64,000 nucleotides of DNA from Paragordius varius (GCA_964247055.1 OZ176052.1:11470001-11534000), one strand, 5' to 3'. Positions 1-64,000 are shown, counted from the first letter of the stretch. The notes: generated by a model from the letters alone, not told the origin. Made by a program: numbers and translations.

Positions 1-3000
1 ATTTAGTTCTTCGAGGATTCCCAAAGATCCCAAAGATCCCAAAAATCAAAAACAACAACTGAATACAGATTCTTCAACAGCTGTTTTGCATCACAGTGGG
101 GGCGCAAAATTTGCTTACCTTGCCGCTCAGCTGGAACAAGCCCTTTACCTCGTGGTACAAACTGAAATGCTCCCTCGAAACTCTCAAATTGACGTTTTTA
201 TCGAGGTTATTTTTCGTAATTTATTGAATGTTAAAATAAATAAATGTAAACTAATCATAATTGTTTTAATTTTTAACACAAAACTGAATTGATTAAAATA
301 TGAAACCAAACTTATTTATTTTTACGGAGACAAAAAGTTTTAAAACTTGAAAATTATAGTAGATTTTTTACCAAAATTTTCGTTTTATACATATTAAGGG
401 TAAGTATAAAATATTGGTCTTACTTTCATAGATGGTTTTATTTGGATACAAATGTTTTTTTGTTACAATTTTGTTATAGAATTATGTTAGAATTGAATTT
501 TTAAATTTTAACTTTAGATTCCAGTTATTATTTCCATTATATATAATACGAAAAATTTATAAAGACACATTAAAATGATGAATTTTTATGTGTTGATTTT
601 CAATTTTTTGAATTTAACAAATTTTCAACTTAAGTTTTTACACGCAGAAGCTTTTGGTTTCGTTTAAAATTTATATTTTTTTATTCTATTCCCATGATTT
701 AGTTAACTTCTTTATGGACTATATTATAGATTTTATGGTATTTGTTAAAACTTTTAAATTAACAATTCCACGATTTATGTCGAATGTTCTAACACGCAGT
801 AGTCTAAAAAAATGACGATTCAAAAAAGTTCTTTTCATGGATTCTAATTCTATAAGGCTTACCGTGATTTTGCTTGACTATGTTTGGTGCATTTCATAAT
901 TGTAAAATATCCATTTTTCATTTTGAAGGATTTTATCTATTTAATGGAAAAAGCTTTAAAGATACTATTATGGCCACGTAGTTCAATAGATAAGATGTTA
1001 GCTTACACACTATTTAAGGGCCTAGCTATGATTAGTTCATTTATTAATAAAACATTCATTAGTGAATATAAATTGGCATAAACGTTTATTAAACATTTAC
1101 AAAGCTAAAATTTATATTATTATCATAAAGTTTTCACATATTTTACAAGTATTATTTTTAGATTCTGCAGTTGGATGGAGGCCTCATGTGTGCATGCGCA
1201 AACGGGGCCTCGTTGGCCCTTTTAGATGCGGGAATTCCCATGGCCGCCATTTTATCGTCTGCAAATATTGGAATACATTTTCAGACGCCTCAATATACAA
1301 ATTATTTTATGGAGGAAAATATTGTAAATGATGATGATACTAATAATTATATGAGCGATAATGATAACAATGATAAAAATAATTTAAATGAATCCAACTT
1401 AAAACTAAATAATCATAATATATATCCAAATGAAGATAATCCAAATTTAAATACTAACAAAACTCTTATCCCCAAAAATGAAAAAATTAATGTTGGCACT
1501 AACAATGAGGCAAAAAATAAAATTAGCACAACTAACATTAATAATGTTAAAAAGTTAATCATTGATAATGAAAAAGGTAAAATTTCAATGGGGGAAAAGG
1601 AGATGGATTTATATTCCTTGGGTACTTTGGAAAAAACATCTGATGATGACGATAAATCTTTTGACGAGGAATCTGGTAATGCATTAATTTGTATACAAAT
1701 GTGTGAATCTTATTAATCGGTAAAATTTGTATAATAGCATTTTTTTTCAAATTGTTAATTTAACTTATATATAATTATTTTAATGTGACTTTTTATGAGT
1801 AACCATTTTATTTCTTATTTTATAATTATTTCGATTAATTTTTTAATCTTGCTGTAAAATTAATAGTTTAATTTCCATTCAATGACTTGACTATTATATC
1901 CCATATTCTATGATTTATATTTATCGTTTTTGTTCAACCTAATTTGTAACAGATGATGAAAACTTTTCCGAATTCGGTAACACCCGATTCCCAGCTGCTA
2001 AGACCAGGGGATCCCTTAAACTCCTGGTTGATCTCAATGGGTTAGAGGACACGGCCACCATGGCCCGCATGGGTCAAACTAAAACAGGTCTAGCCACTTA
2101 TTCCACCATGCCTATCGTAACTGTCCTCGTACGTATCCAACAGAAACCTGGGTTTATAGCACTAAAAATGCTTATACATACTATCTTTTGAAAAGTTTTT
2201 ACAGCTTTTGTTGGCATAAAGTTGTGAATACTTTTTAAAATTTGTAGTATTTTCTGACAATCCTCAATTACCCCAAAGCTTTATGCATGTTTTACCAGGC
2301 CTATTGTAACTGTTCTCGTGCGAATACAATTGAAATAGGGTTTATAGCTAAAAAAACCTGTTTTAAAACGTTTTTTAGCTTTGTTGTCATTAAGTTTTAA
2401 AAGTAGTATGTCTAGGGCTGTTAATGTGCACAAACCTTTCCATATCGTGTTTGTTCTTGTTTGAAACCAACAGAAACTTGGGTTAATAACCTAAATTTTT
2501 TAGTATGCATAAAGTTTTGTTACCTTATTTTTTGTCCTTTTTTAACATATATATGAAAACTTTCTATGGCTATTGTACTATCTATTTTATTACAATAGAA
2601 TCAATTATTATGTTGAAAAGTTTTAAGAATTTTGCTTTAGTAATTTTTGGAAGACTTAACAATTATTGGTACCTTGTTATAACTTTTTAGAAGTATTTTT
2701 TTGGGTTGTAGAGATTACTATTCCATTTTTTCCATTATCACTTTCACAACTAATTTTTATAATTAGCAGGATTTAGAAGTATTCGAAAATTTGATTTTAT
2801 TAATGGCGTCAAGTTGTTTTAAAACTGACCCTCTTTACATGAGAAAGTGTTTTGAGTTTTCATAAGGATCTATATATAATGCAGGCAAGATTTGTTTTCA
2901 AAGAAAGAATTTATTATAAAACTTTAGATAAAAATTATTTCATGGCGTTTTATCATTTTAGTTATATGATAAATCGTATTTTATTTTTCAACATATTAGA

Positions 3001-3294
3001 TCCAAAAATGCACCTCAATCAGGTGATTCCGCATTTACAAAATCATCATTATCTGTTTCCAGCCCTTTAATGAATGAATTATCTTCAGCTGATAATGTTG
3101 ATAATTATTCAGAATTGGTATGCGATGTCATAAACATGGACATTCACAATCGACTTCCATATGATATGATTGATGTGGCCCTAGATGGTGCTTTAAATGT
3201 CGCTAAACGTGTTTATGTTATGCTCGTAACACTAGTCAAAGAATCATATGTTGGCCAAAAGTGTCCACAAAAAATTTGCGCTCCTAACATATGA
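1..3294 (+). CDS. EXOSC4: Exosome complex component RRP41 (RNase PH fold), 5'-partial. Exons <1-205, 1162-1675, 1953-2151, 3000-3294
   Basis: The spliced translation gives ...QLEQALYLVVQTEMLPRNSQIDVFIE|ILQLDGGLMCACANGASLALLDAGIPM...LLVDLNGLED...MDIHNRLPYDMIDVALDGALNVAKRVYVML. These match the RRP41 motifs PRSQIDIYVQVLQADGG...NAATLAVLDAGIPM, LVDL and EMDARL. All introns are GT-AG with consistent phases (0,1,2). Confidence 0.88.
2111..2490 (+). repeat. Degenerate tandem triplication of the EXOSC4 exon-3 end plus donor site
   Basis: The three units are cctatcgtaactgtcctcgtacgtatccaacagaaacctgggtttatagc (2111), cctattgtaactgttctcgtgcgaatacaattgaaatagggtttatagc (2300) and catatcgtgtttgttcttgtttgaaaccaacagaaacttgggttaataac (~2441). 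Confidence 0.75.
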
Positions 3295-3513
3295 TTTTAT
3301 AGATTGGGCAAATTTTTTACAATTACGAATAGTGTAGCTGCTCTGAGTGCAAATAATTTGTTTTGCGCTAAATGATTGTGATTATATGAAATAAATATAA
3401 ATACAATTATTATGAATTTGTTCAATTGCTGCTTTCTTAGATGAAATTTTAACAATGATTTTTTTCAGCCATTTATCTTTATTAAAAAAATATTTTTTTA
3501 GGCAACTTCATAA

Positions 3514-5217
3514 TATACCATTCGCACTTCAAGAGTGTCTCTAACCACTTTAGGTTGATCCTTAAACTTTTTTATTTTTTGCAATAATGTTTGCATGTAT
3601 TTATTATTTAACCAAATTTCTTTATTTATTATATATTTTTTCATTTAAAATTTACATTTTTATTCTAAAAAACATTTTTGTTTCGAACTAATTTTATTCC
3701 AACTTAATAAAATATAAATTTGTTAAGTTTTTTTACCAAATGTTGCAATTAATAATCCAGGAATAATTTTAAACCTTCTTTAACAACTTTTCTTAAATGA
3801 AAAAAAGTAGATATTTAAAATTTAAAGTTAACTAAAGATAACAGGTTATGGGAAGATGTATGATACAAATTTAAATCAGGGGCCCAACATATACAGCTTT
3901 CTGAGACTTTATGGTCCGCCTTCGAAAAATTTGGTAGTCCATTATTTGCAAACCGTGCCCACAGAATCTTAGCGAAAGAGATATTTCTTTAAGAAATTTT
4001 GAGAATAAATCTATCGAAATGGCAACGAATTTAAAAAATATTGTTGGCCTGCATTTAACAGTTTTATATTGTAAAAAATAGATAAAAGATATATGGCGGA
4101 CCAAATATATTGTAAAAGCGTTCCTGTTTTTTGAGTCGAAATGCGGCTTGCGAAGCAATTTGTGTTGTCCACCAGCCAAATAAAAATGTTTAACGACCAA
4201 CTTTACATGTTTTAGGATTAATTTGAAATGACGAAGGACCGCAATGTTCAAGTAACTTGAAGTGTTTTAAAGCACGTGGGAATGGTATAATATAGACTGA
4301 TGATGTAATTACTTTACACAAAATATATTAATCGTTGTGTTTTACTTTTTTAATACAATTAGATAAAGACATGCATTTAATTGCAAACATTATTACTATG
4401 TGCAAAACATTTTGTGAATTAATAATAGGATGTGATGCTTCGCTCCGACCAAGTCCATACGATAATTATTAATTAGTATAATATTGTTGAAATAAACGAA
4501 ACTTTAAAATTAAAAATGTCTTTGAGTTTCAAAAGTCCATAATGCACAACACCGCTCTGGTCCCACAGACACAGAGCAGGTCTTAATTAAAACCAATATC
4601 CCTAATTTATAGCACAACGTTCATTCGTCTATATTAATTTTGGTTTATATTGTATATTAAAACAATTTGCTGTTATCTTTTTTCAAGAATATCTTGTGTT
4701 GTGTTCTGTAATCACAGAGATCGGAACACTTGAAATGAATTGAAAATTAAGTTTTGGCCTTTTTGGATTTGCTTCTGGTACTAGAAAAATTATTAGTGAC
4801 TTTATATCTCATGCGTCTTCCTAAAAATGACTTTAAAAAAATATTTACGTTTTCGAAAACGCCAAATTTGCGCAGATGAAGACAGGAGCTGATAAAAGAA
4901 ATGTTATAAATTTGAACGGGCCTTTTCCCATAAAATTTCTTCAAAAACAAAACTCTTATTTTTACAGGTGATGAAGGGAACACAGCAGCAAATATAAAAA
5001 GTGCTTCAATGTGTAATAAGTAAGTATATTTACGTAGGGATAAAAATCTATACTATGTGCTTAAAATTTCTAGAAATTGCAACAAAAACCAACTTGAATT
5101 ATTCAAGGACCAACTTTAAGTGTTTAAGGACCAACTTAAATTGTTCAAGGACCAACTTTCAATGTTCAAGCACCAACTTGAAGTGTTCAAGGATACTCTT
5201 GAAGTGCAAATGGTATA
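3514..5217. mobile_element. TIR DNA element of unassigned superfamily, TA-flanked, with a 21-bp subterminal tandem array
   Basis: The left end TATACCATTCGCACTTCAAGAGTGTC (3514) is the near-perfect reverse complement of GATACTCTTGAAGTGCAAATGGTATA (ending 5217). About six 21-bp units (aaggaccaacttgaagtgttc-like) lie at ~5087-5200. Confidence 0.7.
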
Positions 5218-5290
5218 TAACCTCAAAAAATGATAATACTACGTTCTTACCATTATATTCATATGTTAACGGATCAAAAATGCATATGAT

Positions 5291-5585
5291 CAGTGGTTTT
5301 TAACAGGGGGCAACGCCTCCCAAGGGGAAAGTAGAAAATAATGAGGGTGGGCTCGAAAAATTTAATTAAAAAATAAAACCAGAAACAAATTGAAGGATTT
5401 CAGGTGCGAATTATCAAGATTTGTCACCGGTATGAATTTCAAAAATTGCAAATACTAGGATTTCATTGATTGGAATTTTTATATTATAATAAATTTACAT
5501 TTTTCTTGGATTTTTTGGGAGGGGGGCGCAAGAATTATTTTTAGTTTGGTGGGGCGTGAACAAAAAAAGGTTGGGAACAACACTG
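5291..5585. mobile_element. hAT (Charlie-like) MITE
   Basis: Termini are CAGTGGTTTTTAAC ... GTTGGGAACAACACTG. The TSD is not preserved. Confidence 0.55.
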
Positions 5586-6543
5586 TAGATGCTAATATGA
5601 ATACCGAGTCAAAATTTATTATTAGATGTTTTTTTTGGGAGTTCTTACAAACAAAACATAAATTAAAATTTCAAATATTTTTGCAAAAAATGAATCAAAA
5701 TAATATAATGATTGTGATTGGAAAAAGTATATTAATATAATATAATACTAAATCTATGATACAAATTGATTGGGGAATTTATAAATATATTAAAAATAAT
5801 ATAAATTTAAATTAATACTTTTAGAACTCTTTTTTATTTATTTTTCAACATTTTTTTGGGGTATTTTATAACTTTTTTCTTTTTTTTTCATATTTTAAAA
5901 GATTTTTTTATTTTTTTTCAACTATTTTCGTAAGTTTTTTATTTTTTTTTGCGGATATATTAATTTAATTTAAACTATATATATTTTTTGTGTGACAAAA
6001 TTATATGATTGAACCATATTATGGCAATATAAATTATATATTTTCAAATCTAATAAAAAATAAATAAAATAGTTTCTGAGTTACATTTGGTTTAACTAAA
6101 ATAATCATCAATAATAATGATATATATATATATATTATGTTTTGTAGTATTTCCAATGATATTAATTATGCTATCTCGAAATGTGTATAGTAATTGATTT
6201 AATAAACATGATAATTATCATAGCAGTTTATCATTAAGGAAAGGATATTTTGGATAAGACAAGTTTTTTTAAAAGTAACACGTAATCATTTTTATACAGT
6301 TTAAAATAAAAGTGAATCGTATTTTCGCTTCGAAATATTAATTTCCTATGATTTAACTTTATATATCTAAGCTATATGTTAAAATTTTAAAGTTTTTAGA
6401 ATAAATTGGGGCCTATAAAAAAAGTAATGAAAGGCATTTTCGCCAATAAGAATATTCTTCCATAATATTTTAACAAAGAATAAAAAATAATTTAAACCTT
6501 AAATAAATGAAACAGATATGATGATTGATGGGAAAAAACTTAT

Positions 6544-9500
6544 TTATGCATAAAGTTCATTGAAAGATGATGTGAGACATCTTTTAAGATCACTGTATGT
6601 CACAATAATCACGTTCCTATTGTCACGTGAGGAGAGCATAACACGCTTTTGGGATCCACAATCCAACTAAACAAAGTTTTAGTAATAAAATGATTAATTT
6701 TTATGTAATATAGAGCATATAATTTATGTATTAAAACAATATAATTATATCTTTAATCTCATTTTTACAATAATATAGTTTTTTGATTTATCAACTTATT
6801 ACAAAAAAAAACATAATTTAACTAAACATTAAACGAATCAATAACCTTTTAGTAATTAAATAATGTTTCATAATTTAAAGTTAATTTAAAATTACCATAT
6901 TGAGTTGATGTACAATATGTGAGATATCCAAAAATGGAATATTTTGGCCTTGATTCTGATTATTTTTATTATAGCTGACATCAGCTGTTTTGGGGATATT
7001 CGTTTCAGGCTCATGTGGGCGGTTGACTGTTTGGTTTAACAGATGATTTGTCGTATTGTTCAAAATATTATGATTATCTGAGCCTACGTTTTATAAAACA
7101 ATATAAATACAACTTTCTCTCTTCATTGTATCATTACTCATAATTATTTCTATAAATCAACTCATAATATTCATAAAAATATATTATTTTTGTTATAAAA
7201 TTTATTATTTTTCTATTGCAATGCATATTGTAGTTTCTTGTAAATAATCAAAAAAAATGGCTAACAATGTTCAAGGGTGGTTATTAATTATGAAATAGTG
7301 TTATAAAATGACTTTTAAAACTTAAAAGATTAGGTATAGTAATGATCAAAAAAAACATCCATTTTCAAAAAATTAAAAAATTCTATTATCAACATAATTA
7401 ATTTGATTTTCAAAAACATTTGATTTAGCTAATTAAGAAGAAAATATTCAACATGATTCAAAATGATTTTGAAAGCATCAAAATCACAAATCAATGGTTT
7501 TATAAAATAATTTTTACTTAAATTTCCCATATATAATGTTTTAAATAGTGAGATAGGCTCTTAAATATCTATTCAATTTTTAAAAACATTACCCAAAAAA
7601 TCAGGTGATCTGGAAGTTGATATAGGGCAAATTTTTTCAGCCAAAACTTTTTTTGATAGAATTTTGGTATGGAAGACGAAATCTCGAAATAACTTGAGCA
7701 AATAACGATCACCTGTTTCAGACCAGCTGACATCTAGTTCATGTCTAACAGAAAAGGTGTGTGGAAAACATTAATACTTTGATAAGCCAAATGGGGAGTA
7801 AAAAAATAAATGCTTATAATTTATATAGCTTTTGATAACTTAGAGCATAAGAATATTAAGTATTAAGAAAAATGCGAAAATACTAAAAAAAATTTAAATT
7901 TTTCTGCTCTTAGTCAAAATGATTGCATTTTTCATCGTACATTTGGTCAAATAAATACAAAAGAAAACGCCATAACTAAATTTATTTTCTATATATCACT
8001 TTTTACAAAGGTTCATGAAAGATACACAATAAATAAAGCTAATAAATATTTAATTAATATTAAGATTAATTAAATACACCGTTAATTTTTCTTTGATAAA
8101 CACAAGATTTTTAAAAATTAGAATATATTACTCGGGTCTTTCTAAAATGGTGTTTAGTTTGCATAGCAATCGAAAAAGGCGCCCGTTCTCCAATTCCTAA
8201 AAATAAAAGTCGAATTGATTTAAAAATTAAAATATAATATAAATATTTTTTAAGGCTCATAAATCATATAAATGAACAAAATAAAAATAACCAAAGTCAG
8301 CTGATTTTTGATATATGCGCTCCTGGTTTCCTCTTTTTCCAGTTGTTCATAAAAACGGGAACCAATGAACGGCATTATATCATTCAATGAACAGCTGTTT
8401 TTGCAGATATAATTATTTGACAAATATTTTTTAATGAAAAATGTTTATAATTAAATAATATATCTAAATTAAAACTAATTAAAATAAAAATTATCCCAAT
8501 ATCTCAAAAAATGAAAACAATAATATAATTATAATTTAACACTTGTTTTATACCTTTTCTGGTTTGGTTGTGTCTCATTATTTAATGGGCCAATTAAATG
8601 TCTAAAAAGAAATAAAATTAATTATAAACACTCAATACTTAAAAAATATATTCAAATACTAATTGTAATAAAAATATTTTTGAAAAATTAACAATAAAAA
8701 TTACCAATAAAATTTTAATATTTTTATCCATTTATAAATAGTAAAAATTAAAGATTTAAGTAAATAAAATAAAATGTAAAAATATAATTAAACAAAATAA
8801 AAAATAACTATAAACAGAATTAAATTCTTCAAATCTTGACTAAAGAGTTTGGACATTAGGGCTTTTTTCAATTCATCCACAAGGTTACAACCCGGATTAT
8901 CAGCTGTTAATATAATTTTGTTAAAAAATAAAATTACTAAATAAAGTAATATACAATAGAGGTTTTATCAATCAGATATATTAAAAGAACTAATAAACAT
9001 ATAAATTTATTGTTGCTTCTTCATTAAAATTTATCTTATAACGTCTATTTTTTTATAATGGATGCATAACCAGCTGTTTTCTTTATAAAAAAATTTGTTA
9101 AAATATATTTAATCATAAATTATTTATTAATATGAAAATATAGGTTAAAAATAATAGTCTTATGTACTGTTCCCTAATTTAAATAAAAAAATTAGTTTTC
9201 TTAAAAAACAAAATATAATTTTTATTAATAAGTTGCTTTTACTATGAATTCTGTATTTATCAACTGATGAGCGGAGTGAATGAATGGAAATAATGTGATT
9301 CATCAGCTGGAGGATTAGGAGTCCAAATGCTCGCAAGTCTTCACTCTTATAAAAATATAAATATTTAATATATTTTTGAAAAAATAGTTTAAAAATTGTA
9401 TTTTTTAAAAATAATAAATAAATTGTAAAAATTTAAAATTATTGAAGAAGACATTGTCGGGTAAAACTGAATATTAAATTAAATTCAAACTAAGCATTAA

Positions 9501-12365
9501 AAAAATATAATTTTTAAACTTAACACATAGAAACAGCTGACAAAAATAAATTAAACCATCAGATTTGAATGTGCTAACTAATTAAATTTAAAGCCTTAAT
9601 CTCTAATATAAATAAATTATTATTCGCGAAAAAAACAGTATTTAGATACTTGTTTTAAAGCGCTCCTATTCTTAGACGCCACCACCTGATCTTCATCGAA
9701 TTGAGTGCTTAGACATTCATACAATCCCAAATAATTTAATTTTATTCTATATGTTATTAAAATTAATTTTATGATATATTTTTTAATGATAAGTATAATA
9801 ATTTAGGAAAATTAACTCTTTTAATAATAATAATAATGATAAATTATTTAAATAATTAGGGTATTTAAAGAAATAGATACCCAAAAAATTAATTATGATG
9901 TATTTGAAAAATAAAAAAAGTTGTTTGATTAACTTATTGGAATTAATCCAAATATTTAAACATAAAAAATTGTTATTTCAAAATAATTAAAAGCTTTTAA
10001 ACGGAGAATAAAAATAAAAAGTATTTTATAAATATTTTTGTAAATAAACTTTTTGTCGAAAACATCAAACAAAACTGTGTGAGCATTTAAACAAATAGTT
10101 CCTCCAACAAAAAACAGCTGATCTCGTTGATATACACCATCTCCGGAATATAATTTTCGCAAAAGGCCACTTAGTTGAATAACCAGGGACCATATAAAAT
10201 TTTCGTTTATTTCTTAAAAATGAATATTTAAAAATTCTCAATATAAAAATAGTAATTAACCTATAAAATTAAGATTAATTTTTACAAAATTATTTTGAAT
10301 AATATCCATAAATAAAAAATAATATAGTAAATATAATTATTTTAAAATGTTTTAATATTAAAATTTTGAGTTTAAACCCATAATAATTTAATAAATTAAT
10401 AACCAAAATTTTGGTGGAAATCAGGTGATTTTTTGCCAGCAAATTCGCATTCCTTTATTTCTTTTTGCATTAATTCGTTGAGGGTAACGTATGATGGCTC
10501 ATATCCATAAATAAATATTAGGGCTAAAAATAATTGGTTAAAAGTATTTAATATTGTAATGAATACTATAAATATTATAATAAAATAATTTAGTTATCAT
10601 AATAATTTACGAATTCGTTCAAATATATATTTTAATTAATTATTTTATAAAAAAAATTACTACATACATGGAAGGGCACTCCCAGAGAAAGATTTTGTAG
10701 AAAAAACTTCAAAAAGTCTCACGGCTGACCCATTATCAAATGATTTCCATTTAGCTATCGATTTTTTTATCCGCATGTTTTTGATAGAAAAATCTAAAAT
10801 ATATGTGTATATACTTTTAACAGTCCATTACCTTTCGGGGTAGTTTTATACCCCAGAGAGATTTGAAATTGTATTACGCCAAATTTAAAAATATATGCTT
10901 TCTTAAGAGTTTTAGGCACATATACAAATTTTTTTAAGTTTTTAATAAAAAAAAATATAATTTTTAATAAGTATATATAAAATTGAGGTCTTAAAATAAA
11001 AAATATAATTGTTTATATTTAATTAAAATACTTGGAATACGAACCATACAAAACGTTTCGGAATTTAAATTATTTTTTGCGGAAAACAACTGTTTTTGGG
11101 CGAAAGAGAGGACGCTTTTCGGAATTTGATTAAAATTTCCTAATCTGGCTCTTTCTGAAAAAAATAAATTAAAATTTGAAAAATTTAAATTTTCAATGAT
11201 ATCTGAAAAATCAAAAAATTATATAGCTAATTGTAAAAACAAATTTAGATGGAATAGCTACTTTAATTTAGTTCAAATATAAAAAATCAAGAAAATTTAA
11301 AAACAATAATATATACGGATTTAAAAATGAAAAATTGCTAAAAATATAAAAGATAAGTATGAACAAAATTACATTTTTGACGTGTAACTTTGAAAAATAA
11401 TTACAATAATAAAAATTATACGAAAAAAATGCAAAAATATAAAACAAATATTTTTTTTCCAAAAGACAACCATAATTTTTTAAAACTTAATATTTCCCTA
11501 TATAAAGTATTTAATTAAAATATTAAAATATATTAATTGTGTTATCAATAGGGTTGTGCATTTATGCTTTTTTAAAAAAGTCCAGTCAGACCCAATCAGA
11601 CCATGGTCATGACCACTTTTTACTTGTATAAATATTGGATTGTGAAAATAATGTTCGGATGAGACTTGCGTTTCACTAATTATTTCATGCTTTTTCTTAA
11701 AAACTTGTATTATACTTTTTTGTTACTTATTATTTACAAATATTTTGAATCAAATTTAATCAAGAATTTTGTTTTCAAAATTTTGCCGCATGTTTAAAGC
11801 CTTCTGAATCTTCAAATACATAGCTTTTAACACTAGATATATCAAATAAAATTTTACCTAGTTTGTTTTATAACTTTCTTTCAACAGTAAAATATCAAAA
11901 TATAAAATATTTTTTCATTTTATTGGTTCAAATATATGGAATAATTGCATATTTTGCAAGGTTGTTTGTTTTTCAAAATAACTGGATATGCTTAAATGCT
12001 AATGTAATAAGGATGCATGTTTAACAATTTTATATTGTGAAATAAGCATTAAATATTTAATTTTATATTATTTAAAAAATATATTAAAAAAATAAATATA
12101 ATACTATCTTTCTTCCAAATAAAATTTATCGGCAATTCTTCAAAAAAAACAGCTGTTTTTTAAATGACATGGTCAAAAAATATGGTCACTTGACCTGGTC
12201 AGCACAACCCTAGTTATCAATATACAACTCTATTCTATATTTGCTTCAAACAATGAGTATTAAATAAATCAAGATTTAAAAAATAATATAAAAAATATTT
12301 GTCTATATAATATTACGTTTTGTCCGTATAATTTCAATAATGTAAAGTTTTAAAAGTTAAAAGCG

Positions 12366-12402
<37 letters not shown>

Positions 12403-15400
12403 TAATTTACCATAAATTGAACATTTTGTTAGCTGTTCCGCAATTTGGCCCAAAATAACATTATTATTGTAATAATTATTTCCAATATTGATTTTATTAT
12501 TGATTACATTAAAATTTTTAATGTTTGCAAAAAAATTGGCTTTCAAACTTTCCAATTCTTTTTCTATATCAGTATTATTTGCATTATTATAAATATTTGT
12601 CGATGTTGTTTGATAAAATATCTCAGTTTTTTTATTATCCATCAGCTGTTGTTTTGGAATGGGGAGAGGGCGGATATGTCTTAGACTTTGATCACATGTG
12701 ATTTGTTGATTTTGGATTCTTAGGAGTGAAAATGCAGACCAGTGTTTTGGAGTTGTCATGGCAACAACGGAGTTTGCAGAAAAATTTTGGGTTGCGAAAT
12801 CAAAAACATCCGATGATTTTAGAGGAATCAAATTGTAATATCGACTAAAATTAAAGTATAGTAAAATTATGATTAAATAAATTAACATTAAATTTAATTA
12901 TACATTTAATTTTACATTTTTGGATTATAAGCAATTCGATATAAATGATACATTTATATAATTTTACCTATACTATAGATAATTAAAATTGATATATAGA
13001 TAAATAATGACTCAACTTTTCTATGACAAGATTAGCATATGGATTGTTGCCATGGTGATTCCCGATTCCATTTGCACTAAGCAACTGTTGTCGCTTATCA
13101 GCTGTTTGAGCATTTTTCTGAAGCAAATAAGCCCTGAGATTTGGGTCCACGAAAAACCGTGAATATTGACCATCACCTGATTCTAAAATTTGATATATAT
13201 ATATATATATATCAGGGTTTAGAACGATTCAAAAAAAGGGAACCGGAACCGGTTTTTTTCATTTATAACTGGTTCAATTTTCGGTTCCTGACTTTTGATC
13301 AAATGATTTTCTTACAAAATATTTATAATAACAATAATACAACCAAAATATTAAGTATTATAAATCAAACAATTTATTATAAATTGCGAAATATATAGTG
13401 AAAGAAATATAGTGTAACATAATAAATGAAACAAATTATAAAAATATAATAGGAAAATGTATAAGTTCAAAGGTATATAAGGAGTGTTAAATGAAGTATG
13501 GCATATAAAAAAATCTTTATTTTACTTTAAAATTTTTTGCACCAAGCAATTTGCTGGTGAAACTCTTCTCCGGTCTGAAAATAAATTAAGGGTAAAAAAA
13601 CTCTTTTCAACGAGGACCAATATATAACATGTGTATTTTAAATAATCTTGAGTTAAGACTATTAGTTTTTTTAAAAAAACAGCCGAATCGCCCAAAATTC
13701 AGAGAGTATCGGTAATATAATATTAGGCGCTTAGTTGTAGGTTTGAAGTTTAATATGTAGTGGTACAATCAAATTTAAATAATAAAATAAAATTTTATTA
13801 AAATCATATGGGAACCAGTAATTAAGGGGGTGGAACCGAAACCGCGTTGGTTCCATCCCTATGGAACCGGTTCTTATTATTATGCTTTTACGCTCAGTCG
13901 CACGTATGGCGCCGAAGCAATGAAGTAATTTTTTTTTACTTTAATTAACCTAATTTTTGGATCAGGGTGACTCAACAAGGAGAGTATTAAATTGTTAATA
14001 TCTTTATATATTATATGTGTCATTTTTTGTTTTTTTCTGTTGTCCTTATGTTCTCTTATCTACATAAATTTAAGATAATGTACTAAAATACAAACTACTT
14101 CAAGTATCTAAATTCTTTCAAAGGTCGGTAGATATAATTCCTTAGGTCGAGTTCGACCTTTTAGAAATTAAAATGACCAGCTCTTCACTTGCCTCTTTCC
14201 CATGCTATTTCCTCCATTTACATATCTACAAGATTCCTTCTTTACCCAGCCATCTTAACATACATCGGTGTTCCTTTTTTTCCCCTTAAACTTTTCCGAA
14301 AATTAAATCCTTCCCAAGAGATGTAATTCTTAAAATGTGACCAATGTACGTGAACATCCTTTTTATTATAGCTCCCATCAAGTGGCTCTCAATATTTAAT
14401 CTTTCTCCTATTGTTTCATTACCGTGTCAGACCATCTTATATTCAACATTCTCCTCCAACACCACATTTCAAATGCTGCTCTCCTTTTTTATCCATCAGT
14501 TTTAGTGTCCGACTTTCATCAGCAGAAGTCGCTACCGGAAAAACCATGCCTTTTATTACTCTCATTTTTGTTTTCATAATTATATCTTTTTTCCATAATT
14601 TAGTCAACTTGCTCGCAGTTGACTTCCCTGATGCTATGCGGCGTTTAATATCTGGCTAGGAGCCGTTGATGTCTTTACCTAAGAATAGGATTTCATTTAC
14701 TACTTCTACTGGGGTGTCGTCTATAGTTATAATCGGTTTATTTTCTAATAAACTCATAACTTTGGTTTTCTTTGGGTTGAGGTTCAATCCATATCTTTTG
14801 CTTTCATCTCTTACTAACCTTATCATATTATTTAAACTTTCTACATTATCTGCGATCAGCGTCGTGTCATCTGTGAAACTTAGATTGTTAATCGTTCTTC
14901 CTCCTATGGTTAGGCTTTCAGTAGCTTCATCTACTTATCTCATGATCATTTCTGTATAAATATTAAGCAAGTATAGTGTGAGGCAACATCCTTGTCTTAC
15001 ACCTTTCTGTTATTCAAATTTCGTTAGTTCTGCACAGTGGGGTTGAGAAATTCCAGATTGAAACATGTAAAGAATATCAAGTGGAATTAGTTATATGTTG
15101 TATTAATTATACCCAGGCATTTGACTTGATTAACCATGTACATTTATGGTAAAGTTTGGAAGCAATGGGAATTACAGAAAAGCTTATAACCTTGCTTAAA
15201 AATTTATATAAACACCCAAAATCCATAATACGAACCCCGCTGTGCTGAACTAACGAAATTTCAATACCAAAAGGTGTTAGACAAGGATGTTGCCTCACAC
15301 CATACTTGTTTAATATTTGTACAGAAAATATCATGTGAAAAGGAGATGAAGATACTAAAAGCCTAACGATAGGAGGTAGAAGGATAAACAATCTAAGATT

Positions 15401-18400
15401 CGCAGATGACCCGACGCTGATCGCAGATAATGTAGAAAGTTTAAATAATATGATAAGGTTGGTAAGAGAAGAAAGTAAAAGAAATGGATTGAATCTCAAT
15501 CCTAAGAAAACCAAAGGTATGAGTTTATCAAAAAACAAACATAATGTAAGCTTTAGACGACACCCAGTAGAGGTAGTAAATGAAATCCTATTCTTAGACA
15601 GATATCAACGGCTCCTAGCCAGATATTAAACGCCGCAAAGCATTAGGGAAGTCAACTGCGAACAAGTTGACTAAATTATGAAAAAAATGAAATGCATGGT
15701 TTTTCCGGTAGCGATTTCTGCTGATTAATGTCGGACACTAAAACTGAATGATAAAAAAGGAATGCAGCATTTGAAATGTGGTGTTGGAAAAGAGAATGTG
15801 GAATATATGATGGTCTGACAAAGTTAGGATTGAAACAATAAGGTAAAAAATAAAATATTGAGAGTCTCTTAATGAGAAAATAAAAAAGTTTAAGTACATT
15901 GGGCACATTTTAAGAATTTGTTTTGGGAAAGTTCAAGAAAAACTAAAAAAGGAAGACCGATGTTAAGATGGCTGGACACTGTAAAGAAGGAATCTGGTAG
16001 ATGTGTAAACGAATTGAAGGAAATAGCATGGGAAAGAGACAAGTGGAGAGAACTGGTCATTTTAATTTTCAAGGTGTCGAACACCTAAATTACCTGCCCT
16101 ACCTACCTATATCAACAAAAACTAAAAATTACTAAATTAAAATTTACCCAATCAGCTGTTATTAATTAATTTAAACAATCAGTGTTTATAAATTACTAAA
16201 GTTTTTGGATATTTTCATAATTGTATGCGAAAAATTTATTTTTAGTATCAGTGTTTTAAAAAATAAAAATATGTAAAAATCTTTGATTTATCTTAGAGAG
16301 ATAATTATTAAAATAATATGTAAAATAACCTGTATATATATTTTGAGAATATTCGTAATTCCTGAAATCAGCTGTCGATGGATTTGAATAAATATTTAAA
16401 TTGAAGTGTGGCGTCTGTTTTTTATATATTAATATTTTTAAAATTATTTAAAAATATATTGATTATAAAAACTATATATATGTAAAATAATAATAAATGA
16501 TAATAAATAACTTTTGTTAAAAATTTTTTATATATAATTAGAAAAATTTAATAAACCATTGTTTCGATTTGTAAACTTATGGGAAGTTCGCAAGACGCAA
16601 ATTTATTTGATAGATTTTCAACAGCTGATTGCAAATATTTTTCCTGAAAATCTTGAGAATCTAAAAAATAAATTTTATCAAACAAATTAATTTGAACATG
16701 TAATATTCATAACGGGTATATTAAATATTTTAGAAAATAGATAAATTAAAATTATAATTTTCCAATAAAAAAAATATATGTTGTATTATATTAATTAATG
16801 GTAAATTTGTGTTAAGAATTTTATAATACAGGTGGAAATTAAGTTTTGAAAATTTTTATTAAAACTAATTTATGTAATAAAATAAAAAAACTAAAGGAAA
16901 TCTAAAACTGCGATTTCATATCATTTTTTACCACAATAATCTTATAAAAATATTATTCAGTTTTTAATTTTATATCACGATAAATTTTCTAAAATAATTA
17001 AAAAAAATGAAAAGTATAGATTAAAAATACTTGAATTATTTAAACGCTATAAAACTATTACAAAATTATTTAGTATTTAAAAATTTTGTAATAATCTCAC
17101 TTTGAAACATCATGAGAGAATTTTCCAGCGAATCAGCTGATTCCAATCCAACAAAGTTTGTTGCAGATAAAAGAGGAGTCATAGCAGGTGTTAATGGAAA
17201 AGTTTCAGTCTGATATGAATGATTGAATATTGTTATTAAATTAAAAATTATAAATTTTGTTTTAAAATTTATTTTTGGTAATATTATTTCAAAAGCTACT
17301 AATATATTAATATGTTTTTTGGAATATTAATGACAAAACATATTACATAATAAAATATTTAAGACACGGCTTATTATATAAAAAGATTTGATTGGCATAA
17401 TGTGTAAACGTAAAGTAAAAATATTGTCATAAATTAACCAAAAGTCCTTTTAAAGACATGATATTATAAGATATAGGTGATTCCTTTAAAAATAATTACA
17501 ATACATTGTCCATGATTTGATACTTATTGGAATAAAAATTATAAAAAACGATATACCAAAAAATTATTTGGTGATGTTTGTCTTAGGAGGTCAATGACCT
17601 GTTTGGTTGTTTCCGTCAGCTGATCGTTGCCACCGGCAACGGCTTTAATTGACGATATATCATCTATACTTAGCAATGGTTGATTGTCACCATATGGATG
17701 ATTTATATTGGGCTCAAATAGGCCCCCGTTCAAAAACAGCTGATCTTCCCCATTAACTGTTGGATTTGTATTAATATTGTTATTATTATAGAAATAAGTT
17801 GTCCCGCCAATATTTTCCTAAAAGGGATATATATAAAAAATATATATTTTTCAAACATAATTACATTTTTTCCTTTTTTTATTTTGTTATCATTATCAAA
17901 CATTTTTTTAGAATTTTCGTTCTTTATCTATATCATGTTTATAAAAAATGATTGTTTACTAATAGTAGTTTTATCTGGACCATATTTAAAATATATTAAA
18001 TGTTTTGAATTAACGGCAACAAAAATATCGAATTATCGGTTACTAGGGTCATTTTAATTGCAAATAGGGAAAAAAATTCATACTTGCTCACACACTCATT
18101 TAAATTTTTTATCCTTATTTTCAATTAAAATGTACCCATATAAACAATAATATGACTCGCTGTAAACTGTATGTTTTAACAAAATTAAAAGGTAAAATCC
18201 ATACATCATAAAAAAGATTTACTAAATCTGATAACTGTTAAAGAAATAAATTGCTATTTCAAAATATTTTCAACAAACTAATGTGATATTCAATTTCATC
18301 AAAAAAATGAATGATTATCATTTGTTAGATTGTCAATAACTGTAAAAATTTAAATTTTAATCAGAAAATGAAATAATAATGAAAATATTTTATTTTAAAA

Positions 18401-18540
18401 TTAAATAAATATAATTTATTGTGTAAAACAATTAATAAAACCTGAAAAGGTATTTTGGAATTATTTAAAGATGGCATTATTTGATTTCCCCCAATGGTCA
18501 GTTTATTTGATTTTGAATATTCCTTTTGGGTATTTTGCAT
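6544..18540 (-). CDS. PAN3: PAN3 pseudokinase subunit of the PAN2-PAN3 deadenylase, ~877 aa. 19 coding exons: 18540-18442, 17817-17557, 17209-17101, 16660-16557, 16414-16330, 13182-13017, 12844-12411, 10793-10668, 10523-10404, 10212-10050, 9746-9650, 9345-9243, 8903-8816, 8601-8554, 8394-8292, 8196-8132, 7744-7593, 7083-6896, 6666-6544
   Basis: The phase-consistent GT-AG splice model (2634 nt) yields the PAN3 hallmarks [114 protein letters not shown] and [12 protein letters not shown]. The start codon is the least certain part. Confidence 0.92.
11549..12212. mobile_element. Non-autonomous hAT element in PAN3 intron 7
   Basis: 11-bp TIRs TAGGGTTGTGC/GCACAACCCTA, a perfect 8-bp TSD GTTATCAA (11541-11548 and 12213-12220) and subterminal GACC/GGTC repeats. 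Confidence 0.9.
13213..13861. mobile_element. Degenerate hAT-like non-autonomous element in PAN3 intron 5
   Basis: CAGGG...CCCTA termini with GAACCG/CGGTTC subterminal repeats at both ends. No TSD is visible. Confidence 0.45.
14135..15045 (-). mobile_element. 5'-truncated RTE-clade LINE (reverse transcriptase remnant plus 3' end), copy 1
   Basis: Its reverse complement aligns along its length with the + strand copy at ~15230-16095, including the [10 protein letters not shown] and NLSFTDD-like RT motifs. Confidence 0.8.
15110..16095 (+). mobile_element. 5'-truncated RTE-clade (BovB-like) LINE, copy 2
   Basis: The + strand translates as AFDLINH...[16 protein letters not shown]...[14 protein letters not shown]...[10 protein letters not shown] with in-frame stops. 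A short tacc-type repeat tail follows near 16090-16110. Confidence 0.85.
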
Positions 18541-19204
18541 ATTCAAACAATTTTTAATTCGAATAACTAATATATAAAAAAATTTGAAAAATGATTATAT
18601 AAAGTTCTAATTAATTCAATATGGCTAAGTTTAACAAATATTCAAAAAAATCTAAATTTTAAAAAAATTCCAATAAATGTTTTAGTATTTATAGTGTGAA
18701 ATATCGGAATATTTCCAAAAACTTTTAAAGGCTTTAAATAAAAAGTGTTATAAAAACAGTATTGTGATAAACATATTATTTAAATGTTTGTGTCTAACGT
18801 AATTTACTTAATGATTCCGTAAAAGAAAAAAATTTCAATCAAATGAAAATAAATAGTTTATTAAAATCATAGACCAGATTTAATCTTGATAATTTCTGCT
18901 GTTATATAATATTAACATACCGATTAAGGCGTGGATATAAAATTATTTTAAAATGTTAATCCATTTTGATAACAATTGAAAATTTCGTTCAAAAAAATTT
19001 CGTTTTGGTAGTGACACTTGGAATGGACATCCATAATATCAGTTGATTAAAATTTTTAAATTTTAATTGTTCAAAATTTATATTATATACAAGATTTATT
19101 CATATATTTGATAGCTATAAAATCTTATCTATTAAAGTAACCCTTAAATTATTTAAAAAATATATTTCATGTCATCCAATTTAATATTTCCTAACATTTT
19201 AGAG

Positions 19205-21058
19205 CAGTGGCACTCACCAAAAAAATTTGACGGGCCAAATAAAATATATTATTTTTTCGAGGGCCATGAACCTTATAATGGCAAATATTCCATAGCTATT
19301 TGACACATATGCACATATTTATACTCTAAATCAGCACAATGAATTTTTTGCGGATCGCATGTAAATTCAGCTAGAAACTCGTTTTGCACCATTTTGTTTA
19401 AAAAAAAATGTTTTGATAACAACATTCATTTTGATATTAACCAATAATTTTTGATAAGTTTCGCCTCATGACAGGCCAATCTTAATACGTCGTCCATATG
19501 ATCCTCGGTTAAGCGATTTCTGTATGTATTCTTGGCATACTTCATTTTTTAATATGCCGCCTCACACGTGTAAGTTGAAAAAAAAACAGTATTTGGCACA
19601 TCTTGCCAAAACTGTACATTTCTTTCTTCCCCCACGATTCTCCTAATATAGTCTCCTGAAATCATTTTTAAGATCTACGAATTCTTCAATGATATGCGCC
19701 TGTCAAAACTGAAATACTCGAGTTGCTTAATATTGGATTATCCATATGCCATGGATTTTCAACGAGTTTTAAATTTTTAATATTTCTTAATTCTGAATTT
19801 CATCTCATTAGATTAAAATGTTAAATGATAACCTCCGTGATAATGTCGCAAAGGTAGGCTAATAAAACCCACTGTTTGTCACTATTATTGTCCTCGTCAA
19901 ACCTTCTGTTATCATTTATAAATAGTAGAATTTTATACCTTAAAACAAAAAATCTATTTAATACTTTGGTAAGGCTAAGCCATCGCACAGCGGTGTACAA
20001 ATATGGTCAAATTCATTGTGGATATCTTTCAGAAGGTTTTTGAATTTACGGCCGTTGAATTCTTTGCCACGGATGTGGTTAACTATATCCACAAACGTTT
20101 TTATTACTGAATTGAGTGATTCATCTTTTATACGCGAAACCAAGTTGCTGATGAATAAAGCAGTAAAAGGATAAAATATTTTGCAAATTATTTTGTTATT
20201 CAAAAGGGGAATAAATCCTCTGTTTATTCCAATGATAGAGGGACAGCCATCTGTCCACAAACCAATTTTTTCATAGATATGCCATTATTATCGAAAAAAT
20301 GCTAATTATTTCTAAGAAATTACTTCTTTTCGTGGTATTATTCATTGATAAAAATAAATACTCGTTGATTATGTTGTCGTTGCAAAATCTCATGAACGCA
20401 CATTAAGATGTCTTTCCATATTGTATTTTTTATAATTATGTGGTCCTTACATATAAGGCAGGTAACAACATTTTTTTAAAAACGACAAAAAAAATTTCTT
20501 CCTATTCTTTTTTAAAGGAGCGTTTTTCATCGGATAATTTACGTTTTTTAGCATTAGATGTCATCCTTTTGATTTGTTTAAATATTATGTAAATTTTTTC
20601 AAAAAATAGGAATATAATTTGAATGCTATAAAAAAAACAGGACGAAATTTATTGATGTTGATTTGATAAATATTTTATGGAAATGAGTATCAGGAAATGA
20701 TGTAAAATAGCAATGAAAAGAATATACAAGTTTGGGTGAAAGGCTTGCTTTACAAAAAAGGAATGCAATAAAAATTTTAAAATAAAAAAGAAAATAAAAT
20801 ACAGAAACAGAAACAACGTGTGCCAAATAATCATTTTAATGTAGGAAAATTTTATACTTTTCAAATTGGGTAAAAAATAAAAATTACCAAAATTAACTTT
20901 AAAGAAAATAAATTAATATTAAAATACGCAAAAATTCGCCTATGTGTATTTTAAAAATTCATCAAAAAAATAATTTATGTATCAATTTGGTGATAGGGCA
21001 ATTTTAAAGCACTCTTAGGGCCGCATGCGGCCCGCGGGCCGCGGTTTGAGTATCACTG
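19205..21058 (-). mobile_element. Decayed hAT (Charlie/Buster-group) transposon just upstream of PAN3
   Basis: TIRs CAGTGGCACTCA / TGAGTATCACTG and a perfect 8-bp TSD TTTTAGAG on both sides. Transposase remnants are TDGCPSIIG...LNSVIKTFVDIVNHIRG (19958-20260) and a hATC-like STYTCEAAY..MKYAKNTYRNRLT (~19480-19600). Confidence 0.9.
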
Positions 21059-21349
21059 TTTTAGAGGGTAGTCTGCCCTTAGAGATATAAATAAAAATCT
21101 AGATATTGGGTGTAATTCCAAATTAAGCATGACTCTTAGATATTTATAAATAAGTCTGTTTTTATATTTAAAGATTCAAAATATATACTTATTCCTGATT
21201 TTTGCATTTTTTTTGTTCAAAATGTTTCTATATGGGTAGTTTTCTTTCCTAAAACTCATTGAAATAAACTACTAGTTAAAATTTAATAATATAACATTGT
21301 TTTTGTATTATTTAAAGTTATATTTTTTACAGTTTAATAGCTTCTAGAG

Positions 21350-21673
21350 CAGGGGTGCCTAGCACAATACAGGCCGCATGCGGTCCACCAAAACGTTATA
21401 TGCGGCCCACGAAAAATTAGTAGATCCATAATTTGCAAAAAAATACTTGCAAGATTTTGATATAATTGATATATCTTAACAAATTTTCTGAATAAGTCTA
21501 TCCTTTATTGGCAATAAAATAGAAATAGATGTCATATTATGTTTTATTTTACAGTCTTATATTTGAAATCTAATAAAATATATATTAATAGCCATATATA
21601 TCTCAAATGCGGCCCGTAAGATTTTTTAAACTAAAATTGCGGCTTTTGAAGCCATTTGTTTTGGACACATTAG
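21350..21673. mobile_element. Degenerate hAT MITE (MER5/Charlie-like)
   Basis: It begins CAGGGGTGCC after TTCTAGAG, has internal GGCCGCATGCGG / ATGCGGCCC motifs shared with the 21.0-kb element end, and ends TTGGACAC... before TTTTAAAG. Confidence 0.6.
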
Positions 21674-21738
21674 TTTTAAAGTCTAAAATTGAAACAGATT
21701 CAAAAGAAGATTTAAATAAAGAGTTAATTTTTAAATCA

Positions 21739-21741
<3 letters not shown>

Positions 21742-21785
<44 letters not shown>
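21742..21785. repeat. (TA)n microsatellite, one of several (also ~12370, 13195, 22240, 24500, 39110, 39390, 43620, 58365)
   Basis: Directly visible dinucleotide runs. Confidence 0.95.
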
Positions 21786-21787
<2 letters not shown>

Positions 21788-22559
21788 TTCGCTGGTAAAA
21801 AATGTATTCCCAAAACTACAACTTATTTATTTACATTTTCTAACCATAATATACATTTTATTTCCCCGTGGTATTAGTGGTTAAAAATTTAAGTAAAAAA
21901 TGGCTATAAGTTTGAGATGAAGATTTTTTTAATTTTACATTTTTATAAAAATTATTATGTATTAAGCGCATAAACGCCTAAATAATATTCTTTAATTATA
22001 ATCCCTTAAATGCTTGTTAAGATATTCATGTTTTAGATCGCTCCAGGATATAAAACTACCCAAAAAATCATAAGTTTTAAATGTGCGTGAATTTTCAGCC
22101 ATTTTGTGTAATTAGCATAAGAATGGAAATAACTTTCTTAAATAACTCGTATGGCCTAAACTAAAAGCGCTATGATGATTTTTTTCTATTGGAATTTATC
22201 TACTAAATGTTTCATCGAGAGATTTTTTTTAATCTATCTATCTATATATATATATATATATATGTTTAATCATATTATTTCAAAACTAAAAAAATTTGTC
22301 CGTGAGAAATTTTTGAGTTAGACCCGTTCTTTGTTAAAATTAAATATTGACAAATATATTAAGTTAGCAGACCTAACATTTTTACATTAACATTTTATCA
22401 TTAAAATTATGATAATTAAGATTTAACGAAAATTGTTGAGCTCACAGTAGTCAACATTTTATAGGATAACTAAAAAAACTTAAATACTCATATATGTTTA
22501 TTAAGTGTTAGATATAAAAAAATTACAACATGCAAATTAACAATAAAAGTAAATATTTC

Positions 22560-22860
22560 TCTCACATCATTCTTGATCAGGACGCTCATTAACAAGTGTC
22601 TGATGTATTTTTTCTTCCATTTTTGCAGTTGTGGTAGTCTTTAACATCAATTTTTCGTTCCTCATATCCTGTGATTGTTTTGTGCCATGTTTTAAAAAGA
22701 TGACCTGTTTGAATCTAATTTATAATGTTGCATCTTTTTCAAATTATCATCATCTCTTAGCTCAATGTGTCCTAACCAGCTTAGTCTGTTGGTTTGATAT
22801 ATAATCAATTGGATCTATTTAAAAGATTGCGTGGGCGTCAAAATTATTGTAATGGTGAAT
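22560..22860 (-). mobile_element. LINE 3'-terminal remnant (RTE-like)
   Basis: The reverse strand contains a degenerate RLSWLGHI-type C-terminal segment. Confidence 0.45.
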
Positions 22861-23229
22861 GACGGATGGATTATGTTTTTGTAATAACAGTTGTTAAATC
22901 CGTAAGATAATGATAAACGAAAATTAAATTAATTGAAACATAATTATAAACAGAAACTATAAACGATATGTGAAACCCTTTCGTCAATAGTAATCGCAGG
23001 CTAGTTTCGTGCTTGTTAGGACTCATCAGTACGACACAATTATTTGACTTGGGGTTTCACATATCGATTTCGTATATATCTATCTAACTTTGTAATTTTG
23101 GTAAAAATGCAGTTGGTTATACGAATTTAAATTATATTTATTGACATTCATGATTGAAATTATATTTGGTTGAGTTTAATGCATAAAGGATTATCATGAG
23201 GATTTTATTTTCGTAAAATTTTGTTTTTA

Positions 23230-24170
23230 TTAGTTTTGTACGGCCAGGTTTCTGCGCCGTATGTAAGGGGTAGCCGTATCACCGTAGTGTATATTTTTGT
23301 TTTGGTTTTAACGTTTATTAATTTGTTGTTTATAATGTGATTGATTGAGTAATATTTTTTCCAAGCTTGGTTGGATCGGTGTTTTATTTTACTAACTATA
23401 CCTCCTCCAGCAGTAATAACGTCGCCGAGGTATATAAAGGAATCTATTCTTTCAATTGAATGGGGGTTGGGAATGAATGGTTTTGCATCTGAATAGGTGT
23501 TAGCTCAATATATGGTTTACAGAAGAAGTTTGGTATGTCCAAAGATTGGAGACCAGAAAACTTCTACCCACGAATTGTAACGTGTGCTTATTAAGGAGTT
23601 AGATTGACATCTTTGCTACAAACTCTACAGGGGTACTTTGTTATCAATAGCGTCTGTCATAAATTTAGTTTTGCTAAGATTTACTTTAAGACCAAAATCT
23701 TCGAGAGTAGATTTCCAAGTTTCAAAATTGTGTACAAGGTCCTTTGGGGATGTGGAAGTAAATACTAAATCGTTGGCAAACAAGATCTGCCACTGTAATG
23801 TTCTGATGTCGTCTGATTACATTGAAAAGTATAGGGCTCATAACGATCCTTGATGCAAGCCAGCGATTTGAAATTTTTAATTAAAGCCATAGGCTGTTTT
23901 AAGAATTGTGGTAGAGATTCATTATTGCCTAAATGATCCATTCTTCCCTTAAAGCCCATGGTATTAGTATTCTCGGGACACAAGCCTTCTTTAGGTCGAC
24001 GAAGGCGTAATGAAGCGAAGATTTATTGGAATGTGCCGATTGTAAAGTCTTAATAGCATCTATTGTACTTTTAATGATAAACCCCATTTGCATATCGTTT
24101 GAGTAGGTTATTTTAAAGTTGAGCAAAATCATTTCATATATTTTCAATGAATGTTGTAGTATTTTGTTAG
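23230..24170 (-). mobile_element. LINE reverse transcriptase remnant
   Basis: ORF 23929-24444 contains QMGFIIKSTIDAI...LHYAFVDLKKA. Frameshifted continuations resemble GLHQGSVMSPILF and the ADD motif. Confidence 0.7.
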
Positions 24171-24498
24171 GCCTTTCCAGAGGCGTAGCTTGCATTTCTG
24201 GCCCCCGGTCCATGAATACGCGATGGCTGCACCTCCTCCTACCTGCAACCCCTATTAAAAAAATAATCAAATTCAAATCGTGAGCCGGGCGAAATAAGGC
24301 TTTTATAAACAGAGACACGTGAAAACCAAATATTTGAAGGTAGGTTCCAGTTGCGTCCCGAGCGTTTGCATAACTCTTATGCCCCCCCCCCCCCGCTTTT
24401 CTCCTTTTAAAAGCCAATAAAACAATTTTAAAAAATACAAACATTAATACCTAAACACCATAGATAAAGCACAGTCATATAAATTTTAAATCTATTAA

Positions 24499-24531
<33 letters not shown>

Positions 24532-24532
<1 letters not shown>

Positions 24533-24835
24533 TTACCATTTACAATCAAATTCACCCTCAAACAATTCAAATTAACCCTTGAACAATTCAAATTCACCCT
24601 AAAAATAAATTGTGTTTTCGGGCTAATATAACTCATCATAATATAAAATATATTCTTATAGTTTTATTATTATTTCAGAATTATATTAATTTTACACGTA
24701 ATTTTATTTTTTTAAATATAAAAAAAATATAGGTAATTTTTTATCTTAAAAACACATGATGTCTTTTGGTGAATTCGAATTGTTCGAGGGTGAATTCGAA
24801 TTGTTCAAGGGTGAATTTGAACTGTAAATGGTATA
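24532..24835. mobile_element. Foldback-like MITE with inverted arms built of 21-bp repeats, related to the 3514-5217 element
   Basis: The ~70-bp arms (24532-24600 and 24768-24835) are imperfect reverse complements with unit ttcaaattcacccttgaacaa. The termini are TATACCATTTACA-like. Confidence 0.75.
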
Positions 24836-26499
24836 TAACAAAATTTTGATATTCAAATACATACATGTAAATATTCTAATAAATTCTATAATATGGATAT
24901 ATATATATATATTATATAATACACATTGATTTTCGTTGCACATATTGAATGGATCTTATGATAATGGCGACCAATAATGATATAAAAAATAATTGTAGAT
25001 CTAAGCGAATTTTACAATACAGTAATGTGACCAGATATTTTTAACTTTGACGCAGTACAAAATTAATACATACTTTGGCTGTTTTTACACCATCGACGTG
25101 GTATATTCACAGTTTCCACAAAAAAATCTGATGAAATATGCATTTTCTGGTAGGAAAATATCAGGATATCATGGTGCTTTTGGCTTTAACCTTTACGAGT
25201 TATTAAAGAAAGTTATTTACACTTTTGTGGTAAGTGCTTCGTATAAGATTGAAAAAGGTGAGCTTGTTAAATATATTTGATGAATGCTAAATGCGTTATT
25301 TCAATAAAAATCCATAAAATATAACATAAAATACATATAAAAAGCATAACATTATTTATTCTAAATATTTAGATGTAGGGTCTAAAAGTCCCAAATTTTG
25401 GGCTCTTTTAAAATGGACTGTTCTCTAAAAATAAACGCAGAATTCCGACAATTTCAAATATATGCTAAATTTGATATCGACTAAAGATATTTTTTAAAAA
25501 TGCATACTTTCAAAAATTTACTTTTTTTGAAGCATACTTCATACTATTTTGAGGATGATAGAAACGAAAACGGTTGAGATGTTATAACACTTTAAATATA
25601 AATCAATAATGCTAATTTCTAAATCACAATTTTGAAAATAGTTCGTTTTCATATGTTAAATTAATATTGTGTTTTTTTACATACCAAAATTTTCAAGCAA
25701 ACAAACTTTTAAATTAAAATTCTGAATGTTAAACATCATCGTATTTAGAATAGGTTTCATTTTATATTATAGCGTTATATCGTTTCCAACATGCTTCATA
25801 ATATTGAACAACGCTTCAACAAAATATCTCAAATTTGTTCTTGCAAAAAAATAAGAAAATTAATAAAAATTAATGAGTATATTAAACGTAAACTCTTAAT
25901 TTTACGGGAATACAATTTTCTATAAATTTTCCGTTTGATAATTATAATAAAAAATGGACTTTCTAAACTCGATCAAACATTTGTGAAAATATCATAAATT
26001 AATTTATTTTTTAATTTTGAGGCACCTCTTTTTGCGGAAGCCCTGAGTGAGAGAGCCATTAGCATGACTCTTACGGTTTCGAGTCCAGGATTTATAGCTT
26101 CGCCGCTCGAAAAGCTGCAATCATAAGCAGTTTGACCGATCAAAAATCAATTTTATGTATAATTCGAGCGGAAAATAAAATATTAATCATTTAAAAATAG
26201 GTCAATCTTAGTTTTTTACCCCATTTCTTTACAAATTATGAGTTTTTTTTACAGAAGGTACTATATCAAATTCTAAAATAATTTTTTTGAATAAATAAAA
26301 GGTTATTGATATATATTATTAAATAATTGATTTTTTTTATTTCAAAAAGCAGTACAAATTGGGCGCAGTACAGTAGCAGTTTTTTTCTGAAACTGTACTG
26401 CTAAAAACAGCCTATCTGGTGACATTACAGTTTTCAACGGAATTAAATTTTACGACAATTTATGTAATGCAATAAATTTAATCCGTATTAAGTATATAA

Positions 26500-28644
26500 A
26501 TGAGATTTTACTACTTGGAAAGGAAAGAGGCAACTAAGAGAAAAATCTTTTTTATGTAAAAAGTTTTCTGGCTTTTATTTCAAACTCATCAATTATATTA
26601 TTAAAATCTATCATATTAAATTTTTCTTTCGACACTCAACAATGGTAAGTCATTTAAAAGATCTTGACCCATCGTCGATCGCATATATGTTAAAATTAAT
26701 TTCAATATGCTAAATAACCTTTCACAACTAGCGACTGACGTTGAAATAGTTAAAAGTATTTGAAGTGCAACCCTTAAATTGGGAAACACATCTTCACCGT
26801 ATGAAATTATAAAGGTTGAGTTCTAACGGAGTAGGTTTGACATTTTTCCGATTTAGGAGTAACATCCTACAATCACGATTTTTTATAAAAAGATCTGTTC
26901 CATTAAAATTTGTCACACTGACAAATACTCTTTCATTTTTTTCCAGAACTTTGTTAAAAGTCTGAAATGTGACCCGACATCACAGCTGCATTATCATAGC
27001 ATTGAGATTTACAATTTGATAACTGAATATTATCCATATTTAGATTTTCTAAAATTACCTTTTCAATTGACATTGCATCTTTGTTGAATAACTGAGAAAA
27101 GTCCAAAATACCTGACAACTTGAGAAATTTGTTTTCAGTGGACTATATATGGCTTTGAATCACATATTTATTTTTTTTATGTCATCGATCAATTTAGCTT
27201 TAACTCTTAAAAGCTAAAAGATGTATAAAGACGTTTTAGATTTTGGGTGAAACATAGGATAAAGTTAGGAGATTCAACGTTTCTAATGTGTTCTCCCATT
27301 ATTGTGTTAAACTGAGCTACAAGTTTTAGTAAAATAAGAGGTTTCCAGGATATGGTGCTGAGTCATCTAGATACATCAAACTCATGTTCGAAAAGGGAAA
27401 TTTTGGGTGATTAGAAATTTCATCAAGACTAATATTCGATGTAAAATATTTCGCCATCGATCCTTTTCCGATTGTATGTGAGCTTCTGGAGCAGAATCGT
27501 TTCCTGTTTTATTTATCAATCTTCTTTCTGCCTCTTTCCAATTAAATGCTTTCCGATGATTAGGACTATTTTTGACGGATTAATTTATCTTTTTTCTTCT
27601 ATTTATTGAAACCTTACGTAGTTATAAAAGTTAATAGTAAAAATAAGATCGATCAAAATGTAGGCAACAAAAACAATACGCATATCTGTTCTTCGGTGAA
27701 TATAAAAGTCAAGAACTCTCAACTTTAAATGCTTTTTTACCGACACGTCGTAAAAACCAAAATTAGGGCATTGAATGATGATTTTTTGTTTCAAAGAGAG
27801 ATTGCATTCATTTTGAAATCCTTGAGATCCACGAGTAATCATTTCTGTGCGAAGTTGATTAGATATTAAGGGAAAATTATTATTAGTTAATTTTAAAATG
27901 GCGGCATCCTTAAACTCTACAGGTATATCGGTTGGAATCACTAATAGTGTATTTGTAGTTTTCTCATCTCTATTTATTGGATCCTAAGGTTTCAGGTGTA
28001 TTTTGTTATTACAGAGGTACCGTTATGTTTGTGTCGCATACACTTTATTCAATGTTATGGTCAGATATTTTCGTTAAATAAGATTTCATACCCATTCGCA
28101 TTGTATTTGTTTTATTCTCTTCTTGGATTTTTCGTTTCCTATTTGCGTAACCGCTGAGTTTAGGGATTGATATCTGATGAGAAAGTAATATAAACAATAC
28201 AAGGCTATATTAATAATAAAAACCTACCTTGTTAGAGATGGAATGATCTTGGGGATTTAAATAAATAAAATTGGGTTTTGAAATCGAATATGATTAAAAT
28301 AAACATGCAATTATAAATTATAAGAATAAGAGATAAGGTTTTAATCAGAGACAGAGGTTATATTTAATTAAAGACAATAAAAGAATTAACAATAAGCCCG
28401 ATAAAGAAACGTTTTTTAAGCGAAAAAATAAGTTTGCATATGTTGAATGGACCTACATGAAAGTTGTTTTTTGCATAATGTTTGCTCTTGATCTCATTTA
28501 TATATAGGGATTATTACGTAAATTGCTGAAAAATCTTATCGAAAGTTGATATTCTAATTTTAATTAAAAAAATTATTTAGGCGCCCCTAAATAACCGCGC
28601 CCGGGGCATGATGCACCCCCTTGTCCCCCCCCGGTACGCCACTG
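26500..28644 (-). mobile_element. Decayed hAT transposon (ZMYM1/TTF-zinc-finger-type transposase)
   Basis: N-terminal LSGYANRKRK (~28150), PTD...LRTEMITRGSQGFQN (27603-27941) and hATC FPNLRVALQILLTISTSVASCERLFSILK (~26650-26790). The terminus GTACGCCACTG ends at 28644. The other TIR is uncertain (candidate CAGAGGCGTAG at 24178). Confidence 0.8.
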
Positions 28645-28813
28645 GGCTTACGGCAGTCAAAGGAAGTAAGTTCTATTTTTTTCCAGTTTCTATCTATCGT
28701 CACTCAGTATAAGGGATTCTTCAATGCATATTATATCTTCAATTGGTTGAATAAAATAATTGAAGCATCTATCGTCAGTCAGTATTAGGATGCAAAAGAT
28801 GATGTCAGACTAT

Positions 28814-29945
28814 GGGTGGAGTGAATAAAAAAAAGGAAACCCTTTAAGTGTTTCCTGTGCTCACTTTTTCAAAGAAAGGGTTTCCTTATAATTCATATAA
28901 AAAACACATCTGATTAACTCTCGAGTTTCCTTAAACCATGCCTAAAACCGATATAAATGTACCTAAAGAAAAATTGAGACTTCTTCTTGCAAAGTAACTT
29001 AATATTTAATATTTTAGATATCCCAGAGTTTTTAACAAATCTATGGTACCGTATATTGTAATTCAAAAAAAGAAGCTTATAAAAATCTACAATATGATTT
29101 GTTGACAGAAACAAAGAATTATTATGATATAGATCAGATATAGCGATAGATATGAAAACTTCAATCAAAAAAATATGATTTAAATAATACAGGAAAAAGA
29201 TCGCACGAAATCGGAGGAAATATTCCTAAATTCTTAAGATCGCACAGAATCGGAAGAATTTTTAAATTATTATGACAATCTAATTCACATTTTATATTAA
29301 ATAATAAATAGATTAAAGTTTTTTTATACATTTTTTTATGATAAAATAATAGTTTGTATACAAATTTTCATTTAACAAGAATAACATAAGAAACTGATTG
29401 ACTTAATATTTTTGAGGCTTGCATATACTAAAAAATGAGATTTGTTCGTTAATCTAAATCAGGAAAAAGTATTTTGTCATAAAGTTTATTGTTTGATTAT
29501 TAAATCGTAGAATTTGTTTCATAGATAATTGATTCTCTTATATCTTTTTTTGTTTCTTATCTAAGATCGTTGAGCAAACATTTAGTTTCTACGCTGTATT
29601 CCAAATATACTAGAAAAATCTAAAATGTATAAAAATAACTTTGAAAATTGAAATTTAAACTTATCGAATCTAATATCAAAACCGTATTAGCTCTAATTGC
29701 CTTGTTTGATCCTCTACTATCGATTGTTATAAAATTTATAAATATTTAAGGATGGTATTTAGCATCCTAAAAAATATGTAGGGTTTCCTTTAATAAATTT
29801 TTTTATTCACTTGAAAACAAGTGTTTCCTTAAAAATCTAATGTTAATTTTTTTAGGGTTTCCTTAGCTTTTTATTCACTCCAAATTAAGGAATCTCTTAA
29901 AAAAGCTAAGGAAAGAGTGTTTCCTTTTTTTTATTCACTCCACCC
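28814..29945. mobile_element. Non-autonomous TIR element
   Basis: ~27-bp TIRs GGGTGGAGTGAATAAAAAAAAGGAAAC at both ends, flanked by TAT. Subterminal GTTTCCTT / TTATTCAC repeats occur at 29780-29940. Confidence 0.8.
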
Positions 29946-31172
29946 TATAAGTCGGAAAGAAACCAAAAAACGTTTTTATTAATCATCGGTCAGATAATGG
30001 CAAAGAAATTTTAAGTCGACGTTTCTATCTATCGTTAAAGTTATTTTTTTATTCCAAAATTTTCGGTACTGATTTAAGACTAAACTCAAAATTATAATTT
30101 GCATTTAAAATGGATGATTTCTAATAATGCAGTAATAAAAAGCAGTTTTGCATATTGTTGATTATCCCACAGCCCTTGCATTTTATTAATTCAGTTTCTT
30201 TAATTGGGTCCCATCGTGTCTGATAATAATGCTAATTTCTGTTTTTTAATGATTATATGGAGGTAATCAATTAATTTTAAACATTTAGGATTACGAAGAG
30301 ATCAATCACAAATAAAATTACCTTTGGCAACCTGCCATGTTAATGTATTAAATTAATGATATTTACATTTATTATGCTATATATCAGCGCTAAGCTAATC
30401 CACAATTTATTCAATTATAATTCTCATATGAATCAAAATGCTATTTTTTGTCTTTTTTAAAAAATAATTTTGGCACGCAAAACATTAATCAAATGTTTCA
30501 CAAAAATAAAATATAGATATATTTCTAAATTCTATTGCACATAAATATCATATAAACTATGTAATAATTTTTTAAATTGGAATATAGAATGTAGTATAGG
30601 GATTGCGTTTCACAAATTGAATGTCTTCAATATTTCATTTATTTTGCCAATAATTTTCTAAAGAAGAATAGCAATTTATTAAAAGATATAATTTTAAATG
30701 GCTAAATTTTTTAAGTTTAGTTTAAGTTTTTCATTAGATATTGTTATATAGCATATATAACAGAGAGTATGATGATTGAAGACAAAGTGAAAAATAAAAA
30801 AAATAACTTTAAATCAATGATATTGCTCTTTGCTGAATATACTATCTGGCATTAATTAATGAAACACTAGAAATTTTTATTTTTAGTTATAAGAAAAATA
30901 ATTTGAGAATAGCCTGTTTAATATATAAAAAATATGGTAAAATTAATTTTCATCTTTAATTAATGTATTTATCTGAGATATTAATTATTATTTATTGATG
31001 GCTACAATTGGGATCAAAAAAATATTACCAACCATTATTTTATTTTGTATTTATGGGAAAAGATGTAGGGTTTAGTATTATTATCGTACCAATTGTAAAT
31101 TTCAATTTGATAAACATAAAGAATAAAATATTCAAAGATTAGAAATCAATAAGAAATATTAGTAAATTATAC

Positions 31173-34100
31173 TTCAGCCTTAGTCCTGTTCTTTATTGGA
31201 ATGATTCGATAATTATTATCTTCTGTAGGCAAAAAAGCAGACATACATCTCTTCTTTCGTGATTCCCCCTAAAAATAAATAAAAATTTTTGTAAAAAATG
31301 GAACACATAAATATATCAGCACACAATAAGCCTTAAAATATGTAATGCGAAATAAGTTGAAATATGGGGCAATTTAGTTAGTAAAAAACTTAATCTTTTT
31401 AATAAGAACCATATAAAATCTCATACTCTTTTTTATCGCTTATATAGAAGGTTTATGAGATGCTAAACCCCATATTCTACAACCCCGTATATTAAACACT
31501 AATATAGGATACATGATAAAATGCCTTTGACAATCAATTACTTTTTAAGTACCAAATTACGCTATAACTTTCCAAATTTTTACTGTATATATGAACCTTA
31601 ACATCTATTCGAATTCCATTTAACTTTTCAAGGTAAACTGGCCTCCTTGTGAATTGCGTCCAACTGTAAGACCAATCGATGACCCATTGTCCAAAAAGTT
31701 CGCCTTTCGATATCAAGAAAATGTTTCTAATAAAAAAAACTGTAAGCACATAAAAAATTTACTCATTCGTCATAATTAAGACATCCTTTAAATCGGAGCT
31801 TAAGAAAGCGTGGTACATATATTTCTGGTCCAAATGTCCTTTCTCCACAGCCTATCGAAAAATAAAATAAATATATTACAACTACGGAAATGCGGGGGTA
31901 AATTATATGAATATAAACATTTATTGTAATTTGATCCTGATATTTATCATAAATACTTGGAAAAAATAATTATACATAATATCATATTCAATCAATTTTC
32001 GATAAATTTTTTATAATTATAATATATTATCGTTATTTTCATTCCGATTATATGTAGTAATAGAGTAATAATGTGTTTCATCTTTTTATTAAATTATTTC
32101 AATCACGTAGCTTTGATAATAAACACATATGAAATTAATGCTTTCAAGTAAGATATAGTAAAATTTAATAAAGGTTATAAAAAAATTCTATCAATTTGAG
32201 TTTATAAAGTACGTTAACTGTTGAATATTTTAAAAGAGTGATAACATAATATTTTTATTCTTACGCGGAAAATTTCATATCCTTCCGCCTCATTGAAATC
32301 GTAAGGGCGAACAATTCCATCTCTGTGGATTATTCTTCTAGGTCTTAATCGGTGTATATCCTCCGATTGTTCGGCAAATCTAATATTATTAAAAATAAGA
32401 CCTTGTATAAATTTTTGAAAATTATTTGTAATAAAGAAAAAATTTTGGTGGGAAATCAAAAATGTTAAAAAAAATTTTTCTATATTTAATTCAATAAAAT
32501 TCCATTTTTTTTACTATTAAAATAATATTTTTTGGTCATAAAACCCACCTTATAATTTGAATCTCTTTTATATTGAGCAATCAAATTTTTATTATTAAAA
32601 TTAAATTTATTTTTTTAACAAAAAAACTTACCTTTTAATCCCCTGGAATGATGAGGAGGCAAAATCAACGACCCCAGACGTGGGGCGAGCTACAACGCCT
32701 ACGAGACCTTTTCCAAAACCTTTAATAAAACCGGAGGCCCCCTCTTGTTTAGCGCCTTCGAGGGGTTTTTTCACTACGCCGGTCAAACCTTCGTAGAAAC
32801 CCATCACAAGACCTAATATGTTCAAAATGTCCAATATATTTTAGGTTTTAAAATGTTTTTTTCGATTATCAATTTCATAAGAAAGTTTTCTATAATAATT
32901 TATTGATTTATTGAATGTATATGTAGCACGGGGTAGAAATAGAGTGATCACTTTAGCAACTTTTTACATAAAAAATATTTATTATCTGAGATAATGTATA
33001 TTAGCTATTCTATTAAAAATTTAAAAACGATAACTTAAATGCCCGATTAAAAATCTTAATCATCCTGAATTATCAAAAAAAAATATATTATAATTAACCT
33101 TTTCCTCCACGGGCTACACCCTCCTTTAAATCAGATGGTTTTTTGTTCATATCCTCACGACGACTTTTTTGATAATCTTGATCTAATGTAAGAGCTGCAA
33201 TACCCTTTCCAAGAGTACCTATCATATAGTTATACGAAATTCAATACATCCGTATAACAACACTGCATAAAATTTGTTAAAATAAATTATAAAAGGTAAA
33301 ATAAATAATATAATAAAACCATGTTGTCTAACTTTTAATTAATTTATTATCTTATGGAGAAATGCAATATAGCTGAAAATCGAAAACACATTCAATATTA
33401 TATTTCAGAATTTTAATGTTTTGAGTCAATTTCAATAATCATAAAACATGGATTTTTACAAAAAAAATAAAGTTTACTCAAGCTGTAACTTTTACTTTAC
33501 ATATTATCTAGCCTAAAGGTAATGATATTAATAAAACCGTTAACCTTTCTAAATTTTTCGTTTCATACATTTATTTATCAAAACATGCATTAAATCACTA
33601 TTTCCTACAAAGTCCCTAGTGTGATAATATTCATCAAATGCATTTTTATTATTTTTAGACAAAAATTTAACCAGTTATTCGAGAAACAGCGCCAGCGGCC
33701 CCACCAACAGTATGGCCAAAAAGGCTTCGAACCCCAAAAGCTAAGCCTTGAGCAAACTCTTCTGGTCCTTGGATAGCGCCTTGATAAGGTTCGTAAAAGA
33801 GATCACCCATTCCTTCCGTGAAACCACGAATCAAACCAAAAGGATTACCTAACACATCAAGACCCAAGACCAAAACATACATTTGTTTAAGGGCTTGTGC
33901 AACGTAATGTTTGGTAACTTCGTCTAAAGAATAAAAATATGTGTTTCAGCCAACAATAAAATCAAGAAAATTTTATAATGATGTAAAAAACGTTAAAATT
34001 TAGCTCGTATAATCATGCTAATATAAATTGATAGTCTTAATGAATGGTTGTGATTTAAGAAAGCAATAAAACCTGTAAAAAAACCCAATATTATATGTAA

Positions 34101-37100
34101 AAATTTTAAATAGTCCATATAAAATGTGGGAAAAAAGTTAAAAAGGAACCATAGTGTAAAAAATTAAATTTTTGCATGTATTCAGTGATTCAAATAACTT
34201 GAGTCACGCACAAGGAGTGGGAGTAAATGCGATAGTTCGCTTATCCAAGATAGTTTATGGTAAAAACTCTAATAGTCCTTATATAATGTAAAAGATAAAA
34301 GATTATATAAATAAATTAATCATAATTTACAAAGCATCCTTTAATTATCAGTACAAAATAAATCTTACGGACAAGTTGAGATTGGGTGTAAAAGCGATAA
34401 GTCCGCTCAAAGTAACCCAATTTGAAAACGACATCATCAATATCTGCAAGTGTAACTCCAATGCTCTGCAAAAGAAAATTGAAGGCCGCTGATCGAACAA
34501 TCGTATTATTTGTAGTGCTTCCTGAACTACGATCTAAAAAATGTAATTTATAACATGTAAAAATAATATCTGTATGTATTGTAATGTAATCAAATATCTT
34601 AGAGGTATCAAAAAATACTTGAATCCATAGAGCTTTGATTTAAGGGGGATGGAGAAGGTGACATTCTACCAAACTCCCTTGAACCCGATTGCATTGAAGA
34701 TGAATGTTTTATTGTATTTGAATTTCCTAAACAAAAAATCATATTTTATATTTGGAAATAAGCATTCATAAAATTAAGTAGCTTTGACATTTCATAAATT
34801 TCGAAAACAATAACCATAATAGCATACAAAAATCTTATTTATTCCAATATAACCCGTTTTGGGTAGCAAAATAAAGAATAAAAATGTAAATTGTTAACCA
34901 CTCATTTCAAATTATAGGTAACATAGATAAAATAAAGGAACTAAAATATAGTTTTATATATAAAATATTAGTCTTCTACAGTTAAGATTCTATTCATTAA
35001 TTTTTTTTGTATATAATTGTATAATTAGATTTCTTAGCGATTTACAAAAATGGAGTTAAAAAAATAAATTTAAAGGTCAAGTTTCGGTAACAATTTCGAA
35101 GCATTAATATCAACTATTTAATGTACTAGATAAGGGTAATGGCGATTGACTCCTTCCCGTTTCTACAATGTTACCACTCTTTTCTTCCTTGAGTGTTCCC
35201 CCAGGTTGTGAAGCAGGTTTTGTGTTTTGCAACGAGAAACTTAAATGAATCTTGATGGGTGAAAAGTGTAAATATTCGTAATAAATCTTTGGCCCAGTCG
35301 ATGTTTTAGCTTTATCGGCCGCAACGCGTACCATATCCTGACAAGCGGCTTTAATATCGGTTTCATAACTTTCATGCTATTTACACGAAATACATTTTTT
35401 ATAGAGTTTGTCAAAAAATTGATAAAATTCATAGTAAAATTTACGGACTGCAATTAGATAACGGAATATGCAATCCAATATTTGAATCAATAAAATTTAT
35501 TGAATTAGACGAAGTATAGTAATATATAAACAGTAACACTTTTTTCTTGGATAGAAGTGAACAATACGCTAAATTTAGAAAGGATCTGAATGTTTTGTTT
35601 AAGACACACGTTTATAAAATACTCTATAATATATAATAAAGGCATAAAAAATCTATGAATAGATTAAAATGGATTTGCATCATATATCTAAGAAGAGGGA
35701 ACTCTGAAAATTACCGTGTTTTTCGCAAAAAAAGATTTGTTTTAAAATATTATTTTCGAAAAAATTTTTACAATAGATATTTCGTCTTGATTCGATGAAG
35801 TTAGAGACGTAGCTATGGGTTGTGTAAAAAATGTAACTATATTATCGATAAATCCTTGGTCTGCACGTAAAAACATTTCTTGCATCAAAACTTTGAAATA
35901 TTTGATTTGTGGAATCTAGAAGAAACAAAAAATTTATAAAAACAAAAAAACCTTGTATGAAAAAGAAATAATATATTTCACCCCTCCATGTTGAGAGTTG
36001 CGTTTAAAGAGACTGAGCTCAATAAGTGGTTTAGAAACGGGCAAACTATCAGAAATCGATTTCGAAACCGGAAATATTCCAAAAACCACAGGAAATGTGC
36101 AGGCCATTAATTGATCATCAATCTGAATGCGAAAATAAAATTAATAAATTATAAAGGGAATGGAAATGGATAAAATGCACCAAAATAATTCGTGAAAAAA
36201 ATTGTTTACTTGAAGTTTATGTAACTTTAAGTGTAAATGAAGTTGATAGATTGAAGCTCTGTACTGGATCCACACACTTGGTCTAAATGATCTCCGTAAT
36301 CCATAATAGTAGGATATGTCGGTTAACTCACTAAAATGTTATAATTTTTCAAATGCATTCATACCTTAAATTATTGAGGTTATTCGATTTCAGTTTTATA
36401 AACGCCATATTATCCAAATCAAGAATTAAACCAGACTTTGAAAAGATATTGTTGGGTACGGTTGCCAAAACATTATTGTAGCTGTATTATAAAATATGGG
36501 TTCAAATTAATCATGTATATCAAATATGATCCCTTTAAATGATATCTTTAAACCATGAAATTTGAGCATTATAAAGTTTAGAAATTAAAATATAGTAAGG
36601 GAAAAGTGAAAAAATTACAAAATTTATATAAGACGTCAACTTATTAAATAAAAGGCTTCAAAGCAGAAATCTTTTAAAACCCTTATATAAGATAAGTTTG
36701 ATAGTTCGAAATCCCTCCAATACAACAACCGAAATAGTGGCGAAAAAATAGGGTTTTAAAATATGGACAAAATTTTTCTCTATCCAACCTCAATTTATCC
36801 TATTAAAATAATTTAACAATCGTATAATATATAAATTGCTTGTGTTATCAATTTACATCTTTATTTCCTACTTTATGGTTTGAAACAATATCATTATATA
36901 AATTAAGTTTCAATAAGTATGGTTGTCTTTTAGAAAAAAATATTTATCTTTATATTTTTACGTTTTGTCCGCATAATTCCATTTTTACTGTAAATATATA
37001 AGTTAATTGTTCTGAATAATAAATACAGGAATTTAACTTCACGCTTTACTCATTATCCTACAAAATTTTGTCACTATACTTTGCAATTATTTGCGGAGTT

Positions 37101-39383
37101 GTAAGATTGTTTGCCAATGACATGGATTCATTACTAAGGGAATCGAGATAGATTTGATATGCGTGTTCAAGTAACAAAGCTTCTTGTGGTTTCAATGATT
37201 TATATTTCCGAACCTTATTATTTTTTATAACAGTGGAAAATGATTGGCGAGTTTCCTAAAAAATTGTAAGACAGCGTTATTTGGATTGAATTTTTAATCT
37301 GTTAAACGAAAACCGGTCAGAGCGCTTTTTAGAGCAGTAACTCACGGTCAAAATCAATCGATAAATATAAAAATGACATTAATTAATAATTTGTTTATTT
37401 ATGTTAAATTATAATGAAAATTAAATAACAATATAAGAAAAGGTGATATCTTAAAAAATATGTTTGTAGAATTATTTTATAATTTTTATGTGACGCTAAA
37501 AACAAATATATGTAAACAATTTTAGATAAATTTTAAAAGCGGTCATATATTCGCTAGTAAGATATTAAATAAAAATACGAAATTAGATTTACCAAAAAAA
37601 TCTAATATAAATATTTTGTTTTTTATACCTTCATCGAATTGGATACGGTCAAGGATGATGCTGTAATTTCCCAATTAGGAGTACCTGTGGATTGCATGCT
37701 TATATAACAGATTTCACACATTGTATCAATATTATCCACTAAAGATAAGCTTAAACTCTCCAAGCTCAATACAATTTCTTGATCCATGTTTTCCAGCTGG
37801 CCAGCCTGACAAACATAAGAATTTAGTTGAAATAAAGTCTATAAATTCATTAATTAATGCTGATATTACGCATTTCCGATTTAGTTCTCGTTTTGAATAT
37901 AACCGTTTAAAGTTGCCTACACTAATTAACATATAAAAAAAATATATTTAATAATCTTTCTTTTTAAATATATCCGTAGAGTATCTTTAGGAAAAAAATA
38001 TATTGATAAATTTTTTAAAAAGGCATGAGCAGAATGTTCCATCATTACGCAATAAAATTATATATACTTGTTGAGCCATATAAATTAGCGCCATATCCTC
38101 TGTAAACAGAAGCGTACGTTGGAGTCCATCCAAAAATGAGACCCAATATATCTTACTACGACTTTGAGCTATGAAAAATTCACCAAAAGAATCCTATAAA
38201 AGGAAGGTTATTTTTATTTAAGTAAGGATTCATTATTTTAATTAATAAAAATAGGAATTTAATTAAATTTTCTAAAACAGTGTCAACTTTACTTTTTAAA
38301 GTTGCTTTTCAATCTTAAAATGTAATAAGGATCTTTAGATAATTAACATATAACAACTTTATTCCACACTTTATACATTTAATTTGTAGCTATTTTGTAT
38401 TACAAATATTAGATTATTTAGTAATTAGAAAATGGAACTACAATAATGCCCTTTTACCTAAAAAGACCAAAGTCAAAAAACTAATTGGATATATATAAAA
38501 TATAATAAACTTTTAATAAATCCAATTTTTGGTTCTTTTTCTCACCACACTCCCACACCAGTATGCGTTCGTTAAAAAGGGCATCTTGCCACGTGTAAAG
38601 TAAACATTTTTGTGGTTGTAACACAAGATACTCTTTGGTTCCACTATAAATTAATATAAAATATGTAAAATATATTTATATACCTTTTTAATTTTTTGTT
38701 ACCATTTGAAAATACATACATATCAATATATATTCTCATTGTTTTCCATATTAATTTCTTTATAAATGTATGATATATATACCTTTGGTGAAATGTAAAT
38801 GTATCATCAGAGGTGTGATTTATAAGTAGCACAACGGCCTGGCCCTCAAAGTATTGATCTAGTGTAATGGTTATTCCACTTTCCGATACATGACATTCCG
38901 CATTTATACCTCCAAACTAAAAGTTTAATATATTTGGGAAAAAAATGATTAAGGAATATCTGGAACCCAAATAGTTCAATACTTAAACTACTTTTATTGA
39001 ATCTATGTTACAGTTTTTATTTGAAAGATCTTAATCATAACAATTATTATGTAGTGTGATAAACAAAAAAACATACATTATGCTTTCTTACTTGATCGAA
39101 ATAGTTATAAATATATATATATATATATATATATTAAATAGAATATGAGACAAACCGTGTTATCCAATTTTAGAAGCGTTGAATTGGCTCTATTAATAGG
39201 GAATGGAATCGTTATATGTTCACTGTTCGGAAACTTGGCCACCAAAGCCATATTTTTATTGTTTGGAGCTTGTTTTGGCCAAAACGGAGAACACTAGCAG
39301 GTAAAATAGTTTCAAATAAATGCCTTATAATAGAGTTTATTAGTTTATTCAATCAAATTTTACACATAAATTTGTAATAATAG

Positions 39384-39429
<46 letters not shown>

Positions 39430-42400
39430 CTATTGTTCCGAAATGTCTCATTAGACTAAAATTATTTTGTTGGTTTATGTTTTGCATAGTTTAGATTTGT
39501 TATATAAATTAAACATTCGACATACCTCGCCAGACTTAATAGTATGCCATGCTTGGACTTTATTCATATTTGGTTGATTCACAAAGTACTCTTTGTACAA
39601 AATATCCAACTAAAAAATAAATTTTCACAATAAAATAATTATGTATATTTGAAAACTAATATATAATTAAAAAATAAATTATTTTGTGTAAAAATCTGAT
39701 AATCGCATTATCAATAATATGTTTAATATATTACCTGAGCATTGTTTTTCAAAGTGTAGTATGGGAAAAAGGTAACAATTTTGGTATAACTCGTTTTTGA
39801 CAATACGATATCGACTCCAATCTATAAAACATGGAAAATAAAAATAAATTTAATATACAAAAATTAAAGATAGGTTTAATAGTCTTTTGTAATGGGAAAA
39901 CGTAATTTAAAATTTATCAAATGATTCAATAAGAAAAATACTTCAAAAGATGAGTCCTTAGTTTTACAAGAAACGACACCCGAACTCCCAATCGTATCCA
40001 GTGAAAATTTTTCGCTCCAATCAGATTCAACTACGCGGAGACATACCTAATAATGCAAAAAATCAATAATTGTTTAATGTTAGAGTATATTAATATTTTT
40101 TAAAAAAATTAAATTACAAAAACTTAAATAAAAACCTTTTTCTTGGAAAACAGTGATTTGGGTTTAAAGCTAAATAGCAGGGGAAATTTGAACGTTGGTT
40201 TGTGTTCAATCGTGGATGTTTCTTCATCCCTATCCTACAATTTATTTAGTTTAAAAAAAACATACATACTTTTTTGTATGGGCTTGCATTCAACACACTA
40301 TCGGCTTGCTAAAAAATGTAAATATATAATTATAATAAAATATAATGACCATTTCCTCCCTCAAAACCTTTTTAGATCCTAAAAATGTATTAATTTATTG
40401 GGTAATCAGGTACTTGTTCGTAAATAAGGTGCGAGAGTTCAATATAAAATAGTAAAGGATAAATATTCCTCAAAAAATTGCTGGTTTAAGGGTAATATGC
40501 AGGCTGAATAATGAGCTCATAAACAAGAAAAAATATTTTTTTTCTGTTGAATTATCTTTCACATATATATAAAATAAATTATAATTAGTATATTTAAATT
40601 TGAATATTATAATTGAATCTTTTAAATAAATAGTTTAAACATAAAAGCATTTGCGGATTATAAGGCAACGGGGTGATTATGAAGAAGTATACTGTCCATA
40701 AATATGGAAACCAAGCAAAATTTTAAAAAAACCTGGTAATATAACGTTAATCCTGTTTGATTTATTATCCAGTAGGGAGAAAATATACTGATTTGTAGCA
40801 TACCCTTCGTGCGCATGCAATGAAATCCAATATCCTTACAAAATAAAATAATTGATTTAAAAAAATGTAAAACGCAATCTAATAAATTTGGTATGAAAAA
40901 AAAGATGAATTTACAAGATTATAATATTTTCCCGAATGACTTTTGGACGAAGCCGTAAATGATATGACTTGAAACTCATTACCACCGGATTGAAGGGGGA
41001 AAACGCAACTCCAATTCCTTTCAACATAATCTGCAATCTATGGAAAGTAAAATTTTAAAATAGCATTTAAAATCATTCTTTATATATTTACAACCATACC
41101 ATTATAATTTTTTAATTAATTTACCAAAGAGGTTATGTATGTTAATCGTTTATAACCTTAAGTCAAACTATTATTTATATGGATAAATTATATAAAATTT
41201 ATTAACATTGTATTTAATAATAGTATTCTAATTATCCTCTCTAAAATATGTAAATACACCTGTACAATCACAAAGCAGTCAGTTATAAAATGAACCCAAT
41301 TTAATCTAATAAATAATATTTTAATTATATTTTCTATTTTTTAATGTATTTGATGATATTGAGTATTTTTAGTTTACAATGTAAAAGAACTTTCGTTTTT
41401 AAAAATATTTTAAATTTAAATTTTGTATTATATATAATAAACAAATTTATCCTTAAAAAATTACATCTTCGATTGCATCTTTCTATCTAAATGGTATTTG
41501 GGATCAAATATATCAATAAGGAAACTAAAAAAAATAGTACACTAATTGCCAAAAAAACATTTGATTTTATTACGTTTCAAGGGAAATTAAAAATGAATGT
41601 GAAATTTGAAATTTTAATCGTTATTTAAAATATTTATACACGTAAACCTTAATAATAAGCTGCGATTTTCCAATACATGCATTGTAAAGGGCTGTAGTGG
41701 TACCTGGCATTATTTCCGTTTCTTTTCTCGAACTCTACCGTAATGTATATAAGAAAATAAATATAAAATTTTTACTGTTTAGTATATAAAATGACTTAAT
41801 TTATATTAGGTATAATATGAATGTTTTAAATTTTAAACCTTACAGAAAAATGGATTAAAACTAAAAAAATACGAATATCCTTTCAGAGGACAGCCATACT
41901 TTTTTAAAAAAATTTCTATATAAATTACTAATTTTTATTGTAAAATATATTATAGATTGTGTTACCATTTTACATCTTTATTTCATACTTTGCAACATAA
42001 AACAATGAGATAATTAAAGAAATCAAGTGTAAAAAGTACAAAAGTCTTTTGAAAAAATATTTGCCATTATATTTTCCTATTTTGCCTGTATAATTTCAAT
42101 TTTTACTGTAAATAAAAATAAATAAACATAATTAAGTGTACAAACTTGTAATTTTTGAGTGACTTTATAGGGTAAGAGATTTATAATGGAAACAGTAGGC
42201 ATAAGGAAAAATGTTTTTGTTTCAGCATCCAAATAGTGTTGAGTTTCATTGATACATGTTCCAAAGACCGGTTCTATAATTTCCGTAATCTGCATACAGT
42301 AAAAAATATTTTTTTACAAGGGTTAAAAAATTAGGTAAATCCATAAATTTAATTTCAATGATTTAAAAGAACAAACATTCATTATTAAAAAATAGAATAT

Positions 42401-43615
42401 TACAAATCTAAAATGACCCTTTATTAATTCAACAATTTATATGCACATAAAAATTTGTGAAAATTATTCGATAAATTTGTTATAAAATATTGTAAAACCG
42501 AAATATAAAATGGTTCTTCTTGAATATCGGAAAGAGCAGGGCATGATATAACATATTTAAGTGGGTTGTTAGCCAACAATTGGGTGTTATTCCAATCAAT
42601 CCCATCCTTTGAAATGTCATAACTGTATGGCAGATATGTATGAGTATCATGGATAATTATAACTTAAACCATAAATTTTTCCGTTTTTTAACAAATAATT
42701 AACATTTTATTCATTCTTCACCAAATAATGAATCCTTTAATTAATATGATATGTAAAATCGCAATATCTAAACACGAAAAATTAGTATACATCCTTACTT
42801 TAAAGAACTCGGTTTGAAATAAAAACGCGACAAATTTGAATTTATGATTGAAATGGGAATGCTCCAATTAGCATTACTTTCCAAACAAACTAATTTGACC
42901 AGGGAGGACTTAGGAACGGAGCCAGCTGTTTTCTCATGCATTTGGAGCACATATATTTCCATGGGTATGGCAAAATTGTTTACAATCTAAGATTAATATA
43001 TGTACAATTTATAACCTCACAAACTTTTCAATTGAAATTTTTTAATTTTTATAGCAAATAATTACAATTTTGAATTTGGTATATAAATTGTAATAAAAGG
43101 GAGAATAAAGCTTATAAGATTTAGATACTCGAAACATATTTAAATAACAAAAATACAATTTATATTAACGTTAAAAATTTATAAAACGGTGTCGCTATAA
43201 ACTGCAAGAAATCATCTTTTTACGAATAACAATCAATATTGCTATTAAGTTTCATTGGTTATTAATCAACCCTAGTTTAATTTTCTTTTTAATTAACTTG
43301 GCACCTAACCAAGTAGGATTGTCAACAAAAATGAATACACTTTCAAAATTTTTACAAATGAAATAGGAAAAAAAGCTTAATAGGACAAACAAACCTTAAC
43401 AGGAGTTTGTATGGTAATATGTTTAGTTCCATTCTGGGATATGACATCACATATAATACCATTGCTAAAAGGTCGTGTGGCCTGTTGAGATGCGGAGGAT
43501 TGCGTTGAAGCACTTGAGAGTTTGCGGGCAGCGTCTGATGAGATAGGGATTTCAAAATAGCTCTTTCTAACTTGATTTATTCCAACAATGCGATTAACGA
43601 ATCCATTTAAGGGAA

Positions 43616-43651
<36 letters not shown>

Positions 43652-46600
43652 TACAGATTATTTATACATTCAATCAAAAAGTAAAATCTTATAAACTACT
43701 TTAACCCTCTGCGCCGAATTCGGAATCATGCAAAAACAAGAAGAATTCAACTAGTGGCAAAATTCTTATTACAAATATATAGAGTTAACATAGGGAAAAA
43801 TATAAAATTTATTTTTATATTTTTTAAAATACTAAAAATTTTCTTTATGCGACCATTAATATGCAAACAACATTTTGAAAATTAGAATTGTTGGTTTTTT
43901 TCATGTAAACTTAATTGCACATAGACTATGAAATAAATTTTGTTTTGCGTAAGTTTTGGCATGCAGTCTAATTGATTCCAAAATTATTATTTAATATATG
44001 CTAACTTGGATAATTCAAAAGCTTACTTTAAGTTTGAGAAAATAATCCAAATTCCTTCCCGAATCCAATATGGAGATATAATGGGGTGAAGCTTTATTCA
44101 ATGCATTACCAGAGCGTGGGCTAATTGTGGATATCGTATCAGTGTGTGTTAACGGGTAAATGTATAGTTTATGATTGTTTTCTAGGGTAGCATTTTGCAC
44201 TTTTTCATTTTTAATCTTAATCTATATAGGTATATTGTAACATATACAAGTGTGCATTTTAATGGTTGCTAATTTCAGACTATAGTAGGGGGCAATCAAC
44301 ACAATATTATATTGAAAAAACAACAAAATGGTAAATAAACAATTATTTCCTTTCTCATTAAAATGCATACTGTATTTTTGGTGAAACATTAGTTAATATA
44401 AATAATAGGTACCCCAAGATATTTATCACATTCAACATTTAAATCTATCCCCAATTGATTAAGGAGAATAAATGGGGCCTTTTGTTCATCGCTTTTAATT
44501 TGGGGTTCTTTCTGGTTAACTGCGTCTCCAAAAGCCTATAATAAATCGAAATATCATGTTTCAAAAACGAAAACATATTAATCTTAAGGGCAATTGTATG
44601 ACTTAAAACGTGAAATTTATAGCAAACTTAGCTTTTAAATAAATATCTAAACAGATTAAATATCCAAAATTTAAAGCAATCAAATAAAAAATAGCGCAAA
44701 TAAAACCGTTGACAAATTATTCAGGGTTTGAAGGCAACACTTTGTTAGTGTCATGTTTAGTGCACTCTTTGAACTTATGTCAATTTGCATGGTGGAGGGG
44801 ATGTTGTTATTATTGCTGCCATTTATATTATTATTATCATTTTGTATTTCATCTTCTAATCTACTTAAACCATTGCCTCCACCGTAACTTGGTAGCCTTT
44901 GAGGGCCAGGTGTTGGGGTTAAATTATCCCTATATTCTCCACCGATGGGGGATAAGCCTGCATTTGCTATTTCTCGGTAACGTATCATAGATACGGAAAG
45001 CTAGATCGAAATCAAAAGAACAAAGTTATAATAAAAATTAAGACTATACATAACAAATAGTATAGTAATATCGTTTTTATTAGAAAACCCTATTTGGGAT
45101 CCTTGGTTTTTCTATATAACGTATATTACAATCTTTAATTATAAAAATGGTGTTATTCTTAATCTTTACACCTTTGTTCGGTATTTTACAAGCCAGAACG
45201 ATAAGATATATAAAAAAATATGGTTTTGTTATATTACTTTGTTTTGTCTTTATAATTTTTACTGTATATTTTAGTGAAAAAATCAATATAAACTTTCCAA
45301 AGAACCAAATATTTGTCCTCCAAGTTAGGTTCAGTTGGAGTACCTAATGAGTTTTTTTCTGTAGTCGATTTCACAATAGTTCCAGAGCTGTCTCCATAAT
45401 GTACAAGGGGTTCAATCAATGGTTCCCAAATAGCAAGATATTCATTATAATACCTAAATTAAATTGATAGTGTAAGTTGAACCGCTCCCTCCCTTATAAA
45501 AATTGCCGCTTTATAATGAGATTTTTTAACAAAAACAGCGGTTAAAACATTTTTTTAACTCTTGCTGATTATACTACCCTTTTCCGATTATTAAAAAGTC
45601 TTTAAAAAGGTTTCGTTGTGTATAATGAGCAACATATTTATCCCACAATCGGCTCATTATGTGGGTGGGGACAACTTTAACTAATTACTATTATAAATCT
45701 TTAAAATTTAATTTAAAAAAAATATTAATCATAAAAAATACGCAGCCTCAAGAGATAGCTTGAGGAAAGCCTTCATAGCTGGCCCATGAGACCAATCCTG
45801 TAAATTGGCATTCATCAAAACTGATTGTAGTTTAAGCATAGGAACTGTTCGATTATCAATCCCAGCTTCAATAGTTATACAAAAGGTTGTTGGGGCAATC
45901 GTTAACTGCATGATATATAAATTACATTTTATACAAATATACTTATAAATAGGGAAAAATTGAATTATATAAGGGAAAATGGATAAATGAAAATCCACAA
46001 GTACAAAATAGAAAAAAAAATTAAGAGAAAACCATATTTTTAAGCCATAATTTAAAAATAAAATTGTGGTAAAAAAATGAGTATGTTACTAATTTACATC
46101 TCAGTTTCTTATATAGAAAAGTTATGTATAATTTAAGATTTGTCTTTATCATTTACTTTATATATTTTATGAAGAAAAAATAGGTAAACTTGATCAAAGT
46201 ATGGTATTGTATCATCCTCCGAAATTGACTGATTCAAATTTGCCATCTTTTCATTTTGTTCTTTTTCTATGGCAGCAAGAGCCCTGCCTTCAAAATCCAT
46301 TTGTTCGATGGCTTCATCACATATTTCTTGAGTTAGAAAAAAAAACAATAAGCATTAAATAAATTTTGCTATAGTTTAAGGGTACACAAGTCAAATAAGT
46401 GGCTTTAATTAATGATAAATTAAAATTTATTTATAACATCTATTAGAACGATAAAAATATTTAACGTATATAAGACGCAAAAAATTTAAACTACGGTTAA
46501 AAAATAATTTTGCGGACAAATAAATGATTTTTAACCATTAAAATTTTAAGAGATGTATGATTAAACACATAAAGCACTCAATAAAATATACCCTAAGAAT

Positions 46601-49600
46601 ACTAAATTACGAAATAATATATTTTATAATAATTTAGAATTAATTTTTATATATTCTCTATCACACATAAAAGTAACAAATCCAAAATTAATGGATTTAA
46701 ATTTACCAGTTCGTAAAAACCAAAAATCACAATTGTCCAAATCTTTGATTGTCCACATATCAGTGGGAAGGGAAAGTAAGTCTTCCTTATTATCGACTGG
46801 CTATATAAAATAAAAAACACAATAAAAATTTCATAACCATATTTTGATTAAAAAATAAACCATTTTAGAAAAATATGCATTTCATACCAAAAAAAATCTT
46901 TATAAAAATAAAATATATTACTTTCGTTGGACCTTTCAAGCTTATCGCTGCAGTAAGAACTCTGATTGTAGCAGGTGATATGTTTAAAACAATGTCAGAT
47001 ATGTTGACATTTATACGTTGTCCACTTTTGGTGAGAGAATCGCACATTAAATCAATATTTAAGGAATTTAAAATCTGAATGCGAGAAAAAAAATAAATTC
47101 ATAAATTTTAATTTAATTGTTCATAATTTTAAAAAAATTATTTCAGCTTCACTACTTGACAGGAATTTTCGGCACGCAAATGAGTAGGAAAAGGACATGC
47201 TTTCATTTGTAATCTGTGTAATTTACCATCCATAATAGTTTTCTCAGGATTTTGATTGTACAGGAAATAAAGATGAAACTAAAAACATAGGTAATTAGAT
47301 AAAAATCACGCGCCATTTAAAAACGCTGAAAAACACTAATTAGTTAACGCTGATAATCAATTACATTTTAATTATATTATAAAATATTTTAAGCAATTTA
47401 AATATTATAAATTTTGGATAAAAAAATAAAGGAGTAGTTCTAAAAAATGGCATTGGTGTATATTAAGCCGTGATTACTACCATGGAATCATGTTAAAAAT
47501 AGCTAGTAATTTACTCTGCTAATTTTTTGCGCCTTAATCATTATAGTCAATAGCTATCAAAATTAGGGTTATATAAATAAGCCATATGTTTAATTAACAC
47601 TTCGATTCAAATTGGGGTATCTAAATACCCCAGACTAAAATTAAACTAAATTTTTCAAAAAACTACTGAAGGAAACGGTCCAAATTTAAATTTATACCTC
47701 TATCCTGATAAATAATATATAAATATGCCAAAATATCTTGATAAATTTTGTTTTGAAAAAAAAGTTCCACCTCAAACTACTTCGACGCCATTTTTATTTT
47801 ACAAAAATTTTTGCAAAATATCGTCTTCATTTAATTTTAAGGGTAAAACTAGAGCTTATTTTTTATATAAATTACATCTAACATTGATAGCAATAGAAAA
47901 AGCGGTTTATTTTGTATTATTTTTTAATTTTACAATTTGACACATGTCACGTTGACTAAATTTTTACCTTTCAGTTTTAGCTCAAAATAAGTAATATCAA
48001 GTATTTTTGAATAAAATATTTTATATATTTCGGTTTATTAATTTTATATAAGTGCAAAATTTTGCCATGGTTTCGATTGCTTCCATACTTTTTAAACTAT
48101 TTGATTTTAAACAGGCCTGGGGTATCCAACTACCCCAATTTGAATCGAAGGACTAAAATGAGTGTATTGTATCCAAGTGTTAAAATTATTTTATTTTAAT
48201 GACAAAAAAATGTTTTTTACCGATAGCAATAGAGCCTTGGTATTTATATCAGTTGGATTTTCGATCAACAAAAACTCGGGATCATTGATTGAACACGATA
48301 GGAATATGGAAGACGTTACAACTACGGAAAAAATAAATATTATATAAAAATTTAACATGAAATGTAAAATATAAATATTTACAAAAAAACCTTGATTTTC
48401 TAAATATATTTCGATTTTATCTGCGAAATAAAGAATGGAAACGTAAATTGGTCATGCACTCAAATTATTTTTGTGTAAAAAAACAAGCATACTCTTCATC
48501 TTTTTTATGGAAAATTCATATTTTTACTGTATAAGTGTGCAAAAAATTGTTAATTTTATTTTCATTCAAAAAAAAACATATCAAAATATAACTTGGCGCT
48601 ACAAATTCCTTTTTGGGTTCATCTGGTAATCGTAGGCTAGCAACAATGCTTTTGTTAGCAGCATTTTCCTCAGGTTTTTCTGGCATATTTTTCGTAAAAA
48701 AATCTGAAACTGACATTAGAAAATCTACGCAAACGCACACATATAACCTAAAACATAAAAAATTAAATTAAGTTATATGTTTAAGTTTGTAAAACTGTTA
48801 AGGTTAAAAAAATAGTTAAAAAATGTATTTCTAAACCTATTTAAAGCCGCATTTATAGTCATGTTATTGGTAGCATCACGCTTAAAATAAATGTTAATTA
48901 AATGATTTTGTCGATTTCGTTCTTGAATCAACAATTCTTTCTTCGTCATATAAGCTGTGGCTGAAATATCATCCGTGGCGTAAATGGGTTGTTCATCTTC
49001 TGAAATTGCCAATCCCTTATGCATTTCAATCATTCTAAACATTTATCAACAAAAATAAACTGTTATAAAATTCCTAAATTATGTTAACTTGGGTATTTAT
49101 AGTGTTTTCAGTAAAAAAGGATAGGCAAATGAAGCAAGTAAATGATTTTATTTTAAATCAACCAAAAAAATATACATAAAGAGGAAGAAAAATAATTAGT
49201 TACGAGTTTAAAAATTAAATAAATTATTTTCAATTATTAACGGTTAAATACTATATCTTTAACATTTTTTGTTCAAGAACTCCATTTATACAAATATTGA
49301 AAAAAAAACTTTTTTAAATAAAAATGTCAAGTTAACACATGTTTTTATCCATACTTAGTTATGCCATTCTGCATGGATGGTCTTTTATCCTCCAAGATTA
49401 AGTTATAGATAGAGATTTGTGTTTCGAGAGTATCATCGCTATTTATGTGGCCTTGCAGATGAATAAATAGGATTTGTATGGATGAAAATGCTTTTTTCTC
49501 TTCACGAGAACATATACCACCTTTCCCCTAAAGATAAATATCCCACCCATACATAAAAATGTTGCAAAAATATTGTGTTTTTTTTTAAATTATGGTTGAA

Positions 49601-52600
49601 ATTCAGTATAATATGTTATATATTTAAAAATAATTGATAATTTTTGAATTTAAGTTTATACCTATTCCATTTGAAGTATTAAAGATTATAAATTAACCTT
49701 TTTCCTAAGAGCTTTATTAAATAGCTACTTAATCAATATGGAAAAATATTAGTTAATTTAAAATGTATTATTTTAAATTATCTCTGCGAAAAATTACCAA
49801 ATTAGATGATCCATAGTAGAGAGAAGCTCCAATTTTATCAAACTGAAACTTAAAATTAATTCGGATAGTTGATGTAGTTTTTGTGACAACTTTTGCATTG
49901 TCTGCGACGACAGAGGGTGTGGGTGCATTAATATTATTTGTTCGAAAGGAATCGGTAGATAATTTTGGCGAGAGCAGGAGTGAAGCTAAATAAAAATGTA
50001 TATAAATATATATGAGTTTTGTTTTAAAAAATATTAGCCGGTGTGAATATTTATAAATGGAAGTGGCTAACAGGCAACATAATCAATAAAATTAACTTTG
50101 AAGGTTTTAAGATTATATAATAATTGATTAAATTTTTGATTTTTTGTAACTTTAAATTAAATTATGTTTAAGCTATATCTATATATATATAGAATACATA
50201 AAATATAAGTTAAAAAAAAATTTGACTGGTTATTACAAAAGCGATCAGAGCCATAGTTTAAAATACATATTACAATCGATTACCTGTATATACATATATA
50301 TATTAGGACATAATACTTTTTCGGCGTTTTGCAATTTTTTCATTTAGGGTCATGGGTGAGTTGGGAAGTACAATTGGTTTATGCGTTGGTAATGTCGCTT
50401 TTTCTGAACTGCTCACTTTGATTGTTTGTTGACGATTGTATTCAAAGATGTTGTCATTCAAAATTTTCATTAAACTTTGTAAATCTTCTTCACTTATCCC
50501 AACCTTATAACACATAGTGTAAATATTTATTAAATCTGGTTTCAAACTTTTAATTGTTTATGAAAATACGAAACACATACCTCTAATCCTTGGATCTTGG
50601 AATAATTATTTTCAACCTAAAAATTATGTTATATTTTTTATATGAATATGTCGTATATAACTCTGCTGTAACGATCATATTTTGCAAAAAAAATCCTTAA
50701 TTTTTCGGAATTATAATATCAAAATTTTACATTTTCCCCCGACATTGAATCGACTAAATGTGCGCTAACACCTTCGAAGCTTTTGGTGAGGTGACCAGTC
50801 ACATCGATTTGTGGATACTGGGGGACGAAATCAAACATCAAATTTCTACGAACTTCTAAACTCACATTCGCCGGTTCAAGGATTAGGACTTCGGATCTAA
50901 TTTTAGTTGCGTTTCGATCATCAACTAGAATTCTTTAAAAAATATAATATAAAAATTGTAATATAAAAACATTTAAATGTTAATAATATGTAACAGTATA
51001 AAATGTTAATGCTTATTATTTGCAAAATATAAACTATGATAAAGGAGTGTCCACATTAATTTGCAATGTAAAAAATTATTTATCTGAATATTGAATGATT
51101 TTTTCAATAAATTTATATTTTCTAAAAAAATAAATTAATTAGTTTCGTAAAACAGTTAAGCTACCTTGATAGCTTAAAATCCGACAGCTCAATCATCATT
51201 TTATCCAATATAACTGAAGATTTAGCAGAATGATAATTATTATTATCTAGGCTTATAGTTGAGGGGTGAGTTGAATCCATACCCTCTGTCATAGTAATAA
51301 ATTTATTCTTAATTTTCAGTGTTCCAAGATCAACCATAGCCGCTTCGTTACTCACATTTGATTGAGGGATTACAAACAGGGGTGCCTTCATTTCAATCTA
51401 ATTCATATGTGATGAAAAATTAAAAATTAATCTAAATTTAGGACCAAGAGCGAGATCGGCTATATTTATAAAATAAAAGTCAATGAGAAATGCGTTATTA
51501 AAACACTTTTTAAAATTTTGACTCATTTTATTAGCAAGGCCGAAAACATGAAAATATATTTATTTTTCGCAACTTCCAATAATGTTTCTTCAAAAAGCTA
51601 TTTATAAATGCATATTTGTTCGAATCTTACGCAGCTTATTCCCGCGTATGTCTGTACATATACATATATATACGTCTTTTTGGCACTATCTACTGAAAAA
51701 ACTGCCAAATCCCTATATCAAACTGTATTCCCTCATAATTATTTGCTTACCCTAAGTAAAATGCGAGATGAACATTTTTGGTTTGTGGTGGTAGCCGTTG
51801 TTGTGGTACGAATAGTATTTTGATTCGCAGAGCCATTATTTTGTTCAAAGGGAGGTGCAGTTTCAGTAACTGCTGCTGAAGTAGCAAAAGATGAAACCAT
51901 TTCAACCGCTGCCGCAGTACTGGCTTCCATCATTTTGTTTCGGGTTTCACTCGAACACAAAGACTCCAAAACACCCTATTATATAATGAATGGTTCAAGG
52001 CAATTCAAAATAAGATATTAGAAAAATTTGTTGATTTTAACAAATGTTGATTTCATAATTATATATATATATTAACCGGGAATAAATATTGCTAAATTGC
52101 TATGAAATCAATGCAACATTTTAAATATATGAAGAAATATATGTATATTCTAACCATAAAACGGTTTATAAAATATAGCAATATTAAATGTGTTTATCAT
52201 AGTAAGTGTAAAGAATCTCTATTTTAAATATTTAAACTATTATAATATTCATTAGTGAATTTTAATATACAGGTTTAATTTTTAAATGGATTGATTTTCT
52301 TGAAGAAATAAGAAAAAGGAGTAAAGAAACCAACTGGCTGACCTGTAAATGTAATAGAAATGGAACAAAAACAACAATCCTAATCCCTCGAATTTGTAGT
52401 GTTACAGACATATCCATGCGGGACATGTCATACAAAATATGTTCCCTATAGTATTCTTCAAACAAACTTTCATTTTCCACCCAAAACGAATTCCCTGGTC
52501 CATTGTTAAACATTGTAATGTTACCCTAAATTTTAAAAATTTAATTACAGTAACAAAATATAAAAAGCTCACAAGACTAATACATTATATATAAAAAACC

Positions 52601-55600
52601 TATTCTCTTAAGATTTTGATATGACCTAAATAATTAGATTTTCGAAATATATATATATTATATATAAATTATTTCGCAACTCAATAAATAATATTAAATA
52701 AATTAGGGTTAGAAAAATGGTTTTCTTTATAAAAAAAATATTTGCATGTTACTTTAACTTTTAAACTATATAATTTGGCGTTAAACAAAAAAAGTTTTTT
52801 AGATCTCTGAAAAAAACCTTGATTAACGGTTCCACATCCTGTTCCTTTGAGATTGAGCTCAAAATTTGTCTATGGTATTGAACTTGGGAGGCATCTTTGA
52901 CAGAGTCAGTATTAATTTTATAACTACAAAAAACCGTACAAAATTTATAAAGATATAAGAGATAAATAAAAAACAAATATTTTTGTAGTAATATAGCCAT
53001 GCTTTTTCAAAACTTTTTTAATATAACTCGTGTAGGATTGCATAATAGGAAATCGAGTTGTAAATTGATAAAACATTCAATTATTATCATAAAATTGTGA
53101 ATAACAATTAATGTAGAAGAAATAAAGGTTTAAAAAAGTATGGTCGTTATCTTTTCAAAAAAAATTTGTCCTTTAGTTTCGTTTTGTCTGTATATTTCAA
53201 ATTTGTTATAAATAACTCAAAAGCAAAAAAAAAGTTTAAACTATAAATTTATGATACTTGGTTAAATCTTTGATCAGGAGGTCAAACAATTCCACAGCAA
53301 TATCCATTTTATTACGCATCATATGTATGTTTGATTTCAGTCCATTTATGTAGGTTGTAGCGATATCCCCACCCACATTACATACATTGATAGCAATCGA
53401 TTGAATGTTTATGTTTAACAGAATATCAATGATTTCATCACCATTCTTATTTTTGCGAGGGTACATGACTAATTTGACAAAAGTTTGGATTATTTAACTT
53501 ATTTATGATTGGTTGAACAAAATATAAAAAGTGTTTGGTATTATTCTTAATATATTTTCTTAATAACGGTTAAGGTTTCAAAATCTTTTTTAATAAAAAA
53601 AATGATTTATTGTTCTCGCAAATGGTTTTGATTTTTTTATAATCTCCATTTTAATAAAATGTAACTAATTAAAAGATCATAAATGTATGGTTGCCATAAT
53701 AATATTTATTTTTTGAGGTTTCATTTAATTATAAACAATATCAAAAATAAGGTAATTGAAAAAAATATAAAATCAATTATTTTTCTAAAAACATATTAGG
53801 TAAAAAACAAATGGTACCGGTTCTACCAAAATGATTCAAGTTCCCATCACTGGTTTAACAAAATAATGAGGAAACAATAAAATATCTACAATACCACCAA
53901 TCATTAGATAAAATAAAACTCTTATACTTAGTGGTTCTTGTTTAAGATTTGATTGAAACGTTTTAAGTACAGATGTGTTGGAATCATCAGGGCGAAGCGA
54001 TGAAGGTGGTGTAAAAAATTCGCCCGATTGTGAAATGGATGAAAAGGCCGAAGGTGAAACCATGGGTGGACCATTATTATTATTGTTAACATTAACAACA
54101 TTTCCGATATCTATGAGGTGTGGTTTTCTTTCATAAATCGGGGCTTGATTACTTACTGCACTATGAAGTTCTGATGAATAAAAAGCAAATACATAATTTG
54201 TATTATATTATGTATAGCCAAATAATATAACTTAATTTCAGTTAAAAATTCGTCGTCAAAAATTATTTTACAAAAATAAATATGGACGTTATAGAATATA
54301 GGCTAGGATGGATAATTATCAAGTCCAAAAGAAAATGTTTAGATAATATTACATGCAGCCCTCCATAATATTTCGGCGGCCGAGGATCTCAAATAGAAAA
54401 TTTTACGGAATCTTGGACACCCCTGCACTATAATGAGCTTTTTAAATAAACATTTTAATGATTATTATAAATATAAGTCGTCCCTCCTTATTACAATATT
54501 ATATTAATCATATATAAGATAATTGATTAAATGTAGAGAAAATTTTAAGTTTTACGAGTAGAACTTTCTTCCTCCATCAAAGGTGGGATGCTGGCAATGG
54601 TTTTACGAGCTTTCCGAACCGCAGTAGATGATGTATCCGTAGATAAAGACCTAAATATTACACTTGAACGTTTGGCAGAGGTGGTTTTGGATGAAAGGAG
54701 TAGGGATGTGTTTGATGGAGTGGTTTGTTGTTTAACAACGGCGGTGGTACCAACAACAATATTCTTTTTATGTTTGTTCATTTCTTGCTGCAAATTTTCC
54801 CACTAAAAGCCATGTGTGGGCACAAATATTATATCAATTATTTTGTAGGGTAAAAAGGACAAATTTTTCTTTCAAAAAACAACCATACTTTTTTAAACCT
54901 TAAATTTTTTTTCCCATAAAAATTATTAAATTACAATTGTAAAATATAAAATTGATAGCGTTACCAATATATATATATCTACCATACTTTGCAATTAAAC
55001 AATGATTCAAATGATAAAAATTAAAAATGTATGGTTGTTTTTTAAAAAAATATTTGATTTTATATTTTTACGTTTTGTCCGTAAAACTTCCATTTTTACT
55101 ACAGTAAATTTATGTGTGCTTTTCGGTGCAATAATTCTGTCTCAAAAACAAAAAATTAAAAAAAGTATTTTACTTTTGGACTAAAATTACCAATAGATAT
55201 CGTTTTAATAATTATTTCACAAAAAACATTATATAGATAGTCCTTAATCTTTAAGAATAAAAATATCATCAAAATACCAACCATTTGTAAAATGTTGAGA
55301 ATAGCTTGTTCATGAATCCGAAAAATAAGGGGACTCAACTGAACTCTAATATTTTTTTCCACATTGTTGTATTGATAAACGAAATCCGGACCATTAATAT
55401 CGGCCTGTAATATGGATAATTATTGAATTAATATTTTAAACGAATTAAAATAAAATGTAATATACCATAATAATTTCCGAAGTCAAAAAATATTTGTCCA
55501 AATTGTTGGGCATTGATTTTATGAGATAGAGTGGGGTGTTATTATCTGCAAATAATAATAAAATGAAAAAAAACAGAAATACTCAAAGAGTAAAATATTT

Positions 55601-58600
55601 TTAACAGTCAAATATATTAACCTTGATTATTTTATTAAAACTTATCATTTTACTATTCGAGAAGAAAATTCGTAACCCACTATATTTAAATCTCAGAATT
55701 GTAATCAAATAAATTTTTTTTAAACAAAAAAGTATGGGTTTCCTCAAAATCCTACTATTTATATTTTTTAATTTTAATTTTGATTCCAAGTTAAAAATAT
55801 TAAATATATATAAAATTAAAACTTTAAATCAAAACTTACTTGAATACTCAAAATTTTGAAGGGTGAGCGCTTTCAAATGCGCCTTAACACGAGTTTGGAA
55901 TGATTTAACCTCTAAAAAGGTGCCCAAAGATTGCATTTGAAAACACATAAGTTTTTGTTTAACCTCCTCTGAAGTTTTGCTAATATTTTTGCCTGTTGAC
56001 ACGTCTGAATTGAATGGCTTTGTAACTCGATACAAATTAATGCACAACTGTAAAATATAGATTTATATAGTTAAAATGTAAAAACGAGACAAAAAATTTT
56101 TTTAAAAGATAACACTACTATATTAAACCTAAATTTTTGTTATATAAATTACTTAATAATATTATACAATAAACAATTAAAGGTGTTACCAATTCACATC
56201 TCTATTCAATACTTGAATAAGAAAAAATAAGTTATATATAAAAAATCAAGTTTTAAAAAGTATAGGGACCCTTTAAAAACAAATGTGTCTTAATGTTTTT
56301 ACAATTTACCTGTAAAATTTTAATTATTAGATTTAAATTTAATAAAAAATGATGTAATTTACCAATCTTAAATCAAAGTTGGCAACTAGTGATGTTAGTT
56401 GGATATTTTGAGGTGAATTTGAAGATGAAAGACTGGTAGAATCTTCGTTTCGTTCAATCGTTTCATTTTGTTGGTCAAAAATATCGTTTTGCGTTAATTT
56501 GTAAGCCGCAGTTTTATCTTTTTCAGCCATACTACCATCATCTACCACATCCTAATCAGGGAAAAAAATTAAAAGTTACAAAACTATGATGAATGATTTT
56601 AAAATTATAAATTTAAAAATAAAAAATATTCCATTATTACGGGAAAATATTTATAGTGTAGGAATTCTATAATTAAATTTAATTATAAATAAAGATATGC
56701 AATTTTCCGCGGTTGTATCTTATGGCATTATTATAAAATCGAAAAATTTAGAATATGAGCAATTAAATCAGTATTTTGTAAAAAAAATCATTATGAGGTA
56801 GGGGGGTGGAGTATTTTATTTATATAGTAATATTTAAAAACAAAGATAATTATACCGTTTGTTCTTGGTCTGTTGTTGGAGTTTTAGCTGTAGGTTCATT
56901 TTCGGTGGGCAGGGGTATACTAAGCAATAATTTCAACATATTCTCCAATCTTTGATCCGATATGTTTAGAGTAAGATCCGGTAAAACACCAAATATACGG
57001 ATTCTGATAATGTAATAATCCAGAATATGATATAAATTTGGTTATCATGAAATATAATATGGGAGAAGTAAATTTAAAAAAGTGGAAACATATATAAAAA
57101 AATAAAATAATATATATAAAACAGGATATTAATCATATTTTTTAACATTATTTTTTAAGATAACCTAGGCTAGCTCTTTCGGTTGCAAAATAAGAAAAAA
57201 TATATATTAGACAAAATTTTATTTGCAATTATCACATAGTTTACATAGGTAAAATCAATTGAAACATATACTTTGTTGATAAAAAAAAAATTTTCCTTTA
57301 TGCTTTGCCTTCAAATTTTTAATTTTTACTGTGAAACAGAAGTATACTTTGGTAAATTAGGATCATCCATTATAATCGCTTTTTCTAGCAGCACAGTTAT
57401 AGTTCCGGGTTTCAGAATGTGTAAAGGTGAATCTTCCCTTTGTTTCAAAGACATCCAATCCTCGCCTATGATTGATAAATGCAGTGTCGATATAGCAAGT
57501 AACAGTATAAATAATCAAAACATTAGAAATTTAACAATAGAACAATTTTTTTAAAGAGTCATCCATTTTAGTTTAATTTTATATTTAAGTTTGGTTGATA
57601 TAAAGAGAGGTCTTAAAAGCTTCATACACAACCCCGTATTCAATAACCCATTTAAACTATATAAAAAAATTAATTGCGACTCTGGATAAATACTTTTACT
57701 TTAACGTCTTATTTCTTTTTTACTCTAAAATAATTTAGTTAACAAATATATTGATATCCAAACCATGACTGAACGAAAAATAAATAAAAACACAAACATA
57801 CCAGCATTAGCGTAAAGAAATTGAATCCGTTCCATGCTAACACGTATTTTATCGTACGATTTCTCCAACAAACCCGCAATTTCTTCTAGGTTGTTACTGT
57901 CACCATAATTAGTATTTTTACTAGAAGAGGTGAGTGAAATATTATCCTGGATTCCTTCAGAATCGTCCTGTTCAAAACTTAACTTTCCTGCCGTGTTGTA
58001 GGACATTTGTGGAGTTTGGAAGCTTTGGCGAGGTGATGTCCCACCACCACCACCAGAAGTCAACATAGCTTCCTCTTGGCCTTCAATGAACGATTGCATG
58101 GAGAAATTACCCAGATCAATGATGAGTAGATCATTTTTACTACGTAAAATGGATAAAACGAAAAAAATATTAATCTAAATAATAGCAAGTCCTCATAAAG
58201 AGATTGATTAATTAATCAATGCGCCTATACCTACTAATTAATGCAGTTTTCATATTTCATTATAAGGCCCTACACTTTTATATAATAATTGATAGGTTTT
58301 TTTGTGCATAGATAATTAATGGGTAGATATTATTCCAGAAAATTAATAAAATCAAATAGTTATTACATATATATATATATATATAATTCAACGATTCCGA
58401 GAAGAAAAATAAAATAAAAAAGATCTAACTTTTTTTAAATTTTTTAAATAAAAAAGATCTAACTTTTTTTTTAATTTTTTAAATAAAAAGTCAAATTAAA
58501 TAAGGGTTCTGCGATGAAAATAGTTAACTATATATTTTGGTTATGAGGGACGTCCATTTTTTATAATTATAAGGCATCATTAAATAAAATCATTAGGAAT

Positions 58601-61600
58601 TTGAAAATATGTAAATTTTATTTTACTCTTTATATACTCCACCATAGGGTATAATTAAGTGTGAAGATTTAATGGCAATTTTGAGGTCGATATTTTTGCG
58701 TTTTTCCAACGCATACTTATAACCAGTTGCTGTGTTTTGTTTCACATCTTCAAAAGTGCTAACTGCGGCATTTTGTATTCTGATTCAAAAAACAAAAAAG
58801 TGAAAATTACCATAAGCCAAAATTTTATATTTTGCACACTAAATATCAAGTAAAACTTTATAATATTAATAATCAATTTTTTATGGCTTGGTGCAAATTA
58901 CCTATACATAATGTTCCATTAAGATATGAAGCAATAATTTAAAAAAGGTTTAAAACTTTGAACCATATATACCCATAAATGATATTTTAACTGTTACATA
59001 GGTTATTTAATATTATATGAGGGACACATGAAAGTAATAACATACAAAAACTGACATTTTTACAAAGTTTTTATAATAGGTAAAATAGTTATTTGAATAA
59101 ACTTACTGTTTCAGTTTGACAGATTCGGGTGCTTTGAAAAACTTGCTAAGTTCATTGATTGTATCCTATGTAATTAATGCATGCATAATTTAATATAACA
59201 AAATCTGGGTAAAATAAAACATATAATTTCACATAAAAGTAAAACACTAAAATTATTTTAAGGACCATAAAATAAATTTATAAGCTATTGTTTTGGACTG
59301 CAAAAAAGGTTTAGAGATGTAAATTGGTAACACATTATATATTTTTAAATGGCAATCTTATAGATTATGAATAAATAACGAGTTATAATTATGATTTTCC
59401 TGGACAATAAAACATATTAATATTTTATACTTTTCATATTTTCTTTGGAAAAAATACTAAAATACGTACGGCATCATATATAATTTGAAGTGGGTTAGCA
59501 TTTAAATGGAGGCGCTGGTCACATGATTTATCAAGCGGATTCATTTCAAACAGACAATGCACGAGCGTGTCATCCACACTCTTGATCGTTTTTATAATGT
59601 AATTTGGTGTAGTCGGTTGATCAACAACATTCTTTCCCGTTATATCAAAATTATCCATAGTCAATTCAACTCTAAAAATAGCAAATAATTAAGAACATAC
59701 CAAAAAAATTGATTCAATCATATACAATAACAAGTTTATATATTCATATAAATATATACCTTGAATAATCTTGAAATTAAGGAAAAGCTTAGTATAAAGT
59801 TAAAAATTGAGTAAAGAGTTTATCAAAGTTACATTATGTAAAATGGCGGTACATTTTGTCAAAGATAATCAAATATTGCAAAAATTTAATTTCCTTTTAT
59901 ATCAAATTATAAATTAAAAATCATCTATGCGCTTCAAAAATTTAAGAAATCACAATAAAATAGAATATATGAAACATTTTCAGAGTTAGGTCTCTAATAA
60001 AACAATGTAGCATTTTAAATAAAAAAAATTAACTGTAAAGCATCAGCACCAGGACATTGTTCAACGGTTACGGCTAATTCGGAAAGTGCGGCATAAGCCA
60101 ATTTAGTAACTTTAATCATAGCGTTTTCTCCTTCGGTCTCTTTGCCCAGCAGTGTGAGTGATAATTGAAGCAATTTGAAATGGAGTACATTTTGCACAAA
60201 CTAAGTATCGAGCAAATTAAATAATATTTATACAATGAAATTAGAATTAATCGAAAATGAAAATAAATAGACTGTATATTGACATAAAAAACGCGGTAAT
60301 ATTGGCACATAAATTCTTTCTTAAAAAGGATATTAATTATAATTTATTGAATTGCTTATTGAAGCACAAAGTGTTACAAATTAAACGCCACGTAATGCAT
60401 ATAAATTTAGCTTATCATCTAATTCAAGTACAATTTAATGAGTAATAATTGCAAATTAAAAAACTACGTATATCGTTAGGAAAATATAGAATTTTGATAA
60501 AATTCATCGAATAAATTTACATGTAATATATAATTGATAAAAGATTCAGCATAAAATTATTCAGAAAATATAAAAACAGCCTTAAATAACCTCAGGGGGA
60601 TATTCGGGCGGTACCCCAGTTTCAGTGTAATCGATAGCTTGGTACAATTTGGCTTTTTCCTCAACCGTCATGGCTTCGTTAAATTTGGATGCTAATAACC
60701 AGCAAAAAAAGAAATGTATATGATTTACAAAATTTAAACTACAAAATAATGTAATTCTTCAGTAATAATCGAATTAAGGGTTGGGGCAATCATATTAAGT
60801 TTTTTAATTAAATTTTCCGAAAAAAAAAGAAATAATAAAACAATAATAGAAATGTTTCAACCAAGATCACATTACTTATAAGAAAAATTAAAGTGAAATA
60901 CATGTTTAAATTTATTATAAAAATTAAAATTTTGGATAATTATCCACCTGTAATGCTATGGTTTAATATTATTTATAAATACCTATTTTTCGGCTAATTA
61001 AGTTATTTATGGTTTAGTTTATATAAAAGTTGGATTTTTAGCAAATTTACGACTATACACAGTAACATATATGTATGGCTCTTTTTGATTACATTAATAA
61101 AATTTAAAACCATTAATTTTCTACACAAAAAACTTTAAAAAAGCTAAACGACTTGCTCAAAAATTGATCATACATATTCGGTTAAATTTATAAAAATTGA
61201 TTTCAAATATTTTAACCAAAAAAATTCAATTTACAGTATGCATTTTAGGCTGCATTGTTAACACTATAGATGAGCTTTGTTTCCATACACCAATGTGTTG
61301 CGAATTTCCCAATTATAGTGTGAAATACGCAACCATTAAAAAATGCATACTGTAAATTCAAACCGTTTTAGAAGATAATTCTTCCAAATAAAGTTACATT
61401 TAAGCCTATTTTCCATTCATAAAATTCAAAGTCAACACAAAAACTAGATATAAAAGCTTAACAACTTAAAAAACGATATATATACATACCTATTCCTTCA
61501 GCTAAATTGGTTGTTTTATTGATGGATGTATCTGCTACAGTCGAAGGGTTATACGATGCCTGTGTGGGTGATTCTGTATTCCAACGAGAAAAAAAACCAC

Positions 61601-63393
61601 CAAACCAACCTTTCGATGCAGAATTTTCGGTCCCACCAGTCGGGTGATTCAGTATTTGTTCGCGTTGAACTTCAAGTTTTGCTTTTTGTCTGGCCAACGT
61701 AATATTAAACACATCTAATTTCCGTTCAGCATTCTTTTGTGGCAAAGGAAATATAAAACAATTGTTTAGTTTTTACATATATGTGAGAAAACTGTATCAG
61801 TAATTCGTATACGAACTAATTTTTTTGCTAATGAAAATTATATATTTCGGATATAAATTGGTCATTAATCTATTAAATAATTAAAGATATAAACTGATAA
61901 AAATGTAGATTCTTTATAAACGAGTTTATGATACAAAATATAAAAAATAAATGTTGTAGAAATATGTTTAACAATGATCATCAGGATATAATATTGATTG
62001 TTTTTCGAAACATTAAAAAACAAGGATAAGATTTGAAACCTTCGCATTAAATCCTAATCAATATATTTGGGAAAATCAAGAAATATATCAAAAAGTTTTT
62101 CTAATAATTTATAATAAATAGGGCTAATTATAATAAATAATTAACGAGAATAAAAATATTACATCTAAAACAGATTTTATGCCAGGCGATAATTTCTTTG
62201 ACACCAATTTAACCTTGTAAGCTTCAATGTAACGTTTAACTAACTCTCTATGAGCCGATATATGTTTCCAAGACCATTGTCTTAAACGAGGTTGAACTAT
62301 TCCCTCCAAAACACATTTAATTGCAAATTTCCACCTTAAATTTATATCAAAATAAAAAATTTTAAATTGAGTATTTTTTGAAAAATAAAAATATAATATG
62401 ATATACCATTCAGCATAATGGTCTTTGTAGGTTTGAAGATGTGGTCGGTATTTTCTATATTTCGATTTAAGATTCAGTGTTTCGATACTTTCCAACAATT
62501 CAAGGATATCATGATACTGGAAAAAAAAACAAATAATTTATTGAGAAATATATCAACGCTGTAGAAAATAAAATTTTAATTTTCTATATACTAATAAGAT
62601 TAATAACAGTTTGAAAACAAAAATCAAAAGTAAGAAGAAACAAAACAATAATCTTTATTTATGGACTTTAATCAAACCACACTTTAAAGCAGGGGCGTCC
62701 AACACAAATGAGCCGCATTTTTGACTTAAAAAATCTGGCGGGCTGGAAATATATATGGTAAGTTATATTTAATTTATTATATTTCAAACATAAGACTATA
62801 AAATGCAACGTAATAATGCATTTTTTTCTAATTCTTGCCATTGGATAGATTCATTTAAAGTTTAAAAAATATTGATATTAATAAGATTTGAAGCATAATT
62901 TTGCGAACTATGAATTTCAGAATTTTTCGCGGGCCGCACATAAGGTCTCGGAGGTCCGCATGTTGAAGACCCCTGCTTTAAAGATACCATTAATAGGTCA
63001 ATTATAAAATATTGTTTGATATAGGGCTAAAATTTCGAATTTCTAATTTCAAAGATTTCAAAATAATTAAATAAGATGTAAGTATTTTAGAGTAATTCGG
63101 GTAAATATCCATTTAAATTTTAATAAAAACTAATCTATAACGATAATAATTATCTGAACTTTTTAAATAAAGGTCATAAATTTATATGTATACCTGATCC
63201 TGAGATATGGCAAAAGATATAGATTGTATAATGAGGTTAAATAACACTTTAGGCGTGGTAAAATTAGTTCCATCCAATTCGGGTTTCGGGTTTAGTCTTA
63301 GCTGAGCCAACGATGTTAAAGGCAACAAAATATAATTGTAACCAGGGGGATATATTTTTTCAGTGTTGTGATTACCTATTGGGGTTGATAGCC
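31173..63393 (-). CDS. VPS13: VPS13A/C-type bridge-like lipid transfer protein with dozens of short exons. The 5' end (chorein N-terminus) lies beyond the window and the terminal exon is uncertain (~30.9 kb)
   Basis: N-terminal exons read [22 protein letters not shown] (63393-63194), KYRKYRP...WKFAIKCVL...QWSWKHI (62.2-62.5 kb) and [12 protein letters not shown] (60.6 kb). C-terminal exons read [20 protein letters not shown]...[14 protein letters not shown] (33.7-33.9 kb), [34 protein letters not shown] (32.7 kb) and [16 protein letters not shown] (32.3 kb). Not every internal exon boundary was resolved. Confidence 0.95.
47598..48152. mobile_element. piggyBac-like MITE in a VPS13 intron
   Basis: TTAA|CACTTCGATTCAAATTGGGGTATCTAAATACCCCAG pairs with CTGGGGTATCCAACTACCCCAATTTGAATCGAAGGA|CTAA. 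A fragment of the same internal palindrome (GGGGTAGTTTTATACCCC) is at ~10837. Confidence 0.7.
54345..54425. mobile_element. Solo end fragment of a Charlie-like hAT MITE
   Basis: It ends TTGGACACCCCTG and is preceded by a GC-rich GGCGGCCG subterminal motif. Confidence 0.5.
62690..62975. mobile_element. hAT (Charlie-like) MITE in a VPS13 intron
   Basis: TIRs CAGGGGCGTCCAAC / GTTGAAGACCCCTG and a perfect 8-bp TSD CTTTAAAG. Confidence 0.9.
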
Positions 63394-64000
63394 CTGAATT
63401 TTTTTGCAGATAATATTTAATAAAAAATATGGGATGTTTTTTGTAATTTTCATATAGGAATAAAAACTAATGGCTCAGTACAATGGAAAAGACGTCAAAT
63501 GACTTATTTTAAAATATACAGTATTAGTCAGATCTAAAACGATAGAAAAAAGTGTACCGCCATTTGATGGCGAATCCTCATACAAATAATGATGAGGATG
63601 ATTAATATTAGGAAAAAAATATTTTAAAGTATATGGATTTTGGTAGCGAAATTGAGAGAATTAAGCATTATATTTTATAAAATTTATTTAAAATTAAGCT
63701 AAAATGTGTATATAATAAAGATTATTATTATTATTATTATATATGCATTTGAGCTTATTTTTAATTAAATATGGTTATGTTCCAATTTAAATATAAGTAT
63801 ATAAAATTTGAAAAAGTGTTTTAAATTTAATTTATATAGAACTACAATTATAAAATAATAAATTAAAAAAGAAAGAGTAAAAATTAAAATTATAAGGACA
63901 ATATAGTAAACAAACATCTATTTCTTATATAGCTATTCAAAATGATAGATATCGCTTAAAAAATCCATCTTTTAAAGTATATGGTTTTCTTCACAAAAAA

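Follow-up and report, generated by a model that had tools for sequence, protein, structure and literature searches.

An array of palindromic CAGCTG elements in PAN3 and a convergent exosome-subunit gene of the hairworm Paragordius varius

Results

Genes of the window

The window analysed here is a 64,000-nt stretch of Paragordius varius DNA (GCA_964247055.1 OZ176052.1:11470001-11534000). The host genome is a very AT-rich invertebrate genome. Using our own splice-aware model, the coding body of PAN3 was placed at 6544..17817 on the minus strand, with 17 coding exons and a CDS of 2289 nt. A Pfam Pan3_PK match at 7576-7770(-) and PDB matches to PAN3 of Drosophila, human and fungi bore out the initial annotation of this gene as PAN3. 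This model did not recover the first exon(s) or any zinc-finger exon. An inverted pair of non-LTR retrotransposon fragments (14450..15793) lies inside a PAN3 intron. Convergent with PAN3 is the gene for an RNase PH-type exosome subunit (3..3375, plus strand), which is truncated by the window start and has a weak Pfam RNase_PH match. VPS13 (31620..63576, minus strand; 64 modelled exons, 9567 nt CDS) served as the internal negative control. The CpG o/e is near 1 in introns of the window, a value consistent with CpG methylation being scarce or absent.

CAGCTG is concentrated in two genes

CAGCTG occurs 25 times in the window, while dinucleotide-preserving shuffles gave 2.0 ± 1.3 copies with a largest value of 7. 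Eighteen copies lie at 6982-17742, four at 78-3091 and three past 18 kb (26983, 37794 and 42923); 22/25 are within the two arrayed genes, PAN3 and the exosome-subunit gene. For the interval 6982-17742 base composition predicts 0.39 copies, an excess of ~46x. CAGCTG ranks first among all 6-mers for enrichment in the PAN3 region, and its count exceeds composition and Markov expectations. The asymmetric CAGGTG/CACCTG was found seven times in the same interval (7602, 7710, 9683, 10422, 13174, 16829 and 17185) and is outnumbered by CAGCTG 18 to 7. These recounts agree with the initial annotation, which had reported 18 and 7 sites in the interval, fewer than one CAGCTG expected across it, and just three copies in the next ~46 kb. 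A literature search returned no paper tying CAGCTG to hairworms.

Positions of the PAN3 copies

Under the 17-exon model the PAN3 copies comprise 11 exonic sites, 2 that supply the AG of a splice acceptor and 5 intronic sites. The earlier tally was 12, 2 and 4. The acceptor sites stand, and the difference is the copy at 16369..16374, which is intronic in our final model and was part of a low-scoring candidate exon (S-T-A-D) in our first. An E-box had also been placed in or next to 14/19 exons; our model gives 12/17 when CAGCTG, CAGGTG and CACCTG are counted.

Exonic copies use all three reading frames. Glutamine-leucine is encoded at 17737..17742 (GAT CAG CTG TTT, D-Q-L-F; full 10-mer, AACAGCTGAT), 17617..17622 (GAT CAG CTG ACG, D-Q-L-T), 12643..12648 (CAA CAG CTG ATG, Q-Q-L-M; full 10-mer), 10115..10120 in the pseudokinase part (GAT CAG CTG TTT, D-Q-L-F; full 10-mer), 9304..9309 (CTC CAG CTG ATG, L-Q-L-M) and 8298..8303 (AAT CAG CTG ACT, N-Q-L-T). 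At this last site human PAN3 reads E-D-L, so that the Leu is conserved and the Gln is not. Alanine is central at 17134..17139 (TCA GCT GAT, S-A-D; ATCAGCTGAT), 16622..16627 (TCA GCT GTT, S-A-V), 13099..13104 (ACA GCT GAT, T-A-D) and 6982..6987 (ACA GCT GAT, T-A-D; exonic in the model), all of which are full 10-mers. The remaining exonic copy, at 7724..7729 (GTC AGC TGG, V-S-W), may be incidental because its flanks are not W. Its Trp is conserved across all aligned PAN3 proteins; before it, fungi have Ser, and fly and human have Thr.

Full 10-mers also span the splice acceptors at 8901..8906 (aacAG/CTGATA, junction at the slash) and 8392..8397 (aaacAG/CTGTTC). Besides 16369..16374, the intronic copies are at 16153..16158 (full 10-mer, ATCAGCTGTT), 12150..12155 (full 10-mer, AACAGCTGTT), 9534..9539 and 9071..9076. 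Measured against local composition, exons (46-54x) and introns (73x) show a similar fold excess, the PAN3 introns having 17.8% GC. Copies extend from the first through the penultimate modelled coding exon. The ~9 kb upstream of that first exon (17743 to 26982) are free of CAGCTG, which is not how promoters or enhancers are usually laid out.

The unit is a 10-bp palindrome

The repeated unit is a two-fold symmetric 10-bp palindrome, AWCAGCTGWT, with AWCAGGTGAT as a minority form. PAN3 contains 11 exact and 12 one-mismatch copies, compared with 0 exact and 1 one-mismatch copy in the 33 kb of VPS13; the whole adjacent 46 kb (spacer plus VPS13) holds 0 exact and 3 one-mismatch 10-mers. Counting exact and one-mismatch copies together, PAN3 has ~23 in ~9 kb of host sequence, or ~1 per 400 bp, and site spacing is irregular to random (CV 0.91), without phasing. 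Among half-site flanks, A is found at -2 in 34/44 and A or T at -1 in 38/44, and the left and right flank spectra of the CAGCTG sites are alike. The bases at -1/+1 are self-complementary in 7/17 pairs, that is, independently chosen, which is the pattern expected from two independent half-site contacts.

CAGGTG/CACCTG is co-enriched in the PAN3 CDS (6 vs 0.90 expected) with identical AW..AT flanks. Exonic aatCAGGTGat lies on the plus strand at 7602..7607 and 10422..10427. On the minus strand are aaaCAGGTGat (7710..7715) and gatCAGGTGgt (9683..9688), both exonic, and aatCAGGTGat at an exon start (13174..13179). Relative to transcription the asymmetric variant is oriented 4:3, and its flanks are common to both orientations. 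Symmetric flanks, together with a variant that is flanked alike both ways, place the signal at the level of DNA and not RNA. One-mismatch neighbours of CAGCTG are not depleted in PAN3, and CAGTTG/CAACTG, which a transition produces, is in excess (6 vs 3.0).

All-against-all BLAST of site flanks (+/-60 nt) detected similarity over 10-14 nt around the motif, the exception being one pair of overlapping query windows. The sites share the motif alone and are not copies of a repeat. An origin from a dispersed repeat or transposon was rejected on this result.

Codons and amino acids are altered in PAN3

The PAN3 CDS has 11 CAGCTG, whereas 5000 rounds of synonymous codon shuffling averaged 1.15 and never exceeded 6. 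The initial annotation had named this null as one that could undo its claim of a DNA-level code written through exons; the observed count was never reproduced, and the claim survives. The copies are frame independent and overprinted on coding sequence. PAN3 back-translated with VPS13 codon usage is expected to have 0.78 copies. Q-L dipeptides occur in PAN3 at 2x expectation, and 6/11 of them are encoded as CAGCTG, although the share of CAG among Gln codons is 30% and that of CTG among Leu codons 11%. [ST]-A-[DV] tripeptides are at 11x expectation. Motif pressure in PAN3 overrides codon preference and shifts amino-acid content. The motif frequency exceeds what protein and codon usage allow, as in dual-use coding sequence (duons).

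Neighbouring loci

The exosome-subunit gene has 4 CAGCTG (78, 128, 1992 and 3086) in 1248 nt of modelled CDS, where the shuffle expects 0.41, and one W-flanked CAGGTG, at 3020. The array is not the peculiarity of PAN3 that it had been taken for. VPS13 was correctly described as poor in CAGCTG despite ample exonic sequence: its CDS has 2 copies, both without W flanks, against a codon-shuffle null of 1.8, every codon and amino-acid measure is at expectation, and its introns (22 kb) have no CAGCTG. PAN3 and VPS13 are similar in exon GC and CpG o/e but differ in CAGCTG with P = 7e-7 for CDS and P = 3e-9 for whole loci. The array is gene specific. Because no W-flanked copy was found in VPS13 or the 13 kb transposon-rich spacer, a region-wide or chromosome-wide mark, judged locally within the window, is disfavoured. 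The retrotransposon insert in the PAN3 intron, whose arms differ by 6-12%, has no CAGCTG where ~11 would be expected at PAN3 equilibrium; the mark is thus not carried by the insert. Transposons in the window carry no CAGCTG.

Discussion

A putative homodimeric bHLH array

The best reading, to which we give about a 50% chance, is that PAN3 and the exosome-subunit gene carry an array of putative homodimeric bHLH sites, most AP-4-like, that sets transcription or chromatin state. Copies would have arisen point by point rather than by duplication and would be maintained at the DNA level, in exons and introns alike. Each copy would be bound by a homodimeric bHLH protein reading CAG half-sites, most like AP-4 (TFAP4/Cropped), and binding along the array would let a single factor cover selected genes over the full length of their gene bodies. 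Its effect on transcription or chromatin state would be additive and depend on copy number. It could work in either of two ways, as a series of enhancers inside the gene or as a tag on the gene body, encoded in the sequence, to which chromatin modifiers are recruited. Protein binding, the bHLH identity of the protein and the effect of binding are inferred.

AP4 forms homodimers only and binds CAGCTG and, less often, CACCTG (PMC3698521, PMC7914591). The PAN3 sites have the CAGCTG core, two-fold symmetric flanks and CACCTG/CAGGTG as a second form. Their AWCAGCTGWT flanks presumably match the AP-4 preference, AWCAGCTGWT / NAHCAGCTGD in motif databases. HLH-11 is identified in an earlier paper as the AP-4 homologue of C. 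elegans. It also binds CATATG (PMC3113581), which shows no excess in PAN3 (3 vs 10 in the remaining 46 kb). HLH-1, the MyoD of C. elegans, binds as a homodimer to CAGCTG, CACCTG and CAACTG, and a preference of this type fits the PAN3 array about as well. The sites were initially assigned to class A bHLH or Snail proteins. Palindromic CAGCTG with symmetric flanks dominates over CAGGTG/CACCTG, and the array does not follow the pattern of Snail/ZEB zinc-finger or class A bHLH heterodimer sites, whose main core is that asymmetric form. Symmetric AWCAGCTGWT is a better fit to an AP-4-like homodimer than to these heterodimers or zinc fingers.

Other explanations

We consider it unlikely that a sequence-specific system of DNA modification, repair or conversion acts on the palindrome, and that copies accumulate by drive and not by usefulness. 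A CAGCTG methyltransferase coupled to short-patch repair, on the model of Dcm/Vsr at CCWGG in E. coli, would be one such system and site-biased gene conversion another; if the system worked solely in certain germline chromatin, gene specificity would follow. CAGCTG is well known as a restriction-modification target (PvuII), the equal fold excess in exons and introns is expected of a per-site bias, and drive can override amino-acid preference in the way seen here. However, one-mismatch neighbours are undepleted, with CAGTTG/CAACTG raised, and the degenerate A-W flank specificity is typical of a transcription factor rather than a restriction-type enzyme. Drive also sits poorly with co-enrichment of the non-palindromic CAGGTG, with an untouched VPS13 of similar exon GC and CpG o/e next door, and with an insert whose arms differ by 6-12% and that has none of the ~11 copies expected at equilibrium.

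A symmetric binding protein with a structural or chromosomal job rather than a transcriptional one is likewise improbable. It could anchor loops, load condensin or cohesin, pair homologues or exclude kinetochores on holocentric-type chromosomes, or it could tag 'self' genes against silencing, as the periodic A/T clusters of C. elegans germline genes do. The DNA-level evidence (symmetry, codon shuffle, variant, 10-mer contrast) applies equally to such a protein, but the known pairing-centre and dosage-compensation motifs span megabases or chromosomes and the PAN3 mark ends at the gene boundary. Random spacing without phasing also argues against it. In its favour, the array extends over all of the unit but stays out of the promoter, transposons in the window are without copies, and AP4 interacts with CTCF (review, PMC7914591).

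An element that acts in RNA has a poor chance of being correct. Such an element might enhance splicing from within exons or introns, or might let self-complementary copies pair inside one pre-mRNA, helping short exons to be recognised among very AT-rich introns. Every copy is within transcribed sequence, 13/18 are in or at exons, two provide the acceptor CAG, and 12/17 exons have an E-box-type site. Introns are nevertheless enriched like exons relative to composition, and the asymmetric variant occurs in both orientations, where an RNA element would be strand specific. Self-complementarity at -1/+1 in only 7/17 copies implies that pairing is not under selection. VPS13, with 64 exons and equally AT-rich introns, does without the motif.

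We dismiss chance, base composition and codon usage as sources of the array, and equally a repeat, whether at the amino-acid level or dispersed in the DNA, as the shuffles, the composition and Markov expectations, the synonymous shuffle and the VPS13-codon back-translation are all exceeded, three frames are used, flanks are unrelated, and the VPS13 control differs for both CDS and whole loci.

A possible gene-body mark

Within the bHLH reading there is a bolder and rather unlikely possibility: that the hairworm paints a subset of genes, from first to last coding exon, with homodimeric bHLH sites as a sequence-encoded gene-body mark. The painting would be dense enough to rewrite codons and residues, and the mark would take over what in other animals falls to DNA methylation or to chromatin marks on gene bodies. 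It might, for instance, license expression or keep cryptic initiation down where transcription units are extremely AT-rich. PAN3 and the exosome-subunit gene are neighbouring housekeeping genes sharing an array that adjacent VPS13 lacks.

Comparison with known systems

In human cells 52% of AP4 ChIP sites are intragenic, and repressed targets are richer in CAGCTG motifs (PMC3698521, PMC7914591). The PAN3 array resembles AP-4 targets in its CAGCTG core, its weaker CACCTG/CAGGTG form, symmetric flanks as for an obligate homodimer and, given that human AP-4 sites are mostly intragenic, its location. In human and fly a target carries a single site or a few, located near the promoter or within introns, whereas PAN3 has ~2 per kb through coding exons.

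The 10-mer consensus of the Drosophila motif E-box1 is presumably AWCAGCTGWT, the same as the PAN3 element. CAGCTG 'E-box1' is a motif of Drosophila housekeeping promoters (PMC8842121). E-box1 (Ohler motif 5) shares the CAGCTG core and, in the fly as another ecdysozoan, goes with genes of broad expression (PMC8842121, PMC1779564). Fly promoters have one copy, with a peak just upstream of the start site, whereas PAN3 copies are spread over an 11 kb gene body. A core-promoter E-box1 layout was rejected for PAN3, which has zero CAGCTG at 17743-26982, upstream of its first coding exon, and copies that run through coding exons.

Duons and homotypic site clusters are similar in that a factor-type motif in CDS biases codons and many copies occur per locus. 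They differ in degree: 11 copies in 2.3 kb of PAN3 CDS is 10x the synonymous null, and residues are altered. A homotypic cluster is an enhancer of a few hundred bp, while the PAN3 array spans the whole unit.

The intron-mediated-enhancement (IME) motif of Arabidopsis and the germline A/T clusters of C. elegans are, like the array, short, redundant, additive DNA signals inside a subset of transcribed genes. The periodic A/T clusters are confined to introns and are not palindromic factor-type sites, and neither is IME, a promoter-proximal signal. The Arabidopsis motif TTNGATYTG is reported to be active outside introns as well (bioRxiv 10.1101/269852). The PAN3 array may by analogy have a kind of mechanism in common with these systems; membership is not claimed.

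MSL recognition elements of Drosophila and the rex and pairing-centre motifs of C. elegans are likewise clustered short motifs that recruit a chromatin complex. The initial annotation had suggested a platform of this kind for PAN3, with an intragenic super-enhancer and a transcription-factor sink as other candidate roles. They mark whole chromosomes or megabase regions irrespective of gene, whereas the PAN3 mark stops at gene borders and skips VPS13.

Distribution of CAGCTG in the window

The window was searched for CAGCTG and for its minority form, CAGGTG/CACCTG. CAGCTG occurs 25 times, against 2.0 ± 1.3 (largest value 7) in dinucleotide-preserving shuffles of the 64 kb. Eighteen copies lie in the PAN3 interval (6982-17742), four lie at 78-3091, and three are found in the other 46 kb. 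These three (26983, 37794 and 42923) all lack W flanks, that is, A or T directly beside the core, on both sides. CAGGTG/CACCTG was found 15 times (5.8 expected), with 7/15 copies inside the PAN3 interval. GC content ranges from 20 to 34% in 2-kb steps and is about 26% for the window as a whole, which agrees with the published value for Gordionus montsenyensis, 26.93%. When all 6-mers were ranked by enrichment in the PAN3 interval, CAGCTG came first and the next few words were its own sub-words.

The initial annotation had counted 18 CAGCTG and 7 CAGGTG/CACCTG in the PAN3 interval and 3 CAGCTG in the other 46 kb, with less than one CAGCTG expected in PAN3. Its counts and coordinates are correct, base composition predicts 0.39 copies, and the E-box excess is confirmed and is stronger than had been stated. 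The array is not peculiar to PAN3, as the convergent gene for an exosome subunit carries 4 CAGCTG, compared with 0.41 in codon shuffles (maximum 3). With two arrayed genes and one bare gene, VPS13, in the window, a gene-by-gene property fits.

Gene models and identities

Genes were modelled with our own splice-aware model using codon log-odds, GT-AG sites and phase continuity. Recognisable peptides of PAN3 and VPS13 served as training data for the log-odds. PAN3 runs from 17817 to 6544 on the minus strand with 17 modelled coding exons (2289 nt), and VPS13, which is also on the minus strand, from 63576 to 31620 with 64 modelled, mostly short exons (9567 nt, 3188 aa within the window). The RNase PH-type exosome subunit gene (3-3375, plus strand) is convergent with PAN3 and is cut by the window start. 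The models are approximate, and where exons are weakly conserved their edges may be misplaced.

PAN3 was placed on the minus strand by a Pfam match to the Pan3 pseudokinase and by PDB matches to Drosophila, human and fungal PAN3. Single exons aligned against PDB gave two usable PAN3 alignments, and two others had no match. A phmmer search with a 54-aa PAN3 pseudokinase exon returned only two matches, both low-complexity artefacts, while the 163-aa open frame of PAN3 at 12400-12888 (minus strand) had no matches in a word-indexed search. The first exon or exons of PAN3, including the zinc-finger exon, were not found in 17800-31500. Long asparagine-rich low-complexity insertions are present at 1171-1716 (plus strand) in the exosome subunit and at 12400-12600 (minus strand) in PAN3. 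Both are open frames far over chance length for AT-rich DNA, and their host proteins are otherwise conserved.

The 10-bp palindrome

The actual unit is larger than the 6-mer core and is a 10-bp palindrome, AWCAGCTGWT. When every site is read as a pair of half-sites, 34 of the 44 half-sites have A at position -2 and 38 have A or T at position -1, with no sequence information beyond position -2. The same base spectrum is seen on the left and on the right, and the bases at -1 and +1 are independent of each other (7/17 pairs are self-complementary). The exact 10-mer occurs 11 times in the PAN3 interval and WCAGCTGW 15 times; neither occurs in the last 46 kb. One-mismatch 10-mers number 12 in the PAN3 interval, 1 in VPS13 (33 kb) and 2 in the spacer (13 kb). 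The minority form follows the same pattern, as 5/7 CAGGTG/CACCTG copies in PAN3, and the exosome-gene copy at 3020, read A-W-CAGGTG-A-T or a near form; copies outside the arrayed genes mostly lack the A-W...A-T flanks.

Within PAN3, CAACTG/CAGTTG is slightly above expectation (6 vs 3.0) and CATATG is not enriched. The sites in PAN3 have no regular spacing (CV 0.91, P = 0.47). TTGATATA or TGATATA lies 8-16 nt after four E-box sites (7602, 8298, 10115 and 13174) on the plus strand, and GCAAAT is raised near E-box sites (7 vs 0.85). TGATAT(A) and GCAAAT were dropped as a second motif element because their excess was only marginal once corrected for 4096 words.

Placement of sites and effects on codons

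By our model the 18 PAN3 copies of CAGCTG comprise 11 exonic sites, 2 that supply an acceptor AG and 5 intronic sites, classes that may move by one or two since the exon boundaries are approximate. The earlier division was 12/2/4. The two acceptors agree and the exonic and intronic numbers do not, probably because of the site at 16369, which an initial, over-predicting model placed in an exon and the final one in an intron. At the acceptor-spanning sites (8392-8397 and 8901-8906) the AG of the palindrome is the acceptor AG (..aacAG|CTG..), so a change there hits motif and splicing together. Exonic sites occupy all three reading frames. Six are read CAG CTG (Q-L), four are read xCA GCT Gxx (S/T-A-D/V) and one is read AGC TGG (S-W). 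The last encodes a conserved Trp, has non-W flanks and is possibly incidental.

CAGCTG exceeds composition expectation 46-54-fold in PAN3 exons (35.9% GC) and 73-fold in PAN3 introns without the transposon (17.8% GC). The similar excess in both argues for a property of the unit's DNA and not of exons per se. VPS13 has 2 copies in exons (38.1% GC) and none in 22 kb of introns (22.0% GC). The contrast between PAN3 and VPS13 is significant for the CDS (P = 7e-7) and for the whole loci (P = 3e-9).

A codon-shuffled null, proposed as a check in the initial annotation, did not reproduce the count. The PAN3 CDS contains 11 CAGCTG against a synonymous-shuffle mean of 1.15 (maximum 6 in 5000), while the VPS13 CDS contains 2 against 1.81. 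For CAGGTG/CACCTG the values were 6 vs 0.90 in PAN3 and 1 vs 2.8 in VPS13. Back-translation of PAN3 by the codon usage of VPS13 gave 0.78 CAGCTG.

The protein sequence is also affected. Compared with residue-frequency expectation, Q-L dipeptides number 11 vs 5.1 in PAN3 and 12 vs 14.8 in VPS13, and they are coded as CAGCTG in 6/11 and 1/12 cases, respectively. The use of CAGCTG for Q-L goes beyond ordinary codon usage, since in PAN3 Gln is coded by CAG in 30% of cases and Leu by CTG in 11%. [ST]A[DV] tripeptides are eleven-fold over expectation in PAN3 (5 vs 0.44), with the motif present in 4/5, and number 3 vs 3.0 in VPS13. As an illustration from a single aligned case, human PAN3 shares the Leu at site 8298 but has Asp in place of the Gln before it.

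Repeats, transposons and CpG

A repeat family was rejected as the source of the sites, as BLAST of 60 nt on either side of every site found only the motif itself in common. Rfam detected no RNA families in the whole window, so the motif does not represent arrayed promoters of any known type of small-RNA gene. CpG observed/expected is 0.80 in PAN3 exons, 0.83 in VPS13 exons and about 1 in introns. VPS13 thus shows no sign of CpG depletion, and since the two genes are alike, such depletion was discarded as a way to mark out a class of methylated genes.

Between PAN3 and VPS13 the spacer (18-31 kb) is full of transposon remnants, chiefly at 19960-28000, and its one CAGCTG (26983) has no W flanks. 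It contains reverse-transcriptase pieces (23208-24450, minus strand), a hAT-type transposase with a dimerisation motif (26619-27983, minus strand), and a foldback element (24546-24600 and 24768-24825) whose arms are 21-bp minisatellites, mutual reverse complements. A solo 21-bp array of five copies lies between the two convergent genes (5088-5193).

In a PAN3 intron a non-LTR retrotransposon fragment is duplicated in inverted, head-to-head orientation (14450-15006 and 15270-15793). The two arms are 88-94% complementary and could make a long hairpin in PAN3 pre-mRNA. The insert has reverse-transcriptase and C-terminal motifs and a GC content of 34% vs 18% in the intron around it. It contains no CAGCTG, with about 11 expected at the host's fold excess. 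A fast regional process was therefore rejected as the array's source, and the process that built the array was slow, or inactive on the insert. That the sites are a product of modification, repair or conversion drive we consider unlikely. If true, such a drive would parallel, in an animal, the way very-short-patch repair shapes oligonucleotide frequencies in bacteria.

Interpretation of the array

Symmetric flanks, independent half-sites, tolerance of CAGGTG and indifference to strand and frame are together the trace expected of a homodimeric DNA-binding protein. We give a probability of about 0.5 to the reading that the sites form an array for a homodimeric, AP-4-like bHLH protein recognising CAG half-sites, which would influence the transcription or the chromatin of the entire unit. 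Both the binding and its effect are inferred here. A bound protein with a structural or chromosomal role would leave sites as well, and is about as improbable as the repair or conversion drive. An element acting in RNA is more doubtful still. Introns are as enriched as exons (73-fold vs 46-54-fold), the asymmetric variant lies four times in one orientation and three times in the other, and the base pairs at -1/+1 show no preference for self-complementarity (7/17); most likely the array is not an RNA element. An artefact is scarcely credible.

The initial annotation had read PAN3 as also serving as a DNA platform, with its E-boxes taken as class A or Snail-type sites. A DNA-level, gene-specific signal is supported and extends beyond PAN3, while a platform function is hypothetical. 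The class A/Snail identity is probably wrong, given a palindromic unit with symmetric flanks.

The density and extent of the array, as a cluster of factor sites and as dual-use codons, are unprecedented. We found no paper linking CAGCTG with hairworms and no description of gene bodies saturated by CAGCTG. If bound, the array would be an unusually clear natural regulatory code overlaid on a protein code, strong enough to produce twofold Q-L and eleven-fold [ST]-A-[DV] in a conserved housekeeping protein, and would show how an extremely AT-rich genome picks out particular genes. The disputed 'duon' idea becomes directly testable through a single 10-mer, an all-or-none contrast of adjacent genes and a countable codon effect. 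For Nematomorpha, to our knowledge a phylum nearly without functional genomics, the array offers a first way into gene regulation.

Comparison with known systems

AWCAGCTGWT is the preferred 10-mer of AP-4 in motif databases and is also Drosophila promoter motif 5 of Ohler; we felt that these matches were leads and not tests. A literature search for the string itself gave no match. In flies CAGCTG is a promoter-proximal motif of housekeeping promoters (PMC8842121, PMC1779564), whereas the P. varius array has no copies in the 9 kb upstream of PAN3's first modelled coding exon. The C. elegans AP-4 homologue HLH-11 also binds CATATG (PMC3113581), a word not enriched in P. varius PAN3, and the C. 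elegans MyoD homodimer HLH-1 binds CAGCTG, CACCTG and CAACTG. These preferences caution against a firm factor name. Among known factors AP-4 is the best fit. It forms only homodimers, which recognise CAGCTG and, at lower frequency, CACCTG; in human cells 52% of AP-4 sites are intragenic, motifs are more numerous in its repressed targets, and it is able to recruit HDAC, SWI/SNF and G9a/GLP complexes (PMC3698521, PMC7914591).
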